Shown: positions 1-64,000, counted from the stretch's first letter. The stretch is 64,000 nt of DNA from an uncultured Sulfitobacter sp. (GCF_964021855.1 NZ_CAXHZD010000006.1:18213-82212), one strand, 5' to 3'. Notes: generated from the sequence alone by a model not told the origin. Numbers and translations are program-made.

Positions 1-1
1 T

Positions 2-3000
2 ACCGATCAGACAGACGCAAACAGCGTCAGCACCATGGTTGTCTATTCTTCTGTCTTTACCGTCGCCGACATTCCAGAAACGCAAACCAGCGGCCTGTCG
101 CTCAATGTTGGTCCTGTCACGATTGAAGCGCCCTCTGTCGGTCTTGATAAGCTGGCGTTCAAAGATGGCCGCCTGATCTTGACCATTGCTATCGGCGCTG
201 ACCGCGCGGCGCTCGCGTTTGGCAGCACCACACCGGCTGGCGGCACGCCGTCCAATACCGGCGGTACAAGTGTTGTAATCAACGGTTTGCTGGTCAAATT
301 CGACGTCGGCATTGATGTCTTGGCAACCATCACCGGTGGCGAGCCGGACATCGGGTTCACTGGCAAGTGGGAAGTCACAGCAGATAGTCTGCTTGGCACC
401 ATCCCCGAGGTTCTGACCTTTGAGGCATATGCGATCAAAATTGGATATGACCCTGATTATGATGCGTCAAAAGCACCGGCGGAAGTTCTGTCCGATGCCG
501 GACAGAAACTGGTTGAAATTGGCACGGTCAAGGTCACGTTCCCACGCTTTGGCTTGACGGGCCTGATCACTGGCGACGTCACTACGCCGGGTCTGATTGT
601 TTACGAAAACGGGTTTAGCCTGAAGACGGCGCAGCTGATCTATAGCAGTCTGTCCAGCAACCCGCAGTCGGCCACCCGTACGGACGGGCAGACCGGCACG
701 ATCAAATTTGGCAGCTTGCTTGAATTTGTTGATCTGCGCATCGGGGTGACAGACTTTAGGGTGGTCTTTGGTCAGGCTGTGACCTTTGACGGATCGATTT
801 TTGTCGCCTCTGGTGGTGCAAAATTTGCACCCGGCAAACCAGTTTCAGCCGATATTCGCGACCGCACCACTGCGGAACTGACCGATACTGTGGGCGCGCC
901 GGACACAGAGGCGATCCGCCTTGGGTTAACCTTTACCGACGGCCGTGTTGACGGGTTCATCTGGCGGATGGACACCTTCCGTATCACCTTGGGGCCAAAC
1001 CTTGTTCTGACGGGCGTTGACCTGAACCTTGATACCGGTGCCGCGAATGACGAAGAGCTGATCAGCTTTGCCGCAATCGGCGCTGAACTGACCGTGGGGT
1101 CGGTGACGCTGATGGGTGAGGCACGGCAGTTTGCATTCCTTGGCGACGGCAGCTTTGTCACCAAGCGCGGCTTTGGCGTGTTCATCGGTGTTGGGTCGGC
1201 CACCGGCGCGACGTTCAAATGGCCGGCATGGCTGCCGATACGTATCACGGAAATTGGCGTGCAATGGGCTGATATTCAGGCCGCGCCCGAGAAATTCGTG
1301 CTGACGCTGTCCGCGACGATCACTGGTCTGCAGGGCAACCCGGGCCTTAAATTCGAAGGCACCGTAAAAGGCATCCAAATCGATGTAGGGCTGTTGCTGG
1401 ATGGTAAGAACCCGATCATCGGCATCGAAGCATTGGGTGTGTCGGTTTCGGGCAACCTGTTTGGCGGCCAGATCGAAGGTACGCTGATCGGTGGCATTAT
1501 CAATGTCGATGCGTCAGGAAACGAAGTGCCGACGCTGGATACGACAACAGTCGTGGCCGACCGTGTGTTCTTTGTCGGGGTTGAGGCCGGATATGCCTTT
1601 GCGGGTCTGTCGGGCTTCACCATCCGCTTCGCGATGAGCGAACTTGGCCCGTTGGGTGTTCTTGTGACCGCGCAGATTCCCGGTGGTATCCTGCTTGAGC
1701 CGATTTCGGGCCTGACGATCAATAACTTTACCGGCGGCGTTGATTTCTTTACCTCTCTGCCTGATATCACGACGCCGGGTGAATTGACGGGCCCTGCATT
1801 CCAATTGCCTGCGAACGTAAGTGTAGATGGTTGGCTGGATATGGTGCGCGGTCAGGTCCTGACCCAGTATCGTCTGATGCAGGCAAACCCATCGCAAAGC
1901 GGTTTTGCGGCCGCGTTCCAAGCGCCGATGGTGTTTTTTAATGATACGGCGACCACCGAGATCTACACATCCGAGTTGACCTTTAACGGTCAGGTGACGA
2001 TCAAGATTTCCACAGACGGCAAAATACTTGTTATCGGCCAGCTGAATTTTGCTGCTGACAACCTGTCACTGTCCGCGCGGCTTTATGCCAACCTAAGCAA
2101 AATTGCCGCGGGTGAGGCGACGATCCTGTTCTTGGCAAAAATTCCGGATCAAGTTGACATCATCACGATCGAAGGCAGCTTGCGCTTTGGCTTCCAAACG
2201 CTGCTTGGCGACGATGTCGAGATTGAAATTGTTCAAGACCGCGCAGCCAATCCGACGCAGGAACTGGCAGGGCCCGGTGCAGGTACCGAAATTGGCGCTT
2301 CTGCGATTAACGGTGCCGGCTATATCGACGTTACATTCGAAGATTTGGGCACCGCAGTTCTGGATAAAGCATCGGTTCTGGATCTCGCGCCGGAGTTGAT
2401 CATAACCACAGCTGGCGTAGTGCTTGATGATACGCTCGCGCCGGTACATCTGACTGGTACGACCTATCGCTTCTGGGTCATTGGTACGGCGACAAGCCCC
2501 ATCAGCTATCAATATGTAAACCAGGGTTGGTCATACCTGAACGAACAAACGGGCGAGGTGCTGTATAGCACGGTTGTTAATGAGAGTTCATCCGCTGTGG
2601 GGACGGCTACGGTTGTCACCGGCCCTTGGATCGACATCCGCTTTATCCCTGAAATCGGTGCCGAACTGACCGCTGCAAACATGCAAGCGATTGCTGCCGG
2701 TGGCGCGCCGTTCGTTCTGCGTAACCAAGCGGGCGAAGTGGTCGAGTTGAAAACCACCGGGGAGGCTAACGACAAGCGCGTGATCGTTGGCAAGGATGTG
2801 ATCCGGTATTTCCTGGCAGACACCAGCCTGCCGTTGGGCAAGTACACTGTGACCTTTACAGATGGTGCTTGGAATCGTGATGGGTTGGCCAATATCGCGA
2901 CTGCCAGCCAAAGCTTTGAGATCGTGAGCCCAAGCGCATCGATTGTAGGACCGTTTGCCAAAACCGAAACCGGGTACACCGCTGATGTGAACGTCTTGAA

Positions 3001-6000
3001 CAGTGGCGCGAAACAGCTGATCATTTCCTTCCGCGCGCCGTCCGGCAATGCGCTGAATTACGCCTCCATTCTAGACAGTCTAGCTGAATTCACGATGACG
3101 ACCCCAAGCGGTGGTAGTGTTACCGTGGGTGACCCAGCAGCCGTACGGATGGTGATGGGTTCTAATGGTGCGGTAACGTACGAGGTGATCTCGGACGCAG
3201 GTATGACCCAAGCGGAATATTACGAATACCTGACCTCCGAAGGGATCACGCAGTTCCAATATACGCTGACCGGTCTGACTTACGCACCCGGTGTCTATGA
3301 GATCAGCTTTGACGCTAATGCATTCCGCGATGCTGCTGGTAACCAATCTATCGCGACAGCCACACCCATCGAATTGGTTGCAGAAGGTGCCACAGCCACG
3401 CTTGTTAATCCGGGCGAAGGCGCATCGATTGATGTTAACCGTCTTGGCGCGCGCAGCTATATCGACATTCAGTTCCCAACGGTGCCCACCGACTTTACCG
3501 GATATGACCACCGCTCGATTATTGATGCGGCCCCTGAATTCACCCTGTCTGGTGCAGGTTTGAACACAATCGCGCTGGATCCAGCACAGGCACCAACCCG
3601 GATCGGTGAAAATACCTACCGCTACTGGTTGACGGGTGACTTTGCCGATGGCGCAGAGACCACCAGCATCACAGTAACCGCAATCGCCGGTGCTTGGTCC
3701 TACACCAAAGCAGCAGCGGATATCACTGTAACAGGTACGGTAATCGATGGGGTGCTTCAGATTGGTGAAGTTGATGCTGTTACAGGTATCCAGAACCCGC
3801 TTACCTTGACGGGTATTTTTGGGGCGCCTCCTTCCGGATATGTCTTTGACATTGAATCAATACTGGATGCAGGGGCCGAGTTTACAGTGACTGCGCCCAA
3901 CGGGGAGTCCTATACAGCCGAGCTGGTGACGACAACAGATGTGGTGCGGGCAGACGATGGCACGGGTAGCGATAGCGCCGTCCAGTACCAATACGCGATC
4001 TTGCTGACTGGAACAGTGGAGACCACTGAAGCAGTGACGCTGACCTTCGGGGCGGACCTGATCTCCTACAAGTCGACGAGTGTGGAAACGCTGACGCTTG
4101 TGGGTGCAAATGGCGGCACGGGTGCGATCAACAATTATGCAAGCTACATTGATATTCTGATTACCCCGGCGACGGGCGATGCAGCGCCTGATTTTGCCGC
4201 TGGTGATCTGTCGAAACTGACCCTGACTGTCGGCGGTGCCGCCGGGCCGGCTGTCGTTTCGCTGCTTGATATGGGCAATGGCGTGACACGGGTGTTCCTT
4301 GACGGTGCTGTTGCGGTCGGTGATGCGGTTCTGACAATTGCCAAAGACGCGTTCGGTGCCGATGGTGCCAAAAACCGTGCCCTGGCGCTGAATTTCCACA
4401 TCGCCGGGGCGCAGGGCACGATCCAGAACCCCGGGCCGGATGGCACGATTGGGATCGGGACGTTGAATGGTCGTGGCTATGTCGATCTGAGCTTTGCCCG
4501 CCCAGACGGTGGCCTGCGGATTGGATCGATCATTGATCTGGCCCCAGAGTTTGAGTTTATCGGCGGCAATGTGACAATCGCCTTTGACGACACGCAGGCC
4601 CCAGAGTGGCTGAACCCTGATGACCCGACCATCGATCCGGATACGATCACCGAAGATTACCGGTTCCGTTACTGGACCACGGGGACCTATACACCCGGCA
4701 CAACGATCAATCGTATTGCCAGCATTGATGGCGAAGCCACCGTTCTGCGCAATGATGGTACGGCTGCGGATAATGCGGGTACAGCCGGGTTTGTGGCGAC
4801 GACCCTTGATACATCCTGGATCGATATCCGGTTTACCCCAACGTTTGGCGATCAGATTGAATTTGACACCCTAGGCGACGAGATCACCGTGACAGGTGCG
4901 ACCCTTTCTGGCGACGCCATGCGGATCGGCGATGGCCTGACAGTGCGTTACTTCATAAGCGGCAATGTCGCGGCGGGTTCCGTGAATGTTACAATCAACG
5001 CAGGTACCTTCAGCTCGGGTGCAAATGCTGGCGAAGGGTCCGAAACGTCCTTCCAAGTGTTGCAACTGTCGGGCGCGCTGGCTGATCCTGTCGATGGGGG
5101 CGTGATTGGGCAATTGGATCTGAACAACCGCGGCTATATCGACGTGCGGTTTGTCAAACCGTCCTACGCCTTTGAGATCGACGTCGCATCGGTCCTTGAT
5201 CTGGCCCCCGAAGTTATCTTTAGCGCGACGGGCGGCACCATTACTGCTGATCTGACACAGGCCCCGCTATATCTGGGGATGGATGGCGATGATGCGGTCT
5301 TCCGGATTTGGTACATTGGCAGCTTCCAAGGATCGGACGTTGCTGACAACGTTACTGTTGAGTTCATCGGTGGCAGCTTCAACTGGTTGGACACCAGCGG
5401 TAATACCATCGACGCGGTGGCCGCGAACAACAGTGTCGAACTTCAGGTCCAGTCAGCGACGAGCGGGTTCTTCTTGCTGTTGCAGCTGGGCACGAGCGAA
5501 TTGCTGGATACTGGCAGCTTTGTGAACGGGGCCTTTACCCTTACCCGTGCGGACGGCTCAAGCCTGACCGTCACAGGGAATACAGCCCGCGCACCCCCGG
5601 GCCAGATCGAATTGACAATTACTGGCGGCACCTCCGCCAACCCGCTCGTAGCAGGCGAATTCGTAACGCTCAGCTACGGCACAGACGCTTGGAAATACGA
5701 CGACGATATTGCGATTGAGGCTCAGGCCACCCAGACGCTGAGCATTACAAGCGACCTGACAAACGGCTATATCGACGTCACATTCGCCATGTTGGGCGAC
5801 CTGACAACAAACCCTCTGTTTGCGTTGAATATTGCAACCCTGAACGGAGATGAATTTACCCTCAGCGGCGCCGGTTCATCGGTCAATATTCTGGCAATCG
5901 CCCCTGATGATATGGGCAATGGCACGTACCGCTATTACACCACAGGTGCCTTCAACACCGGCACTGTATTTGTTAAGTTCGAAGCCGGAACATGGGCTGA

Positions 6001-9000
6001 CCTTGCTGGAAATACCGGCGCGGAAAGCACCGAAAGCTTTAAGGTTATCGACCGTGTTGCAGACGGTTCAGCCCCGGCTGACGGTGATACATCTTCGCGC
6101 ATCTTCTATATCGAGATCGCAGGCGGCATTCGTTACAATGTTCCTGGCATCTCTGATCCCTTGCTGGAAGAACGCGGGATGGCCCGCCTGACCTTTGGTA
6201 CTTACACCGATCCGGACCGTGGTGATGTCTTCCGCTTTACGTTGAAATTCTCGGGTACTGCCAAGGTTTATAAGCTGGGCAATATCGGGTCTATCGCCGG
6301 ATCCTTCACAATCGAAGATGGTGGCGACACCGGACGTCCTGAGTTTTGGGGTGTAGCGGCTGTTCAGACAAACCTTTCTGCGCTGGCCGCGTTTGGTTTG
6401 CACGTGAACGGCAATGCCTTGCTGCAAATCAACCTGTCGGGCCAAGAGCGGACCGAGACGATCTCGCTTGAGGGGATTTCCGGCGACCTATTGGGTTCTA
6501 AAATTACCGGTGCCAATGTTAACGCGCTGGTTCTGAATAGAACCGCGAGCCTGTTCGCCGAAGAAGCGGTTGATACGACTGTAAGGCAGGCATTTGCGGT
6601 CAGAGACGTTGCGCTGGATGAGAATGCAACCATCGCGCTTACCAAGCGGTTTGATGGTGGTGTCTACCAGTGGCGGATTACCAGTGGTGCCAGCACCTAT
6701 TATGTCGATCAAGATGGCGACAACACCCTAAGCCTGAGTTCCGAAGCGCGGGAATTCACGATGCCTGCCGGATCTTTTGCCTTCGAAGTTCAAGGCTCGA
6801 TCAAGCTTACCATCCCTGGTGGTAACCCAGACACTGATGCCTTGGCTGAATTGAGCGGCGGCTTCTATATTTCGATCACAAGGGATCGAGCAGAAGTCTT
6901 TGCTCTAGCCAATGTCGTCGTGGGTCCATCGGATGCACCGCTGATTGAAGGGCGCGCACAGGGTCTGTTCATTGTGAATTATAGCGGTGCCAACGATGGT
7001 ATTGCGGGCAAACTGTCGCTGGAGCGGACTGGTGGCAGTGAAGAGGATGGAGGGTCTCAAGCCAATAACGATTTTGCGGGAATTGACCCCACCCAATTCC
7101 GTCTTGATGTCACCATTTCGCTGCAGTTCAACACGACGCTTGCCTTGCAGGAATTCACCGTTCCGACATCCTTCTTGGGACTTCTACCGCCGGATGCCGA
7201 ACCTACCGTCAAAATTTCGGCAGGCCTTCCCAACTTTAGCGATCCGGATGATCTATCCGCAGCGCCTTCTGTCTACTTCATCGCTTCGCTCAAGGGCTCG
7301 CTCACTCTCTTTGATGCGATAACATTGAACGGATCGCTGACCCTGACCGTTTCCAGCACGCCTGAATTTATCAACGGTGTTGATGCTGCTGGTGGCGAAC
7401 GGACAACATCGACGGTCCGCCTGACGGGTGTGGTAAATGGCAATATCGCCTATATCGGCTCCGTCTTTGGTACGGTGGATTTGAAGTTTGAAAGCATTGC
7501 AGAAACCGTAAACGGCCAAACGACGTTGACTGCCGGTCTTGTAGGTCGGGCGCAACTTAGCTTGGTGGGTGGCTTGGCCATTCCGGGGGTTGCTTTGGAT
7601 GCGGCAGTGTCGTTTAGCCTTGAAATCAACACCTACGATGAAACGATGCCGCTGGTCACATTCTTGAACGATGAGGAATATGTGCTGGCTGGGACCGTTG
7701 GTAACGCACGCTACTCTGATGCGGCCATTGATGCCAATGGTTTCAAGACCGGTACGATCCAGATCGCAAATGGCCTGTACCTGAAATTCAATGCCGAAAT
7801 GAGCATTCAGAACATCGTCAAGCTGAATGGTAACTTCGAACTAAGCATCAGTAAGGCGACCGGGGTCATTGTGATCGAGGCCGAGCTCGACGTTAACGCA
7901 CGGGTTGTTGGCGTCCTTGATAATCTGTCGTTGCAGGGCAAGCTTGTACTCTCTGAAGGTGGGATGATCATCTACGGTAGTTTCGGGATCAATGCTGGTA
8001 TCAATGGCATTCTTGAATTCAAGGGCCAGGCGACCTTCGGGCTGAACACGTTCTCATCGGCGCGCGTCATTAGCGTTGGTGGTCAGAACGTTACTGTAGG
8101 GTCCGGCGTCAAGCTGGTCATTCAGGGCAGCGTTGAATTCGTGGGCTTCGCCACTGCGGCGGGGAAAACCACCATCGCGATCCTAAGCGACCGGACCGAA
8201 ATCTCGTTTGATGTTGTCTTTGGTCTGGGTGGTCTTAACGTCCGCGCGGCAGGGGCTGCTGGGCTCTATTACACCGGTGTTAACATCACCGGTATTGCCA
8301 TTGCGCTGAACGTGTCGATCGACGCAAACATTGCGCGGATCATCGATATCAGCGCCAGTGGCCGCCTGACGTTGAACACCACCGGTTCTGTGCAACGGAT
8401 TGGCAGCTTCACGCTTGCGGCCAACAGCTTTAGCCTCGCGCTGACAGGGGACGTGCAGTTCCTCAAGACGATCAAGTTCAACGCGTCGTTTAACGTCACC
8501 ATTCTCAACAACGCATGGAACGTGAACTTCAACGCCAACATCAACTTCTTTGGCATCGCGACGCTGGCGGCGAATGGCTGGTTCAAAAGCGATGGTACGT
8601 TCGATGTCAGCTTGCGCGGGGGCGTCTTGCTCGGCAGCCGTGGTTTCGGGATGGAGGGCAGCTTCTATTTCAACGTGTTCTACAAGCCCGTTGGCGGGGT
8701 CGACACAATCGGTTTCTCGGGCAGTGCGTCTGTTAGCCTTTATGGTCTGGGGATCAATTGGGGTGGGGCAAGCCTTAGCTTTGGGGCAAACATTCCAATC
8801 GGCAACGGCGGGAGCGTACCAATCAGGGTCAGCGCAAGTGCTAGCGTCAAAATTGTCTTTGTCCGCATCCGGTTGAACCTGAATTTCACCATTGGATATC
8901 TGCAACTGCCCGAACCGATCAAGCTGGCTGAAGTAGACAACGGCAACCTGATCCTGAACATGGGTGACGGCAATGGCGACCGTGGTATCGGTGAAGGTGC

Positions 9001-12000
9001 TGAGGACGAGACCTATGTCATCGAGCAAATCGCACCGGGTACGATCAGGGTTACCTACTCGGGCCGCGAACAAGTCTTTACTGGCGTAAATAGGATCACT
9101 GGCTACGGCGGCGCTGGCAATGACGTGATCCTTGTACGTGAAGGCGTGACTGCTGATCTGCTGTTTAACGGCGGCAACGGCATTGACCTTGTCGACTATC
9201 AGGGCAGTGGCAAAGCCACGATCAATCAGGGCGAAGCCGTCACAGACTTTGGTGACCAGATCACCATCGGGCGATTTGCCCAAGCGGAATCTGTAGTACA
9301 CGGTGCCAATGTTACACGCGTCCTTGCCGCGGGCGAGACCCCCAGCCTGTTGGGCGATCGGATCGTTTCACACAGCAATCAGTCAATTTCGATCTTTGGG
9401 CTTGGCGGCGATGACTTTATCCAGCAATTGGGTGCCGGAAGCGCGACTATTGAAGGCGGCAATGGCGCTGACATCATCTTTGGCGGCGCAGGTGCCGATG
9501 CCATCAATGGCGGCAATGGTGCAGACCAAATCGACAGTGGTGCTGGAGATGACAGCGTTGACGGCGGCGCTGGCGCGGACCTGATCTTCCGTACCTTGGG
9601 TGCTGCTGGCATTCTGACGGTCAACGGGTCTGGCAGCGAGGATACGCTTTACGTCACCGGCTCTTCCAGAGCGGACACAGCGCGTTTGTCGCGTGGGTCT
9701 GTTGTGATCCGCAATGTGGATAATACACGCGGTGCAACGATCACTGGCGGCGTCGGCACCGTTCAGATCCAGTTGCTGGGCGGGCAGGACACAATCATCG
9801 TCAACGACATCTCGGGCCAAGGGGTCAGCCGCCTGATTATCGAGGATGACCTTGCGGTCGAAGGGCCTGGCTATACCGGGTCTGCAGCATCGCGCGAGGG
9901 CACCACGGACAACAACGCCGATATCGTGATTATCAACGGTACCGCTGCGGCAGATACGTTTGCATTGGTGCAAGACGACGTTGATGGCACTGACATCAAG
10001 GTGAACGCGACTTGGAATGGTGCCACTGCGGTTGCCATCGTCCTGAATGATTTCCGCCGCGACGCAGGTGACAAGCTGTTTATCAACGCAGGCGGTGCTG
10101 GTGACGTGATCGATGCCCACGCCCTGACCCAAAACACCGTGGCGCTTGAGCTAAACGGTGACGCAGGTAACGATACAATTATCGGTTCGCAGTATAATGA
10201 CGTCATCGATGGTGGGGCCGATAATGATACGATCACCGGTGGTGAAGGCTTCGACATCTTCAGAGATGGCGGCAACACCTCGGTGGGTGACACGCTGATC
10301 GAAACATTCACTGCGTATGACTTTGGCCTGTTCGAAGACCGCTTTGTTGTGGGAACCTTGTCCGGCACGTCTGGCGATGTCTGGACTGCGGCAACTGTCG
10401 AAAATATTAATGGTATCTTCGAAAACGTCATTTTGACCGGTGGTAACGGTGTTGCCAATCGCATGGTGGTTAATGACCTGAACCGTCAAATCCGTGTCGC
10501 TGGCAGCGTCGTATCCGTGGCCGCGTTTGATGGCACCGTGACGCTTGACGCCAAGTCAGAAGGCACGCCAGAAACCTACCATATCAACGCGCCCAAAGGC
10601 TCTGATTTTGTCGTTAATATCAACGACACCGGCATCGGCTTTGCGACTGTGCGCTTTGACGGGTCGGATGATGCTGATCTGATTATTGTAAATGACGACA
10701 CGCTTGCGGTGACAGGTGCGGCGACGGTGACGATCACGCACATCAACACGAACCAGGTTAATCTGAACACCGCAGGTGGCGGCGATGAAATCACGGTCCA
10801 AAGCACCGACATCCCGCTCTATATCCGGTCCGGTCTGGGCGATGACACGATCCGCATCGGTAACGCAGGTTCGCTGACCGAGATTGATGCGCTGGTTGAT
10901 CTCGATGCCTATGATGTCTTTGGCGGCGGTACATCCCCAATCGACCGTGGCAGCGACACGTTGCTGATCGACGGCAGCAATGATGCACATACATCTGCAG
11001 GCACACTCGGACTGCGCAATCTGGCCGCTCTTGAGGGATGGATTGACGTCACCGGCTTCAACCTGTCGGCGGCTGGCATCAGCTATATCGCGGTCGAGAA
11101 TATTGAAATTGATCTGGGTGCAGGGGCGAATATCGCCACGATCACCTCAACAGGTTTGGCCGACAAAACCACACTGCGCACAGGCGGCGGTGTCGATACC
11201 GTAAACCTTTATGCGATGAACGGCCCAACCTTCATTGAGACAGGGACCGGTGTAGATAGCGTTGTGGTCGGCAAGCCCGTGATGACGACGCCAGTTACAA
11301 CATTCACCGTAAATGACATCCTGTTTGGTCAACTGACCATCAATGGCGGTTCCGAGGCTTTGGCCGCAAACGAAGGTAACGACACCCTGCGGGTCAGCGA
11401 CAACGGTGACAGTGCCGTTGATCGTGGCAACCGTCTGACCGCTGACGAGATTATCGGCCTGGGGATGACAGTCGGGATCAAATACGCCGGGTTCGAAACC
11501 CTCGTGCTGGAAACCAGCAACGGTAACAACGAGCTACATGTTGACGGTACCCACGCCGGATTGACCAAGATTGATATGGGCGACGAGACTGTCTCTCCCA
11601 CCGACGATTCCAGCAATGATGTGCTGAATATCGAACGGCTGGGCGGCCCGACCGAGATCAAGCTGGGCCAAGGCAATGACATCGTGCGCGTTAACTATGA
11701 CGAATACGGTCAACAGACATTCGTTAACGGCCTGCAAAGCGGCAGCCTGAGCGTAACCTATGTGCTGGAGCTTGATGGTGAGCAGGGGTCGGACTTCTAT
11801 CAGATCGGGCTGGCGGGCGAAGGTACTGCACTGATCCGTCTGCTGGATAGCGGGTTGCCAGATCAAGGTGCAGATAGCGCTGAAATCAACGGGACCAACC
11901 GTGCCGACCTGTTCCTGTTCCGTGCCAACCTGAACCCGGCGGTTGCCACTGGTGTGGTTGCGGCCCTGCAGCTTGATGCCAATGGCGATCAGATTGCCGG

Positions 12001-15000
12001 CATTCTAGAGCGCGTTGAATATAATGGTGCCCTTGAAGGGGATATTCAGGTCAATGGCCGCGACGGCGACGACATCTTTGTTCTTGATGACACATTGGCG
12101 ACCTTCAACATCTTTGGTGACGCGGGCAATGATACCTTCCAGGTCGGTCAGCTGTTCGCCTCTGCCCGTGACGCGTCTAACCCGTATAACGGTCTGGACG
12201 GCATTGATTACTATGCGACCACGCAAGTTACGCTTGGCTTCCTGTCCAACGGGATCAGCAAGAACGCAACGCTGAACGGCGGCACTGGCCAAGACAACTT
12301 TACCGTCTATTCCAACAAGGCCGAACTGTTCCTGTTCGGGGACGAAGACGATGACAGCTTCCTTGTCCGGTCCTTTGTTCGCGTCGATCCAAATGATCCG
12401 GCCGCGCCATATACAAATATCAACGGCGGGCAGGGCGCTGACTTTGTTTCCTATAACATCAACGCCCCTGTGCGGATTGATGGCGGTGATGGCTTTGATA
12501 CGCTGACCATCGTCGGCAGCGAGTTCGGCGATGATTATGTGATCACTGAAAACGGTGTGTTTGGCGGCGGTCTGTTTGTCAGCTTTGTCGGTCTTGAGAA
12601 GCTGGTAGTCGACGCCTTGCAGGGCAACGATACCTTCTACATCGAAAGCACAAATGAAAACGTACAGGTCGAGATCATCGGCGGCATTGGCAGCGACAAC
12701 ATCAACATCGCTGGCGCTGATCTGAATGCCATTACCGAAGGCGGTGCGATCACCGTCGTTTCAAACAGCCTGAACGGTCACAACGGTCTGATCCAAACCA
12801 TCGTCAGCAGTAACGATGCCCGCTATAACGCAATCTTTGCAAAAGATGTCGTGGCGAACATCGCCGACAACGACGAAGCCGGGATTATCGTCTTTAACGA
12901 CTACGATGCGCTGCGTGTGTTCGAAGATGCGCTTACGTCGCCGTTGCTGATCCACAACTCCTATGGGATCGCCTTGTCCCGCGCGCCAGAAGACATCGTG
13001 ACCATTACCATCACGCCAACCCGTGGCACTGAAAGCAGCCAAGCTGCGGGTGGCAAAGGTGTCATGGTCAACGGGTCCGAGATTTACACCACACTGACAT
13101 TTGACGCGTCCAACTGGGATCAAGTCCAATACGTGACAGTGACGGGCGTGAACGACGCGCTTGCCGAAGGTCGTCAGGTTATCAACCTGCGCCACACCAC
13201 CGTTCAAGGGACGATCAGCACAGACGAGCAGGCCTATGACGGGGTCGTCGTAGCCGACGTACTGGTCGAGGTCATCGATAATGACAGCGCCAAGGTATTG
13301 GTATTCTCGCGGCTTGAAGCCGGTTCGACTGTTGATACCATCGATGCGGATGTTGTCGGTGAGGATGTTCTTTTGACCGCAAACGGTGACAGCATTTATG
13401 TCGCCCTGTCGCGCGCACCAACGGGCCCTGTCACGGTGACGTTCAATGTGAATGATGGTGCGACGGTATCCTTTAGTGGCCCATCCGGTACGCAATCGGG
13501 CAGCTCGGTTACGATCGGCTTTGACAGCAGCAACTGGAACACGCCGCGCCTGCTGCAATTGGCGGCCAACGACGATAATGCGCCCGAGGGTGTACATTAT
13601 ACCCGCGTCACGCCTGTCATCACGTCGGGCCAGGATGCATTCCTTGGCTTGGGGCAGGGTGACATTGCACGCGGCCTTGCGGCGAATATCAACGCCGATA
13701 TTTCGCAGACCCGCAATGCCGTTGCCTTGTATCGTTCGGCTGATATCCAGATCTTCCGTGGCACGCAAAACGCCACGATCTCGGAAGTATGGACCGTCAC
13801 GATCAATGGCGAAGAATACAGCGCTACGTTTGGCGCAGGGGCGACCAGCCTTACTGTGGCGCAAGGCCTGCGCGATGCCATCAGATTTGATGCCCGCAAG
13901 CCAGAAGGCCTGACGGCCGTGGTGATTAGCGGCGTTTTGAGAGTGGAAGATACGGCTGGTTTCAGCATTGATGCCAAAGTTCAGACCCCGTTCTATAATA
14001 ACGGGTTCGAGATCGAAGCGACCGCGAACACCACAATGCGCGTGTTTATCGACGGTCAGGCATTCGAGCTGGAAACCCTTGCACCTGCGGGCGCGACTAT
14101 GCCTGTGGTTGGACAGCGCGCCCTTGAAGTTGCGGTTGTGACGCTGACCTCTTCCGTCAGCGACGGCACGCGGAACGCCGCGGGCGGTATTGTGATCGGG
14201 GCGACATGGAATATCGTCTTGGATGATCTGACCGTTTCGGCGACCGCTGTTACCGGCGACACGTTGCAAAGCATTGTCCGTCGTCTGATCGGTAAACTGG
14301 CTGGTAGCGATTATGCGGCATCCGAGCTGTACCGGTCGGCGACCATCGTGCCATCTATCGTGGGTGGGATCACAGCGGATGCCACTTGGAACATCCTGCT
14401 GGACGGTCAATTGGTCACCTATACTTCGGTCGCTGCTGATGTGCCGAATGGTATCTACGGTATCGGTGAAAAGATCGCCGAACAGATCACTGCATTGAAT
14501 CAGAACTATGTCGTTTCGGTTCGGACCGGTGGCGCGATTACTGTTTCGCGTCCACTAGGCAACCCGTTCTCTATCGTGTCAGTTAGCTCAAACGGGGTGA
14601 CTGATCTGGTTGCAGCAGGCGCGAACAGCATTGCACCGCCGCAGGTTGTTGAAAATGCCATCGTGATCTTCAAACGCCCCGAGGCTGCCGGTGTGCCACC
14701 GTTCGGCCTGCAGGTTGTGCGTTTGTCAAACCCCGCTGCACCCACCAGCCAGAACGGTGCCAGCAGCAGCCCATTGCGCGTCTTGAGCAGCACCTATTGG
14801 GATTATACATCAGTTTCGATTGCGCCGATCACGGGTGTTATTGCGCAGGGCACGACATGGGGCCTGCGTCTAAGCGCGGCTGACATTGCCCAAGGTGCGG
14901 ATGCCGCAATTCTTGAGAACTATGACTACGTGGCCGGTCAGAACAACGAACAGCTTGCGCCGTCTGCCTTTGATCTCAAGCTGTTGGATGATGACGCCCC

Positions 15001-18000
15001 GACGGTCGAGATTATCGAGAGCGGCAATTCCACCGATCTGGCAGAGCGCGAAGAAGAAGATGCGCGCGTCGTTGACAGCTTTGATGTGGTCTTGACCGGT
15101 GCGCTGACGGGTAACAAGTGGGTTATCGTCGATGTGACCCCGCTCAAGACGCGTACTTACAATGGCGATCTGGCCTTTGACGCATCTGCGAACTTTGGCG
15201 AAGCCAACCGCGTTCAGGTCCGCGTTGCAGCACCGATTGCTGAATTGTCATTCACCGGGTCGGCTGTTGCGGGTGAAGTATGGTCTGTCGCGCTATATGA
15301 TGACAGCACGTATCAGGCGACCATTTTGATCGTAAATTACACTGTTCAAGCGAGTGATCAGCTGTCTGACATTCGCGGTGGGCTGATCACGCAGATCAAC
15401 GCGCAAGCGGGCTATCAAGCCGTATTGGCGGGCGATGCAATCAAGATCACGCGGGCGGGCGTAACCCCAACGCCACGCTTCTTTGTCGAGGCGACGATCA
15501 CGCCAGATACCCGCGGCACGATCCTGACGCGCACGGTGCCTGACTTTAACTTCGACAATGTGCTTGAGATTGAATTTGCGGGCATCCCTGCCGTCGGCGA
15601 GACATGGGACGTCACCTTTGTTGGTAAGCTCTACAGCCAGACTGTTGCCGCCGGTGACAGCCTTGCAACGCTCGCGGCCAAACTGGCGGCTTCTATTCAG
15701 GCTGATGACGATGCGCGTATCGCGGCCGGTGGCGCGCGGCTTTATGACGTTAGCGTCGATGGCACCGTGGTTTCGGTTCAGGTGTTGGCTGACAAGCGTG
15801 CCACGCTGGCAGCATCAGGCGAGATCACGCCAGTCGGTACGGCCCTTGCGGATAGCGACGGGGCGATGGTGCTGCGCCAGTATGTCAAATTTGACGCAGG
15901 CAATTGGAATGTGGCCCAGACAATCACCGTGATGGCGATTGACGATGAAATCATTGACGGTGGCGATGCCAAGGTCTTTGCCGCCTTTGACGAGCGTGTG
16001 AATTCTATTCGTGGGCCGATCAGCGTTATCGGTGGTGTGTCGCCAACAGCGGTTGAATTGAACAACCCAATCCTGCTGCCGGGTGAAAGCAACGAAAAAC
16101 TGCCAAGTGGCACGGCTGACAGCATCGAGACCACTGATGGTGTGACCACAGTCACCGATCATGCGCTGACCCATGTGAACAAGCTTTATGGTGAGCGCCC
16201 AGGCTTTGATCCGCGCATCAATGGCACCGCAACGATCTATGATATCGCGACGATGGGCATTACAGGCACCAGCGACCGCGTTGATATCCTAAGCTCGGCG
16301 CAGGATATCCTGTCGTTTGCAAGTGGCACCAAGATTGGTGAAGGCACCCCATTCAGCGTAAATCTGACGGTCGACGGCAATGACGCGACAGTGACAGGTG
16401 CCGCCGAAGTATTTGGGACACCGGACCAAAGCGCCGCAGTTCTGGGGATGCTGGATTGGTTGGAAGCAACCGTTGACCTGACAGCTGGTGCAACGACTGG
16501 TCTTTACCAGATCACACTATCGCCGACCGCTGGCTCTACCGTGGGCCAAGAGGTGTTCAGCTATACCACGACTGCAGGCAACAACTTTGCCGGAACGATC
16601 GCGCTGGAATTGGCGAAGGCGATTAACCAGTCCAGCACACAGTTCCGCGCACGTGCCGTTGTTAATCTGGTGGGTGAAACACGTTTGCGCATCGTCGAAG
16701 TCGGTGACGCAACGGGCGGCTTTGATATCGGTGTCGTGACCCCGGCTGACGCCAAAGTCATCATCGGCGGCACCCCGGTTGCCGGGCAATATGCCCAAGC
16801 GGGCGTCAAGTGGACAATGGCCGCGATCCGCGTGCTCGATACAACAGCCGGTGCGACATGGACGCTAAGCGTCGATGGCACCGTGCGCAGCGCGCTTTCC
16901 ACGGGTGACGCGGCATCGATCACGCAAACACTGGCGAACAAGCTGCCGGGAAGCCTGCGCCCCGTCGTGTCCGGTAGCTTTGCCACAATTGCAGCGGCAC
17001 TGCCTGCCAACTTTGCGACCGGCAGTGATCGCCTGTATTCCTATGCACCCGTTAACGCCAACCTGCGCGTTGATGAGGCCGAGCAGGTCGATACCTTGAC
17101 CATCTTTAACGGCCAAAGCCCTGCGGCTGATGTCGGTGTATTGACCTCGACCCGTCTCAGCGGTCTGGGTATGGGCGATGATGTTGTGATCGCGGGTAAA
17201 CGCATCCTTGGCGGCATCACCTATAGCGGTATCGAAGCGCTTGATATCCGCCTGGGTCGTAATGGTGACGTGCTGACCATCGAATCCACGCATGAGGGCA
17301 AAACCCGCATCGATACCGGAAACGGCGATGATGTCGTCAACGTAAAGTCGACGTCGGGCCATACCTTCATCACCACGGGTCAAGGCAATGACATCGTGAA
17401 TGTCGGGTCTGATCGTGGTGTCCTTGACCAGATCACCGGTATGCTGGTGCTTGATATGGGCGACGATGCAGGCGACAGGTTGAACCTGGACGACAGCTTG
17501 GACGTCAAAGCAAATGTCATGACATTGACTGGCAGCCGCCTGACCGGGTTGGACATGCCATCGGTTGCAGAGATCCAGCAGATCAATGTGCGCGCGATTG
17601 GCGGCACCTTTACTCTGAGCTTTGCCGGATCGGTTGGTATCGCGACACTGGGGGCCTTTGATTACGATGCGATGTCTGTATCCGCCATTGCCGCCGCAGC
17701 ACAAAGCGCGCGCGAACAGATCGCCGCGATCACGGGCTATGACGTTACAGTAGAAATCATCCAGACCAAGAACGGCATCGCCTATCTGGTTGAGTTTGGC
17801 GGGCTGGCCGGTGGTCTGGACGTCGCCATGCTGAGCGTCGAAAGCACCGCTAATTTGGTGGCGGCACCTGACACCACAACCGATGTAAATGTTGTTGAAG
17901 TACGCGTCGGGACAACAACGCCGCGCCGCGACAACGTCGAAGTGTTGCGCCTGTCAGCCGACAGCGGCACCTTTACGCTGAGCTTCTTGGTTCCTGATGT

Positions 18001-21000
18001 GAACGGCATCGTGCGTCTGCAAACAACCGAGGCGATTGCCTGGGATGCAACCGAGGCACAGATTTTGGCCGCGCTCGATCCGATCCTGAATCCGAACAAC
18101 GGTTATGACTTCCTGCCTTACACGCATAATGTTGACGTGGACCGTTTGGGCGGTGCCATCTATCTGACGTTCCAAGGTGCCCTTGCCGATGCGCGGATCG
18201 CAAGCATCGACACGCGCGGCTTGGGTGGCACCTATACCCAAACAGATATCAGCATTGCGACACCCGTTGTCGGCGGTATCTGGACGGTAACGGTTTCCGA
18301 TCTGGTCACACCAACGCAGATTGCCGGTTTGCCCGCAGCGCAGTCGGTATTCAGCTATACCGCTGTCGCAGGGGATACCGCGCAGACAATCGCCCGCGCG
18401 CTGGCCGACTTGATCGCGGCGGCCCAAGGCCCACATCTGGTGACTGATGCGGTTGATGGTGTTCTGACGATTATCAGCGGGTCGGCAAACCCAATCACCG
18501 TTAACGTCACAGGCGCGCTTGGTGCTGCGGGCCAGCAAACGAACCGCATCGCGACCACGTTGCAAAAAGACGGGATCGGCTATCATAACGTTGAGTTCCT
18601 TGACCTCACGCTTGGCAGTAATGACGACGTTCTGAATATTCAGGGCACAACAGCACACACAACCTTGCATCTTGGTGAGGGTGATGAGCGCATTTATGTC
18701 TCGTCAGAGGCTGCAGAAACCCTGACCAGCGACACACGGTTCCTGACCGGTCACCTGAACGGTATCACCGGATTGCTGAACATCGACGCAGGTACAGGCC
18801 GCCATCAGCTGATGATCTCGGACGAGGCAGCGATCTTGGGCGATGGCACGTCGGATCAGCCTGCGGTGATCACGGATAACCGCGCCAAAGCGCAAGCCGC
18901 TGCCAGCGCACGCGGTATCGACGATACCTTTAGCACCGTGACTGATATCTACGTGGTTGGCATTGCTCCGGCTGCCATCGGCTATACCGCTGATGCGCAG
19001 GGCAACTTCCTGAGCGGTGTGACCTATTGGACCGGCTTTGGCGACGACACGATCTTTATCGACGCGTCTCATATCCGCGATATTCCAGGCGCGCAGACTG
19101 TGACTTCGCTAAACACCGGGTTGGGCAATGACACGGTCATCATCACACTGGATGCTGGCGATGGGTTCTTTGCGCTGAACACCCAAGGGCCGTACAACCA
19201 ATACGCTGATGTCCGCGATGCAGATACGGTCACATCCCCCGGTACAACACGTCCGTTGGTGATCTTTGGCGGTCAGGATAACGACAAAATCGATACGGGT
19301 TCCGTTGACGACATCGTCTTTGGTGATCGCGGTGTGCTTGAGTATCTTGACGAAACCGGTGCCGTCAGCCTGCGTCTCGGGACCGGCGGCCTGACAGATG
19401 TCACCGATGGCGTTGCACGTGCGCCGACATCGTTCAAATCCACGTTCCTGAATGTGGGTGGCGTGGATACCATCAACACCTTTACCGGCACAGACATCAT
19501 CATCGGTGGCCAGGCTGGCGACGTCATTGATGCCGGTCAGGGCGACAATATTGTCATCGGCGACAATGGCGAAGTTCTGCTGGCAACCGAGGCACCGAAC
19601 TTTGGTACATTCCGCTATGCGCTGATTAGTGCCTTTACCGTTGATGCGACCACAGGCGGCGATGACATCATCCGCACCGGCTATGGCGCTGACTTGATCC
19701 TTGGTGGTTTCGGCAATGACACCATCACCGCCAATGTAGGCGAGACAGCAACGCAATCCGATGCGGTCAACCTGATCTTGGGTGACTTTGGCGCTGCCTT
19801 CTGGAACGACGACGGCGACCTTTCGACACTTGATCGTGTGGTTTCGACCGACACCTTTGTTGGCGGCAATGATACGATCCGCACAGGCCGGTCCAGCGAC
19901 ATCATCATCGGTGGTGATGCAAATGACGACATCGATGCCAGCCAAGGGGTCAACCTGGTTATTGGCGACAGCGGTGAAATTCTATCGGGTGCTGCGGCCA
20001 CGAATATTCATGCCTTCGGTCTGGCCCTGCAAACCATCCGCACCATCGAAGACACACGCGGCGGTGTCGACATCATCCGCACCGGCGACGACACAGACAT
20101 CATTCTGGGCGGTCAGGCTGGCGATGACATTGACGCCGCACAGGGCAACAACATCGTTCTGGGCGACAACGGATATGTGATCTTTGAGACCGACGCCCCG
20201 AACTTTGGCAACTTGGCCATCGCATTGGTCGAGATTTCGACCACATCGCCCACCACGGGTGGCAATGATGTTATTCGCACTGGGTTTGGTGCTGACCTGA
20301 TTATGGGTGGTGGCGCAGATGACACCATCACAGCCAACGTAGGCGAGACCGCAACCCAAAGCGATGCGATCAACCTGATCTTCGGCGACTTTGGTGCGGC
20401 CTTCTGGAACATCGACGGTAATCTGGCGACGCTTGATCTGGTGACCTCTATCGACACAGCATTTGGCGGTCGTGACATCATCAACACCGGCCGCGGCGAT
20501 GACATTGTCTTGGGTGGTTATGAGCGCGATGAAATCTATGCCTCAGAAGGGGCCAACATTGTATTGGGTGACAGCGGTCTGCTGGAATCTGGCGCAAGTG
20601 AAACCAACGTTCCGGGCTTTGGTCTGGCGCTGCGCACGTTGAAATCAATCGCTGACGCGCTTGGTGATGACGACAAGATCGCGACCGGTGCCAGCACTGA
20701 CCTGATCTTTGGTGGCAACGGGAATGACATGATCGATGCGGGTCAGGGCGATAACATCGTTCTGGGTGACAACGGCACGGCACTGTTTGACAGCACGGTG
20801 ACCAACTTTGGTAACCTGCCCATCGCAATCCTAAGCGTGACCACGCAAAGCCCCACCATTGGCGGCAACGACATGATCACCACGGGTCTTGGCAATGACA
20901 TCGTATTTGGTGGTGCCAAAAACGATAACATTGTGACGGATTTTGCTGGTGGCTTCGCTGGTACGGATGGTCAGGATATTGTGCTGGGTGACCACGGGTT

Positions 21001-24000
21001 CATCAACTTTGTGAACCCGGTCACAGGTGCCTATACCTTCCTGCGGGATGTTGTCTCGATTGATCCTGAATTCGGCGGCAATGATGTGATCAGCACGGGC
21101 CTGTCCACTGATATTATCTTTGGCGGTAACGGCGATGATGTGATCAACGCCGGAACGGTCGACAATGAAACCGACATTGTCTTTGGCGACAACGCCAAGA
21201 TCACCGTGAACGAAACCGGTGTCTTTACCGGGTCCACCGCTGCTGATCCAAGCGGTCAGGAATACGGCGTGATCAGCTTTAACTTTGGCAACGGCCGCTA
21301 TCGCCATGACACGACAGTTGATGGTGTCGCAGGCGCGGATGGATCGGCATCTGACAAGCCCGCACCGAAGGCAGAAGGCTGGAACGAACTGGACGGCGGT
21401 CGGGGTACCTACGGCGACGACGCCGCAGAATTCGTGCGCGACGAAAGCGGTGTGATCATGTCTGGTGTCACAATCGACTGGAGCGTGCGCGACTACAAAG
21501 GCCGCATCCGTAGCGCATATGACGATACCCATAGCGATATCCGTTACCCAGACACAGCAGACGAGCGCCTGTTCGAAGGATACCTCTATGCCGGTCACAA
21601 TGACACGCTGGTCGTAACGTTGAGCGGTCTTGATCGTCACTACGAGACATTTGATCTGTATCTCTATCTTGATGGTGATGACGGTAAGACGAAGCGTCGC
21701 TATGGTACTGTGCGTCAGGTCACCATCGGATCTGAGAGCTATTTCGTGAGCGACCCTGATAACGTGAACTTTGACGGCAGCCTGATCCGTGTGACATCGC
21801 AAGATCCGAATGCGCCGGGTCTGGGGAACTATGTCGTCGCGACGGGCCTATCTGGCGGAGAGATTACCATCGAGATCTCGATCCCATCAAACCAGCGCTA
21901 TGGTTATCCGGTGCTTTCGGGTCTGCAGATTGTTGGCCAGTCCTATAAAATTGACACATTCGAGACTGTCGCAGACAGCATCGGTGGCAATGATGTGATC
22001 CTGACCGGTGGTGGCGAGGATATTATCCTTGGCGGTGCCGGTGGCGACATGATCAACAGCGCTGGCGATGCGGATATGGGGCGCTTTGATGCTGACACGG
22101 TTATCGGTGACGGCGGCATCCTGACCTTCCTGCGTACCGGCGGCGTTGGCCCGGCTGAATTCGGCGAACTGCGCGAAATCGTAAGCCGCAATGGCGACGC
22201 GGGTCCGAACTACAACGACGTAATCGTGACAGGAAATGGCACAGACCGCGTGATTGGCGGGCAGGGCGATGACAACATCAATACCGGTGACATCTTCGTC
22301 CACAACGGCGTCGATGACGCAACTTCGGGCACAGATGTAATCGCTTGGGGCATGAACTTTGGCGCACAAGTCAATGAGGGTTGGGTCGACGGCGAAGCTG
22401 GTTATGTGGCGGGCGGCAGTTGGGTGAACTTTGTCGATCAGGGCAACTTTACGAAAACCTATTCCGAAACCCACGGTTGGGGCCGCCACTACCACACACA
22501 CACCTATCACAAACCTGTCGCCTCGATGCTGACGGCTGATGGTATCCGTGTCACTGTTGGCCAAGACCTAGAGTCCAAGCATGGCCGCGATGCCTATGTC
22601 CAAGACCATGATCAGATTAATGCCGACACTCAGAACGGCAGCCTGTTCAACGGCTACATCTACGCCAAACACAAGTCGGAACTGGGTGTTGATGTCTCGG
22701 GTCTTAGCAATATCTACGGCACTGGCAGCTATGACGTGTACCTTTATATCGATGCCGAGGATCGCGACGCAGCGCGCAATGGCGGTTATCGTCTGGTGTC
22801 CACCAATGGCGATATCATCAGCCTGAACGACCCGCGTGGTGCGAACTTTACCGGCGAATTTATTGAATATGATCCGTCGAACCCAAGCCTGCCTGCGAAT
22901 GTCGTGGTCTTCCGCGGCATAACTGGCGATGCATTCGAACTGCGGATCAACTCTGGCGGCTATTACAAATACGGCAAGTGGTGCTGGTACGATCACGACA
23001 CGCCAAGCATCGCAGGCTTCCAGATTGTTGGCGGTGCTGACAAAGATAACGTGGTTCAGCAAGGTGACTGGGATACCGATCTGGTTCTAGGCGATCAGGG
23101 CTTTATGCGGGTGTTTGACGACGCTGTGTTTGAATTTGCGTCGATGACCGGTGCCCCTGGAACGTCGAACGATACCATTCTGGGTGGGATTGACGGTGAT
23201 GTACTGATCGGTGGCGACGGAAACGATACGATCCGCGGCGAAGACGGCGATGACCGCATCGTCGGCGACAATGCGCATGTTATCATCATTGGTGGTAACA
23301 TCGTTGGTCTTGACCGCTTCTATGACAACAACAGAAAAGAATATCATCACAGCGAGCTCGACAAGCTTGACCCCTATACAGTCGTTGGGTTGCAGCTGAT
23401 TGACGTCACAGTGGGCGGCAACGACGTGATCGAAGGCGGCGGCGATAATGACTGGGCATGGGGCGGAACTGGCGACGATACATATGTATTCGCTGGCTAT
23501 GACCTGGGCACAGACCGCTTGGTCGAATCCGATGTTGTCGCAGGCGGCCACGGATCAAAGCATTATGGCCACGGTACAACGCCCGAAGGGCTGTTGAACG
23601 ACACAGGCGACGCGCTTGACTTCAGCGGCTTTGAGGGTCCGATTAATCTGGACTTGGGCAGCGACAGACGCCAGGTAATGCCGGGTGCCCACGCACATGG
23701 TAAGTACGGTCATGCACACGCCACGCTGTCGATCAAACTGTCCTCGGCTGGTGGTTTCGAAGATGTTTCCGGTTCCAACTACTCTGACGTCATCAAAGGC
23801 AATGACCGCAATAATGCCATTGCCGGAAATGGCGGCAACGACCATATCAAGGGCGTTTCCGGGTCGAACTTCTTGGACGGTGGCGATGGCCATGACCATA
23901 TAGACGGCGGATCGGGCCGGTTCGAAGACAGACGCGAGCATCGCTATGGCGACCTTGCCAGCCAAGTTATCATGGGCGGCGCGGGAGATGATTTGATCCA

Positions 24001-24451
24001 CGGCACCCGTGCAAATGATCTGATTGATGGCGAAGACGGCAACGACCGGATTTACAGCTACGGAGGCTCGGATATTGTGTTCGGTGGGGCAGGGAACGAC
24101 CGCCTGTACGTGTCAGGGTATAACAACATCGTCGTTGGCGGCGCGGGCCACGATTACATCTCGGGTCACCGCAAGTCTTACAACCATTTCGCCTTTGGTG
24201 ATCGCTATGGCCGCTACACCCCGTCAGGTCACGGCTATGGCCACTTTGGTAACTACTGCCACTGGTCCCACCGTTCGAATACATATGTCCATGGTGATCT
24301 GGACGACGCGTTGCGCACCATGGTGACGCAGCAGTTCCTAACGGCGTTTGCCCATGATTTTGCCCGCGCGGATTTCACATTTGATGTGCTCGGAACCAGT
24401 TCCTTGCGGTTCGCGCTGACGCCTTTTGTGACGTCAATCTCTGCCCCGTGA
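2..24451 (+). CDS. Giant secreted repeat protein (more than 8,138 aa inside the window, 5' end probably outside it): Ig-like/beta-sandwich repeats, Calx-beta-like modules, RTX-type GGxGxD Ca-binding repeats, CBM-like modules; T1SS-substrate-like adhesin
   Basis: This is a single uninterrupted ORF. The same frame is also open from nt 2 to the ATG at 35, and no Shine-Dalgarno (SD) sequence precedes 35, so the gene likely starts upstream of the window. Motifs seen: GGNGADIIFGGAGADAINGGNGADQIDSGAGDDSVDGGAGADLIF (nt 9401-9589); Calx-beta-like strands ANIADNDEAGIIVF, VEVIDNDSAKVLVF, LKLLDDDAPTVEI, VMAIDDEIIDGGD (nt ~12860-15960); C-terminal GNDRNNAIAGNGGNDHIKGVSGSNFLDGGDGHDHIDGGSG...GGAGNDRLYV...GGAGHDYISG (nt 23771-24165). 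Confidence 0.95.
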   Translation, partial: TDQTDANSVSTMVVYSSVFTVADIPETQTSGLSLNVGPVTIEAPSVGLDKLAFKDGRLILTIAIGADRAALAFGSTTPAGGTPSNTGGTSVVINGLLVKFDVGIDVLATITGGEPDIGFTGKWEVTADSLLGTIPEVLTFEAYAIKIGYDPDYDASKAPAEVLSDAGQKLVEIGTVKVTFPRFGLTGLITGDVTTPGLIVYENGFSLKTAQLIYSSLSSNPQSATRTDGQTGTIKFGSLLEFVDLRIGVTDFRVVFGQAVTFDGSIFVASGGAKFAPGKPVSADIRDRTTAELTDTVGAPDTEAIRLGLTFTDGRVDGFIWRMDTFRITLGPNLVLTGVDLNLDTGAANDEELISFAAIGAELTVGSVTLMGEARQFAFLGDGSFVTKRGFGVFIGVGSATGATFKWPAWLPIRITEIGVQWADIQAAPEKFVLTLSATITGLQGNPGLKFEGTVKGIQIDVGLLLDGKNPIIGIEALGVSVSGNLFGGQIEGTLIGGIINVDASGNEVPTLDTTTVVADRVFFVGVEAGYAFAGLSGFTIRFAMSELGPLGVLVTAQIPGGILLEPISGLTINNFTGGVDFFTSLPDITTPGELTGPAFQLPANVSVDGWLDMVRGQVLTQYRLMQANPSQSGFAAAFQAPMVFFNDTATTEIYTSELTFNGQVTIKISTDGKILVIGQLNFAADNLSLSARLYANLSKIAAGEATILFLAKIPDQVDIITIEGSLRFGFQTLLGDDVEIEIVQDRAANPTQELAGPGAGTEIGASAINGAGYIDVTFEDLGTAVLDKASVLDLAPELIITTAGVVLDDTLAPVHLTGTTYRFWVIGTATSPISYQYVNQGWSYLNEQTGEVLYSTVVNESSSAVGTATVVTGPWIDIRFIPEIGAELTAANMQAIAAGGAPFVLRNQAGEVVELKTTGEANDKRVIVGKDVIRYFLADTSLPLGKYTVTFTDGAWNRDGLANIATASQSFEIVSPSASIVGPFAKTETGYTADVNVLNSGAKQLIISFRAPSGNALNYASILDSLAEFTMTTPSGGSVTVGDPAAVRMVMGSNGAVTYEVISDAGMTQAEYYEYLTSEGITQFQYTLTGLTYAPGVYEISFDANAFRDAAGNQSIATATPIELVAEGATATLVNPGEGASIDVNRLGARSYIDIQFPTVPTDFTGYDHRSIIDAAPEFTLSGAGLNTIALDPAQAPTRIGENTYRYWLTGDFADGAETTSITVTAIAGAWSYTKAAADITVTGTVIDGVLQIGEVDAVTGIQNPLTLTGIFGAPPSGYVFDIESILDAGAEFTVTAPNGESYTAELVTTTDVVRADDGTGSDSAVQYQYAILLTGTVETTEAVTLTFGADLISYKSTSVETLTLVGANGGTGAINNYASYIDILITPATGDAAPDFAAGDLSKLTLTVGGAAGPAVVSLLDMGNGVTRVFLDGAVAVGDAVLTIAKDAFGADGAKNRALALNFHIAGAQGTIQNPGPDGTIGIGTLNGRGYVDLSFARPDGGLRIGSIIDLAPEFEFIGGNVTIAFDDTQAPEWLNPDDPTIDPDTITEDYRFRYWTTGTYTPGTTINRIASIDGEATVLRNDGTAADNAGTAGFVATTLDTSWIDIRFTPTFGDQIEFDTLGDEITVTGATLSGDAMRIGDGLTVRYFISGNVAAGSVNVTINAGTFSSGANAGEGSETSFQVLQLSGALADPVDGGVIGQLDLNNRGYIDVRFVKPSYAFEIDVASVLDLAPEVIFSATGGTITADLTQAPLYLGMDGDDAVFRIWYIGSFQGSDVADNVTVEFIGGSFNWLDTSGNTIDAVAANNSVELQVQSATSGFFLLLQLGTSELLDTGSFVNGAFTLTRADGSSLTVTGNTARAPPGQIELTITGGTSANPLVAGEFVTLSYGTDAWKYDDDIAIEAQATQTLSITSDLTNGYIDVTFAMLGDLTTNPLFALNIATLNGDEFTLSGAGSSVNILAIAPDDMGNGTYRYYTTGAFNTGTVFVKFEAGTWADLAGNTGAESTESFKVIDRVADGSAPADGDTSSRIFYIEIAGGIRYNVPGISDPLLEERGMARLTFGTYTDPDRGDVFRFTLKFSGTAKVYKLGNIGSIAGSFTIEDGGDTGRPEFWGVAAVQTNLSALAAFGLHVNGNALLQINLSGQERTETISLEGISGDLLGSKITGANVNALVLNRTASLFAEEAVDTTVRQAFAVRDVALDENATIALTKRFDGGVYQWRITSGASTYYVDQDGDNTLSLSSEAREFTMPAGSFAFEVQGSIKLTIPGGNPDTDALAELSGGFYISITRDRAEVFALANVVVGPSDAPLIEGRAQGLFIVNYSGANDGIAGKLSLERTGGSEEDGGSQANNDFAGIDPTQFRLDVTISLQFNTTLALQEFTVPTSFLGLLPPDAEPTVKISAGLPNFSDPDDLSAAPSVYFIASLKGSLTLFDAITLNGSLTLTVSSTPEFINGVDAAGGERTTSTVRLTGVVNGNIAYIGSVFGTVDLKFESIAETVNGQTTLTAGLVGRAQLSLVGGLAIPGVALDAAVSFSLEINTYDETMPLVTFLNDEEYVLAGTVGNARYSDAAIDANGFKTGTIQIANGLYLKFNAEMSIQNIVKLNGNFELSISKATGVIVIEAELDVNARVVGVLDNLSLQGKLVLSEGGMIIYGSFGINAGINGILEFKGQATFGLNTFSSARVISVGGQNVTVGSGVKLVIQGSVEFVGFATAAGKTTIAILSDRTEISFDVVFGLGGLNVRAAGAAGLYYTGVNITGIAIALNVSIDANIARIIDISASGRLTLNTTGSVQRIGSFTLAANSFSLALTGDVQFLKTIKFNASFNVTILNNAWNVNFNANINFFGIATLAANGWFKSDGTFDVSLRGGVLLGSRGFGMEGSFYFNVFYKPVGGVDTIGFSGSASVSLYGLGINWGGASLSFGANIPIGNGGSVPIRVSASASVKIVFVRIRLNLNFTIGYLQLPEPIKLAEVDNGNLILNMGDGNGDRGIGEGAEDETYVIEQIAPGTIRVTYSGREQVFTGVNRITGYGGAGNDVILVREGVTADLLFNGGNGIDLVDYQGSGKATINQGEAVTDFGDQITIGRFAQAESVVHGANVTRVLAAGETPSLLGDRIVSHSNQSISIFGLGGDDFIQQLGAGSATIEGGNGADIIFGGAGADAINGGNGADQIDSGAGDDSVDGGAGADLIFRTLGAAGILTVNGSGSEDTLYVTGSSRADTARLSRGSVVIRNVDNTRGATITGGVGTVQIQLLGGQDTIIVNDISGQGVSRLIIEDDLAVEGPGYTGSAASREGTTDNNADIVIINGTAAADTFALVQDDVDGTDIKVNATWNGATAVAIVLNDFRRDAGDKLFINAGGAGDVIDAHALTQNTVALELNGDAGNDTIIGSQYNDVIDGGADNDTITGGEGFDIFRDGGNTSVGDTLIETFTAYDFGLFEDRFVVGTLSGTSGDVWTAATVENINGIFENVILTGGNGVANRMVVNDLNRQIRVAGSVVSVAAFDGTVTLDAKSEGTPETYHINAPKGSDFVVNINDTGIGFATVRFDGSDDADLIIVNDDTLAVTGAATVTITHINTNQVNLNTAGGGDEITVQSTDIPLYIRSGLGDDTIRIGNAGSLTEIDALVDLDAYDVFGGGTSPIDRGSDTLLIDGSNDAHTSAGTLGLRNLAALEGWIDVTGFNLSAAGISYIAVENIEIDLGAGANIATITSTGLADKTTLRTGGGVDTVNLYAMNGPTFIETGTGVDSVVVGKPVMTTPVTTFTVNDILFGQLTINGGSEALAANEGNDTLRVSDNGDSAVDRGNRLTADEIIGLGMTVGIKYAGFETLVLETSNGNNELHVDGTHAGLTKIDMGDETVSPTDDSSNDVLNIERLGGPTEIKLGQGNDIVRVNYDEYGQQTFVNGLQSGSLSVTYVLELDGEQGSDFYQIGLAGEGTALIRLLDSGLPDQGADSAEINGTNRADLFLFRANLNPAVATGVVAALQLDANGDQIAGILERVEYNGALEGDIQVNGRDGDDIFVLDDTLATFNIFGDAGNDTFQVGQLFASARDASNPYNGLDGIDYYATTQVTLGFLSNGISKNATLNGGTGQDNFTVYSNKAELFLFGDEDDDSFLVRSFVRVDPNDPAAPYTNINGGQGADFVSYNINAPVRIDGGDGFDTLTIVGSEFGDDYVITENGVFGGGLFVSFVGLEKLVVDALQGNDTFYIESTNENVQVEIIGGIGSDNINIAGADLNAITEGGAITVVSNSLNGHNGLIQTIVSSNDARYNAIFAKDVVANIADNDEAGIIVFNDYDALRVFEDALTSPLLIHNSYGIALSRAPEDIVTITITPTRGTESSQAAGGKGVMVNGSEIYTTLTFDASNWDQVQYVTVTGVNDALAEGRQVINLRHTTVQGTISTDEQAYDGVVVADVLVEVIDNDSAKVLVFSRLEAGSTVDTIDADVVGEDVLLTANGDSIYVALSRAPTGPVTVTFNVNDGATVSFSGPSGTQSGSSVTIGFDSSNWNTPRLLQLAANDDNAPEGVHYTRVTPVITSGQDAFLGLGQGDIARGLAANINADISQTRNAVALYRSADIQIFRGTQNATISEVWTVTINGEEYSATFGAGATSLTVAQGLRDAIRFDARKPEGLTAVVISGVLRVEDTAGFSIDAKVQTPFYNNGFEIEATANTTMRVFIDGQAFELETLAPAGATMPVVGQRALEVAVVTLTSSVSDGTRNAAGGIVIGATWNIVLDDLTVSATAVTGDTLQSIVRRLIGKLAGSDYAASELYRSATIVPSIVGGITADATWNILLDGQLVTYTSVAADVPNGIYGIGEKIAEQITALNQNYVVSVRTGGAITVSRPLGNPFSIVSVSSNGVTDLVAAGANSIAPPQVVENAIVIFKRPEAAGVPPFGLQVVRLSNPAAPTSQNGASSSPLRVLSSTYWDYTSVSIAPITGVIAQGTTWGLRLSAADIAQGADAAILENYDYVAGQNNEQLAPSAFDLKLLDDDAPTVEIIESGNSTDLAEREEEDARVVDSFDVVLTGALTGNKWVIVDVTPLKTRTYNGDLAFDASANFGEANRVQVRVAAPIAELSFTGSAVAGEVWSVALYDDSTYQATILIVNYTVQASDQLSDIRGGLITQINAQAGYQAVLAGDAIKITRAGVTPTPRFFVEATITPDTRGTILTRTVPDFNFDNVLEIEFAGIPAVGETWDVTFVGKLYSQTVAAGDSLATLAAKLAASIQADDDARIAAGGARLYDVSVDGTVVSVQVLADKRATLAASGEITPVGTALADSDGAMVLRQYVKFDAGNWNVAQTITVMAIDDEIIDGGDAKVFAAFDERVNSIRGPISVIGGVSPTAVELNNPILLPGESNEKLPSGTADSIETTDGVTTVTDHALTHVNKLYGERPGFDPRINGTATIYDIATMGITGTSDRVDILSSAQDILSFASGTKIGEGTPFSVNLTVDGNDATVTGAAEVFGTPDQSAAVLGMLDWLEATVDLTAGATTGLYQITLSPTAGSTVGQEVFSYTTTAGNNFAGTIALELAKAINQSSTQFRARAVVNLVGETRLRIVEVGDATGGFDIGVVTPADAKVIIGGTPVAGQYAQAGVKWTMAAIRVLDTTAGATWTLSVDGTVRSALSTGDAASITQTLANKLPGSLRPVVSGSFATIAAALPANFATGSDRLYSYAPVNANLRVDEAEQVDTLTIFNGQSPAADVGVLTSTRLSGLGMGDDVVIAGKRILGGITYSGIEALDIRLGRNGDVLTIESTHEGKTRIDTGNGDDVVNVKSTSGHTFITTGQGNDIVNVGSDRGVLDQITGMLVLDMGDDAGDRLNLDDSLDVKANVMTLTGSRLTGLDMPSVAEIQQINVRAIGGTFTLSFAGSVGIATLGAFDYDAMSVSAIAAAAQSAREQIAAITGYDVTVEIIQTKNGIAYLVEFGGLAGGLDVAMLSVESTANLVAAPDTTTDVNVVEVRVGTTTPRRDNVEVLRLSADSGTFTLSFLVPDVNGIVRLQTTEAIAWDATEAQILAALDPILNPNNGYDFLPYTHNVDVDRLGGAIYLTFQGALADARIASIDTRGLGGTYTQTDISIATPVVGGIWTVTVSDLVTPTQIAGLPAAQSVFSYTAVAGDTAQTIARALADLIAAAQGPHLVTDAVDGVLTIISGSANPITVNVTGALGAAGQQTNRIATTLQKDGIGYHNVEFLDLTLGSNDDVLNIQGTTAHTTLHLGEGDERIYVSSEAAETLTSDTRFLTGHLNGITGLLNIDAGTGRHQLMISDEAAILGDGTSDQPAVITDNRAKAQAAASARGIDDTFSTVTDIYVVGIAPAAIGYTADAQGNFLSGVTYWTGFGDDTIFIDASHIRDIPGAQTVTSLNTGLGNDTVIITLDAGDGFFALNTQGPYNQYADVRDADTVTSPGTTRPLVIFGGQDNDKIDTGSVDDIVFGDRGVLEYLDETGAVSLRLGTGGLTDVTDGVARAPTSFKSTFLNVGGVDTINTFTGTDIIIGGQAGDVIDAGQGDNIVIGDNGEVLLATEAPNFGTFRYALISAFTVDATTGGDDIIRTGYGADLILGGFGNDTITANVGETATQSDAVNLILGDFGAAFWNDDGDLSTLDRVVSTDTFVGGNDTIRTGRSSDIIIGGDANDDIDASQGVNLVIGDSGEILSGAAATNIHAFGLALQTIRTIEDTRGGVDIIRTGDDTDIILGGQAGDDIDAAQGNNIVLGDNGYVIFETDAPNFGNLAIALVEISTTSPTTGGNDVIRTGFGADLIMGGGADDTITANVGETATQSDAINLIFGDFGAAFWNIDGNLATLDLVTSIDTAFGGRDIINTGRGDDIVLGGYERDEIYASEGANIVLGDSGLLESGASETNVPGFGLALRTLKSIADALGDDDKIATGASTDLIFGGNGNDMIDAGQGDNIVLGDNGTALFDSTVTNFGNLPIAILSVTTQSPTIGGNDMITTGLGNDIVFGGAKNDNIVTDFAGGFAGTDGQDIVLGDHGFINFVNPVTGAYTFLRDVVSIDPEFGGNDVISTGLSTDIIFGGNGDDVINAGTVDNETDIVFGDNAKITVNETGVFTGSTAADPSGQEYGVISFNFGNGRYRHDTTVDGVAGADGSASDKPAPKAEGWNELDGGRGTYGDDAAEFVRDESGVIMSGVTIDWSVRDYKGRIRSAYDDTHSDIRYPDTADERLFEGYLYAGHNDTLVVTLSGLDRHYETFDLYLYLDGDDGKTKRRYGTVRQVTIGSESYFVSDPDNVNFDGSLIRVTSQDPNAPGLGNYVVATGLSGGEITIEISIPSNQRYGYPVLSGLQIVGQSYKIDTFETVADSIGGNDVILTGGGEDIILGGAGGDMINSAGDADMGRFDADTVIGDGGILTFLRTGGVGPAEFGELREIVSRNGDAGPNYNDVIVTGNGTDRVIGGQGDDNINTGDIFVHNGVDDATSGTDVIAWGMNFGAQVNEGWVDGEAGYVAGGSWVNFVDQGNFTKTYSETHGWGRHYHTHTYHKPVASMLTADGIRVTVGQDLESKHGRDAYVQDHDQINADTQNGSLFNGYIYAKHKSELGVDVSGLSNIYGTGSYDVYLYIDAEDRDAARNGGYRLVSTNGDIISLNDPRGANFTGEFIEYDPSNPSLPANVVVFRGITGDAFELRINSGGYYKYGKWCWYDHDTPSIAGFQIVGGADKDNVVQQGDWDTDLVLGDQGFMRVFDDAVFEFASMTGAPGTSNDTILGGIDGDVLIGGDGNDTIRGEDGDDRIVGDNAHVIIIGGNIVGLDRFYDNNRKEYHHSELDKLDPYTVVGLQLIDVTVGGNDVIEGGGDNDWAWGGTGDDTYVFAGYDLGTDRLVESDVVAGGHGSKHYGHGTTPEGLLNDTGDALDFSGFEGPINLDLGSDRRQVMPGAHAHGKYGHAHATLSIKLSSAGGFEDVSGSNYSDVIKGNDRNNAIAGNGGNDHIKGVSGSNFLDGGDGHDHIDGGSGRFEDRREHRYGDLASQVIMGGAGDDLIHGTRANDLIDGEDGNDRIYSYGGSDIVFGGAGNDRLYVSGYNNIVVGGAGHDYISGHRKSYNHFAFGDRYGRYTPSGHGYGHFGNYCHWSHRSNTYVHGDLDDALRTMVTQQFLTAFAHDFARADFTFDVLGTSSLRFALTPFVTSISAP
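2318..5800 (+). repeat. Intragenic array of beta-sandwich (Ig-like) units, each opening with [GSP][YW][IV]D[IVL]x[FI]
   Basis: The motif occurs 8 times: GYIDVTF (~2318), PWIDIRF (~2621), SYIDIQF (~3455), SYIDILI (~4141), GYVDLSF (~4474), SWIDIRF (~4813), GYIDVRF (~5131), GYIDVTF (~5764). Most copies are followed by LDLAPE[FLV] and later Y/FR[FY]W..G. Confidence 0.6.
9401..9589 (+). repeat. Internal RTX-type nonapeptide (GGxGxDxUx) block, about 6 repeats
   Basis: Translation is LGGDDFIQQLGAGSATIEGGNGADIIFGGAGADAINGGNGADQIDSGAGDDSVDGGAGADLIF, with a 9-residue period that matches the hemolysin-type Ca-binding repeat consensus. Confidence 0.85.
19270..21215 (+). repeat. Diverged tandem super-repeat, period ~603-606 nt (~201 aa), about 3 copies plus a partial leading copy, built from xGxDxIxGGxGxDxI units
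   Basis: Anchor motif APNFGTFRYALISAFTVDATTGGDDIIRTGYGADL starts at nt 19591, APNFGNLAIALVEISTTSPTTGGNDVIRTGFGADL at 20191, and VTNFGNLPIAILSVTTQSPTIGGNDMITTGLGNDI at ~20799. The internal string NVGETATQSDA[VI]NLI[LF]GDFGAAFWN is repeated almost exactly. DNA identity between copies is clearly below 100% by eye, roughly three quarters. Confidence 0.8.
23771..24165 (+). repeat. C-terminal RTX-like Ca-binding repeat block of the giant protein
   Basis: Repeats seen: GSNYSDVIKGNDRNNAIAGNGGNDHIKGVSGSNFLDGGDGHDHIDGGSG...GGAGDDLIHGTRANDLIDGEDGNDRIYSYGGSDIVFGGAGNDRLYVSGYNNIVVGGAGHDYISG. A further block, GGIDGDVLIGGDGNDTIRGEDGDDRIVGDN, lies at ~23183-23275. Confidence 0.8.
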
Positions 24452-24582
24452 AATTTGGAGATCATCAAGCCTAAGATATTCAACCAAAATATTTTTTTAG
24501 ATGGGGAAATTGAATGCAGTTTTCTCTTACTTTTAAGTTACTATCGTTGGGATGACATGTCCTGACTTCTAGGAATTGCACT

Positions 24583-26427
24583 TTGACTGAACACACCACG
24601 GCCGCCGGATCTTCATCTACTTCTGATGAGTCTTTTTTGAACGCAGACACCTTAGACAAGCTGCGCAGCGGAACAGATATGGCGCAGGTCGCTGCGGCGT
24701 GGTTGTCAGCCTTTGCAAAGCAAACGCCGAGCATACAGCAGGGGCTTGTTGTTATGGCAGGCACGGGCAAAGCCAAGTTTGAACCGATTGCCATGTGGCC
24801 TGACGGTGCCAGCCCTGCACCTGAGCTTATGCGCGCGGTTGATGGCTGCCTAAAGGGCAAGCGCATGCTTGTTGAGACGGGTGCCAATGACAACGCTGCC
24901 ATCGCTGTTCCCCTGCTGATCGGGGGTCAGTTGCGCGGTGTGCTGGCCGTACTGGCTGACAATTCCGTCCAAACGGATTTGCGCCGCGTTGTTGAGCAGT
25001 TGCAATGGGCATCGGGCTGGATCGAGGCCGTTGTGCGGCGCCAACGGGTTAGCGGAAATGATAATCTGGTAACGGTGATTGAACTGCTCGCGACCAGCCT
25101 GCACCACACACGTTTTTCCGAAGCGGCCACCGCCGTCGCGACTGAATTGGCCGGTGCACTAGGCTGCGAACTGGTGGCCATCGGCATGATGCGGGGCAAG
25201 CACGTGCGCCTGCGGGCCTTGTCGAATAGCGCCACATTCGGCAAACGCGCGACGCTGGTAAGGCTGATCGAAGCTGCGATGGACGAAGCCGTCGATCAGC
25301 AGGCCGTGATCGCGCATCCACCGCTAGAAGGATCGCCCGCGCGGGTGCGTCGTGCGCATTCCGCACTGGCCGATCACGAGGGCGGGACCGGGCTGTGCAC
25401 GGTGCCCCTGACAGAACAGGGCAAAACAATCGGTGCCATGCTGCTCCAACGCAGCAGCAAAGACGGGTTCGACGCCGGTAGTATTCAAATCGCTGAACAG
25501 GCCGCCGTTCTGGTGGGGCCTGTCCTTGATCTCAAGCGCCGCGAGGATCGTTGGATTCCTGCTAAAATCTGGGATGCAACCAAGAACGTTTTCAAGATGC
25601 TGTTCGGCCCGCGCCATGCGCTTTTGAAGCTGGGGGTGATCACTGCAATCGCAGTGGCGGCCTTTTGTTGGTACGCGACAGGAACATATAGGATCACGGC
25701 AACCACAGTTGTCCAAGGCAAGGTTCAGCGGGTCGTCACAGCCCCGATTGCAGGGTATTTGGTTCAAGCCGAAACCCGGGCGGGTGATTTGGTCGCAGAG
25801 GGTCAGATTATGGCGCGCCTCGAAGACCGGGACATTCGCCTTGAACGGTTGAAATGGTTGGGCGACCGTACCAAGCAAGAGCAGGAATACAGTCAGGCCA
25901 TCGCACAGCGCGAGCGGACGAAGATGCGAATACTGGCCTCGCAAATTGAACAGTCGGACGCGCAGATTTCTTTGCTGGATCAACAGCTGGAACGGATGAC
26001 AATTCGCGCGCCGTTTGACGGGTTGGTGGTGTCCGGTGATCTAAGTCAAGCGCTTGGTGCGCCGCTGGAGCGCGGTGATGTGCTGTTTCAGGTGGCCCCG
26101 TTGAACGAATACCGGGTGACAATGCGTGTGGATGAACGCGACATTCGCGATATTGAGGCAGGCGATGCTGGCCCGTTGGTGCTCAGCTCCTTGCCTGACA
26201 CGCCTTACCGCGTGGCCGTGCAACGCATTACGCCGATTTCCAGCCCACTGAACGGCGCAAATGTCTTTGAGGTCGAGGCCTCGATAGAGGACGGTCCGAT
26301 TGCGGCATTGCGCCCCGGAATGGAGGGCGTTGCCAAGATTGAGGTCGATGAGCGGCGTCTGGTAAGTATCTGGACCCGAAGGCTTGTGCTTTGGGCCCGT
26401 ATGACCTTCTGGTCTTGGAAGCCTTAA
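24583..26427 (+). CDS. Membrane-fusion (HlyD-family) protein with two N-terminal cytoplasmic GAF-like domains and one TM helix
   Basis: A TTG start at 24583 is preceded by AGGAA with 6-nt spacing; the first ATG is at 24679. GAF-like segments include ...AIAVPLLIGGQLRGVLAVLAD and ...LCTVPLTEQGKTIGAMLLQRS. The TM helix is LLKLGVITAIAVAAFCWYA (~nt 25618-25680). The HlyD-like region reads VQRVVTAPIAGYLVQAETRAGDLVAEGQIMARLED, then a coiled coil, then MTIRAPFDGLVVSGD. Confidence 0.85.
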   Translation: MTEHTTAAGSSSTSDESFLNADTLDKLRSGTDMAQVAAAWLSAFAKQTPSIQQGLVVMAGTGKAKFEPIAMWPDGASPAPELMRAVDGCLKGKRMLVETGANDNAAIAVPLLIGGQLRGVLAVLADNSVQTDLRRVVEQLQWASGWIEAVVRRQRVSGNDNLVTVIELLATSLHHTRFSEAATAVATELAGALGCELVAIGMMRGKHVRLRALSNSATFGKRATLVRLIEAAMDEAVDQQAVIAHPPLEGSPARVRRAHSALADHEGGTGLCTVPLTEQGKTIGAMLLQRSSKDGFDAGSIQIAEQAAVLVGPVLDLKRREDRWIPAKIWDATKNVFKMLFGPRHALLKLGVITAIAVAAFCWYATGTYRITATTVVQGKVQRVVTAPIAGYLVQAETRAGDLVAEGQIMARLEDRDIRLERLKWLGDRTKQEQEYSQAIAQRERTKMRILASQIEQSDAQISLLDQQLERMTIRAPFDGLVVSGDLSQALGAPLERGDVLFQVAPLNEYRVTMRVDERDIRDIEAGDAGPLVLSSLPDTPYRVAVQRITPISSPLNGANVFEVEASIEDGPIAALRPGMEGVAKIEVDERRLVSIWTRRLVLWARMTFWSWKP

Positions 26428-26431
26428 GCGC

Positions 26432-28582
26432 ATGGCCGGTTCGCTATTCTCTCCTTCGTGGTACAGGGTCAAAGACCTGAAGCCGCGGCTGCGCAGACAT
26501 GTGAACATCCATCGTCATGATTACCGTGGCCGTATCTGGTTTATCCTTCAGGATCTGGCCACGGGTCGGTCACACCGATTTTCACCTGCCGCCTATCGCA
26601 TGGTCGGGCTGCTTGATGGCAAGCGCAGCTTGGGCGAAGTCTGGGACATCGCAAACGAACAGCTGGGCGAGCGCGCACCGACCCAAGACGAGGCGATCCG
26701 GCTGCTGGGGCAGCTTCATTCAGCGGATGCTTTGGTCGCGGATGTATCCCCCGATAGTCGTGAACTGTTTCGCCGTCACCAACGTCACAAACGGATGGAG
26801 ATCAAACAAAAGATCTGGTCGCCGTTGGCGGTACGCATTCCAATCTGGGATCCCGACCGGTTTCTTACTGCAACGTTGCCTTTCGCGCGGCCGTTTCTGA
26901 CCAAAACCTTTGCGGTGATCTGGTTGCTGCTGGTGCTGACCGCAGGGGTGTTTGCGGTAATGAACATCGGCGCGTTAACCTCAAACCTTACCGACCGTGT
27001 GTTGAACCCCGGTAATCTGGCGGTCCTGTGGCTGGTCTATCCGGTGGTAAAGGCGTTCCATGAATTGGGGCACGGCTATGCCGTCAAGAAGTACGGCGGC
27101 GAGGTGCACGAGATCGGGATCATGTTTCTGGTGCTGATCCCTGTCCCTTATGTCGATGCGTCAGCGGCGTCGGCGTTTCGGGACAAACACAAGCGGATGC
27201 TTGTTGGTGGCATCGGTATCATGATTGAACTGCTGCTGGCCTCTATCGCCTTGTTTGTTTGGCTCAATGCTGAATCCGGTGCCGTGCATGCGATTGCCTT
27301 TAACGTGATGCTGATTGGCGGTATTTCGACGTTGTTGTTCAATGGGAATCCCCTGCTGCGTTTTGACGGCTATTACGTATTGGCGGATTGGATCGAGATC
27401 CCCAATCTCAGCGGGCGATCCACCAATTACCTGAACTACCTGATACAGCGATATTTGTACGGGATGCGCGACGCAGACCAGATTACATCGCTGCGGTCCG
27501 AGCGGGTATGGTTCGTTTTCTACGGCATAGCAGCGTTCATCTATCGCATGTTCATTATGTTCGCGATTATCGCCTATATTGCCGGCCGCTTTTTTATCAT
27601 CGGGGTGGTGCTGGCCATATGGGCCGCGACCACACAGCTTTTGCTGCCCATCGGAAAAGGGATTAAGTTTTTGTCAGGAAGTCCAAAGCTCCGTACCAAT
27701 CGGCCTCGGGCTATTATCACAACTGTTGGCATTATCGCGGTTATTCTAGCCGGGTTTTTCCTGATGCCGTTCCCGTCTTACAGCATCGTGGATGGCGTCG
27801 TTTGGCCCAGCCAACAAGCGCAGGTTAGGGCAGGGACCAACGGGTTCGTCACGAGGGCTGTCATTTCCACGGACCAACCGGTGGAACCTGACGATTTGAT
27901 GCTGCAGCTTGATGACCCTTTCATGCGCGCACGCCTTGATCTGATCGACGCGCAATTGGCCGGGCTTGAGATTCAGCGCAGCGCATTAATTCGCAGCGAT
28001 CGTGTGCAATCCGCCCTGATCGCTGAAGAAATCGACGTGGTATTGAGCGACCGCGCGCGCCTTGTTGACGAACTGGATGCGCTTGATATTCGGGCCCCCC
28101 GGTCTGGTATTGCCGTGCTGCCTAACGCCGCTGATCTGAAAGGTTCATTTATCGCAAAGGGCAGTGTTGTGGGCTATGTCGTGTCCCCTCAGGATACCCA
28201 GACCGTGCGCGCGATGGTAAGTCAGAACAACATCGATCTTGTGCGGAACGACACCCGTTCCGTCAGTGTCATCCCGGTGGAATGGAACCCCGAACCGCTG
28301 CAAGCTGAGATTTTGCGCGAGGTGCCGGGTGCCACGCAGCAATTGCCGACGCCCGCCTTGGGAACCGCAGGCGGGGGCAAGGTGCCTGTTGATCCGGGTG
28401 ATCCAAACGGGGTGCAGACGCTGGGACGTTTTTTTGAAATTGAAATCCTGATGCAATCTCCGTCCGACGATATCTTGTTGGGGCGGCGGGTTCGGGTCCG
28501 GTTTGATCACGGGTACACGCCGCTAGGGTTTCAGGCCTACCGGTCGCTGCGGCAGCTGTTCTTGAGGCTATACAATGTCTGA
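26432..28582 (+). CDS. Polytopic M50/site-2 metalloprotease fused to an N-terminal PqqD/RRE-like domain and a C-terminal HlyD-like periplasmic domain
   Basis: HELGH lies at nt 27059-27073 and a second S2P motif, NGNPLLRFDGYY, lies downstream. At least 7 hydrophobic helices are visible. The N-terminus YRGRIWFILQDLATGRSHRFSPAAYRMVGLLDGKRSLGEVWDIANEQLGERAPTQDEAIRLLGQLHSADALV looks like a PqqD-type winged helix. The C-terminus LDALDIRAPRSGIAVLP plus a short coiled coil looks like a membrane-fusion (MFP) domain. The gene starts 4 nt after the upstream stop. Confidence 0.9.
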   Translation: MAGSLFSPSWYRVKDLKPRLRRHVNIHRHDYRGRIWFILQDLATGRSHRFSPAAYRMVGLLDGKRSLGEVWDIANEQLGERAPTQDEAIRLLGQLHSADALVADVSPDSRELFRRHQRHKRMEIKQKIWSPLAVRIPIWDPDRFLTATLPFARPFLTKTFAVIWLLLVLTAGVFAVMNIGALTSNLTDRVLNPGNLAVLWLVYPVVKAFHELGHGYAVKKYGGEVHEIGIMFLVLIPVPYVDASAASAFRDKHKRMLVGGIGIMIELLLASIALFVWLNAESGAVHAIAFNVMLIGGISTLLFNGNPLLRFDGYYVLADWIEIPNLSGRSTNYLNYLIQRYLYGMRDADQITSLRSERVWFVFYGIAAFIYRMFIMFAIIAYIAGRFFIIGVVLAIWAATTQLLLPIGKGIKFLSGSPKLRTNRPRAIITTVGIIAVILAGFFLMPFPSYSIVDGVVWPSQQAQVRAGTNGFVTRAVISTDQPVEPDDLMLQLDDPFMRARLDLIDAQLAGLEIQRSALIRSDRVQSALIAEEIDVVLSDRARLVDELDALDIRAPRSGIAVLPNAADLKGSFIAKGSVVGYVVSPQDTQTVRAMVSQNNIDLVRNDTRSVSVIPVEWNPEPLQAEILREVPGATQQLPTPALGTAGGGKVPVDPGDPNGVQTLGRFFEIEILMQSPSDDILLGRRVRVRFDHGYTPLGFQAYRSLRQLFLRLYNV

Positions 28583-30569
28583 TCGCATGATCATGCGACC
28601 GGGTCTGTTGGGCGGCTTTTATCCGGAACGCAGTGATGAAAGGCTCAGCACGCCGGACCGGATTATGGCCAATGCCTATGGCCGTCTGCAGCAGGTTTTT
28701 GCGCGGCGTCCTGTCTCGAAACGTCTGTTCTTGAGGCGGGTAAAGCGGGAGGGTCACCAACTGCAAGACCTTAGCAACTCAGAATTAGCTGAGATGCGTG
28801 TTGCCTTGGCAGAAGACTTGCAACTGAACGGATTGGGACGTCAAAATACTGCTGAGGCATTTGCCCTCGTGCGCGAGGTATCAGGGCGCGTTTTGGGGAT
28901 GCGACATTTTGATGTCCAGCTGGTTGGTGGCCTGATCATGCTGCAAGGGCAGATCGCCGAAATGGCCACAGGCGAGGGAAAGACCCTGACGGCCACGCTG
29001 ACTGCCGCCGTTATGGCATTGTCCGGGGTGCCGGTGCATGTGGTTACGGTCAATGATTTTCTGGCCAGCCGCGATGCGGATTGGATGCAGCCGCTGTTTG
29101 CTTTCTTGGGACTTAGCGTTGGTGTGATCCTTGAGGATATGGACGTTGACGAACGCCGTGCCGCCTATGCCTGCGACATTACATATTGCACCAACAAGCA
29201 GCTCGCGTTCGATTATCTAAAGGATCGCCTGATCCTTGAGGCAGAAACGCGGCCCCTGCATATGGCACTTGAGGGGTTGTTGCATGATCGCGCGCGACGG
29301 GAAGAGGTCATGATGCGTGGGCTGTGCTTTGCCATCGTTGACGAGGCGGATTCTGTATTGGTGGACGAAGCGCGCACACCCCTGATCATCGCACAAAAGG
29401 GCGACGCGTCTGAGATGGAAACGATCTATCGCCAAGCGATCAACACCGCCCGAACCCTGCAAACGCCACGCGATTTCACCATGTCGGAACGTGACTTCCG
29501 GATTGATTTCACCGACCTTGGCAAAGCGCAGCTTAGACGGTCTACGCAGCAGTTGGGTGGTGTGTGGGCAACTGAAACCCACCGCGAGGAATTGGGCCGT
29601 CAGGCATTGTCGGCGTTATGGCTGTACAAGCGCGACAAACATTATCTGGTTCAGGACGAAAGCATTCAAATCGTCGATGAATACACGGGCCGTGTTATGG
29701 CAGACCGCTCTTGGGAACGCGGCCTGCATCAGATGATCGAGGTCAAAGAAGGTGTCGACATTTCGATGCGCCAAGAAACCTTGATCCGGATCAGCTATCA
29801 AAAGTTTTTTCGCCGATATATCCGCCTGTCTGGCATGACCGGCACCGCGCAAGAGGTCGCCGGAGAGTTAAGCTCGGTCTACCGGCTGCGCACGCGCAGG
29901 GTGCCCACGAATAAGCGGTCGCGTCGGTGGGACAAAGGCGAATACTGCTATGCCACGAGTGATTATAAGTGGCAGGCGGTTCTACGCGAGGTCGTTAGGA
30001 AGCACAAAAAGGGCAGGCCTATTCTGATCGGGACGCAATCGGTCGAGGCGTCGGAACACTTAAGCGGGCTGTTGACCCAGCAAGGGCTGCACCACCGCGT
30101 GTTGAACGCCCGCCAAAATGAAGCGGAGTCCGAAATCATCGCCCAAGCGGGTCTGACGGGTCGTATTACCGTTGCGACGAATATGGCGGGCAGGGGGACG
30201 GACATCTCGTTGGATGATACCACTCGTGCCGCTGGCGGCCTGCATGTCATTGCGACCGGGCGCCATGATGCCGCGCGCATTGATCGGCAACTGTACGGCC
30301 GCGCGGCCCGCCAGGGGGACCCGGGAAGCCACATCACCTTTGTGTCGCTCCAAGATGATTTGCTGCGCGTGTTCTACGGGAGCAAGTTAAAACCGCTGAT
30401 CGCGCTGACCTCGTGGGGCAGGGGGTGGGTGCCCGGATTTATCGCGCGCCCCTCTGTGAACCTAGCGCAATGGACCAGCGAAAAGCGGAACAGTAGGATC
30501 CGGCAAAACCTGCTAAAGGCAGATGACAGCCTTGATGAATTGCTTGCATTTAGCGGGCGCGGAGAATGA
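28575..30569 (+). CDS. SecA-like motor ATPase (664 aa): NBD1, shortened PPXD and NBD2 present; most of the helical scaffold, wing domain and C-terminal tail absent
   Basis: Motifs seen: MATGEGKTLTATL (Walker A, nt 28962-28985); IVDEADSVLVDEARTPLII (DEAD at 29340-29351); TVATNMAGRGTDI; GGLHVIATGRHDAARIDRQLYGRAARQGDPGS. As I remember E. coli SecA, these correspond to MRTGEGKT, DEVDSILIDEARTPLII, TNMAGRGTD and GRSGRQGD. Only about 75 aa follow motif VI. The start overlaps the upstream stop (ATGTCTGA). Confidence 0.9.
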   Translation: MSDRMIMRPGLLGGFYPERSDERLSTPDRIMANAYGRLQQVFARRPVSKRLFLRRVKREGHQLQDLSNSELAEMRVALAEDLQLNGLGRQNTAEAFALVREVSGRVLGMRHFDVQLVGGLIMLQGQIAEMATGEGKTLTATLTAAVMALSGVPVHVVTVNDFLASRDADWMQPLFAFLGLSVGVILEDMDVDERRAAYACDITYCTNKQLAFDYLKDRLILEAETRPLHMALEGLLHDRARREEVMMRGLCFAIVDEADSVLVDEARTPLIIAQKGDASEMETIYRQAINTARTLQTPRDFTMSERDFRIDFTDLGKAQLRRSTQQLGGVWATETHREELGRQALSALWLYKRDKHYLVQDESIQIVDEYTGRVMADRSWERGLHQMIEVKEGVDISMRQETLIRISYQKFFRRYIRLSGMTGTAQEVAGELSSVYRLRTRRVPTNKRSRRWDKGEYCYATSDYKWQAVLREVVRKHKKGRPILIGTQSVEASEHLSGLLTQQGLHHRVLNARQNEAESEIIAQAGLTGRITVATNMAGRGTDISLDDTTRAAGGLHVIATGRHDAARIDRQLYGRAARQGDPGSHITFVSLQDDLLRVFYGSKLKPLIALTSWGRGWVPGFIARPSVNLAQWTSEKRNSRIRQNLLKADDSLDELLAFSGRGE

Positions 30570-30580
30570 TGGAGACGATA

Positions 30581-31384
30581 ATGAAAACCCTTACACTGAC
30601 ATCCGCACTGGTGATCGCGCTTGGCAATTCGGCTGCCTTGGCCGGAGAATTTGACTGCCTGATGGACCCGTCTCTTGTGGTCGAGATCGGGAGCGCCGAG
30701 GCCGGGATCATCGAGAGCGTTTCGGTGCAAAGGGGGGATTTGGTCACCCAAGGGCAGCTTGTCGCAAAGTTGGAATCTGGGGCTGAACAGGTCGCCTTGG
30801 ATTACGCCCATGCGCGCGCAACCGACACGTCACCGCTGGAAATCGCGCAAAGCCGCATTGACCTGTTAGCCACCGAAGCACAGCGTGCCAAAGATCTGGG
30901 GGCCAAGAACCTAGTCCCGCAATCCATCGTCGATTCAGCCGTCAGCCAACATCAACAGGCGATCCTTGAACTGCGTCAGGCGGAATTTGAAAAACGGCTC
31001 GCTGCCTTGGATGAAACCCGCGTCGCCGCGCAACTGGCAAGACGTGACATTCATGCGCCCGTCGACGGGATTGTTATCACTCGCATGATTGGGCCCGGCG
31101 AATACGTATTTGCGCAAGCCCCGATTATCCAAATTGCCCGCATCGATCCGCTGCATATCGAGGTTTTTTTGCCCACTGAGCTTTTCAAAAACGTAAAGGT
31201 TGGCCAGATCGCCAAAGTCAAACCAGCAGCCCCCATCGGGGGAGAGTACGATGCCGAAGTGATTGTAATAGACCGCGTCTTTGACGCGGCAAGTGATACA
31301 TTTGGCGTGCGTCTGAGATTGGACAACCCCGAGGGAAAACTGGTTGCGGGCATTGATTGCAAAATCGAGATCGGCGGATTGTAA
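30581..31384 (+). CDS. Periplasmic membrane-fusion/adaptor protein (HlyD/RND-adaptor family) with a signal peptide
   Basis: The ATG at 30581 is preceded by GGAG with 6-nt spacing and yields MKTLTLTSALVIALGNSAALA. An alternative ATG at 30566 overlaps the SecA-like stop (ATGA). Lipoyl-like hairpins are AGIIESVSVQRGDLVTQGQLVAKLE and IHAPVDGIVITRMIGPGEYV, with a coiled coil between them. Confidence 0.85.
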   Translation: MKTLTLTSALVIALGNSAALAGEFDCLMDPSLVVEIGSAEAGIIESVSVQRGDLVTQGQLVAKLESGAEQVALDYAHARATDTSPLEIAQSRIDLLATEAQRAKDLGAKNLVPQSIVDSAVSQHQQAILELRQAEFEKRLAALDETRVAAQLARRDIHAPVDGIVITRMIGPGEYVFAQAPIIQIARIDPLHIEVFLPTELFKNVKVGQIAKVKPAAPIGGEYDAEVIVIDRVFDAASDTFGVRLRLDNPEGKLVAGIDCKIEIGGL

Positions 31385-31471
31385 ACGCGAGGCTGACAGC
31401 GTCTCTTTATAGAGTTTTAAGGATCACGGTGAGACAGTTCGTTGTTTTCCCGCAAGGCTGCCATATTCGCC

Positions 31472-31654
31472 TTAAATTCTTGCGCCGGTATATTGTTTGG
31501 TAAAAACCTGAATGCAAGCAACTCCGTCCTGCTCCCACAGCAAGGTCCCCTGTACGATACCGTAATTCCCAGTCCGCACACAGGCTATCTGTTCTTTTGA
31601 AGCCGGTTTCGCATCGTGAGATGCCTTCCATAGATTCACATTTTGGTGGATCAT
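31472..31654 (-). CDS. Hypothetical small protein (60 aa)
   Basis: The ORF has a good SD (AGGAG 8 nt upstream of the ATG, read from the reverse complement of nt 31655-31670). I recognise no family. It sits in an AT-rich islet. Confidence 0.3.
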   Translation of the reverse strand: MIHQNVNLWKASHDAKPASKEQIACVRTGNYGIVQGTLLWEQDGVACIQVFTKQYTGARI

Positions 31655-31823
31655 CTTCTAAACTCCTGTTTCGCTCGGTCCATTGTTGCAGGATTTTCTA
31701 ATAAATCTCGCATTCGGAAGGCTAATTTTTATATGCTTTCGGATAGGCCTGCCCACGGGTCGACCAACAATATTAGCAGTGAGTGTGTTCACTCCGGATG
31801 AATTTCCAGCGGTTCTGCATTGC

Positions 31824-32552
31824 TCAGCTATTATTACGCGAAAATATATTGCTTATATGAGCGTCGAATTCATTCCAGGTAATCACAGCGCGATTTCCAG
31901 CATTTCCATGATAATATGAGCGTCCGGTTGACGTCGGAAATCCTGCCCAGATGCGTGCGAGGTTTTCCATAAACTGGTGCCTGCTGATCTTACCTTTGAG
32001 GAAAGCACTAAATCCAGCGTCTTCAAGCAGGATATCCGCCAGGCGATCCTGAACCTGAGGTGTAAAGCGTGTATCGTGAGACAGGCCCAGCTCATGCACG
32101 AGGTTTCTCAATGTGAGGGGGATGAACTGGTATCGGCCAATTGCGTGCTGCTGGCGTGGTGTGTCATCAATCCATTGATAAATCTCACCTATCGTCATCT
32201 GGGTAGGTAATGCTGATGGTTTAACCTTTGCTCCGTATTGCACAGCATCATACCCATGGGGCCCTGCCTCAGCCAGGCCAATAAGACTTTTCAAATATGT
32301 AGCGGAGCTGGAGCCATCACTGTCAGGCGCTACAAATGAGCTTTCCTTCTTAGTGTTCTTGGCGGGAGTGACATTGAGATGAATACGGCTACTTGGCTGA
32401 TTAGGCAGGAATGAGAATTCTAAGTTACCACTGTTTATCAGGTCGCTCGTCGCGAAAGAAGCGGTGTCAGCTTGAACCGTCTCCCCGACCAATAAAGCAA
32501 AGAGTGGTAAGGCGATAATTGCTTCTCTAAAATTCATCTTTTTGGTCTCCAT
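31824..32552 (-). CDS. Secreted lysozyme-like enzyme resembling phage lambda R / GH104 lytic transglycosylase
   Basis: The signal peptide is MNFREAIIALPLFALLVGETVQA. The likely start is the ATG at 32537, with GGAG 9 nt upstream. Core motifs are LAEAGPHGYDAV...IGRYQFIP...FTPQVQDRLA...ARIWAGFP. From memory, lambda R has WSEG..GYDV..GRYQLL..FSPKSQD..IWASLP. Confidence 0.7.
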   Translation of the reverse strand: METKKMNFREAIIALPLFALLVGETVQADTASFATSDLINSGNLEFSFLPNQPSSRIHLNVTPAKNTKKESSFVAPDSDGSSSATYLKSLIGLAEAGPHGYDAVQYGAKVKPSALPTQMTIGEIYQWIDDTPRQQHAIGRYQFIPLTLRNLVHELGLSHDTRFTPQVQDRLADILLEDAGFSAFLKGKISRHQFMENLARIWAGFPTSTGRSYYHGNAGNRAVITWNEFDAHISNIFSRNNS

Positions 32553-32689
32553 TTACCCATGTTTGTTAAGGAGACCATGCCGCTTTCCGGCTATATTATC
32601 ATGTGCGCAAACAGCCATTTTATGCTGCAAAAGTATAGGCATATCATCGCTTAGTATACGCCGGAGCCCCAATTGGATTGGTCAGGTGT

Positions 32690-32800
32690 CTATTCGATGT
32701 AGGGCGACGCCGTAGATACGCTTGCTGCGTGGCCCTTCTCGCTGACCTGTGCCACAGCGTCCTTTTTGAACTCATCCGTAAATCGAATTACCTTGTTCAT
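32690..32800 (-). pseudogene. Fragment of an IS3-family transposase OrfA (N-terminal HTH region), 36 codons then decay
   Basis: The reverse-strand translation is MNKVIRFTDEFKKDAVAQVSEKGHAASVSTASPYIE*, preceded by AAGGAG. RFTxEFKxxAVxxV is the typical opening of IS3-family OrfA proteins. I found no continuation or OrfB. Confidence 0.4.
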
Positions 32801-32893
32801 ATCCGTCTCTCCTTGGTTCCAAAATTACCAAGCAAAGCGTCTATCAATCTAGGGGCACCTCAGGGCAGAGAACTACAGGCAACGGAGGATGAC

Positions 32894-35800
32894 TTATGTG
32901 CCGAGAAACTGATCCAACTGGTCCCAAAGGGAGTTGTCGAGTAATAAGTTGAATCGGAAATAGAAACCTTCCTGATACAGGTCAGCTGACCGAGCGGTCT
33001 TTCCTTTGGCCTTGTTGTACCCGATGGCCAGCATGGTGCCCTTGGTTGGGACAAACCCAAATTCGGCACCCAGCCCGTTGGTCGTGTTGCCAGCATCATC
33101 CCAAAGGTGCGCCGCGTTTATGCCTATCTGAAAGCGGTCATCAGCGAACTCGTAGTTCACCCCGGCCTGCAGCAATTGTGTTGTTGAAGCAGCCGAATTG
33201 CTGTCGCCGACGTGGGCTTTTTGGTGCTGACCCGCATATTTGCCATTCAGGCGTAGATCGGAACCTGCTTCGTAAGCAGCATCGGCGGACCAAAGATGGC
33301 TTTCAGTTGTACTGTATTTCTCCTCGAGGCGGTGCTCATACCAGGCGAGAACTTCCAGTCGCGGGTCTGATAGCGGGCGGTATGCTCCACCAAGCCGAGT
33401 ACGCATTCGCCGTTGATTTTGTCCATTGCGTTGATCCAGTGCAATTCGGCTCCGACCTAGGACGGTAATTTCGGGTGTGATCTGACCGGCAAGGCCAAGG
33501 CTTGCATAATAGGTGTCGCCTGAGTTTTCGAACGTTGCATCGAAATCCGCATCGCCAACCCAGCCGCCATCGCCGGAGTCCCATTTCACCCCGACCGCGG
33601 TGCTTGTTAGCTCGCTCTCGTTGGTTTCCATCGAGCGCGAGTGTTCGATTCCAAGGCTAAGCGAAGTAGCTTTGTTCAGCTTGAAATCGGCGTCGACGGC
33701 TTGGGTCAGAACGGTATCTGTCTGCCACCCCCCATTGCTTAGTTCCGTCCGACCGCTAACCCATTCGTTCAGCGTGAAGGTAAAGCCATGCGTCGCGCGA
33801 GACATCACGTTTTTGTCGTCAAACCGCAGTTCGTACTCGCCATGGACACGCCAACCTGGCGCGGCTTCGCGGTACATGCCCAATGTTAGTTCTATTGGTG
33901 CATCGCCGGCACTCAATGGATGCCTAAGTTGCGCTTGTATCACGGTATTTGGGCGGTCTTTTGGCGTCCAATGTGTGCCAAGAACGAGTGACGTTTGGTT
34001 TTTGGAAGCACCCTGCAAACGGTCATAACGATACTCAAGCCCGATATCGCCACGCAGATATTTGCTAAGCTGCCGTGTGTATAGCGCTTCAACGGACACC
34101 CGATCAGTATTATTGATCCGGTCACGTACCAATTCGGCTCCGAGCTCGATATCGCTTAACCGGTCGATCTCGTACCCGTAGTTCAGCCGCGCCTGGGTTG
34201 TGCCAGAACGTGCCAGACTGCCGCGCGCCAGAAAGTTTGTTCCGGTGTGAACTGTCGTAAGACTTAGGCGCTGTCGTTCGGTTTGGATTTCGTATGATAG
34301 GCGGGCGGCACCGGCTATTTTGCCGTCAGGGTCTTCAGAACGTGCAACTTCCGCTTCCCAGATGGCACCGAACTTGTCTTCGTGACGAAGATAGCCAGAC
34401 TGCAACCGTTCACGGGATGGGTTTCCGGTTGGCGCATCGGCATGGACAGCACGTGCACCGATGGTGGTACGCTCGCCCAAAGCATAGTTCACTTCGCCAC
34501 CATATAGCCAATAGGTCTCGGACCCTGCCGTTTCCACCTCATATGTTACGCGGATCGAAACGAGATTGCCTTCCCGATCAAACTGACGGACGGGCGCGTT
34601 GAAAGTGATTGTATTGCGAAAAAAGTCGAGAATGTAATCCGTGCCGCGGCGCATAGAGGTTGAGGACAGAATATCGCCGCCCTGTTTGTCACGAACGAGT
34701 ATTTCGACTCGTTCAGTCCCCTGAACATAGCTGCCTAGTTCCAGATCATATGGGCCTGAAACACCACGCCCTCGTATTTCTTGCACCTTCTGCTCTTGCG
34801 CAGTGCGCGCGCCAAATACCGTGACAGATACCTTGTCGTTTTCCCAGTGGGCCTTGGCTCCTGTCGCTACGCGGCGCATGCCGTCCAGTTTCAGCGCACT
34901 TGCTTCGGGTTCAGTGGCGATATCACCGTAAAGAATATAGGATCTACCCTTCTCGACCTTTACGAAGAGGTTACCCGATGATTGTGCGTCTTGGCCGCGT
35001 TCGGAGCTATCGCCATACACTGGGTAGTATTCATCGCCACGAACGTCGCGGAACAAACGATCTTCGGTATCACGATCCGAGCGGTAGCGCAGGGTCAACA
35101 ATGCGTCTCCACGGATCGCACCTTTCAGATACATTTCGCCGCGCAGGCCCGTTGCTGTATCTTCAAACGAACTGAAGCGGTCTTTATCCAACAGCGTGCC
35201 GCTGTTTTGACCCAGCGATACTGCCCCTTCGATGACGCCGATTAGGACGCGTTCTTGAAGATCGGGAGTAAAGGTAACGGCGACTTCGGCGGTGCCAAAG
35301 CTGCCAGTCACAGTAATGAGGTCTTGCCCCGCAATCTGTGGGGGAATTATGCCGAAAGTCGCCTCGCCATTGTCGAGGTAGGCCTGAACACCGGGGGTGC
35401 CAGGGCGAATGTCGGTGACGTCCCAAAGAGCACGGCGGGCACTTAGTGTCACCGTACCTGAGGCAGGCACCGGTAATCCGCGGGCATCCAAAACACGCAC
35501 AACAACAGGCACAATGGAAGCCGGCGAAGCAGCGGCCTTTTCGGGCATGATGATCTCGAACTTTGAGGGCTTACCGGGGGCGATCAGCTTGATTTCTTTG
35601 CGCATTCGTTCAATGCCGAAACCGTCTTTACCGATCAGGGTCAGGGTGTTTTCGCCCGCGTTCAACTTGACAGCAGTGAATTCCATCGCCTGAACATTGG
35701 TCTCTTCCCACTTGGTACGCTCCCCGATCCGGTCCGAGCCTAGCGCGCGCCCGTTAAGCAATAATGCTAAGGTTAAGTCAGCTTTCCCTTTGACGCGAAT

Positions 35801-38632
35801 ACTCTGTGTGCTGCGGACTACTGTTTGCTCGTTCTCAAGGTCAACAAAACCTAGCGTCGAATCTAGCGTTTTGATCATCGCATCAAGAGTTTGGCGGCGC
35901 GCCGGCACTTTGGCCTTGGCCGCAATATCTTTTATAGCTTCGTCTTCGTCGATTAGCATCTGCGACGTTAGCTGTGTGGTCGTTGCAATCCCTTGCTCAC
36001 TACGGGATGACCGCACAGCTGCGCGTCGGCCACTCATAGGCAAATCGGCAGCTGTCAAAGAATTGGGCTGCTGTTTGGCCTCAAAATACGCCCGGCGCTT
36101 TGCAACCTCGGCCAAAGCATCCACTGTGCATTCTGCCAGAGCAAACTGTTCAGACCGCATCTCACCCTTGCGGAGCGGAACTAGGCGGGAACCGCGATGC
36201 TTCAAGTCGTTGGTGCGGGTCACGGTGACTTCAGTTCCGACCGGTAAAGTCTCTTCTTGAACAAGAAAAGCATGTGTTGCAGGACGCAACCCGTTGAGAG
36301 AGTATTTGCCATCAATATCAGTAACGACGGAAATACCTTCTTGGGTTACAATCCGCACACCCGGGACGCCAGGTTCAGAGGTGCCGCCGCGGATTCCGTC
36401 TGCGTTACAATCCATAAAGACAGACCCGATTACAGTGCCTTGACGGGAAAATACGCCACCGGAATTATCCAATCGTACCATAGTGCGTGCAACGGGTGAC
36501 TGACGCGGTGTACCTGTACCAGCTTGGCGGCCAGATAGAACTGCAGTGTTTTCATTCCGACCTTCACGCGCTGCGGCGGTGAATTGCATGACGTAAGTCA
36601 GTTCATGCGATGTAAGCGGCTCCAGAAGGCCAAGGTCAAACAACATATCACCATTTTGGTCAGTTTCAGGCTCCGCGATAGGCAAGCCGTTCATGAAAAC
36701 AGAACCAGCAACGAGAGTGACACCGAAGGGCGGATGATCGAGCAACTCCGTACCAACAAGACCTTGATGCATGTTGTTGGTAAAATTCAGCGTGTAGTTT
36801 ACGAATTCGCCAGTGTTAACGGTTTCGCGGTCGGCGGTCTTTAGCAAGGACAGCGGTGCCCCATAGTGAGGATCAACGGGTATGTCCGAAACGGACATCA
36901 TGCCCCCAGTATGGCTAAAAGAAGCGCCAAAGCCTGCCTGCATTACAGTTCGGCCCGTCCTGGAAAAGTCGGCACGGACCGAAGGAAATTCCCATGTTGG
37001 CGCATCGATAATTTCGTAGTGGTATTGTCCGGCTGACATATCTCCGAAGGTAAAGAAGCCACGCGGATCGGTATCGGTCATGGCTAGTTGACGACCCGAC
37101 GTCGCATCAACCAGCGCGATTGATATTCCTTCCACGGGTGCATTTGTTATCGAGTTGAACAGAAAGTTGCCCGGGTTGACCAGCAGGTCATCCTTAAGTC
37201 GATTGTCGCCACATTGAGCTGTCGCGGCTAGAGTGTCGCCGCGGTAGGAGGCTATGACGCCGTCGCCAGATGTAACAACATTCATGTCGGCGATCGGGAG
37301 CGCGGCAGTTTGAAATATCCCGGTGTTGGGGCCAGTTTCTGTGGCAGCAATCATTTCGACGTCGCCAGTTTGGACGCTGCGGATCGTGACCGTGGTATAA
37401 TCCACATCCGTTGATAAATTGCACTGACCCGAGGTCAGGCGCAGCCGTGTATCGCTGCCGAGAACACCAAACTCTTCATCTTCTCCAGATTGCGGATTTT
37501 CAAAGCGAAGCGCACCTGCGCCGGTATTAAGCCGGTCGAACACCGTCGTGTTCGAGTCAACAGCAGCGCTAAAACCATCAGCTTCGAGGAAAGCCGTGGC
37601 CGTGTTCACTACTTTGACGTCGCCTACAGCGGCTGGCAAACTAACCGAAAACGCTGGATCCGTAGCACGTCCGACAGGGTAATCCCCCTCAAGGAAAAAG
37701 CCGATGGCGTCGATCTCTTCGACCTGCTGTGGTTGGGTCGTTTGGTAAGTATGAACTGGTGTGCCAACCAGATGAAACATTGCTGTCATACCGCCGGTGT
37801 CCGTGATCGCGCGAAACACCGTATTGAGGGGGATCATGTCACGCACCAGAACGCCTGTACGGTCTGCGCCATCAATGTTCAAAACCTGGCCGGAAACTGT
37901 AGAATAGCTTGGTACGGGAAGCTCGGAATTATTGCGAACCCGCAGCGTGTAGTCGATGATCGTCGCCGTGTCAGTATCACGTAGCACTTGCGATTTTTCG
38001 ATCTCAAGCGAACCGCTGATAATTTTTGCTTCGCCTTGCCCTGCGGCTTCAATGCCCAGTGGCACGGCGGCATTGTCCTGTGTTGCGGCCGTCACTAACA
38101 ACATCGATTTCAATTGGTTGCCGGGTGTGGCGTTGGATGACACGCGGAACTCATAAATCAGTTGCATACGCTCGTCTGCGAGCAGCGAAATCGGGGCAGA
38201 AAGATCAAAGCGACGCTCTCGATCATCAATTAGTCCATCGGCGTTTAAATCCGCCATCAAAACACCGTCACCCATGAGCGAGGCACCAATTTGGTCTTCA
38301 GCTATCAACTGTGCATCTAGTGGGACGTTGCCGTTATTGTGAATTTCAAAGTAGTATTGTGCCAATGCGCCACGGGTTAAATACAAGTTGGAAAAGCCCG
38401 AGACTTCGATGCTTGGAATTGCAAGAACCGTAGCTTCGACAGGGTTTGAATAGACGGTTTCAACCATTCCAAGACTACTGTTGAAATACGACGTTTGCGC
38501 GATGTTCCGAATAAGGGTGCCACCGGGGGTCGGCGCTGCCATCGCGGTCTGAGAAAGAACAAGAAGGGCGACGAGCACAGTCTGGATAATAGTCACGGCA
38601 CGTGGGCCTGCTGTCTGAAGAAAACTGCGCAT
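32894..38632 (-). CDS. Very large outer-membrane/surface protein: signal peptide, DUF11-type and Cna-B/SdrD-B-like beta-sandwich domains, Ig-like domain, and a C-terminal ~700-750-aa predicted beta-barrel
   Basis: The ATG at 38632 has AAGGAG 7 nt upstream; the ORF track begins at the TTG at 38656. The signal peptide is AVTIIQTVLVALLVLSQTAMA. DUF11-like segments include LSLLKTADRETVNTGEFVNYTLNFTN. The SdrD-B-like segment is GSVFMDCNADGIRGGTSEPGVPGVRIVTQEGISVVTDIDGKYSL. The last ~750 aa show alternating-hydrophobic strands and end in ...LYQEGFYFRFNLLL. Confidence 0.9.
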   Translation of the reverse strand: MRSFLQTAGPRAVTIIQTVLVALLVLSQTAMAAPTPGGTLIRNIAQTSYFNSSLGMVETVYSNPVEATVLAIPSIEVSGFSNLYLTRGALAQYYFEIHNNGNVPLDAQLIAEDQIGASLMGDGVLMADLNADGLIDDRERRFDLSAPISLLADERMQLIYEFRVSSNATPGNQLKSMLLVTAATQDNAAVPLGIEAAGQGEAKIISGSLEIEKSQVLRDTDTATIIDYTLRVRNNSELPVPSYSTVSGQVLNIDGADRTGVLVRDMIPLNTVFRAITDTGGMTAMFHLVGTPVHTYQTTQPQQVEEIDAIGFFLEGDYPVGRATDPAFSVSLPAAVGDVKVVNTATAFLEADGFSAAVDSNTTVFDRLNTGAGALRFENPQSGEDEEFGVLGSDTRLRLTSGQCNLSTDVDYTTVTIRSVQTGDVEMIAATETGPNTGIFQTAALPIADMNVVTSGDGVIASYRGDTLAATAQCGDNRLKDDLLVNPGNFLFNSITNAPVEGISIALVDATSGRQLAMTDTDPRGFFTFGDMSAGQYHYEIIDAPTWEFPSVRADFSRTGRTVMQAGFGASFSHTGGMMSVSDIPVDPHYGAPLSLLKTADRETVNTGEFVNYTLNFTNNMHQGLVGTELLDHPPFGVTLVAGSVFMNGLPIAEPETDQNGDMLFDLGLLEPLTSHELTYVMQFTAAAREGRNENTAVLSGRQAGTGTPRQSPVARTMVRLDNSGGVFSRQGTVIGSVFMDCNADGIRGGTSEPGVPGVRIVTQEGISVVTDIDGKYSLNGLRPATHAFLVQEETLPVGTEVTVTRTNDLKHRGSRLVPLRKGEMRSEQFALAECTVDALAEVAKRRAYFEAKQQPNSLTAADLPMSGRRAAVRSSRSEQGIATTTQLTSQMLIDEDEAIKDIAAKAKVPARRQTLDAMIKTLDSTLGFVDLENEQTVVRSTQSIRVKGKADLTLALLLNGRALGSDRIGERTKWEETNVQAMEFTAVKLNAGENTLTLIGKDGFGIERMRKEIKLIAPGKPSKFEIIMPEKAAASPASIVPVVVRVLDARGLPVPASGTVTLSARRALWDVTDIRPGTPGVQAYLDNGEATFGIIPPQIAGQDLITVTGSFGTAEVAVTFTPDLQERVLIGVIEGAVSLGQNSGTLLDKDRFSSFEDTATGLRGEMYLKGAIRGDALLTLRYRSDRDTEDRLFRDVRGDEYYPVYGDSSERGQDAQSSGNLFVKVEKGRSYILYGDIATEPEASALKLDGMRRVATGAKAHWENDKVSVTVFGARTAQEQKVQEIRGRGVSGPYDLELGSYVQGTERVEILVRDKQGGDILSSTSMRRGTDYILDFFRNTITFNAPVRQFDREGNLVSIRVTYEVETAGSETYWLYGGEVNYALGERTTIGARAVHADAPTGNPSRERLQSGYLRHEDKFGAIWEAEVARSEDPDGKIAGAARLSYEIQTERQRLSLTTVHTGTNFLARGSLARSGTTQARLNYGYEIDRLSDIELGAELVRDRINNTDRVSVEALYTRQLSKYLRGDIGLEYRYDRLQGASKNQTSLVLGTHWTPKDRPNTVIQAQLRHPLSAGDAPIELTLGMYREAAPGWRVHGEYELRFDDKNVMSRATHGFTFTLNEWVSGRTELSNGGWQTDTVLTQAVDADFKLNKATSLSLGIEHSRSMETNESELTSTAVGVKWDSGDGGWVGDADFDATFENSGDTYYASLGLAGQITPEITVLGRSRIALDQRNGQNQRRMRTRLGGAYRPLSDPRLEVLAWYEHRLEEKYSTTESHLWSADAAYEAGSDLRLNGKYAGQHQKAHVGDSNSAASTTQLLQAGVNYEFADDRFQIGINAAHLWDDAGNTTNGLGAEFGFVPTKGTMLAIGYNKAKGKTARSADLYQEGFYFRFNLLLDNSLWDQLDQFLGT

Positions 38633-38722
38633 CAGTCGGCTCCTTTCAAAATTCAAGTTTGGGGATTGGCGGCTGATGGTGACCCCGGCCGAGGGACGGG
38701 AGCCGGGGCCACGAAAGCCTGC

Positions 38723-41362
38723 TTAGTTGTTCACCTGAACGGTGAACTCCAAGCGGGCAGACCCACCGGGGAGGATCGAGCCATGGGTGCTCGATACGTT
38801 GGACGGCGTAACCGTCGCGGTGCTGCCGGCAGGAAAGAGGCTCTCTGAACAAAGGCCACCACAGTTGATGACGGTGGTATAGGCTGGGGCAGCATCAGAG
38901 ATCGTCACGTTGGTTGCTGTCGAAGAACCGGTGTTTTCAGCTTCGACCATGTAGCGGATACACTGGCCAGGTTCGACTTCTTGACGAGTTTTGCTGAAGG
39001 TGCCGACGGTCCCATTACAATCTGCGTCAATGTACTGGTACTTGCTCAGTGTCATGTCGCCCGAAATGATTGTGATCCGGTCCTCAATTGCATTGTCGGC
39101 ACCGTCAGCATCGGTCTGGGTTCCATTGTTCAACGTTGTATCCAAGCTGAGGGTGCCAATTTCGGTCACGCCTGCGGTCGCAGTCGATGGGGTCTGCACG
39201 CGGTAAATCAGCGAGATGCTGTCGCCCGGAGCAAGCCCGTTTACGCCAGCCGAAACACCATCTGTCAGGTCGTCAAAGTTGTCGACAACTGGCTCTGAAG
39301 GGTCAATTACGCCGTTGCCGTTTTGATCCCAGAAAATTGCGCCTGAAAAGTTGGTCAGACCAGTTTCTGTGATTGCCCCTTCGGTAATGGCAACGTTGCC
39401 TTCGTTGGTGACCGTGTGGGTCAACTCTACAATGCCACCAGGTGCAGCCTGCGCGTTTTGATCATCAATGATCCTAACGTCGTAAATTTCGTTGACGGCC
39501 ACCTGATTGACGATACGGTCGCCCTGTCCTGAAACCGAGGAGACAAGTGCGATATCGACTAGCGTGTTACCTGGAAGCGCGTCCTCGGTAGGTGTCACGA
39601 TGACTTGGAAGGTTGTGCTATCACCCGCCGGAATGGTGCCGGTGTTGGTTGCCACGCTGCCGTCGGCCGCGCGGAATTGGACTGTCCAGCCTGCAGGAAG
39701 CGGCTGCGCCAGCGACAAGTTGAAGCTGTCGGAGACCGGACCTTCGTTTTGAACCAGCATATCGAAGGTGACGGGCTGACCCGGGTCGGTTGGTTCGGTA
39801 ATCCAAGCTGCACCGGCATTGGTCGGGGCCGCACCATCGCCTTCGACGCCAACTACTGCGTTTTCAAGATCGACCGAAGCTGCAAGAATAGCGCCTGTGA
39901 ACTCGGCAGTAGACACATCCGAGACGCCAGAGCCATCCGAAGTGGTGGTAATTGTCGCAGTATAGTTTGTGGTGGTCGTGGGTGTCAGAGCAGTTGGCAA
40001 GGTCGCAACTAGGATTACTTTTGCGCTGTCGCCGATGGCCAGCGGGCCAACAGAGCCAACAATTGGGGTTACACCATCAGCACCGACAAAGCGAAAGGTC
40101 GTACCATCAGGGAAGTCGACGTTATCGACCTGCAAAGATAAGCTGTCCGCTTTATTGGACCGGTTAGTCAGGACGAATTCTTGCTTGATCACGCCACCTT
40201 GATAGACATCGCCGGATTCGGTGACGACGTCGTCGTTTGCCGCATCATCGTCGGTTGCTGAAGCGATTGCGGTGTTTGGGGAACCGTCTGCGTTGATGGC
40301 CGTGTCGGCGATGGAAATAGCGTATTTGTTGTCAACAACGATGGAAGCAGTGTTCGACGGTGGGAAGGCAGTGCCATCTACCTCCTGCGAGGCCACGTTG
40401 GTAATAGTCCCAGCATTGGCTGTGTCAGCGACAACCGCTTGGAAGGTTACGCTGCCTGACCGGCCTGAACCGACCGATGACAAGTTGAAGTTTATTGTTT
40501 GGGCATCGTCGTAGTCCCAAGCGATGGTTTCGCCCGATCCATTTGTGCCATCAGTCAATGTCGAAGCGTTGTCGTCATCAAGCGGAGCAGTTGCGTCTGA
40601 CCAGCGTGCCGAACCCGGCACATAAGACAGATTGTTGTCCAAAACATCCTGTACCACATAGTTATTTGCGGCGGCGAGTCCGGTGCTCGAGTAAGTTAAT
40701 GTGATCGTGACAGTGTCACCAGCATCGACGATGTTTGGATTGCCGGCCGAAGCTGCGTCAGCAACCATCGATTTGACCAATTCCACAATGGCATCGTTCG
40801 ATATGGTCAGCGTGTCGGTGTTTGTGCTTAGCTCGGATCCGTCTAGCGCTGAAACCGCAGTAACGGTGATCGTGTCGGAACCAGCAGCATTTGATGGAAC
40901 GGAGGCTTCGATTACAACGCCAAACTGTTCGCCTGGTGCCAAGACTGGGGTTTCCGTCAAAGGTGTCGCGCTGTCGGCAACGCCATCCATGTTAGCATCC
41001 GGGTAAAAAACCAACTGTGAGGTATTCAGTGTACCAGAATCGTCCTCAACGGCAGTCAGCAAGAAATTATCTGAACCGTTGCCTTCGTTGGTGATGATGT
41101 GTGGCAGGAAGGCTTTGCCACCTGGTGCGATGGTCTCGGTGTTATCAGAGGTCAATGTGACACCAGCCACCTGCTGAACGATTGTTTCGACTGTGTTGGA
41201 GGTGACGGTGATCGTATCACCGGCCGAGTTTGTATAGGTTGCCACGGCTTGGTTGCCGATGACCGAACCTGCTTCGGGGGTTGCGCCGAAAGCACCGGAG
41301 CCGAGGACGGAGCATAAGGCCGCCGCACTTGCTGAGCGCATAAAACGAGAATGATAGGCCAC
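38723..41362 (-). CDS. Secreted DUF11 (conserved repeat domain) multi-repeat surface protein, 879 aa
   Basis: The GTG start has AAGGAA ~9 nt upstream. The signal peptide is SAAALCSVLGSGAFGA. There are multiple beta-sandwich repeats with DUF11-like signatures (GDTVTITLTYSSTG, GQCIRYMVEAENTGSSTATNVTISDAAPAYT). The gene lies 66 nt upstream of the next gene. Confidence 0.9.
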   Translation of the reverse strand: MAYHSRFMRSASAAALCSVLGSGAFGATPEAGSVIGNQAVATYTNSAGDTITVTSNTVETIVQQVAGVTLTSDNTETIAPGGKAFLPHIITNEGNGSDNFLLTAVEDDSGTLNTSQLVFYPDANMDGVADSATPLTETPVLAPGEQFGVVIEASVPSNAAGSDTITVTAVSALDGSELSTNTDTLTISNDAIVELVKSMVADAASAGNPNIVDAGDTVTITLTYSSTGLAAANNYVVQDVLDNNLSYVPGSARWSDATAPLDDDNASTLTDGTNGSGETIAWDYDDAQTINFNLSSVGSGRSGSVTFQAVVADTANAGTITNVASQEVDGTAFPPSNTASIVVDNKYAISIADTAINADGSPNTAIASATDDDAANDDVVTESGDVYQGGVIKQEFVLTNRSNKADSLSLQVDNVDFPDGTTFRFVGADGVTPIVGSVGPLAIGDSAKVILVATLPTALTPTTTTNYTATITTTSDGSGVSDVSTAEFTGAILAASVDLENAVVGVEGDGAAPTNAGAAWITEPTDPGQPVTFDMLVQNEGPVSDSFNLSLAQPLPAGWTVQFRAADGSVATNTGTIPAGDSTTFQVIVTPTEDALPGNTLVDIALVSSVSGQGDRIVNQVAVNEIYDVRIIDDQNAQAAPGGIVELTHTVTNEGNVAITEGAITETGLTNFSGAIFWDQNGNGVIDPSEPVVDNFDDLTDGVSAGVNGLAPGDSISLIYRVQTPSTATAGVTEIGTLSLDTTLNNGTQTDADGADNAIEDRITIISGDMTLSKYQYIDADCNGTVGTFSKTRQEVEPGQCIRYMVEAENTGSSTATNVTISDAAPAYTTVINCGGLCSESLFPAGSTATVTPSNVSSTHGSILPGGSARLEFTVQVNN

Positions 41363-41415
41363 TTTTAAAGTTCCTTGATATGATTGATGTAAGAGTAAGG
41401 GGTAGGGGTGACTGA

Positions 41416-41928
41416 TCAGTCGACCCGGACGCGGTAGGTGTTAAGGGCAGTTTCACCGGCCTTTAACGGTTCTGAGAATGTCCAGCGAACCGAGGCGATC
41501 TCAGTTTCGGGCAGGGGCTCTTTGTCCAGGGTGCCATCAGCGTTAGCGACCAAACGCATCGCGGGCAGTGTGGACCACTCAAGACCTTCTTGCTCTGGAT
41601 CGAGTTCAGCTTGGACTTCGAATACCGCTGCGATCGAGGCGGTTTCGCCGCCCAGCGTGAGCGACACGCCCTCGGGCACAGGAGCCGCGATCACGATGCC
41701 TGCCATTGCGTCGGCAGAAGTATTTTCGTGCCGCAGCTGGTATTGGATAATTTCACCCGGCCGGACACTGGTGCGCTCGACAAGTTTTTGCTGACCGTCG
41801 TCGTTCGTTTCAACTACGAGGAAGGAGAAGCTACTAGATAGGGCTTCTGCGGCGGCTGGAAGAACCATCATCGACAGGGCCATTCCGGTGACGATCGCTC
41901 TTGGTATATTGGGGAGATAAATATGCAT
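41416..41928 (-). CDS. Small secreted single-domain DUF11-like protein (170 aa)
   Basis: The signal-like segment is MALSMMVLPAAAEA, with an alternative start at 41883. It contains PGEIIQYQLRHENTSADAMAGIVIAAPVPEGVSL. It lies 53 nt upstream of the 879-aa gene on the same strand. Confidence 0.7.
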   Translation of the reverse strand: MHIYLPNIPRAIVTGMALSMMVLPAAAEALSSSFSFLVVETNDDGQQKLVERTSVRPGEIIQYQLRHENTSADAMAGIVIAAPVPEGVSLTLGGETASIAAVFEVQAELDPEQEGLEWSTLPAMRLVANADGTLDKEPLPETEIASVRWTFSEPLKAGETALNTYRVRVD

Positions 41929-42387
41929 TTGGGTTTCCCATTCAGGCCAAATCGAAATCCGGCTGTTACAATCAACGGACCCACAAAGAGCGCCGTAGTT
42001 GTTATATTTCCGGAACGGGATTCAAATGCATCTGAGCAAAAAGGTAGAAACAAGCACCTTTAGATTTCGAGCTATACTTTCGAATATGGATGACCACCAA
42101 ACGTGCCAACTTTCGTGGGTTTATGTTTGAAATTGCGCTCGGTTGGAAAATTTTCGGGTGTTCAACACATCAGAAACAAACAAATTTCGACGCCAGCATG
42201 ATGGAGTTTTGAAGCCATTATCCATCAGTTTTGACTTTTGAAATTCTGAAGCGATTGAGTGCGTGTTCGTCCAAATTTAAATTTGGGAGCAGTGAACGAA
42301 GTGGTGTGGTATGCCGGGGTGTGAGCCTTATCCACCTATTGATCCTGCCGGTGTGCGGGCAATGGTTGAACTTGGCCCTTCCACATT

Positions 42388-42411
42388 CGCAGGAGATCGC
42401 GATCTCCTGCG
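42388..42411. promoter_or_regulatory. 24-nt perfect palindrome CGCAGGAGATCGCGATCTCCTGCG in the 548-bp leader upstream of the DUF11 operon
   Basis: I read it directly from the sequence and every position pairs. It lies between the response-regulator stop (42477) and the first DUF11 gene start (41928). Confidence 0.3.
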
Positions 42412-42476
42412 TGGTGATGCTGATGCTACTTTATGGGCGGCAAATAAAAATGCCCGCCAGCAGCCATCAATGTCGT

Positions 42477-43091
42477 TCAGATAAATCCGGCGCTTCGAGC
42501 AATCATTGCGGCATCCGTGCGGTTTCTTGCATCCAGTTTTTTGCACAATGTCTTAACATGCAATTTGATGGTCACTTCTTGAAGGTCTAGCTCACGGGCA
42601 ATTTCCTTATTGGATCTTGCGTTCATCAAACCTCGTAGAACTTGCCTTTCACGTTCCGAAAGCGCTTTTTCAAAATCGGTCTCTTCAGGGTCGTCCTTGC
42701 CTGACATGAAATTAACCGGCGCGTAGATTTCTCCGGCAACCATGAAACGTACAGCATTGACCAATGATTTCGCCGGAAGCGTCTTCGGCAGGAAACCAAT
42801 CGCTCCCATAGCTAGCGCCTGCTCGGCGATCAGACGTGTCGCTGTGCCGGAAATAAGCCCGACAGGTTTTCCGTCATTAGCATCCAGCACCGTCTGTAGA
42901 CCGTCCAGCCCGTTCATTCCGGGCATGGTGTAGTCAAGTAGAACGAGATCAAACGGGCCTTCTGATTTAACTTTTGCAAGGGCTTCTTGCAGATTTGATG
43001 CGGCGGTTGTTTCAGACGTGCCATCTGCATCAAGAAACATGGCGATAGTCTCACGAACCATGTCGTGATCATCGGCGATCAGAATTTTCAT
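42477..43091 (-). CDS. NarL/FixJ-family response regulator (REC + LuxR-type HTH)
   Basis: REC motifs are MKILIADDHDMV, DLVLLDYTMPGMNG and FLPKT. The HTH reads LSERERQVLRGLMNARSNKEIARELDLQEVTIKLHVKTLCKKLDARNRTDA. Confidence 0.9.
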   Translation of the reverse strand: MKILIADDHDMVRETIAMFLDADGTSETTAASNLQEALAKVKSEGPFDLVLLDYTMPGMNGLDGLQTVLDANDGKPVGLISGTATRLIAEQALAMGAIGFLPKTLPAKSLVNAVRFMVAGEIYAPVNFMSGKDDPEETDFEKALSERERQVLRGLMNARSNKEIARELDLQEVTIKLHVKTLCKKLDARNRTDAAMIARSAGFI

Positions 43092-43311
43092 AGTGAAAAA
43101 AAGCCCTCCTCCTAGCCACCACCAGTTAAATCACGAACACCTATACTGCAAAACGTCCGTCAATAACACAGGGTATTGTTCGTTGAAGCAAACCGTTCCC
43201 ATGGTTTGGTAGACCAACAAATAAGTGTCTAGGATACACAAAAGTGGTTTGGGGCTAAATAGTCAATGCCGCTTTGGTGTTGAGTTGCAACGCGCCGTTT
43301 GACATGATGAA

Positions 43312-43731
43312 GTGGCTTTAGAGACCGTTTATACCGAAACCGCCAACCAACAAATAGGTACTGAAACAATAGAAGACGCTGAGATTTCCAATAACTCCGT
43401 TCTGCACGGCCCCAAGTACTCAGACCTGCTTGAATTGCTTGGCCACGATAGGCTGTCGGAACGGGTTGTGGCGCTAATTCAACGTATTGAGGCAGATTTG
43501 CCTGCACTGTTAGCGGCATCGACGGTTTCGGATCTACAGACGCGGGCGCATGCCATGGCGGGACTGTGCGGTATATTCGGCATAGATCGCCTGTACGCTT
43601 TGCTTGGCGAAGTTGAATCCGCCTGCAAGGATGACGATTGGCTAAAAGCGCAAGATATTGTCGAGCTTCTTCCGAGAATTTGGCAGCAGACCCGCACTGC
43701 TTTGCGTCAGAAAATTGCTGGCCCAGCGTAG
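43312..43731 (+). CDS. Putative Hpt (histidine phosphotransfer) domain protein
   Basis: It has a GTG start. LQTRAHAMAGLCGIFGIDRL resembles the Hpt HxxKG...G phospho-histidine helix, and the protein looks all-helical. It is divergent from the response regulator. Confidence 0.5.
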   Translation: MALETVYTETANQQIGTETIEDAEISNNSVLHGPKYSDLLELLGHDRLSERVVALIQRIEADLPALLAASTVSDLQTRAHAMAGLCGIFGIDRLYALLGEVESACKDDDWLKAQDIVELLPRIWQQTRTALRQKIAGPA

Positions 43732-44013
43732 GGCCACTTCCAGCAGCTGGCCTTCGGCCCTGATAAACGGCGCACTCTGCAGATTAGCTGCACTCCTTGC
43801 CCTGCGGCGCACGTATGGGAACTATGCTTCAGGATAGTCAAATTATACACAAGTACGGGCGCGCGCTTGTTCAGGGTAAGCTATCATTAATGCACGCCCT
43901 CCGCGACTGAGTGTCAGACGCAAGAGAACGGAACATACCGACCTAGCGCTACGGCCACGGGTCAAAGCGCCGATTGAAAGGGTCTCGTGAGACTTGAGAC
44001 CTGTCTTTATCTT

Positions 44014-44056
44014 GCAACCTGACATGCCGCTCCCCATGCCCCCCAGGGGGGCGGCA
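44014..44056 (+). terminator. Candidate Rho-independent terminator in an otherwise gene-free stretch
   Basis: ATGCCGCTCCCC (44014-44025) pairs with GGGGGGCGGCAT (44036-47). That gives 12 bp with one G-U pair and a ~10-nt loop, followed by TTTCTTTTG. Confidence 0.5.
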
Positions 44057-44325
44057 TTTTCTTTTGTAAAAATACTCTTGTCGTATTCGCCTCCGCTGGG
44101 GGTCCGACATCGGCGAATGATCGATCCCACGCAAATTCTTGAATTTTCTACCCCAAAGCATAGCCAGCTATGCGCCTTGGTATGGGAGTTGGCCGTCTGA
44201 TCCTTAGCCTTAAACCCTGCAAGCTGCGACATAGGGCAACATAAGAGGATCATGGCAAAATTTCGTAGCGGGGGCCTCATGCGCGAGCCCTAAGTTCGCC
44301 GAATGCCGTGATCCGCAAGTACTGA

Positions 44326-47300
44326 ATGTATGTCAAACTTAAGGTGGATGAAGTGTTTAAGGCCGTGACTAACCGATTTATGAACGTACTGTTTAGCAGC
44401 ACAGCTGCTATTACAGCACTGTCGGCACCAGTGTTCGCTGAAACCTGTTCTGTGTCTCCTGACTTTGTCAACTGGGTTACATCTGGCACAGTACAGGGTC
44501 AAAACATAAACCAATCGGCCAGCCTGCAGTGGGGCTCAGCCTCTACTGACATTTCCATTTCCGGGCCGTTGTTTATTTTCGGGTCCGAGACATCAGTTAC
44601 CCGCATTTCTGAATATGCTGATTCACGTGGTACATATTCGGTAACGTTCAATTCGCCTGTTGTGCATGACCTCAACATCTTTTTGGGTAGTGTCGGGCGG
44701 AACGGTTTGCAGCCTCTTGAGTCCGGTATCATTGGCGATTTCAATATGCAGCTTTCCGGGGGCGGAACTGCCAGCAACTTGTTTGGGTCGGTCACGCCGC
44801 TCGACAATCAGGGGTATTTCCAGACTTTCGGGTCTGACACAGAAGGCATCGCGCCCACGGCGTTGACAGGGAACGGTGCCGACGGATTGCCGTTGGATGG
44901 CCGGTTCTGGGTGCATGACCCGAATCTTGCTGTCGGCGACCCAAGCAATGGTGGCGAAGATCAGGCCTATGGTATGATCGATCTCGCATATTCTACCCCA
45001 ACTGCGGTATCTGGAAGCTCCGATACAATTTCACAACTGACCATGCGACAGGTGGGAACCGGCGTTGGGCCTACTGTAACCTTGGGGGTGCAGGCGCGCT
45101 TGCGGACATGCATCAACGCATCAGATGATGACTTTTCGGCCACCCCAATTGATAGCGCTTCCGGAGGTACCACTGGTAGCGTTCTGACAGGTGACGCGCT
45201 GAACGGTGGTGCCGTGGATACAACTCCGATACTTGGTAACGTTGACCTAGCAGTGATTTCCGTACCAACGCCTACGGCGGGCGCAATTACTCTTGCGCCT
45301 GATACAGGCGACATCACAGTCGCGGCGGGCACGACGCCCGGTACATACTTTGTTGAATACAGCCTGACTGATCGACCAGCGGACGGGGCCCCGGCAAATA
45401 CCGATACCGCAACAGCAACTGTTGTTGTGACGGGGGAGCCACCAGTGGCGGAACCGCTCGTATGCACACCTGTGTCGGTTTTTGACCAGCCGAGCACTCA
45501 GCTGGCCGGATCAGGATCGGCGACGTCATTGACACCGTCCGATATATTTCTGTTCGAAGATGTCACAACCGATATAACTGGCGCGCCTATTGACGTGGTG
45601 TTTCAGTTAGAGAGTGTCTCCAATGCGACCGCTATCGCGCTCTCTACACAGATTGAGGCGCGGATGACGCCGACCGACAACGGGTATCTGACTTACCGCT
45701 TACGGTTGGTAGAAGACGGCACCGCAACAACCACAAATCCGCAGGGGGTAGCCATTGACCAGCGTAGGATCAAGGGAGTTGTGGTACAGCAGGTTGATGT
45801 CGACAGCAGGGGGACTGCGGACGATTCCTCGGATGTTGTAGGTCCGGTGGATCCAGTCAACGACATCTCATATTTCAACACAGCGCCTTTGTCTGGTTTC
45901 CCCGCGGCGGGCACTGTCATTGCGATGGACCCGGCCAAAGTCGGTGACCCGAACAACTGGCTAGACGAACCGAACGAAACGAATTTTGACAACTACGTAA
46001 CATATGATTTCGACACCTTTGTCGAGGCGCGTTTCATCCATGGCTATACTGGATCGTCGACGCGAGCTGCTACGCGGGGATCCGCGATTCTTCTTTGTGC
46101 CAACGCAGAAGGCTCGGCCAATGTGGTCGCCGAGGACGACGACTATACCTCTACCCCAGTTAACGCCCTTTTCGGGGGCAGTGCGGGTGAAGTGCTTACG
46201 AATGATACCTTCGAAGGCCTGCCAGCCCTATTGCCCGGTGTTACACTCGAGGTTTTGACAGAGGCTGTTCCTGCAAATGCAGGTGATCCTGTTCCATATC
46301 TGGTCACCAGCGGCGTTGATGCAGGGCGTGTTGTCGTGCCAACAGGCGTACCCGCCGGAGTTTATACAATCGACTATATATTGTGTGATGGGGTCAATAC
46401 GACCGATTGTGACAGCGCACGTGTTACACTAGCGGTGTTCGAAGGCGCTGGATTGGATTTCGGCGACGCGCCACTCAGCTATCTTGTTCCGTCACATACA
46501 ATCCCCTCGACACCGACAGTTTATCTTGGTTCGGTTGCACCCGATCCCGAGTTGATCGCACAGTCTGATGCTACTGCTACGGCGGACGACCTTACTGCAA
46601 CAGATGATGAAGACGGTGTCACTTTCCCGGTCCTTACTCAGGGCGTTGTCAGCACTCTAGACGTTGAAGTTACCGGCAGCGGTTATCTTCAGGCCTGGCT
46701 AGATTTTAATGGTGACGGTATTTTCGAAGCCCCGCTTGGAGAAAATATCGCAACCAATTTGCGTGACGACGGCACTGTATTTGACGATATCGCGGGCGAT
46801 GGGGTGATACAGGTAGATGTCTCGGTACCCGCTGAAGCTACTACAACGCTAACATTTGCTCGTTTTCGTTACGGAAGCGAACCGGATCTTGGCATTACAA
46901 GCTTAGCTCTTGATGGTGAGGTCGAAGATTATTCCCTTGTCATCACCGCTGCCGACCTTGTTGACCGTGGCGATGCGCCCGCCAGCTACGGCGACCCGCG
47001 CCATGTTGTGGTACCAGAAATTTATCTTGGTGCGGCACTTCCCGATACCGAAGTCACAACACAACATAGTATCGGGGCTGACGGCGATGACCTTGGCGAT
47101 CAGGATGACGAAGACGCTGTTGCAGGTTTTCCCACGCTCGTTGCGGGCACAACCATTCCCCTGACTGTCCGAACTCACGAGACTTTGAGCGTACAGTACG
47201 ACCTTGGATTGCCAGTGCTAGTACCTGGCGTCACCAACCTACAAATCTGGATCGACTTTGATCAGAATGGCGTGTTTGATACTTCTGAACAAGTGGCCGT

Positions 47301-50199
47301 CAATTATCGTGATGGTGGAACCGGCGACACCGACGGCATCTTTAACAACCAGATTACCTTAAATATCCCTGTACCAGCCGATATAGGAAACGGCAGCACT
47401 TATGCCCGCTTGCGCTGGTCTACCAGCAGTGCTGTCACCTCCGATCCGTTCGACGGCGTAAATCTGGATGGTGAGGTAGAGGATTATTTTGTGACGCTGT
47501 CTAACCCGAACGGACCGCTGACGTGTTCATCAGACTTTTTCATGATCGCGACCGAAACCGGAACGAATTTACCGTCTATGGAGAAGCTTTCTATCAGTGA
47601 AAGTGGCGGCACCTATACCCTTAGCCAAACGGGTTTGCCGCCTGACTATACCGGGAACTACCTTGTCACAGGCTGGGGTTATAACGAGTTGGACGGCTAT
47701 ATCTACGGTGTCGGTCAATCGCCCCGCAACCTATATCGGATCAGCGCATCCGGAGCAGTTAGGGCGGTCGCTGACATTTCAGGCCTGAGTCTTGAATCCC
47801 CAGATGCCACATCAGACATACTGCCCAACGGAATCTTGGTCTACAAGTCTGGCACTGACAATGGTCGCTATCAGCTGCTCGACATAACCGATCCGGCCAA
47901 TCCAGTGGCGCTTGGCGTGCTCAATGCTGGTGCAGGCGCGCCGTATGGTCGGGACATAGCCTATAACCCCCGCGATGGACTGATGTATTTCTTTGATCCG
48001 TCCCTAAATCTCTATTCGATGGATCCCAAAAACGGGGTGCCCGGATCAACAACGGTCAACCTAGTGAGTAATGTGCCGCTGCCGTCGGGGAAATTCTCGA
48101 TGGATATTGATTCAGTTTGGTTCGACGGCAGCGGTTTTATGTATGCCTTTGACAACCAGTCCCGGCAGGTATTCGCGATCGAAGTTGGTGCCGAGGGTAA
48201 CCGCCCCGCAAGCTATCAGTTTATCGAAGTGCAAGGCAGCGTCGACAATATCACTTACCAAGGCAACGATGGTGCCTCCTGTCGCGCGCCGGGTCCATTC
48301 GTGTCGAGCATCTTTCAAGAAGGCGCTATCTCAGGCACGCTATATTATGATGAAAATGCCTCTGGTCTACGCGATGTTTCAGAACCTCCTGCGCCTGCGG
48401 GTATTACAGTCACCGTGTATGACGACAATGGAACGCCCGACGATCCGGGCGATGACAACTTGTCCTTCACGACAGAAACAGCCGCTGACGGCAGCTATGC
48501 ATTCACTTCGATAAACTCCACTTTAACCTATCGGATCGAAGTCGATGTGAACGACCCCGAAATCCCTGCAGGCCGTAGTTTGTCTACCCCCAACCCATTG
48601 ACTGGCGTTTCTGTTACAACCGGAGGCGAGACGACCGACCAGGATTTCGGTTTCGTAACCGCGCCTGAGGCCGCCGATCTGTCGTTAACCAAAAGCGTGG
48701 TCCGTACGTCGGACCGTCAAACGGCAACACAGGCAGTCGCTGGTGAGGAATTGGAGTTTATCCTGACGGTTACTAACGACGGGCCGGGGGCAGCTACTGG
48801 TGTTCGCGTCCAAGACTTGCTGCCCGATGGTTTTGCATACGCTTCTGATACTGCGAGCGCGCAGGGTGACAGCTATGACGTCGGCACAGGAATTTGGGAG
48901 CTCGGCAATGTGCCCTCGGGTAGTAGCCACGTTCTGAACATTATCGTTACAATGCTGGACCGCGGACAACACACCAATACCGCCGAGATCATTGCCAGCT
49001 CTCTGCCCGATCCGGACAGTGATCCGACCGTTGGTGCGCTCGTCGATGACTTGGGCGACGGTTTGGCGGATGATGACGAGGCCAGCGTGACTGTGACCTT
49101 TACAGGTACAGGGGCGACACTCTCAGGTGTAGTATTCTTGGATAACGGAGCTGGCGGGAGCAGTGCTTTCGATGCCCAGCAATCAGGTGACGAACCCATT
49201 TCAGATAAAGCCATGATCGAGGTTTTGGACAGCGCAGGGGTATTGCTTAGCACGTCTGCGGTAGCTGCCGACGGTACTTGGACGCTGACGCTTCCCAATG
49301 ACTACGCCGATGAAATTACCCTTTCCGTACTGCCTGAAAATGGCCTGCGTACCGTGTCAGAAGCCACATCGTCTCTGCCCGGCTTAACAAACTCTAACGC
49401 ACGCGACGGGTCGTTTTCCTTTACGCCGGTCGCAGGCACATCCTATGAAGAATTGAACTTTGGCCTTATCGAAGAAGCTAGGTTGAACCTTGATCAGCAA
49501 ACGGCAATCCAACCTAGTCAGGTCGTTTCCTTGCGCCATGAATATGTGGCGCATGCGACAGGTACAGTGACTTTTGACGTTGAAGCTTTAGCGAGTGCAA
49601 GTGCCGCGGCTTTCTCAAGCGGGCTATTTCTGGATGGGGACTGCGACGGTGATGCCGATACCCCCATCACTGATCCTATTGCCATTCAGGCTAACACGAC
49701 CCTCTGCGTGATCGTGCGGGTCTCGGCATCTTCAGCGGTCGCCCCATCTTCATCGTATAGTTTTGATCTCATTAGCCAGACAGTCTATGGTATTTCGGGC
49801 CTGACTGAAGAAGACCGAAACACCGATCGCGTGGTGGTTGCATCATCGCAAGGCGCTTTAAAGCTCACAAAAACAGTACGTAATATCAGCCAAGGTACAG
49901 CCGAAGGGATTTCCAATAATGCGGCTGCCGGCGACGTGTTGGAATATCGAATTTATCTTGAAAATATTGGAGAACTCCCGTCAGCCGATATTGTTATTTA
50001 TGACAGGACACCGCCTTACACGGTTCTTTCGGAAGGGGTCCCAAGTCCCATCATGCTTGGTAATGACGTCACCTGTAGCAGCACCGCACCCGGGTCAGAC
50101 AGCTCCGGTTATCAAGGTACTCTTCGGTGGGATTGCACCGGGCTTTACGAACCGGGACAAAGCGCATTCGTGACATTCCAAGTTAAGATCGCTCCTTGA
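44326..50199 (+). CDS. Large secreted adhesin-like protein: two GEVED-type domains, beta-propeller-like region, SdrD-B-like and DUF11 repeats
   Basis: The likely start is the GTG at 44353 (AAGGTGGA at 44341-48) or the ATG at 44380. The signal peptide is MNVLFSSTAAITALSAPVFA. GEVED-type motifs are DFGDAPLSY...DDEDGVTFP...LDGEVEDYSLVI and DRGDAPASYG...DDEDAVAGFP...LDGEVEDYFVTL. The SdrD-B-like segment is GTLYYDENASGLRDVSEPPAPAGITVTVYDDNG. The DUF11 segment is ADLSLTKSVV...GEELEFILTVTNDGPGAATGVRVQDLLPDGF. Confidence 0.9.
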   Translation: MYVKLKVDEVFKAVTNRFMNVLFSSTAAITALSAPVFAETCSVSPDFVNWVTSGTVQGQNINQSASLQWGSASTDISISGPLFIFGSETSVTRISEYADSRGTYSVTFNSPVVHDLNIFLGSVGRNGLQPLESGIIGDFNMQLSGGGTASNLFGSVTPLDNQGYFQTFGSDTEGIAPTALTGNGADGLPLDGRFWVHDPNLAVGDPSNGGEDQAYGMIDLAYSTPTAVSGSSDTISQLTMRQVGTGVGPTVTLGVQARLRTCINASDDDFSATPIDSASGGTTGSVLTGDALNGGAVDTTPILGNVDLAVISVPTPTAGAITLAPDTGDITVAAGTTPGTYFVEYSLTDRPADGAPANTDTATATVVVTGEPPVAEPLVCTPVSVFDQPSTQLAGSGSATSLTPSDIFLFEDVTTDITGAPIDVVFQLESVSNATAIALSTQIEARMTPTDNGYLTYRLRLVEDGTATTTNPQGVAIDQRRIKGVVVQQVDVDSRGTADDSSDVVGPVDPVNDISYFNTAPLSGFPAAGTVIAMDPAKVGDPNNWLDEPNETNFDNYVTYDFDTFVEARFIHGYTGSSTRAATRGSAILLCANAEGSANVVAEDDDYTSTPVNALFGGSAGEVLTNDTFEGLPALLPGVTLEVLTEAVPANAGDPVPYLVTSGVDAGRVVVPTGVPAGVYTIDYILCDGVNTTDCDSARVTLAVFEGAGLDFGDAPLSYLVPSHTIPSTPTVYLGSVAPDPELIAQSDATATADDLTATDDEDGVTFPVLTQGVVSTLDVEVTGSGYLQAWLDFNGDGIFEAPLGENIATNLRDDGTVFDDIAGDGVIQVDVSVPAEATTTLTFARFRYGSEPDLGITSLALDGEVEDYSLVITAADLVDRGDAPASYGDPRHVVVPEIYLGAALPDTEVTTQHSIGADGDDLGDQDDEDAVAGFPTLVAGTTIPLTVRTHETLSVQYDLGLPVLVPGVTNLQIWIDFDQNGVFDTSEQVAVNYRDGGTGDTDGIFNNQITLNIPVPADIGNGSTYARLRWSTSSAVTSDPFDGVNLDGEVEDYFVTLSNPNGPLTCSSDFFMIATETGTNLPSMEKLSISESGGTYTLSQTGLPPDYTGNYLVTGWGYNELDGYIYGVGQSPRNLYRISASGAVRAVADISGLSLESPDATSDILPNGILVYKSGTDNGRYQLLDITDPANPVALGVLNAGAGAPYGRDIAYNPRDGLMYFFDPSLNLYSMDPKNGVPGSTTVNLVSNVPLPSGKFSMDIDSVWFDGSGFMYAFDNQSRQVFAIEVGAEGNRPASYQFIEVQGSVDNITYQGNDGASCRAPGPFVSSIFQEGAISGTLYYDENASGLRDVSEPPAPAGITVTVYDDNGTPDDPGDDNLSFTTETAADGSYAFTSINSTLTYRIEVDVNDPEIPAGRSLSTPNPLTGVSVTTGGETTDQDFGFVTAPEAADLSLTKSVVRTSDRQTATQAVAGEELEFILTVTNDGPGAATGVRVQDLLPDGFAYASDTASAQGDSYDVGTGIWELGNVPSGSSHVLNIIVTMLDRGQHTNTAEIIASSLPDPDSDPTVGALVDDLGDGLADDDEASVTVTFTGTGATLSGVVFLDNGAGGSSAFDAQQSGDEPISDKAMIEVLDSAGVLLSTSAVAADGTWTLTLPNDYADEITLSVLPENGLRTVSEATSSLPGLTNSNARDGSFSFTPVAGTSYEELNFGLIEEARLNLDQQTAIQPSQVVSLRHEYVAHATGTVTFDVEALASASAAAFSSGLFLDGDCDGDADTPITDPIAIQANTTLCVIVRVSASSAVAPSSSYSFDLISQTVYGISGLTEEDRNTDRVVVASSQGALKLTKTVRNISQGTAEGISNNAAAGDVLEYRIYLENIGELPSADIVIYDRTPPYTVLSEGVPSPIMLGNDVTCSSTAPGSDSSGYQGTLRWDCTGLYEPGQSAFVTFQVKIAP

Positions 50200-50282
50200 T
50201 TGGCGCGCGGCGGCATTGAAAATTGCGCCTTCCAATTGTACGGGGATTTAGTGTTGATCGTACCTGCTCCCCAATGGAGTTG

Positions 50283-51212
50283 CTACGTTGGCTTAGTCTC
50301 TTTCAGGAACAAAGATCGTTGGCTTTTCTTAATGTAAGTCCAAGCAATGAAACGGCTCGTTTTTTGGCCTTGTGCCATTTCGACTACTTTAAAATCAGCG
50401 ACTTTGGCTTTCCTTAAAATTCTGTGAAGTGGTTGAAGGTTGTCCTTTTTCGAAACCAACGAGCTAAACCAAAGGCACTGGTCGGCGAACTCCATGCTCT
50501 GTTCAACCATGCGGGCGATAAACTTGATCTCGCCACCCGGGCACCAAAGCTCGGCATTCTGTCCACCAAAATTAAGCTTTTTTGAATTCCCTTTGCCGAG
50601 GTTGCTCCACTTACGTTGGGTGCCTTTATTGGCTTTTTCGAGGGAGGCATGGAAGGGCGGGTTGCACAGGGTGATGTGAAAAACATCGTCGGGTTTGATC
50701 ACGCCTCTGAAGATATCCTCGCGGTTGTTTTGTTGTCTTAGGGCGATGTTCAACTTGTTGGATTGGCAAATTTGCTGCGCCGATTTGAGAGCGGCCGGAT
50801 CAATATCGACGCCAGTGAAGTGCCAGCCGTATTCGCTCTGGCCTGTAAGGGGGTATACCAAGCTCGCACCTGTGCCGATGTCGAGCGCTTTGATATTAGG
50901 TCCGCGCGGGATTTCTTGGTTGTTGCTGGAGGCAAGCAGGTCCGCCAGATAATGGATGTAGTCGACACGACCGGGAATAGGAGGGCATAGATAATTGGCA
51001 GGAATATCCCAATAATTAATGCTGTAATACGTCTTTAGCAGCGCCCGATTAAGCATACGCACCGCCCCCGCGTCCTGAAAATCAATTGTCGTCTGACCGA
51101 CAGGGTTACTGACCGTAAAAGCCTCAAGTTCAGGTGAATCCGCCACCAACCGCGCAAAATCGTAGCCGTCCCTGTGTCGGTTGCGAGGGTGCAGCTTGGT
51201 TTTATTGGCCAT
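50283..51212 (-). CDS. rlmF: 23S rRNA (adenine1618-N6)-methyltransferase
   Basis: It is collinear with E. coli RlmF/YbiN as I remember it: LHPRNRH..YDF, NYWDIPANYLCPPIPGRVDYIHYLADLL, LCNPPFH, NFGGQNAELWCPGGE, MAQGQKTSRFIAWT. Confidence 0.93.
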   Translation of the reverse strand: MANKTKLHPRNRHRDGYDFARLVADSPELEAFTVSNPVGQTTIDFQDAGAVRMLNRALLKTYYSINYWDIPANYLCPPIPGRVDYIHYLADLLASSNNQEIPRGPNIKALDIGTGASLVYPLTGQSEYGWHFTGVDIDPAALKSAQQICQSNKLNIALRQQNNREDIFRGVIKPDDVFHITLCNPPFHASLEKANKGTQRKWSNLGKGNSKKLNFGGQNAELWCPGGEIKFIARMVEQSMEFADQCLWFSSLVSKKDNLQPLHRILRKAKVADFKVVEMAQGQKTSRFIAWTYIKKSQRSLFLKETKPT

Positions 51213-51638
51213 GGGAAAGCCTTTGTTAAAGTTGGTTGAGGTGCCTTGCCAGACCGCGTGTTGAATTTAAACCCTTATCTATAAATAGCAAAAGTAATAG
51301 GGTGACAGGGAAAGCCGACCTTCGATGCAGTCGTAAAGAGATGTCTGTGGGGTCGAACCGATATGCCGCGTGGGACAGGTTGCCCTCTCGACTTGCTATG
51401 CCACTGGCCATGCCCTCATCGTGAGGGTTCTGGATATTGCGCTGGAAAGGCCCGGCTATGCGTCAGTAACCTCGACAGTCTTGCCGCGCTGAGTGGTCGT
51501 CGGCTTTCCGGAGCATATCGCGACAATGTGCTGGGGGCACCTCATGTAACTTGATGCACGAATAAGTTGCAAAAAACCTCAACTCCGATAGCCTTTTGCT
51601 CCTGCCTGTCCAACGGGCGAGATATCTGGGAGGATAAT

Positions 51639-52751
51639 ATGACAAAGACTGCATGCGCCGCGATTGCTTTGGCCGTTGCTGGAGTTCCGGCTTTTGCCGA
51701 AACAGACTTTTCAGGGGTTCTGGAGAAGATTAATCTGCCTGACGGCTTCAAGATCGAAGTTTTCGCTGAAATGCCCAAAGCCCGTTCCATTGTGGTGGGC
51801 AAGCCGAACGGTGTTGTTTACGTCGGATCACGGCATGGGAACATCTATTCGATGGTGGATTCCAACCGCGACGGTGTGGCCGATGAAGTCAGCGAACGTG
51901 TCACCGGCTTGAATGTACCCAACGGCGTTGCGATGCAGGACGGGATGCTTTTTGTTGGTATGCAGGACCGCATCGCCATGTGGCCAATTCCAGCAGAGTT
52001 TGACACCGCTTTGCCGCTTGATCCACTGGTGAGTGTCTATGAGGGTATCGATTCCGGCTTCCTGCACGGCTGGCGCTATATCAAATTCGGGCCGGACCGG
52101 AAGCTCTATGTCTCCCTTGGCGCGCCTTGCAATATCTGCGATTTGGCCGATAATACCGGCAAAATCATTCGCATGAACGCCGATGGTTCGGACGTTGAGG
52201 TTGTTGCGGACGGCGTGCGCAATTCCGTAGGCTTTGACTGGCATCCCGTCACGGGCGAGTTGTGGTTCACTGACAATGGCGCGGACGGCATGGGCGATGA
52301 CACGCCCCCGGATGAGTTGAACCGCGTGACTACCGTGGGCGCGCATTTCGGCTTTCCGTATTTTGGCGGCAAGGACACCAAGCTCACGGGCTATGAAGAC
52401 AAGGAGCCCAGCATGGCGGTCACTCCTGCCGTGATTGAATTTCAGGCGCATTCTGCCAATCTTGGGATTGAGTTCTACAACGGCTCCATGTTCCCGTCCG
52501 AGTACCAGAACGATGCCTTTGTCGCCCAGCACGGATCGTGGAATCGCACGTCACCTGTCGGCTATCAGATCATGCGGATCAAGTTCGATGAAGCAGGGAA
52601 CGCGGTGGGCAAAGAAGTTTTTGCCGACGACTGGTTACAAGGCGAAAGCGCCGTGGGCCGTGTGACGGACATCGCGGAAATGGCAGATGGATCATTGCTG
52701 GTCTCCGACGATTTTGCGAATGTCGTCTACCGGATCAGCTATGATCGCTAA
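51639..52751 (+). CDS. PQQ-dependent sugar (sorbosone/aldose) dehydrogenase family protein, periplasmic
   Basis: The ATG at 51639 has GGGAGGA upstream. The signal peptide is MTKTACAAIALAVAGVPAFA. Beta-propeller motifs are RNSVGFDWHPVTGELWFTDNGADGMGDDTPPDELNRV and GAHFGFPY. Confidence 0.8.
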   Translation: MTKTACAAIALAVAGVPAFAETDFSGVLEKINLPDGFKIEVFAEMPKARSIVVGKPNGVVYVGSRHGNIYSMVDSNRDGVADEVSERVTGLNVPNGVAMQDGMLFVGMQDRIAMWPIPAEFDTALPLDPLVSVYEGIDSGFLHGWRYIKFGPDRKLYVSLGAPCNICDLADNTGKIIRMNADGSDVEVVADGVRNSVGFDWHPVTGELWFTDNGADGMGDDTPPDELNRVTTVGAHFGFPYFGGKDTKLTGYEDKEPSMAVTPAVIEFQAHSANLGIEFYNGSMFPSEYQNDAFVAQHGSWNRTSPVGYQIMRIKFDEAGNAVGKEVFADDWLQGESAVGRVTDIAEMADGSLLVSDDFANVVYRISYDR

Positions 52752-53070
52752 GTGGTACCTTGCAGGCGGGCTGATGCTCGCCTCAACCGCTCCGACTTTG
52801 GCGCAGGATGCCAAAGTAGGGCGGGACAAAGCGCAGCAATGCAGCCTGTGCCACGGTGAGTTGGGGATCGCGAACGTGCCCAATGCGCCAAACCTCGCAG
52901 GTGAAAATGCGTCTTATATAGCGGCCCAGCTCAAGGCGTTCCGGGGCGGCAAACGGGAACATCATCAGATGACGATCATCGCGTCCGGATTGACGGACGA
53001 GGACATTGCGGATCTCTCGGCATGGTTCGCCAAAATTAAGGTCGAGGTAACGGCACCGGAATTGGACTGA
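52741..53070 (+). CDS. Class I c-type cytochrome (monohaem)
   Basis: The haem-binding motif is CSLCHG. The signal peptide is MIAKWYLAGGLMLASTAPTLA. It contains PNLAGENASYIAAQLKAFRGGKREHHQM. The ATG at 52741 overlaps the end of the dehydrogenase gene. Confidence 0.85.
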   Translation: MIAKWYLAGGLMLASTAPTLAQDAKVGRDKAQQCSLCHGELGIANVPNAPNLAGENASYIAAQLKAFRGGKREHHQMTIIASGLTDEDIADLSAWFAKIKVEVTAPELD

Positions 53071-53933
53071 GATTTGTTCTTGGTCCGGGCCATCGCCTAC
53101 CTGCCGCTTGCGTGGGCAATGGCCGGCCCTAGCTGAGAGCTCTGGTTATGGTCTCTTAGCGGCTCCCTGCCGCTGAATGCTTAGGTCGAAACCACGTGTC
53201 ACGCTGGTGTCCGAAACTCGGTATTCATTCTTGCGTTCAATTATCGCCCTGCAAGCGGTCGGAACCCAGTGTCGTTTCGGCACCGTTGTATCTTGGAAAG
53301 AACCAAACCTTTCACTAATGTGTAGAAAAGCGGGGTCCCATAATGGCCGAAATCTTGGCGCTTGCCAGCGCGAACCTTTTGTCGCCGATCATCTTGTCAT
53401 TAGGCTTGAACGATTGGATGCGCTTTTGGAATCTGCCTTTGCGGTCGTTGAACGGCATATTGGTGTCGTCTCTGTCAGCGATACGCTTGTCCTTCGGGCA
53501 GAACGTTTCTGACGATCTTCGTGCCTAAGCTGCTCGTGTCTTTCTCGTCATTCGCTCCTTTTTTGGCTACATTGAACAACGAACACCTTCTTAGACAATG
53601 TCTTTGGTTAGGTTCATTCGCGTTGATGCCAGACATCTGAAGCAGTGCAACCATAGGTGTATCAATCCAACCGAATCTCGAGCGCCCTGATGTTCCGCTG
53701 ATGGTGTTGCGGTTTAGCCGAGGGGGCGGGAGCTGTGCACCAGAGCCTAATGTTTGAGGTATCTGGTTTTATAGAGCTTTGTTCTATTAGGACTTTTCCT
53801 AGTATATTGTTGGTTAAATAAGGGGATATCCTCTTAATTACCTAGATAAACTGGACTATTGACTCATATTTGTTGGTCAAATAGCGTGCCTTTAACAGAT
53901 CCACACTCAGGACCTGCTCACAAGGGAAGCCTA

Positions 53934-54662
53934 ATGAACACGTCGTCCTTAGATGTTGAAGAGCAAGAGCCACGTTCCGTTGTTGATGACGTTGTGGCGC
54001 AGATGCGCGAGCTGATCAGTGAACGTGGTTTGACCGTCGGCGATCAATTGCCCACTGAAAAAGAACTGTGCGAGGCGTTCGGTGCATCACGAAATACCGT
54101 CCGCGAGGCAATGCGTATTTTAAAGGCATACGGCGTCGTTAAGGTGCGCCAGAAAGTTGGTGCAACCATTGTCGACAACAGAATGTCTTCGGCGATGGAG
54201 ATGTTCTCGTTCAACGTCATGGAGATCTCCCGCGACACCTTTTCAGACATTCAGGGCTTTCGCTGCCTGCTTGAGGTTTCATCGGTTGAAGAGCTTTTCG
54301 ACAAAATCACGGACGAAGACATTGGAGACCTGCGCGACATCAACGCCAAGCTTTTAACGACCGAAGGAGTCGAATTCGCAGCGGAGCAAGATTTCCTGTT
54401 TCATACCAGATTGATACAGGTCCTGCGCAACAAGGCTATTTTAGATGTCTACGGCTTGATGAAGCCGGTGATCCTTAGGATTATTCAAAAGGGCAAGACG
54501 CGGCGCACTTTTGAAAATGACACCTACCGCGAACATGAGGAGGTTATTGACGCCATCGCTGCGCGTGACCGCATCGCCTACCAATACCTGATGAAGACCC
54601 ACCTCGAAGCGGGCTACGCGCATTTCAACGTCACTGATCCGTTCCCAGAAAAACCAAAATAA
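53934..54662 (+). CDS. GntR-family transcriptional regulator (FadR/FCD subfamily)
   Basis: The ATG at 53934 follows AAGGGAAG. The wHTH reads GDQLPTEKELCEAFGASRNTVREAMRILKAYGVVKVRQKVGATI, and the C-terminus is a helical FCD-like domain. Confidence 0.85.
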   Translation: MNTSSLDVEEQEPRSVVDDVVAQMRELISERGLTVGDQLPTEKELCEAFGASRNTVREAMRILKAYGVVKVRQKVGATIVDNRMSSAMEMFSFNVMEISRDTFSDIQGFRCLLEVSSVEELFDKITDEDIGDLRDINAKLLTTEGVEFAAEQDFLFHTRLIQVLRNKAILDVYGLMKPVILRIIQKGKTRRTFENDTYREHEEVIDAIAARDRIAYQYLMKTHLEAGYAHFNVTDPFPEKPK

Positions 54663-54742
54663 CAAAGAGAGGTCCAGAAGCGTCCAATGCACGGTTGGCA
54701 AAACCGGCCGGCACTACACACCAACGTCTAAGGGAGAGAAGA

Positions 54743-55025
54743 ATGACATATAGAATGACACTTATGGCAGCAACGGCGGGTACGCTTTTTGCAGCTTCCA
54801 CCGCCTTTGCTGGACCAGAGATCGTGCAGGGGCCGGCGTCAATCCGGCCTGTTTTGCTCCATGGGATGACAGTACAAAACACATGCAATGGGATGCGCGC
54901 GAAGGGCCGTTTCGTGTCGCCGTGGTGAATGGCTTGTCGGTAATACATGGCGTATTCAGATGATCAAAACAGCCAAAGCATTTGCCCAAGACCCAACCAA
55001 TGCATCCGCTATCTGCAGCCGTTAA
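54743..55025 (+). pseudogene. 5' remnant of a sugar-type ABC transporter substrate-binding protein gene, with two frameshifts and a truncation
   Basis: The ATG at 54743 has AGGGAGAG upstream. Frame 1 gives MTYRMTLMAATAGTLFAASTAFAGPEIVQGP. A shifted frame gives GVNPACFAPWDDSTKHMQWDAREGPFRVAVVNG. A second shift gives GNTWRIQMIKTAKAFAQDPTNA, followed by a stop. The three pieces are collinear with the N-terminus of periplasmic sugar-binding proteins. Confidence 0.6.
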
Positions 55026-55237
55026 TTTAAGAGCGTAATTTGGTCCCATCGGGTTCATGGTTCTCTCCGAGGTCGGCGATGCCGCCTCATAATGGCATCG
55101 GGGACTGGTGCCTCAAAAAGGTCCGCTGCGAGGTCACCTGAGTTTAGGCGCATCGACATTGGTAGGCGAGGTCATCCGGCCACCGTCCCGATGGGACGTC
55201 TTTACACCCAGACGGGCGTATTCGGTTTTGGATTATT

Positions 55238-55684
55238 TCATGCAGGCAGCACCTCTTTGGTCCAGGCGAAGGTCGTGCCGTCACGCCAGATGCGGGTCAT
55301 GATGACAGCCAATTTTCGCGCAGTCGCGGCGGGGGTTTTTCTCATTCCCCGTCGCGCGACCAGCCGCATGGCCCACGCCTTGAGCGGTGAGAAGCGGGAC
55401 ACGCGTTGGATTAGGATGTTGGCTGCCTCATAAAGGCACCATCACTGCGTTTCGAGATACGCCCCGGCCAATCTGTGCCGCTGGATTGGTGCCGTCTCAG
55501 GGTCGGTCCCAAATACGCACCTACATCTGTTGCTCTGCCACATCGTCGACTTCAGGAGCAATGGTACGAACAATTTCATCAGGATCAGTTGCACACGAGC
55601 CTTCAAAAAGGTCGTGCCAGCATCATCCACAATGCAAAGGGCGCATTGCTCTTGGGCGACATCAATTCCAACGCAGCGTTTCAT
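55238..55684 (-). mobile_element. IS110-family transposase remnant (N-terminal ~70 codons joined to C-terminal ~65 codons; frameshifted and internally deleted)
   Basis: The reverse strand gives MKRCVGIDVAQEQCALCIVDDAG (IS110 DEDD N-terminus) from 55684. In another frame, AANILIQRVSRFSPLKAWAMRLVARRGMRKTPAATARKLAVIMTRIWRDGTTFAWTKEVLPA* ends at 55238, which is a typical IS110 C-terminus. About 150 codons are present, against the ~340 I expect for an intact enzyme. Confidence 0.7.
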
Positions 55685-55890
55685 TGTCGTTCTCCTCTCG
55701 CTTTAGGGGGGTCACCATCGACAATAGCGATGTTTGAAACCTCACAAGCCGGATTCGCCGCAGATACGCCATGTCAGCTATGTGCCGATCTAGCGCACGC
55801 GCTATGTAGATAGACGGTACTTTTGTATCAGCTTTCCAAAGGTCGCCAGACGGAGTAGGCATTCCAATCTTTGAAAGATTGGGAAACACC

Positions 55891-56442
55891 ATGGCGCAGA
55901 ATGCCACCATTTACAAAATTGAACTCTCAGTCTCCGACATGGATCGTCATTATTACGAGGTTCATAAACTGACCGTGGCCAAGCATCCTTCCGAGACGGA
56001 TGAGCGGCTGATGGTCCGCATTGTTGCCTTTGCGCTGAATGCCCACGAACATTTGGAAATGACCAAGGGCCTTTCAACGGATGACGAGCCTGACATTTGG
56101 CAAAAGAGCCTGAGTGGAGAGCTTGATGTGTGGGTGGCTCTCGGACTTCCAAGCGAGAAGGTGGTGCGGCAATCTTGTGGTAAAGCCGGCAAGGTGGTGG
56201 TCTATTCTTACGGCGGCAGGACCGCCGAGATGTGGTGGGATAAGATCAAAAACAGCACCACCCGTTTTGACAATCTTCAAGTGATAAACTTTTCCGAGAC
56301 CGATACAGGCGCACTGGCAAAACTGGCGAGCCGCGCAATGAAGCTGCAGGTGAATATTCAGGACGGCGACGTGATGGTGAGTGTCGATGACAGCGTTGTC
56401 TACGTCACCCCCGTAAAATGGAAGGGTGGCGACCAAAACTAG
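55891..56442 (+). CDS. yaeQ: YaeQ family protein
   Basis: MAQNATIYKIELSVSDMDRHYYEVHKLTVAKHPSETDERLMVRIVAFAL...DDEPDIW is collinear with E. coli YaeQ as I remember it (MALKATIYKA...ARHPSETQERMMLRLLAW...DDEPEAW). Confidence 0.9.
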   Translation: MAQNATIYKIELSVSDMDRHYYEVHKLTVAKHPSETDERLMVRIVAFALNAHEHLEMTKGLSTDDEPDIWQKSLSGELDVWVALGLPSEKVVRQSCGKAGKVVVYSYGGRTAEMWWDKIKNSTTRFDNLQVINFSETDTGALAKLASRAMKLQVNIQDGDVMVSVDDSVVYVTPVKWKGGDQN

Positions 56443-56578
56443 CGTTGGACTGTTCTGCCACGGACTAGAGAATAATCACCTCTGTTGCTTAACCCGTCAT
56501 TGGCGTTGACTGCTCAGAGATATCCCACACAATGGTGCACCCACCTTAAAAAGCGAATGCACCACGCTTAGAGATAAT

Positions 56579-57430
56579 TTAGATCTCAGATAGAAACTGC
56601 GTCACGTCCTGCGCAAACTGATCGGCGTGCTGAAAAAGGAACGCGTGTCCTGCATCAGGATAGATGGCCAGCCGCGCGTTAGGTAGTGCGCGCACCAGTG
56701 CAACCGAGTTCTCGACTGCGAATGCCCTGTCCTGATCGCCATTTGCCACAAGAACCGGGACGTTAATTTTGCCCAACTGTTTGAATGCGCCGTCCTCTCC
56801 GAAAAAGAATTTGCGCGTGGCGGCCCCCTGCGCGGCAACAGTTTGCATCGTCGTTTTGGACGCTGCGCCTGCGGCTGCATCCCCTTGGCCGATACGCGCA
56901 AGCGATGACAGGCCAGCGCTGCGGCTGGTTTCGCTATCGGCATAAAACAAAAACTGCATGTCTTCGGGTGTGTTTACCTCCTTTGTCGCAGTCGCAAGCC
57001 ATTCCTGAGCCGTTGGCACCGTGCCTTCCAATGCAAAGCTCGGTGTGGTTCCAGCGAGGATAAGGCCGCCGATCTGGTCGCCGTATTTGGCGGCGAGGAT
57101 CTGGGCAATCATGCCGCCCATGGACCAGCCCAGCACATGTGGCCTGTCCAGCCCAATGGCTTGCGCTAATCCAATCGCGATATCTGCAGCGCCTTCCAGC
57201 GTATCTGGAACATTGCCCTCGCTTGCGGCGACACCGGCACTGTCAAAGGTGATGACTTGGTATGTGCGCGCCAAAGCGGAAATTAACTGCGGATCCCAGT
57301 CGTCTGTGGCTGCGCGAAAGCGGTTGAGCATCAGTAAAGGCTGACCTTGGCCCGTGCTGCGCCACGCAATTTGTACATCGTCGACCTGCGCAAAATTTGT
57401 TTCATTCGACTTATTTATGTCCAGTGACAT
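56579..57430 (-). CDS. Alpha/beta-fold hydrolase
   Basis: The ATG at 57430 has AAAGGAA upstream. The nucleophile elbow is GWSMGG. It also has LLMLNRF (HG-like region) and a C-terminal PDAGHAF. Confidence 0.85.
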   Translation of the reverse strand: MSLDINKSNETNFAQVDDVQIAWRSTGQGQPLLMLNRFRAATDDWDPQLISALARTYQVITFDSAGVAASEGNVPDTLEGAADIAIGLAQAIGLDRPHVLGWSMGGMIAQILAAKYGDQIGGLILAGTTPSFALEGTVPTAQEWLATATKEVNTPEDMQFLFYADSETSRSAGLSSLARIGQGDAAAGAASKTTMQTVAAQGAATRKFFFGEDGAFKQLGKINVPVLVANGDQDRAFAVENSVALVRALPNARLAIYPDAGHAFLFQHADQFAQDVTQFLSEI

Positions 57431-57458
57431 AGGATTTCCTTTCGGTTGAAGTGGAGTT

Positions 57459-58613
57459 TCAAGAGGCGTGTGTCCGAGTAGCGCGGTGCATTCCGAGAGA
57501 CAGGACAAGGCCAAGAAGAGCAAAAAATGCGCCCGTCACCGGGGCTGCAGCCAGCCCCCATTGCGCGATGGCAAAGGCACCGCAGGCCACGCCAAGCCCC
57601 TGGCCGAGGTAGACCATGGACCCGTTCATCGCGAGCGCGAAGGTTGCGGCTGGTCCCGCTGCGTGGGCGAGGCGGCTTTGGACAATAGGGGCTGTACCAA
57701 ACTGGGAGGTGGGCGCGATCAGGATGCTCAACACCATTGCCACAAGCCCGTAAACGGACGCCGTCCCGATCGAGAGCGGGTAGACGAGAATTGCCAAACC
57801 CAAAGCGATGCCGGCAAAGAGCAGCGGTAGTCCTCTCTGCGTGGGATGTGTGGCAAGGGTGGCCCCAATGCGCAGCCCGACGACGCCCGACAGACCAATC
57901 AGAACCTGTAGACCGGCGATCCCATAGGCACCAAAACCTGTAAGCGCAGAAATTACCGGCCCGATGAAACCAACCATGGAAAACATGGCGGTGAAGGCCA
58001 GCAATGTGACAGCAAGATATCCGTAAGACCGTGCAGGCATAGCGCTGGCACCTTTTGGTACCACATTGGCAGCCAAGTTTGGGACATGGATGGCAACCAG
58101 TACAAGGGAAACGGCGCAGAATGTGGATGTCATCCACAGGCTGGCCCGCCAGTCGAATAGCCCGCCAATCACCGATCCAGCAGGAATGCCGATCATCAGC
58201 GCCAACACAACACCTGCATAGATTGCAGCGATGGTCTTTGCGCGTTTCTCCGCTGGGGCGGCGGCAACGCCCATTGCAACGGCCAGCGGCACCGCAAGCG
58301 CACCCAGGCCGCCGATCAATATGCGCGTTCCCATCAAAGTGGCATAGTCTGGCGCAATGGCCGACCATCCGTTCACCACTGCCAAAAAGGCCAAGGTCGC
58401 CAGCAGCAAAGGTTTCTTACGCCAATTGCGGGTCACGTGAGCGATAAGCGGTCCGCATATCGCACAAGCAAATGCATACCCTGCTTGAAGCGTGGCGGCC
58501 TTCGCAATTGAGACGCCAAGCGATGCTGCCATCGGCTCAAGCAAACCGACAAAGACGAACCCACCTAAAGTAAAGACAAAAGGCACGGTCATAAGGGCGA
58601 GGACGGGCATCAC
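57459..58613 (-). CDS. MFS transporter
   Basis: It has about 12 hydrophobic helices and an MFS-like loop, VTRNWRKKPLL, after TM2. It is in an operon with the thioesterase and the hydrolase. Confidence 0.85.
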   Translation of the reverse strand: MMPVLALMTVPFVFTLGGFVFVGLLEPMAASLGVSIAKAATLQAGYAFACAICGPLIAHVTRNWRKKPLLLATLAFLAVVNGWSAIAPDYATLMGTRILIGGLGALAVPLAVAMGVAAAPAEKRAKTIAAIYAGVVLALMIGIPAGSVIGGLFDWRASLWMTSTFCAVSLVLVAIHVPNLAANVVPKGASAMPARSYGYLAVTLLAFTAMFSMVGFIGPVISALTGFGAYGIAGLQVLIGLSGVVGLRIGATLATHPTQRGLPLLFAGIALGLAILVYPLSIGTASVYGLVAMVLSILIAPTSQFGTAPIVQSRLAHAAGPAATFALAMNGSMVYLGQGLGVACGAFAIAQWGLAAAPVTGAFFALLGLVLSLGMHRATRTHAS

Positions 58614-58614
58614 A

Positions 58615-59139
58615 CTAACCCTTTTTGATGATGCTTAGAAAACATGTGGTTGTGCCTGTTGCCAGAATTCGGCCCGATTGGTCCTCGACGCGTGCTTCGG
58701 CTGAGGCGGTCTGCCGTGTGCGGTCAATCACTGTGCCGATGGCGCGGACCTGTCCCATTTTTGCTGTGATGGGGCGTAGAAATTTGACCTCGGTGCCAAG
58801 CGACACATAGATTTCGCCCGCGTCCAGAATGGTTTGCACCGCACAGCCCATTGCGCTGTCCAGCAACGCCATAGTCCAGCCGCCGTGCACAAGGCCCATG
58901 GGGTTCAGGTACTCTTGCGATGGATTGCCGCGAAACTCTGCGCGGCCTTTTTCAGCGGTCTCGATCCACTGCTGCAAGGTCCGTGCCATCGGGGGCGCAG
59001 GCAAAGCACCTGTTGGGATTGAACGAATGGCCTCGAGTCCTGAAAGCCCGATTACCTGTTCAGGGCGGGCGATTCCGAAGGGGACGTCGGGCATCATACT
59101 TGGGGTGAATTTCGGATCGGCGTTTTTAACATCTTGCAT
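58615..59139 (-). CDS. PaaI-family (hotdog-fold) thioesterase
   Basis: NPMGLVHGGWTMALLDSAMGCAV is the typical PaaI/4HBT catalytic region. Its stop is 1 nt from the MFS start. Confidence 0.8.
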   Translation of the reverse strand: MQDVKNADPKFTPSMMPDVPFGIARPEQVIGLSGLEAIRSIPTGALPAPPMARTLQQWIETAEKGRAEFRGNPSQEYLNPMGLVHGGWTMALLDSAMGCAVQTILDAGEIYVSLGTEVKFLRPITAKMGQVRAIGTVIDRTRQTASAEARVEDQSGRILATGTTTCFLSIIKKG

Positions 59140-59347
59140 GGCTTGGTCCTCGGTAAGGCAAAGGTTGAGCCTCCGGTGGGAGGGCGTGCATTAAGCGTGC
59201 GATCATAATCTAAGTGAGTCAATAATAGAGTTTGATTGTAATCTATGTTACGTCACGTTAGATGTCGTTCGATATCTTATCGCGCCGAACCGGCCGGCCA
59301 ATCCCGCTGCGGGGGCAGGGGTCACGTTAACAAAAGGGGCAAATCAG

Positions 59348-59917
59348 ATGAGAGTGAGCCGCGAGACTGCAAAGAAGAACCGACAAAACGTTGTGCGTAC
59401 GGCCAGTGAGCAGTTTCGCACGCACGGCTATGATGGCATCGGCATCGCAAGCCTGATGAAAGCTGCGGGGATGACCCAAGGTGGTTTTTATAAACAGTTC
59501 GAGAATAAGGAGGCGCTTGAATGTGAAGCGACCGAGCTGGCCTTGAATGATAACTTCGAACTCTGGGCCAAGACGACAGCAGGGGAGAGCGACCCGGTGG
59601 CCGCACTTAAGGAGTGGTATTTGTCGCCTCAACATCTTTCTGCGGTCGGGCAGGGCTGTGCCTATGCCACGCTGGCTGCTGAAGCAAACCGCCAGCGTCC
59701 AGCATTGCAGAAAATTTTCAATGCCGCCGTCGCGCAGCAGATCGAATTTTTAGCCCAAGCACTTGGCGACAAACCTGACAGTCGGGCAGAGGCCATTCAA
59801 ACAATGTCGCAGATGATTGGCGCATTGATTTTGGCCCGCTCAATCGACGACGAAGACTTGCAGCAAGAGATCCTGACGGCGGGAAAATTACCCGCGGCCC
59901 AGAACCATAGTGAATAG
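59348..59917 (+). CDS. TetR/AcrR-family transcriptional regulator
   Basis: The N-terminal HTH is VVRTASEQFRTHGYDGIGIASLMKAAGMTQGGFYKQFENKEAL. It is divergent from the thioesterase-MFS-hydrolase operon. Confidence 0.9.
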   Translation: MRVSRETAKKNRQNVVRTASEQFRTHGYDGIGIASLMKAAGMTQGGFYKQFENKEALECEATELALNDNFELWAKTTAGESDPVAALKEWYLSPQHLSAVGQGCAYATLAAEANRQRPALQKIFNAAVAQQIEFLAQALGDKPDSRAEAIQTMSQMIGALILARSIDDEDLQQEILTAGKLPAAQNHSE

Positions 59918-60017
59918 AGAACGGTTTTTGCAGGAAACGGATTTGGTCAAAAATGCTGGTTCGCGCTAGATTGACCAGCTTCGAAAAGGCGTGTGATTGA
60001 ATGTGGGCGGCTCGAAC

Positions 60018-60788
60018 CTACCGTGCGCCGTGCATGTCATGCGCAGCAGGTCCGTCCACGATCATAACAGGGTTCCCGCGTGAGCAACGTTCGACCCGGC
60101 TTTCAATACCATAAAGGCGACGGATCAGGGCAGGGGTCAAAACGTCGAGGGTGGGACCGCAGGCAAGGGTGCGCCCTTCGGCCAGTGCTATGGTCGTAGA
60201 GCAGCAGCGCATCACCTGGTTCAAATCGTGCATAGCCAAGATCAACACCGCTTGCGTTTCCTCGGCATAAAGACGCAGTGACTCTAACACTTCATACTGG
60301 CGGTTGAGGTCCAGCGCTGAGGTTGGCTCGTCCATGAGAACGACTTTTGGACGGCTCACGAGCGTCTGTGCAATTGAAACCGCCTGCCGCTGCCCGCCGG
60401 AAAGCTCCGACAGTTGTTGATCCACCAAGTGCGTGATGTTGAAGCGGTGCACGGTTTCGTCAACGGCGCGCAGTTCTTCAGTGCTCAACCGCCAGCCACC
60501 GCCGCCCTGTTTCAGGGATAGTATGATTGATTCATAGACCGTTAGCGCGGCCGTCATGCCTGTATCTTGGGGCATATACCGCAGGTCATGGGTATGGGCC
60601 CCTTCTAATCGAACGGCACCCGCACCACGTAAATGTCCGGCGATGCGGCGAAATAGGGTGGATTTTCCGGCCGCATTCGCCCCCACTAATGCCGTCAACA
60701 TACCGCCTTGCAAACTTGCTGAGGCATCAAAAAGGATTTGGCGCCGGCCATAGCGCGCGCCAACCTTGTCTAAGGTCAGGCTTACCAT
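60018..60788 (-). CDS. ABC transporter ATP-binding protein (iron-siderophore/cobalamin importer type)
   Basis: Walker A is GANAAGKST, the signature is LSGGQRQ, and Walker B is VVLMDEPTSALD. It overlaps the permease gene by 7 nt. Confidence 0.9.
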   Translation of the reverse strand: MVSLTLDKVGARYGRRQILFDASASLQGGMLTALVGANAAGKSTLFRRIAGHLRGAGAVRLEGAHTHDLRYMPQDTGMTAALTVYESIILSLKQGGGGWRLSTEELRAVDETVHRFNITHLVDQQLSELSGGQRQAVSIAQTLVSRPKVVLMDEPTSALDLNRQYEVLESLRLYAEETQAVLILAMHDLNQVMRCCSTTIALAEGRTLACGPTLDVLTPALIRRLYGIESRVERCSRGNPVMIVDGPAAHDMHGAR

Positions 60789-61849
60789 GATTTGCGTCCC
60801 TTCGTCAGGATCAATGCCGCAAAGAACGGCACCCCTACAAGGGCGGTGATAATTCCGATAGGAAGCACGGCGCCCGGCAGGATTGCCTTGGACAGAACTG
60901 ACGTGGCCGAAAGGATTACTGCGCCGGACAGCATCGAACCGGGCAGGAAAAACCGCTGGTCTTCGCCCAAAAGCAGCCGCGCCACATGGGGCCCGACGAT
61001 GCCGATGAATCCGATCGTGCCGACAAAGCTTATCGGCACCGCGGCAAGAACCGAGACCAACACCAAGGCCTCAAGCCGCAGTCGTTTCACGGGCACCCCC
61101 ATAGCCGAGGCCCGAACTTCGCCAAGCCGTATTGCGGTTAGCGCCCAAGCGCGTCGGGCAAACAGCGGCGTGCAGATTGCCAAAATGATCGCTGTGACTG
61201 CGACCTTGCCCCATGTGGCCTTGGACAGGCTTCCCATGGTCCAGAAAACGACTGCCGAAAGTGCTTGCTCGGAGGCAAAATATTGAAGCAAGGCCAGCGC
61301 TGCATTAAAGGAAAACACCAACGCGATGCCCAATAATACGATCGTTTCCACCGTCACGCCCCTAAGCGTCGACAGGCCAAAAATCAAAAGTGAAGCCGCC
61401 ATAGCCATGGCAAAAGCATTGATTGGTACCATCAAAGAAATGGCGCCGGGAAACAAAGAAACGCCCAGTACCATCGCCAAGGCCGCCCCGAAACTTGCAG
61501 CCGCCGAAAGGCCCAAGGTAAAGGGACTCGCCAGCGGGTTTGCCAAAATCGTCTGCATCTGCGCGCCGGCCAGCGACAGGCTTGCCCCAACTGTAACAGC
61601 AAGCAATGCCATCGGCATCCGAATGTCCCAGACAACGACCCGTATCTGCAAGTCTGCGGCACCCGGCGCAAAAAGTGTTTTCAGTACGTCCCACACGGCA
61701 TAGCGCGCAGGCCCCAGTGATACGTCCACCGCCACCGACAACACCAGCGCCACGGTCAATCCGCCAAGGATCGCGATGCGGCGGGCCACCAGCCCGCGGT
61801 AACTTTGTACGCTTGCGGATTCTGATGGATCTAATTCGGCGGTTGTCAT
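60782..61849 (-). CDS. FecCD-family ABC transporter permease
   Basis: RMPMALLAVTVGASLSLAGAQMQTILANPLASPFTLGLSAAASFGAAL is the typical FecCD/BtuC signature region. About 9-10 TM helices are visible. Confidence 0.9.
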   Translation of the reverse strand: MTTAELDPSESASVQSYRGLVARRIAILGGLTVALVLSVAVDVSLGPARYAVWDVLKTLFAPGAADLQIRVVVWDIRMPMALLAVTVGASLSLAGAQMQTILANPLASPFTLGLSAAASFGAALAMVLGVSLFPGAISLMVPINAFAMAMAASLLIFGLSTLRGVTVETIVLLGIALVFSFNAALALLQYFASEQALSAVVFWTMGSLSKATWGKVAVTAIILAICTPLFARRAWALTAIRLGEVRASAMGVPVKRLRLEALVLVSVLAAVPISFVGTIGFIGIVGPHVARLLLGEDQRFFLPGSMLSGAVILSATSVLSKAILPGAVLPIGIITALVGVPFFAALILTKGRKSW

Positions 61850-61909
61850 CGTGTATCCAATGGTATTCGGCGGCCCATTACGGGCCGCCCAGTTTAGATG
61901 AAAACAGAC

Positions 61910-63046
61910 TTAGTTGTTGGCTGTGTCACCAAGAGAAACCCAATAGCCTGGGCTGTAATCCACTGGCAAAAAGCGGGAATGCAGCTCTTTCAGCGTCGCT
62001 TCGGGGTCGAGATCAGGGAACAGGTCGGGGTGAAGCCATGTTGCCAACCTTTGCACCGCGATGAAGCTGTAGGGCGAGTTGTAAAATTGGTGCCAAATGC
62101 CGTGTACTTGACCGTTATTTACTGCTTTCACGCCTGTATAAGCGGGCCGCTCCATCAGGGCTGCAAGTTTCCGATCTGCTTCGGCCATGTCCGAGCCGGG
62201 CCCCATGCCAATCCATGCGCCGCCGGGTACATAAGCGTCCCAATTGCCGCCCGTAACCACGATTTGATCCGGGTCCGACGCGATGACTTGTTCGGCGTTC
62301 ACCGTGCCAAAGGTGCCGGGAATAAATTCCGACCCCATGTTGGTGCCCCCAGCAAGTTCGACGAAACGGCCAAAGTTGCCGTTACCAAAGGACATGCAGC
62401 AATCCTCGGAATAGCCACCGGCGCGCTCGACGAAGACCAGCGGACGCTGCAGATCTTTTTGCGATGCGATAACATCGGTGACGCGCGCAAGCTGTTCTTC
62501 GTAGAAGGCCTGGAATTCAGCGGCTTTATCGTCCTCGCCAAAGAGCTTGCCGACGATATTCATCGACTGTGTGGTGTTCTCGAACGGCTTTTCACGAAAA
62601 TCTACATATACGATGGGGATGCCGACCTTGGCCAACTTGGCCTCGTATCCTGCTTCGTCCGTCGCGGCCTTTGATTCAAGGTTCATGATCAATACATCGG
62701 GGTTCAACGACACCGCTTGCTCGATATCAAAAGACCCGTCCTTGAACCCGCCAAAGGTCTCGATATCCTTCAGTTGCGGAAATTTCTCGGCGTAAATATC
62801 ATAGCTTTCCGGCGAGGCTTGGCGGAGATCGTCGCGCCAGCCAACTACGCGGTTGAAGGGGTTTTCGTTATCCAAAACGGCGGTAAAGAAGACCTGCCGA
62901 CCCTCGCCCAGAATAACGCGCTCGACCGGTGCATCGACCGTAACCTCGCGACCGGCGATGTCGGTCAGGGTGATGGGATCGGCTTGCACAAGGCTGGCTG
63001 CGAAAAGACTCAGCGCACTGGCGCAGAGAAGAGGACGAAGGGTCAT
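61910..63046 (-). CDS. Periplasmic substrate-binding protein of the iron-siderophore/cobalamin ABC class
   Basis: The ATG at 63046 has AGGAG upstream. The signal peptide is MTLRPLLCASALSLFAASLVQA. It contains LTDIAGREVTVDAPVERVIL and DVLIMN. It is the first gene of the importer operon. Confidence 0.8.
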   Translation of the reverse strand: MTLRPLLCASALSLFAASLVQADPITLTDIAGREVTVDAPVERVILGEGRQVFFTAVLDNENPFNRVVGWRDDLRQASPESYDIYAEKFPQLKDIETFGGFKDGSFDIEQAVSLNPDVLIMNLESKAATDEAGYEAKLAKVGIPIVYVDFREKPFENTTQSMNIVGKLFGEDDKAAEFQAFYEEQLARVTDVIASQKDLQRPLVFVERAGGYSEDCCMSFGNGNFGRFVELAGGTNMGSEFIPGTFGTVNAEQVIASDPDQIVVTGGNWDAYVPGGAWIGMGPGSDMAEADRKLAALMERPAYTGVKAVNNGQVHGIWHQFYNSPYSFIAVQRLATWLHPDLFPDLDPEATLKELHSRFLPVDYSPGYWVSLGDTANN

Positions 63047-63168
63047 GTAAAGCTCCTGAAGAATAATCTCTTCAAACCGCCTAGTATTCCCGACTGTTCT
63101 AGTCAATTAACAAGTTGACTGTTTTACTCGACTAAATGAAACAGCGATAACACCATCAGAGTAACATC

Positions 63169-63936
63169 ATGACATCAACCAACCGAGATTTGCGCGACGA
63201 TATCCGCGACTATTGGTCAGATCGCGCGGCCACGTTTGACGATGACCCTGGCCATCGCATTGATGACGGTGCCGAAATGGCGGCATGGGAGGTTCTGTTT
63301 CGGCGTCACCTTGGCGATGGGGACGGGCGCGCGCTCCTTGATCTTGCATCAGGCACAGGGGAAATCTCGCGCTTGTGCCAGCGGCTGGGTTTTGCTGTCA
63401 CGGGCCTTGATTGGGCGGAACCGATGCTGGAGCGCGCGCGCGTAAAACTGCCGGGCGTGACATTAATACAGGCCGATGCAGAGCGCACAACGCTGCCCCC
63501 GGCAAGCATGGATGTAATCGTAACACGCCATCTGGTCTGGACCTTGGTGGACCCGATGGCCGCCTTTGCCGAATGGTTTCGCGTGCTCAAGCCGGAAGGA
63601 AAATTGCTGATTGTGGATGGCGATTTTGTGTCCCGTAGTCTGCTGGGCCGGATATTTCAGCGGATGGTGCCAACTGGATCGCACAGTGCAATGTCCGATA
63701 ACAATGCCGAGCGCCACAAGGATATCCTCGCCAGGGTGCATTTCAGCGGTGGCGCACGGGCCGATCAAGTGGCTGCATTGCTATCTTCCAGTGGATACGA
63801 CGAGATAACTATCGATAAACGGCTTGCACCGATCCATCGCGCACAGGCCCCACATTTCGACTGGCGAAAATCACTTCTGCGGCGATCCGAACATCGCTAT
63901 GCAATTTGCGCGACCAAGCCTAGAATGCCTGAATAG
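63169..63936 (+). CDS. Class I SAM-dependent methyltransferase
   Basis: Motif I is LLDLASGTGE. It also has DVIVTRHLVW and LKPEGKLLIVDG. Confidence 0.85.
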   Translation: MTSTNRDLRDDIRDYWSDRAATFDDDPGHRIDDGAEMAAWEVLFRRHLGDGDGRALLDLASGTGEISRLCQRLGFAVTGLDWAEPMLERARVKLPGVTLIQADAERTTLPPASMDVIVTRHLVWTLVDPMAAFAEWFRVLKPEGKLLIVDGDFVSRSLLGRIFQRMVPTGSHSAMSDNNAERHKDILARVHFSGGARADQVAALLSSSGYDEITIDKRLAPIHRAQAPHFDWRKSLLRRSEHRYAICATKPRMPE

Positions 63937-64000
63937 AACATCAAAAGCAGCACGCTACGCATATCACCGCATCCACGAGCCCGACCAAGATGGACACGCT

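What the first reader, a model, noticed from the sequence alone, without database searches (positions are those of the whole stretch)
32894..41928. Three-gene DUF11 operon ending in a ~1,912-aa protein with an unusually large C-terminal beta-barrel: possible self-contained surface-fibre assembly system
Seen in the sequence: three same-strand genes have 53-nt and 66-nt spacers. They encode a 170-aa single-domain DUF11-like protein, an 879-aa multi-DUF11 protein, and a giant protein with DUF11, Cna-B/SdrD-B-like and Ig-like domains. The giant protein's last ~750 residues are amphipathic beta-strands (for example RLSLTTVHTG, ARLNYGYEI, IGLEYRYD, LVLGTHWTP, ADFKLNKATSLSLGIEH, FQIGINAAHLW, GAEFGFVP, FYFRFNLLL). 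All three have signal peptides. Established knowledge: classical autotransporter barrels span about 250-300 aa, and only ushers, LptD and similar proteins approach this size. Inference: the barrel may act as an anchor or usher-like pore for the co-encoded DUF11 proteins. I cannot name a described system that matches.
Basis: partly seen in the sequence, partly recalled or inferred. Interest (0 to 1): 0.65.

Follow-up and report, generated by a model that had tools for sequence, protein, structure and literature searches.

The report
Barrel-anchored split-domain surface fibre operon
A gene cluster found in many Gram-negative bacteria, and described in none of the papers I could search, appears to build a cell-surface fibre whose proteins join by completing each other's unfinished domains, rooted in an unusually large outer-membrane barrel.

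Summary
Three same-strand genes encode secreted proteins of 170, 879 and 1,912 aa. AlphaFold2 models the giant's last ~790 aa as a large outer-membrane beta-barrel module (pLDDT 84). No Pfam model or PDB sequence matches it.

The trio is conserved in order in 25/25 Rhodobacteraceae genomes, in named beta- and gamma-proteobacteria, and in 29/31 diverse metagenomic loci. The barrel module has 2,257 sequence clusters.

New finding: the 879-aa protein and the giant each start, right after the signal peptide, with an orphan beta-hairpin (GTxIxNxA...SNxVxxxV). This matches the last two strands of a complete DUF11/CLIPPER domain. The 170-aa, 879-aa and a nearby 1,957-aa GEVED adhesin each end in a DUF11 domain that lacks exactly that hairpin.

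This gives donor-only (giant), donor+acceptor (879) and acceptor-only (170, adhesin) classes. It implies head-to-tail trans-complementation, possibly locked by a Lys-Asn isopeptide bond: Lys774, Asp823 and Asn37 are invariant.

A conserved stem-loop after the 879 gene fits subunits being made in excess of the anchor.

Export through the barrel, surface location and covalent bonding are inferred, not shown. I found no description in the literature.

The parts
42477..43091 (-). NarL/FixJ-type response regulator (204 aa) just upstream. Likely regulator of the cluster.
   Evidence: Response_reg and GerE domains. Found upstream of the trio in most Rhodobacteraceae loci (19 in the same position and strand, 1 elsewhere).
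41416..41928 (-). Small protein (170 aa): signal peptide plus a single truncated DUF11-like 'acceptor' domain. It has no donor hairpin, no conserved Lys and no catalytic Asp. Proposed reversible cap or hairpin chaperone.
   Evidence: Weak DUF11/TIGR01451 hits. hhalign to the giant's DUF11 domain gives 88% probability. Homologues sit in the same position in Photobacterium (E 6e-15), Psychrobacter (E 9e-10) and Xylophilus (E 2e-9). The Lys position holds S/T/A/D and the Asp position holds Ala or varies. Present upstream in 29/31 diverse loci.
38723..41362 (-). Medium protein (879 aa): signal peptide, donor hairpin, about 7 beta-sandwich domains and a C-terminal acceptor domain. Proposed extender (shaft) subunit.
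   Evidence: DUF11 and NPCBM_assoc domains. 70-87% identical across Rhodobacteraceae genera, with length 868-884 aa. Homologues in beta- and gamma-proteobacteria.
41159..41284 (-). Donor hairpin of the 879-aa protein (residues 27-68, ATPEAGSVIGNQAVATYTNSAGDTITVTSNTVETIVQQV).
   Evidence: Holds the most conserved 20-aa window of the protein, residues 47-66 (0.95 column identity). Homologous to the giant's N-terminal hairpin (hhalign 97.6%, E 4e-12). Asn37 and Asn56 are invariant in 27/27 sequences.
38726..39067 (-). C-terminal acceptor domain of the 879-aa protein (residues 766-879). It is a DUF11 domain that stops just before the terminal hairpin.
   Evidence: The Pfam DUF11 match covers positions 10-85 of 114 and the protein ends there. 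hhalign to the giant's complete internal DUF11 domain covers positions 10-95 of 135 and stops where that domain's hairpin begins. Lys774 and Asp823 are invariant in 27/27 sequences.
38679..38712 (-). 12-bp GC-rich stem-loop directly after the 879 gene's stop codon. Proposed intra-operon attenuator or mRNA stabiliser.
   Evidence: -33.2 kcal/mol, z -2.26. All 27 Rhodobacteraceae loci have a 10-15 bp GC-rich stem-loop at this position with different sequences, and many are followed by a U-run.
32894..38632 (-). Giant protein (1,912 aa from ATG 38632). Proposed basal anchor of the fibre and its candidate pore.
   Evidence: ORF and Shine-Dalgarno. About 47 homologues at 42-74% identity, mostly full-length (1,904-1,927 aa), plus distant ones.
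38411..38536 (-). Donor hairpin of the giant (residues 33-74, APTPGGTLIRNIAQTSYFNSSLGMVETVYSNPVEATVLAIPS).
   Evidence: The motif follows the signal peptide in distant homologues too. The strict motif occurs in 66/130 family representatives, against 17/1,851 background windows. By eye it is present in 30/31 diverse loci. Asn43 is N in 25 and S in 3 sequences; Asn63 is invariant in 28/28.
36173..38410 (-). Stalk of beta-sandwich domains (residues 75-820): DUF7925-like, CarboxypepD_reg-like, DUF11 and SdrD_B.
   Evidence: Pfam. This is the least conserved part of the protein, at 0.34-0.7 column identity over most of it and rising in the C-terminal SdrD_B part.
35828..36172 (-). Linker of about 115 aa (residues 821-935). 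Not modelled.
   Evidence: No domain hit. Partly conserved motif DLP...RS.R..AG.ATTTQL in the family consensus.
35258..35827 (-). Two Ig-like beta-sandwich domains immediately before the barrel module (residues 936-1125).
   Evidence: AlphaFold2 model, pLDDT 84-92. No Pfam hit.
34565..35257 (-). Most conserved module of the family (residues 1126-1356): about 7 strands, a long invariant loop and an inserted small beta-sandwich (residues ~1280-1356). Candidate plug or latch.
   Evidence: The highest density of invariant columns in the 67-sequence alignment lies here. The consensus LFRDIQPDxFYPVYGDSS...SGPY...VEIITRDR is kept at 39-53% identity across 20 diverse representatives. No Pfam hit.
35000..35059 (-). 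Invariant loop RLFRDVRGDEYYPVYGDSSE (residues 1192-1211). Function unknown.
   Evidence: 0.97 column identity, the highest in the protein. AlphaFold2 could not place it (pLDDT below 50).
32897..34564 (-). 32 consecutive amphipathic antiparallel beta-strands with short turns, then a short C-terminal helix (residues 1357-1912). This is the main barrel wall.
   Evidence: AlphaFold2 secondary structure, pLDDT mostly 84-95. Foldseek matches only large outer-membrane barrels, TM 0.14-0.28. 2,257 clusters of homologues, almost all with the module at the C-terminus of 1,600-3,000-aa proteins.
31824..32552 (-). Secreted lysozyme / lytic-transglycosylase-like protein (242 aa) downstream of the giant. 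Lineage-specific accessory.
   Evidence: PHROG endolysin family E 4.5e-20. Conserved about 250 bp downstream of the giant in about 20 Rhodobacteraceae loci. Absent from the gamma-proteobacterial loci.
44326..50199 (+). 1,957-aa GEVED/DUF11/SdrD_B protein with a signal peptide and no donor hairpin. Proposed tip adhesin.
   Evidence: Pfam. Sequence. Homologues lie within 10 kb of the trio in five other genomes. An acceptor-ended large ORF lies just downstream of the giant in 21/31 diverse loci.
49852..50196 (+). C-terminal acceptor-type truncated DUF11 domain of the 1,957-aa protein (LKLTKTV...IYDRTPPYT...SAFVTFQVKIAP-stop).
   Evidence: Sequence. The same ending is seen in the Photobacterium 2,808-aa GEVED protein and the Psychrobacter 563-aa protein.

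Best explanation
The cluster encodes a modular cell-surface fibre (a pilus-like fibrillar adhesin) rooted in the outer membrane by the giant protein.

Proposed steps:
1. All components are exported by Sec. This rests on signal peptides seen by inspection.
2. The giant's last ~790 aa insert into the outer membrane as a very large beta-barrel module: at least 32 wall strands plus a conserved N-terminal module with an inserted beta-sandwich. This is predicted by AlphaFold2.
3. The giant's N-terminal stalk ends in a free two-strand 'donor' hairpin.
4. The 879-aa protein ends in a DUF11/CLIPPER domain that lacks exactly this hairpin (an 'acceptor') and starts with its own donor hairpin. It can therefore dock onto the giant and onto further copies of itself, head to tail.
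5. Acceptor-only proteins end the chain. The 1,957-aa GEVED protein would be the adhesive tip. The 170-aa protein lacks the catalytic residues, so it would act as a reversible cap or as a periplasmic chaperone for donor hairpins.
6. The acceptor keeps the invariant Lys and Asp of the CLIPPER isopeptide triad, and the donor hairpin supplies the Asn. The joint may therefore lock covalently, like a natural SpyTag/SpyCatcher pair.
7. The conserved stem-loop after the 879 gene would keep subunit expression above anchor expression.
8. The wide barrel is the likeliest route by which the stalk and subunits reach the surface.

What is shown: gene content, co-conservation, the terminal donor/acceptor pattern, residue invariance, and the predicted barrel.

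What is inferred: trans-complementation itself, the covalent bond, surface location, passage through the barrel, and the role of the 170-aa protein.
For: 1. Co-conservation. The small-medium-giant order is kept in 25/25 Rhodobacteraceae loci with enough flank. It is also kept in Psychrobacter and Photobacterium, in Xylophilus, in 29/31 diverse metagenomic loci and in 18/18 close ones.

2. Terminal modules. 80 of 98 acceptor-HMM hits end within 15 aa of an ORF's C-terminus, none end 16-100 aa from it, and the other 18 are internal. 84 of 90 hairpin-HMM hits start within the first 130 aa.

3. The acceptor is a truncated domain. The Pfam DUF11 match stops at position 85 of 114, at the protein's end. 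hhalign to a complete internal domain stops where that domain's hairpin begins.

4. The N-terminal hairpin matches the terminal hairpin of complete domains. Its best hhalign hits for both proteins fall on the terminal hairpin of the giant's internal DUF7925 domain (E 0.0045 and 0.022). In 18 complete internal domains, many of the 50-aa segments that follow the acceptor-like part show the same pG.I.N.A...SN.V motif. The N-hairpin HMM scores those segments far above random windows: median 5.2 against -0.2 bits, Mann-Whitney p 5e-8.

5. Three classes only were seen: donor-only giants, donor+acceptor mediums, and acceptor-only small and tip proteins. The two giants without a hairpin (L112 and the Gemmatimonadota one) also lack partner genes.

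6. Residue pattern. Lys774, Asp823, Asn37 and Asn56 are invariant, whereas the small protein lacks the Lys and the Asp. The CLIPPER crystal structure has a Lys-Asn bond catalysed by Asp (PMC12617251).

7. Fusion model. AlphaFold2 on a direct fusion of the 879 acceptor and the mature giant hairpin gave pLDDT 85 overall, with the hairpin region in strands at pLDDT 62-87. The model matches CLIPPER 9IFR at rmsd 3.6 A over 113 columns.

8. Barrel.

9. Conserved stem-loop after the 879 gene.
Against: - No experiment and no multimer model supports the idea. I could not inspect coordinates, so hairpin docking and Lys-Asn geometry in the fusion model are unverified. Parts of the hairpin reach only pLDDT 62-71.
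- Scoring acceptor+hairpin chimeras against Pfam DUF11 did not beat a reversed-hairpin control.
- hhalign support for hairpin homology is weak taken alone.
- 3 of 28 giants have Ser in place of the donor Asn, so a covalent lock cannot be universal.
- The cluster holds no energy source, no chaperone-usher homologue and no known translocon signature. How folded subunits would cross the membrane is unknown.
- The 879-aa protein is more conserved than the giant's stalk. That is unusual for an exposed fibre subunit.
- The association with peptidoglycan-binding or -cleaving proteins would also fit a periplasmic structure.
Confidence: 0.5

Rival explanations
1. The giant is a self-sufficient, autotransporter-like adhesin with its own C-terminal barrel and N-terminal passenger. 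The 170- and 879-aa proteins are cargo or accessory proteins that do not polymerise. On this reading the conserved N-terminal hairpin is an export or targeting signal recognised by the barrel, comparable to the TPS domain in two-partner secretion or the C-terminal signal of type 9 cargo.
For: The architecture is a signal peptide, repeat passenger, linker and C-terminal barrel. The hairpin sits directly after the signal peptide and is the most conserved part of the 879-aa protein. No direct evidence of polymerisation exists, and the chimera HMM test was inconclusive.
Against: A targeting signal does not explain why three different proteins end in a domain truncated at exactly the hairpin. It does not explain why the putative cargo proteins p170 and the GEVED protein lack the 'signal'. 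It does not explain why the hairpin motif recurs after complete internal domains. The barrel has no autotransporter, Omp85/TpsB or SprA signature.
Confidence: 0.2
2. The structure is not a surface fibre. It is an envelope scaffold: the barrel sits in the outer membrane, while the stalk and its partners stay in the periplasm and tie the outer membrane to peptidoglycan or span the periplasm.
For: Peptidoglycan-related partners recur: a secreted lysozyme-like protein in Rhodobacteraceae, OmpA-like lipoproteins after the giant in Photobacterium and Gemmatimonadota, and OmpA domains in distant homologues of the giant, with an OmpA-like C-terminal extension in Xylophilus (read by eye) and an 'OmpA family protein' label in Burkholderia. 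Barrel termini are normally periplasmic (established knowledge). The 879-aa protein is highly conserved.
Against: The acceptor-ended partner carries GEVED-type domains and resembles the GEVED/CLIPPER fibrillar adhesin described in PMC12617251. CLIPPER domains are reported in extracellular stalks. The giant's stalk is its most variable part, as expected for an exposed region. A chain of 879-aa subunits would be far longer than the periplasm is wide (inference).
Confidence: 0.1
3. The giant is mainly a large-pore channel or a surface-layer anchor, like Deinococcus SlpA. The 879-aa protein would form a coat or lattice rather than a linear fibre.
For: The highest query-normalised fold score is to trimeric SlpA (TM 0.23). 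The barrel is very large with short loops. The stem-loop suggests the 879-aa protein is made in excess.
Against: All fold matches are weak and generic. There is no SLH or S-layer domain. The one-donor/one-acceptor logic predicts linear chains, not lattices.
Confidence: 0.08

Closest known systems
Chaperone-usher pili (Fim/Pap type)
   Same: An outer-membrane barrel with a small beta-sandwich inserted early in the barrel sequence. Subunits with an incomplete Ig-like fold completed in trans by an N-terminal extension of the neighbour. A separate tip adhesin and chain-ending subunits. A stem-loop after the major subunit gene (this last point for pap/fim is from my own knowledge).
   Different: No Usher (PF00577) or PapD-like chaperone signature, and no usher among the top 50 fold matches. 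The donor is a two-strand hairpin that carries an Asn. The acceptor is the last domain of a multi-domain subunit. The barrel is larger and fused to its own stalk. The joint may be covalent.
Type V secretion (classical autotransporters, intimin/invasin)
   Same: One polypeptide combines an outer-membrane barrel with a long passenger made of beta-sandwich repeats, and it is Sec-dependent.
   Different: The barrel module is ~790 aa with at least 32 strands, against 12 strands in ~250-300 aa. There is no PF03797 hit. Dedicated partner subunits are co-encoded.
Isopeptide-bonded CnaA/CnaB domains: Gram-positive sortase pili, CLIPPER fibrillar adhesins (PMC12617251), SpyTag/SpyCatcher
   Same: The same domain superfamily (DUF11 = CLIPPER, CnaA-like) with a Lys-Asn isopeptide catalysed by an acidic residue. 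The engineered SpyTag/SpyCatcher pair shows that a split domain of this kind can ligate spontaneously (own knowledge).
   Different: Here the split would be natural and between different proteins. There is no sortase and no LPXTG motif. The anchor is an outer-membrane barrel rather than peptidoglycan. The known CLIPPER bonds are intramolecular.
Archaeal thread filaments (PMC9715654; bioRxiv 10.1101/2022.04.26.489512)
   Same: Their titles and abstracts report fibres held by donor-strand complementation together with isopeptide bonds.
   Different: They are archaeal, have no outer membrane or barrel anchor, and use single-domain subunits. I tested no sequence relationship.
Very large outer-membrane barrels: SprA (type 9 translocon), LptD, MtrB, SlpA
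   Same: These are the only structural neighbours of the C-terminal module (Foldseek probability 0.95-1.0). SprA and MtrB are examples of barrels that pass or enclose folded proteins (own knowledge).
   Different: TM-scores are only 0.09-0.28 with 6-9% identity. No shared Pfam family. None of them is fused to a repeat stalk with a donor hairpin.

Membership tests
Outer-membrane beta-barrel proteins | N-terminal Sec signal peptide | tested here: met
   By inspection of MRSFLQTAGPRAVTIIQTVLVALLVLSQTAMA|AP. No signal-peptide predictor was available.
Outer-membrane beta-barrel proteins | Long run of amphipathic antiparallel strands with short turns, closing into a barrel | tested here: inconclusive
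   32 consecutive strands plus about 7 earlier ones at high pLDDT. Fold matches are only to outer-membrane barrels.
Outer-membrane beta-barrel proteins | C-terminal beta-signal strand ending in an aromatic residue | tested here: inconclusive
   The last strand is GFYFRFNLLL, followed by a 14-aa helical tail. Distant homologues end ...LRLRFKFDE(T/D)LF. This is signal-like but not terminal.
Classical autotransporter (type Va) | 12-strand C-terminal barrel, Pfam PF03797, ~250-300 aa | tested here: not met
   No PF03797 hit. The module is ~790 aa with at least 32 strands.
Chaperone-usher pathway | Usher protein (PF00577 and its N-, plug and C-domains) | tested here: not met
   No hit even at E <= 10 on sub-segments. 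No usher among the top 50 Foldseek matches.
Chaperone-usher pathway | PapD-like periplasmic chaperone gene in the operon | tested here: not met
   None among the cluster genes or their neighbours. The 170-aa protein is a single DUF11-like domain.
Chaperone-usher pathway | Subunits with an incomplete fold completed by a neighbour's N-terminal extension | tested here: inconclusive
   An analogous split is supported at sequence level and is compatible with the fusion model. It has not been shown structurally or experimentally.
DUF11 / CLIPPER (PF01345) domain proteins | Match above the Pfam gathering score | tested here: met
   879-aa protein 47.8 bits, giant 28.6 bits, 1,957-aa protein 83.9 bits, against a cutoff of 24.6. 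Not met for the 170-aa protein (16.7 bits).
DUF11 / CLIPPER (PF01345) domain proteins | Lys-Asp-Asn isopeptide triad within one domain | tested here: not met
   Not met for the terminal domains. The C-terminal domain of the 879-aa protein has Lys774 and Asp823 but stops before the Asn strand, and the Asn lies in the N-terminal hairpins. Internal domains show the three motifs in cis by sequence.
Type 9 secretion (SprA translocon with CTD cargo) | SprA family barrel; Por_Secre_tail C-terminal signal on cargo | tested here: not met
   No such Pfam or NCBIfam hits. SprA fold match TM 0.09-0.20.
Two-partner secretion / Omp85 | POTRA domains plus a 16-strand Omp85 barrel; TPS domain on cargo | tested here: not met
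   No Pfam hits.
Sortase-assembled pili | LPXTG sorting signal and a sortase gene | tested here: not met
   The proteins end 1-3 residues after the last strand with no LPXTG or hydrophobic tail. No sortase among the neighbours scanned.
Lysozyme-like lytic enzymes (lambda R / GH104-like), for the 242-aa downstream gene | Sequence match to the family including the catalytic Glu region | tested here: inconclusive
   PHROG endolysin family E 4.5e-20. No Pfam or PDB sequence hit. The catalytic Glu was aligned only by eye.

The most novel reading that the evidence does not exclude
This is a previously unrecognised and widespread class of Gram-negative surface fibre. Its subunits polymerise by trans-complementation of a naturally split CnaA/CLIPPER domain and are locked by spontaneous intermolecular Lys-Asn isopeptide bonds, a natural SpyTag/SpyCatcher. 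A dedicated barrel of more than 30 strands, fused to the basal subunit, exports and anchors the fibre. That would amount to a new pilus assembly and secretion pathway with no chaperone, usher, sortase or ATPase.
Probability: 0.35. Interest if true: 0.92.

Novelty: new variant of a known kind. Interest (0 to 1): 0.8.

Why it matters
If the model holds, Gram-negative bacteria have a fibre-assembly route that combines three principles so far seen separately:
- donor-strand complementation, as in chaperone-usher and type V pili;
- spontaneous isopeptide locking, as in Gram-positive pilins;
- self-anchoring by a C-terminal barrel, as in autotransporters.

It would do so without any of their machinery.

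The barrel module alone defines a family of 2,257 clusters at 50% identity with no Pfam model, no solved relative and no published function. It is found in marine Roseobacter-group bacteria, Photobacterium damselae, Burkholderia, Colwellia, Psychrobacter and many soil and freshwater metagenomes.

The work would:
- give a testable answer to how CLIPPER/GEVED fibrillar adhesins of Gram-negative bacteria are attached to the cell;
- add one of the largest single-chain barrels to the outer-membrane repertoire;
- perhaps provide natural orthogonal protein-ligation pairs for biotechnology.

The key residues (Lys774, Asp823, Asn37/Asn43) make the idea directly testable.

Tried and rejected
1. Chimera scoring against Pfam DUF11. 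Adding either hairpin to the acceptor extended the match, but a reversed-hairpin control did the same (36-41 against 39.6 bits). Inconclusive.

2. hhalign of the hairpins against the giant's DUF11 domain found no significant alignment. Against the rest of both proteins the best hits were the expected terminal hairpin, but only weakly (E 0.0045 and 0.022). I replaced this test with the HMM enrichment test.

3. Natural read-through construct. The 879 gene and the giant are in the same frame with a single stop between them, but the tools refuse sequences containing stops. I used a direct fusion instead.

4. PDB sequence searches of the giant and of the 242-aa protein found nothing useful.

5. Foldseek on both models gave only generic matches.

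6. Pfam scans of barrel sub-segments at E <= 10 gave only a weak DUF2490 hit.

7. The consensus promoter/terminator scan gave counts no higher than shuffled sequence.

8. Five literature searches found no description of such a system.

9. I considered that representative P0260 (2,129 aa) might be the Acinetobacter adhesin of the CLIPPER paper, which has the same length. Rejected: it lacks the residues and CTTC motif described there.

10. The context look-up for the Burkholderia homologue failed; it is not on record.

11. Lys791 was considered as the acceptor Lys, because its spacing to the Asp resembles CLIPPER. Rejected: it is absent from the Photobacterium and Xylophilus proteins and from the tip proteins, whereas Lys774 is invariant.

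12. The 145-aa ORF at 43843..44280 was considered as a component. Rejected: it is not conserved in related loci.

Full report
**1. The observation**

The minus strand carries three consecutive ORFs at 41928..41416 (170 aa), 41362..38723 (879 aa, GTG start) and 38656..32894. The last ORF is listed from a TTG. However, ATG 38632 has an AAGGAG Shine-Dalgarno 7 nt upstream and gives the 1,912-aa product that every homologue shares. The spacers are therefore 53 and 90 nt.

Pfam and NCBIfam support DUF11/TIGR01451 in the 879-aa protein and the giant. The giant also has SdrD_B and sub-threshold DUF7925 and CarboxypepD_reg hits. The 170-aa protein is only weakly DUF11-like: 16.7 bits, below the cutoff, and 88% probability by hhalign. 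All three N-termini look like Sec signal peptides by inspection. Nothing in Pfam, NCBIfam or the PDB sequence set matches the last ~790 residues.

**2. The C-terminal region**

AlphaFold2 on residues 931-1912 with 67 homologues gave mean pLDDT 83.9 and pTM 0.75. The secondary structure reads as follows:
- two Ig-like sandwiches (residues ~940-1122);
- about seven strands;
- a long loop that could not be placed;
- a small inserted beta-sandwich (~1280-1356);
- 32 consecutive amphipathic antiparallel strands with short turns, then a short helix.

Foldseek against the PDB returned only large outer-membrane barrels: LptD, MtrB, SlpA, SprA, TonB-dependent receptors and VDAC. Probabilities were 0.95-1.0, but TM-scores were 0.09-0.42 (at most 0.28 for the large barrels) and identity was 6-13%. 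So this is an outer-membrane barrel fold with no specific relative. I had no access to coordinates, so strand number and closure remain unverified.

The best-conserved part of the whole protein is not the barrel wall. It is the module at its start (residues ~1160-1360), including the loop RLFRDVRGDEYYPVYGDSSE at 0.97 column identity.

**3. Distribution and synteny**

The giant has about 47 homologues at 42-74% identity, mostly full-length, in Rhodobacteraceae. Relatives at 24-29% identity occur in Psychrobacter, Xylophilus, Photobacterium damselae and Gemmatimonadota. All are unnamed or called 'DUF11 domain-containing'.

A full HMMER pass over 1.84 billion representatives found 2,257 clusters for the barrel module at E <= 1e-3, of which 572 reach E <= 1e-30. 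Almost all are 1,600-3,000-aa proteins with the module at the C-terminus. Named examples come from Colwellia, Agitococcus, Burkholderia and Parvularculaceae.

Gene order is conserved:
- In 29 Rhodobacteraceae genomes, all 25 loci with enough flank have the order small, medium, giant. Most also have the response regulator upstream and the 242-aa gene downstream.
- The small-medium-giant order recurs in Psychrobacter (154/679/1,773 aa), Photobacterium (200/1,087/2,196 aa) and Xylophilus (224/951/2,502 aa). The small and medium proteins there are detectably homologous to those in the window.
- In 80 metagenomic loci fetched with the conserved module, 29 of 31 diverse loci (module identity below 60%) with at least 4 kb upstream carry both partners on the same strand. 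So do 18 of 18 close ones.

**4. The new anatomy: a split domain**

The 879-aa protein and the giant both begin, right after the signal peptide, with a hairpin of the form (P)AGTxIxNxAxAxY...SNxVxxxV. The two hairpins are homologous (hhalign 97.6%, E 4e-12). This segment is the most conserved part of the 879-aa protein. It is present in distant giants too.

Conversely, the 879-aa protein ends in a DUF11 domain whose Pfam match stops at profile position 85 of 114. Its alignment to the giant's complete internal DUF11 domain stops exactly where that domain's terminal hairpin begins. Three other proteins end the same way:
- the 170-aa protein;
- the 1,957-aa GEVED protein at 44326..50199;
- the Photobacterium GEVED protein and the Psychrobacter 563-aa protein.

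Across the metagenomic loci, 80 of 98 acceptor-HMM hits end within 15 aa of a C-terminus, and 84 of 90 hairpin-HMM hits start within 130 aa of an ORF start.

Where an acceptor-like domain is internal, the next ~45 residues often carry the same hairpin motif in cis. The N-terminal-hairpin HMM scores those segments far above random windows from the same proteins (p 5e-8).

The proteins therefore fall into three classes:
- donor-only: the giant;
- donor plus acceptor: the medium protein;
- acceptor-only: the small and tip proteins.

The two giants that lack a hairpin (L112 and the Gemmatimonadota one) also lack partner genes. That is only two cases.

**5. A possible covalent lock**

DUF11 was renamed CLIPPER after a crystal structure showed a Lys-Asn isopeptide bond catalysed by an Asp (PMC12617251). 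In the 879-aa family the acceptor's Lys774 and Asp823 and the hairpin's Asn37 and Asn56 are invariant in 27/27 sequences. In giants the donor Asn43 is N in 25 and S in 3 of 28. The small protein has neither the Lys nor the Asp.

A direct fusion of the 879 acceptor to the mature giant N-terminus reproduces the spacing seen in internal domains. AlphaFold2 gave it pLDDT 85.2, with the hairpin region in strands at pLDDT 62-87. Foldseek found CLIPPER 9IFR at rmsd 3.6 A over 113 columns. This is compatible with complementation but does not prove it.

**6. Other features**

A 12-bp GC-rich stem-loop follows the stop codon of the 879 gene. All 27 Rhodobacteraceae loci have such a stem-loop with different sequences, and many are followed by a U-run. 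This suggests attenuation that keeps the subunits in excess of the anchor.

The 242-aa downstream gene encodes a secreted lysozyme-like protein. Other lineages instead have an OmpA-like lipoprotein, or an OmpA domain fused to the giant.

**7. Interpretation**

The best-supported reading is a barrel-anchored modular fibre:
- the giant is the base and the candidate pore;
- the 879-aa protein is the extender;
- the GEVED protein is the tip;
- the 170-aa protein is a reversible cap or hairpin chaperone.

Trans-complementation, covalent locking, surface exposure and passage through the barrel are all inferences.

The rivals are an autotransporter-like adhesin in which the hairpin is a targeting signal, a periplasmic scaffold, and a channel or S-layer anchor. 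I consider them less likely, mainly because they do not explain the reciprocal truncation pattern.

Membership tests for autotransporters, chaperone-usher systems, type 9 secretion, two-partner secretion and sortase pili all fail.

**8. Novelty**

Five literature searches found nothing that describes this system. I rate it a new variant of a known kind, namely strand-complemented surface fibres and barrel-anchored adhesins. If the mechanism is confirmed it would deserve a class of its own.

Noticed in passing
window 35..31384 (+): An 8,138-aa ORF with RTX calcium-binding repeats (35..24451) is followed by four genes: a HlyD-family protein with a GAF domain (24583..26427), a 716-aa protein with weak HlyD_3/Peptidase_M50 hits (26432..28582), a SecA-like ATPase of 664 aa (28575..30569; SecA_DEAD E 1e-104) and a 272-aa HlyD-like protein (30566..31384). 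This looks like an export gene set built around a SecA paralogue instead of the usual type 1 ABC transporter.
   Followed up: partly
window 32690..32800 (-): A 36-codon ORF between the giant and the lysozyme-like gene matches the first 26 positions of the HTH_Tnp_1 transposase domain (E 0.0011, below the cutoff). It is probably a remnant of an insertion sequence.
   Followed up: partly
window 35000..35059 (-), giant residues 1192-1211: The most conserved stretch of the giant, RLFRDVRGDEYYPVYGDSSE, has its FYPVYGD core nearly invariant across the family. It lies in a loop that AlphaFold2 could not place (pLDDT below 50). Its role is unknown: a latch, a partner-binding site or a catalytic site.
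   Followed up: partly
window 31824..32552 (-); L031 16609..17130; L033 18646..19557; L032 giant C-terminus: The gene after the giant is peptidoglycan-related, but differently in each lineage. It is a secreted lysozyme-like protein in Rhodobacteraceae and an OmpA-like lipoprotein in Photobacterium and Gemmatimonadota. In Xylophilus (by eye) and Burkholderia (by its source label) the giant itself appears to end in an OmpA-like domain.
   Followed up: partly
window 38679..38712 (-) and the equivalent spacers of L001-L029: The stem-loop after the 879 gene is conserved in structure but not in sequence across 27 genomes, and is often followed by a U-run. I did not check whether the diverse metagenomic loci have it too.
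   Followed up: partly
window 38723..38656 (-): The 879 gene and the giant ORF are in the same reading frame, with a single TAA between them. This is probably a coincidence. I did not examine whether stop-codon read-through could make a fusion protein.
   Followed up: no
window 43843..44280 (-): A 145-aa ORF with no Pfam hit lies between the response regulator and the GEVED protein. It has a weak BLASTP match (E 3.5e-5) to the 265-aa protein encoded after the Psychrobacter giant, but no counterpart in the 29 Rhodobacteraceae loci.
   Followed up: partly
L058-L110, downstream of the giants: In 21 of 31 diverse metagenomic loci, a large ORF of 860-2,560 aa with an acceptor-type C-terminus and no donor hairpin lies immediately after the giant. 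The commonest gene order elsewhere is therefore small, medium, giant, tip. In this window the tip-like gene is divergent and upstream.
   Followed up: yes
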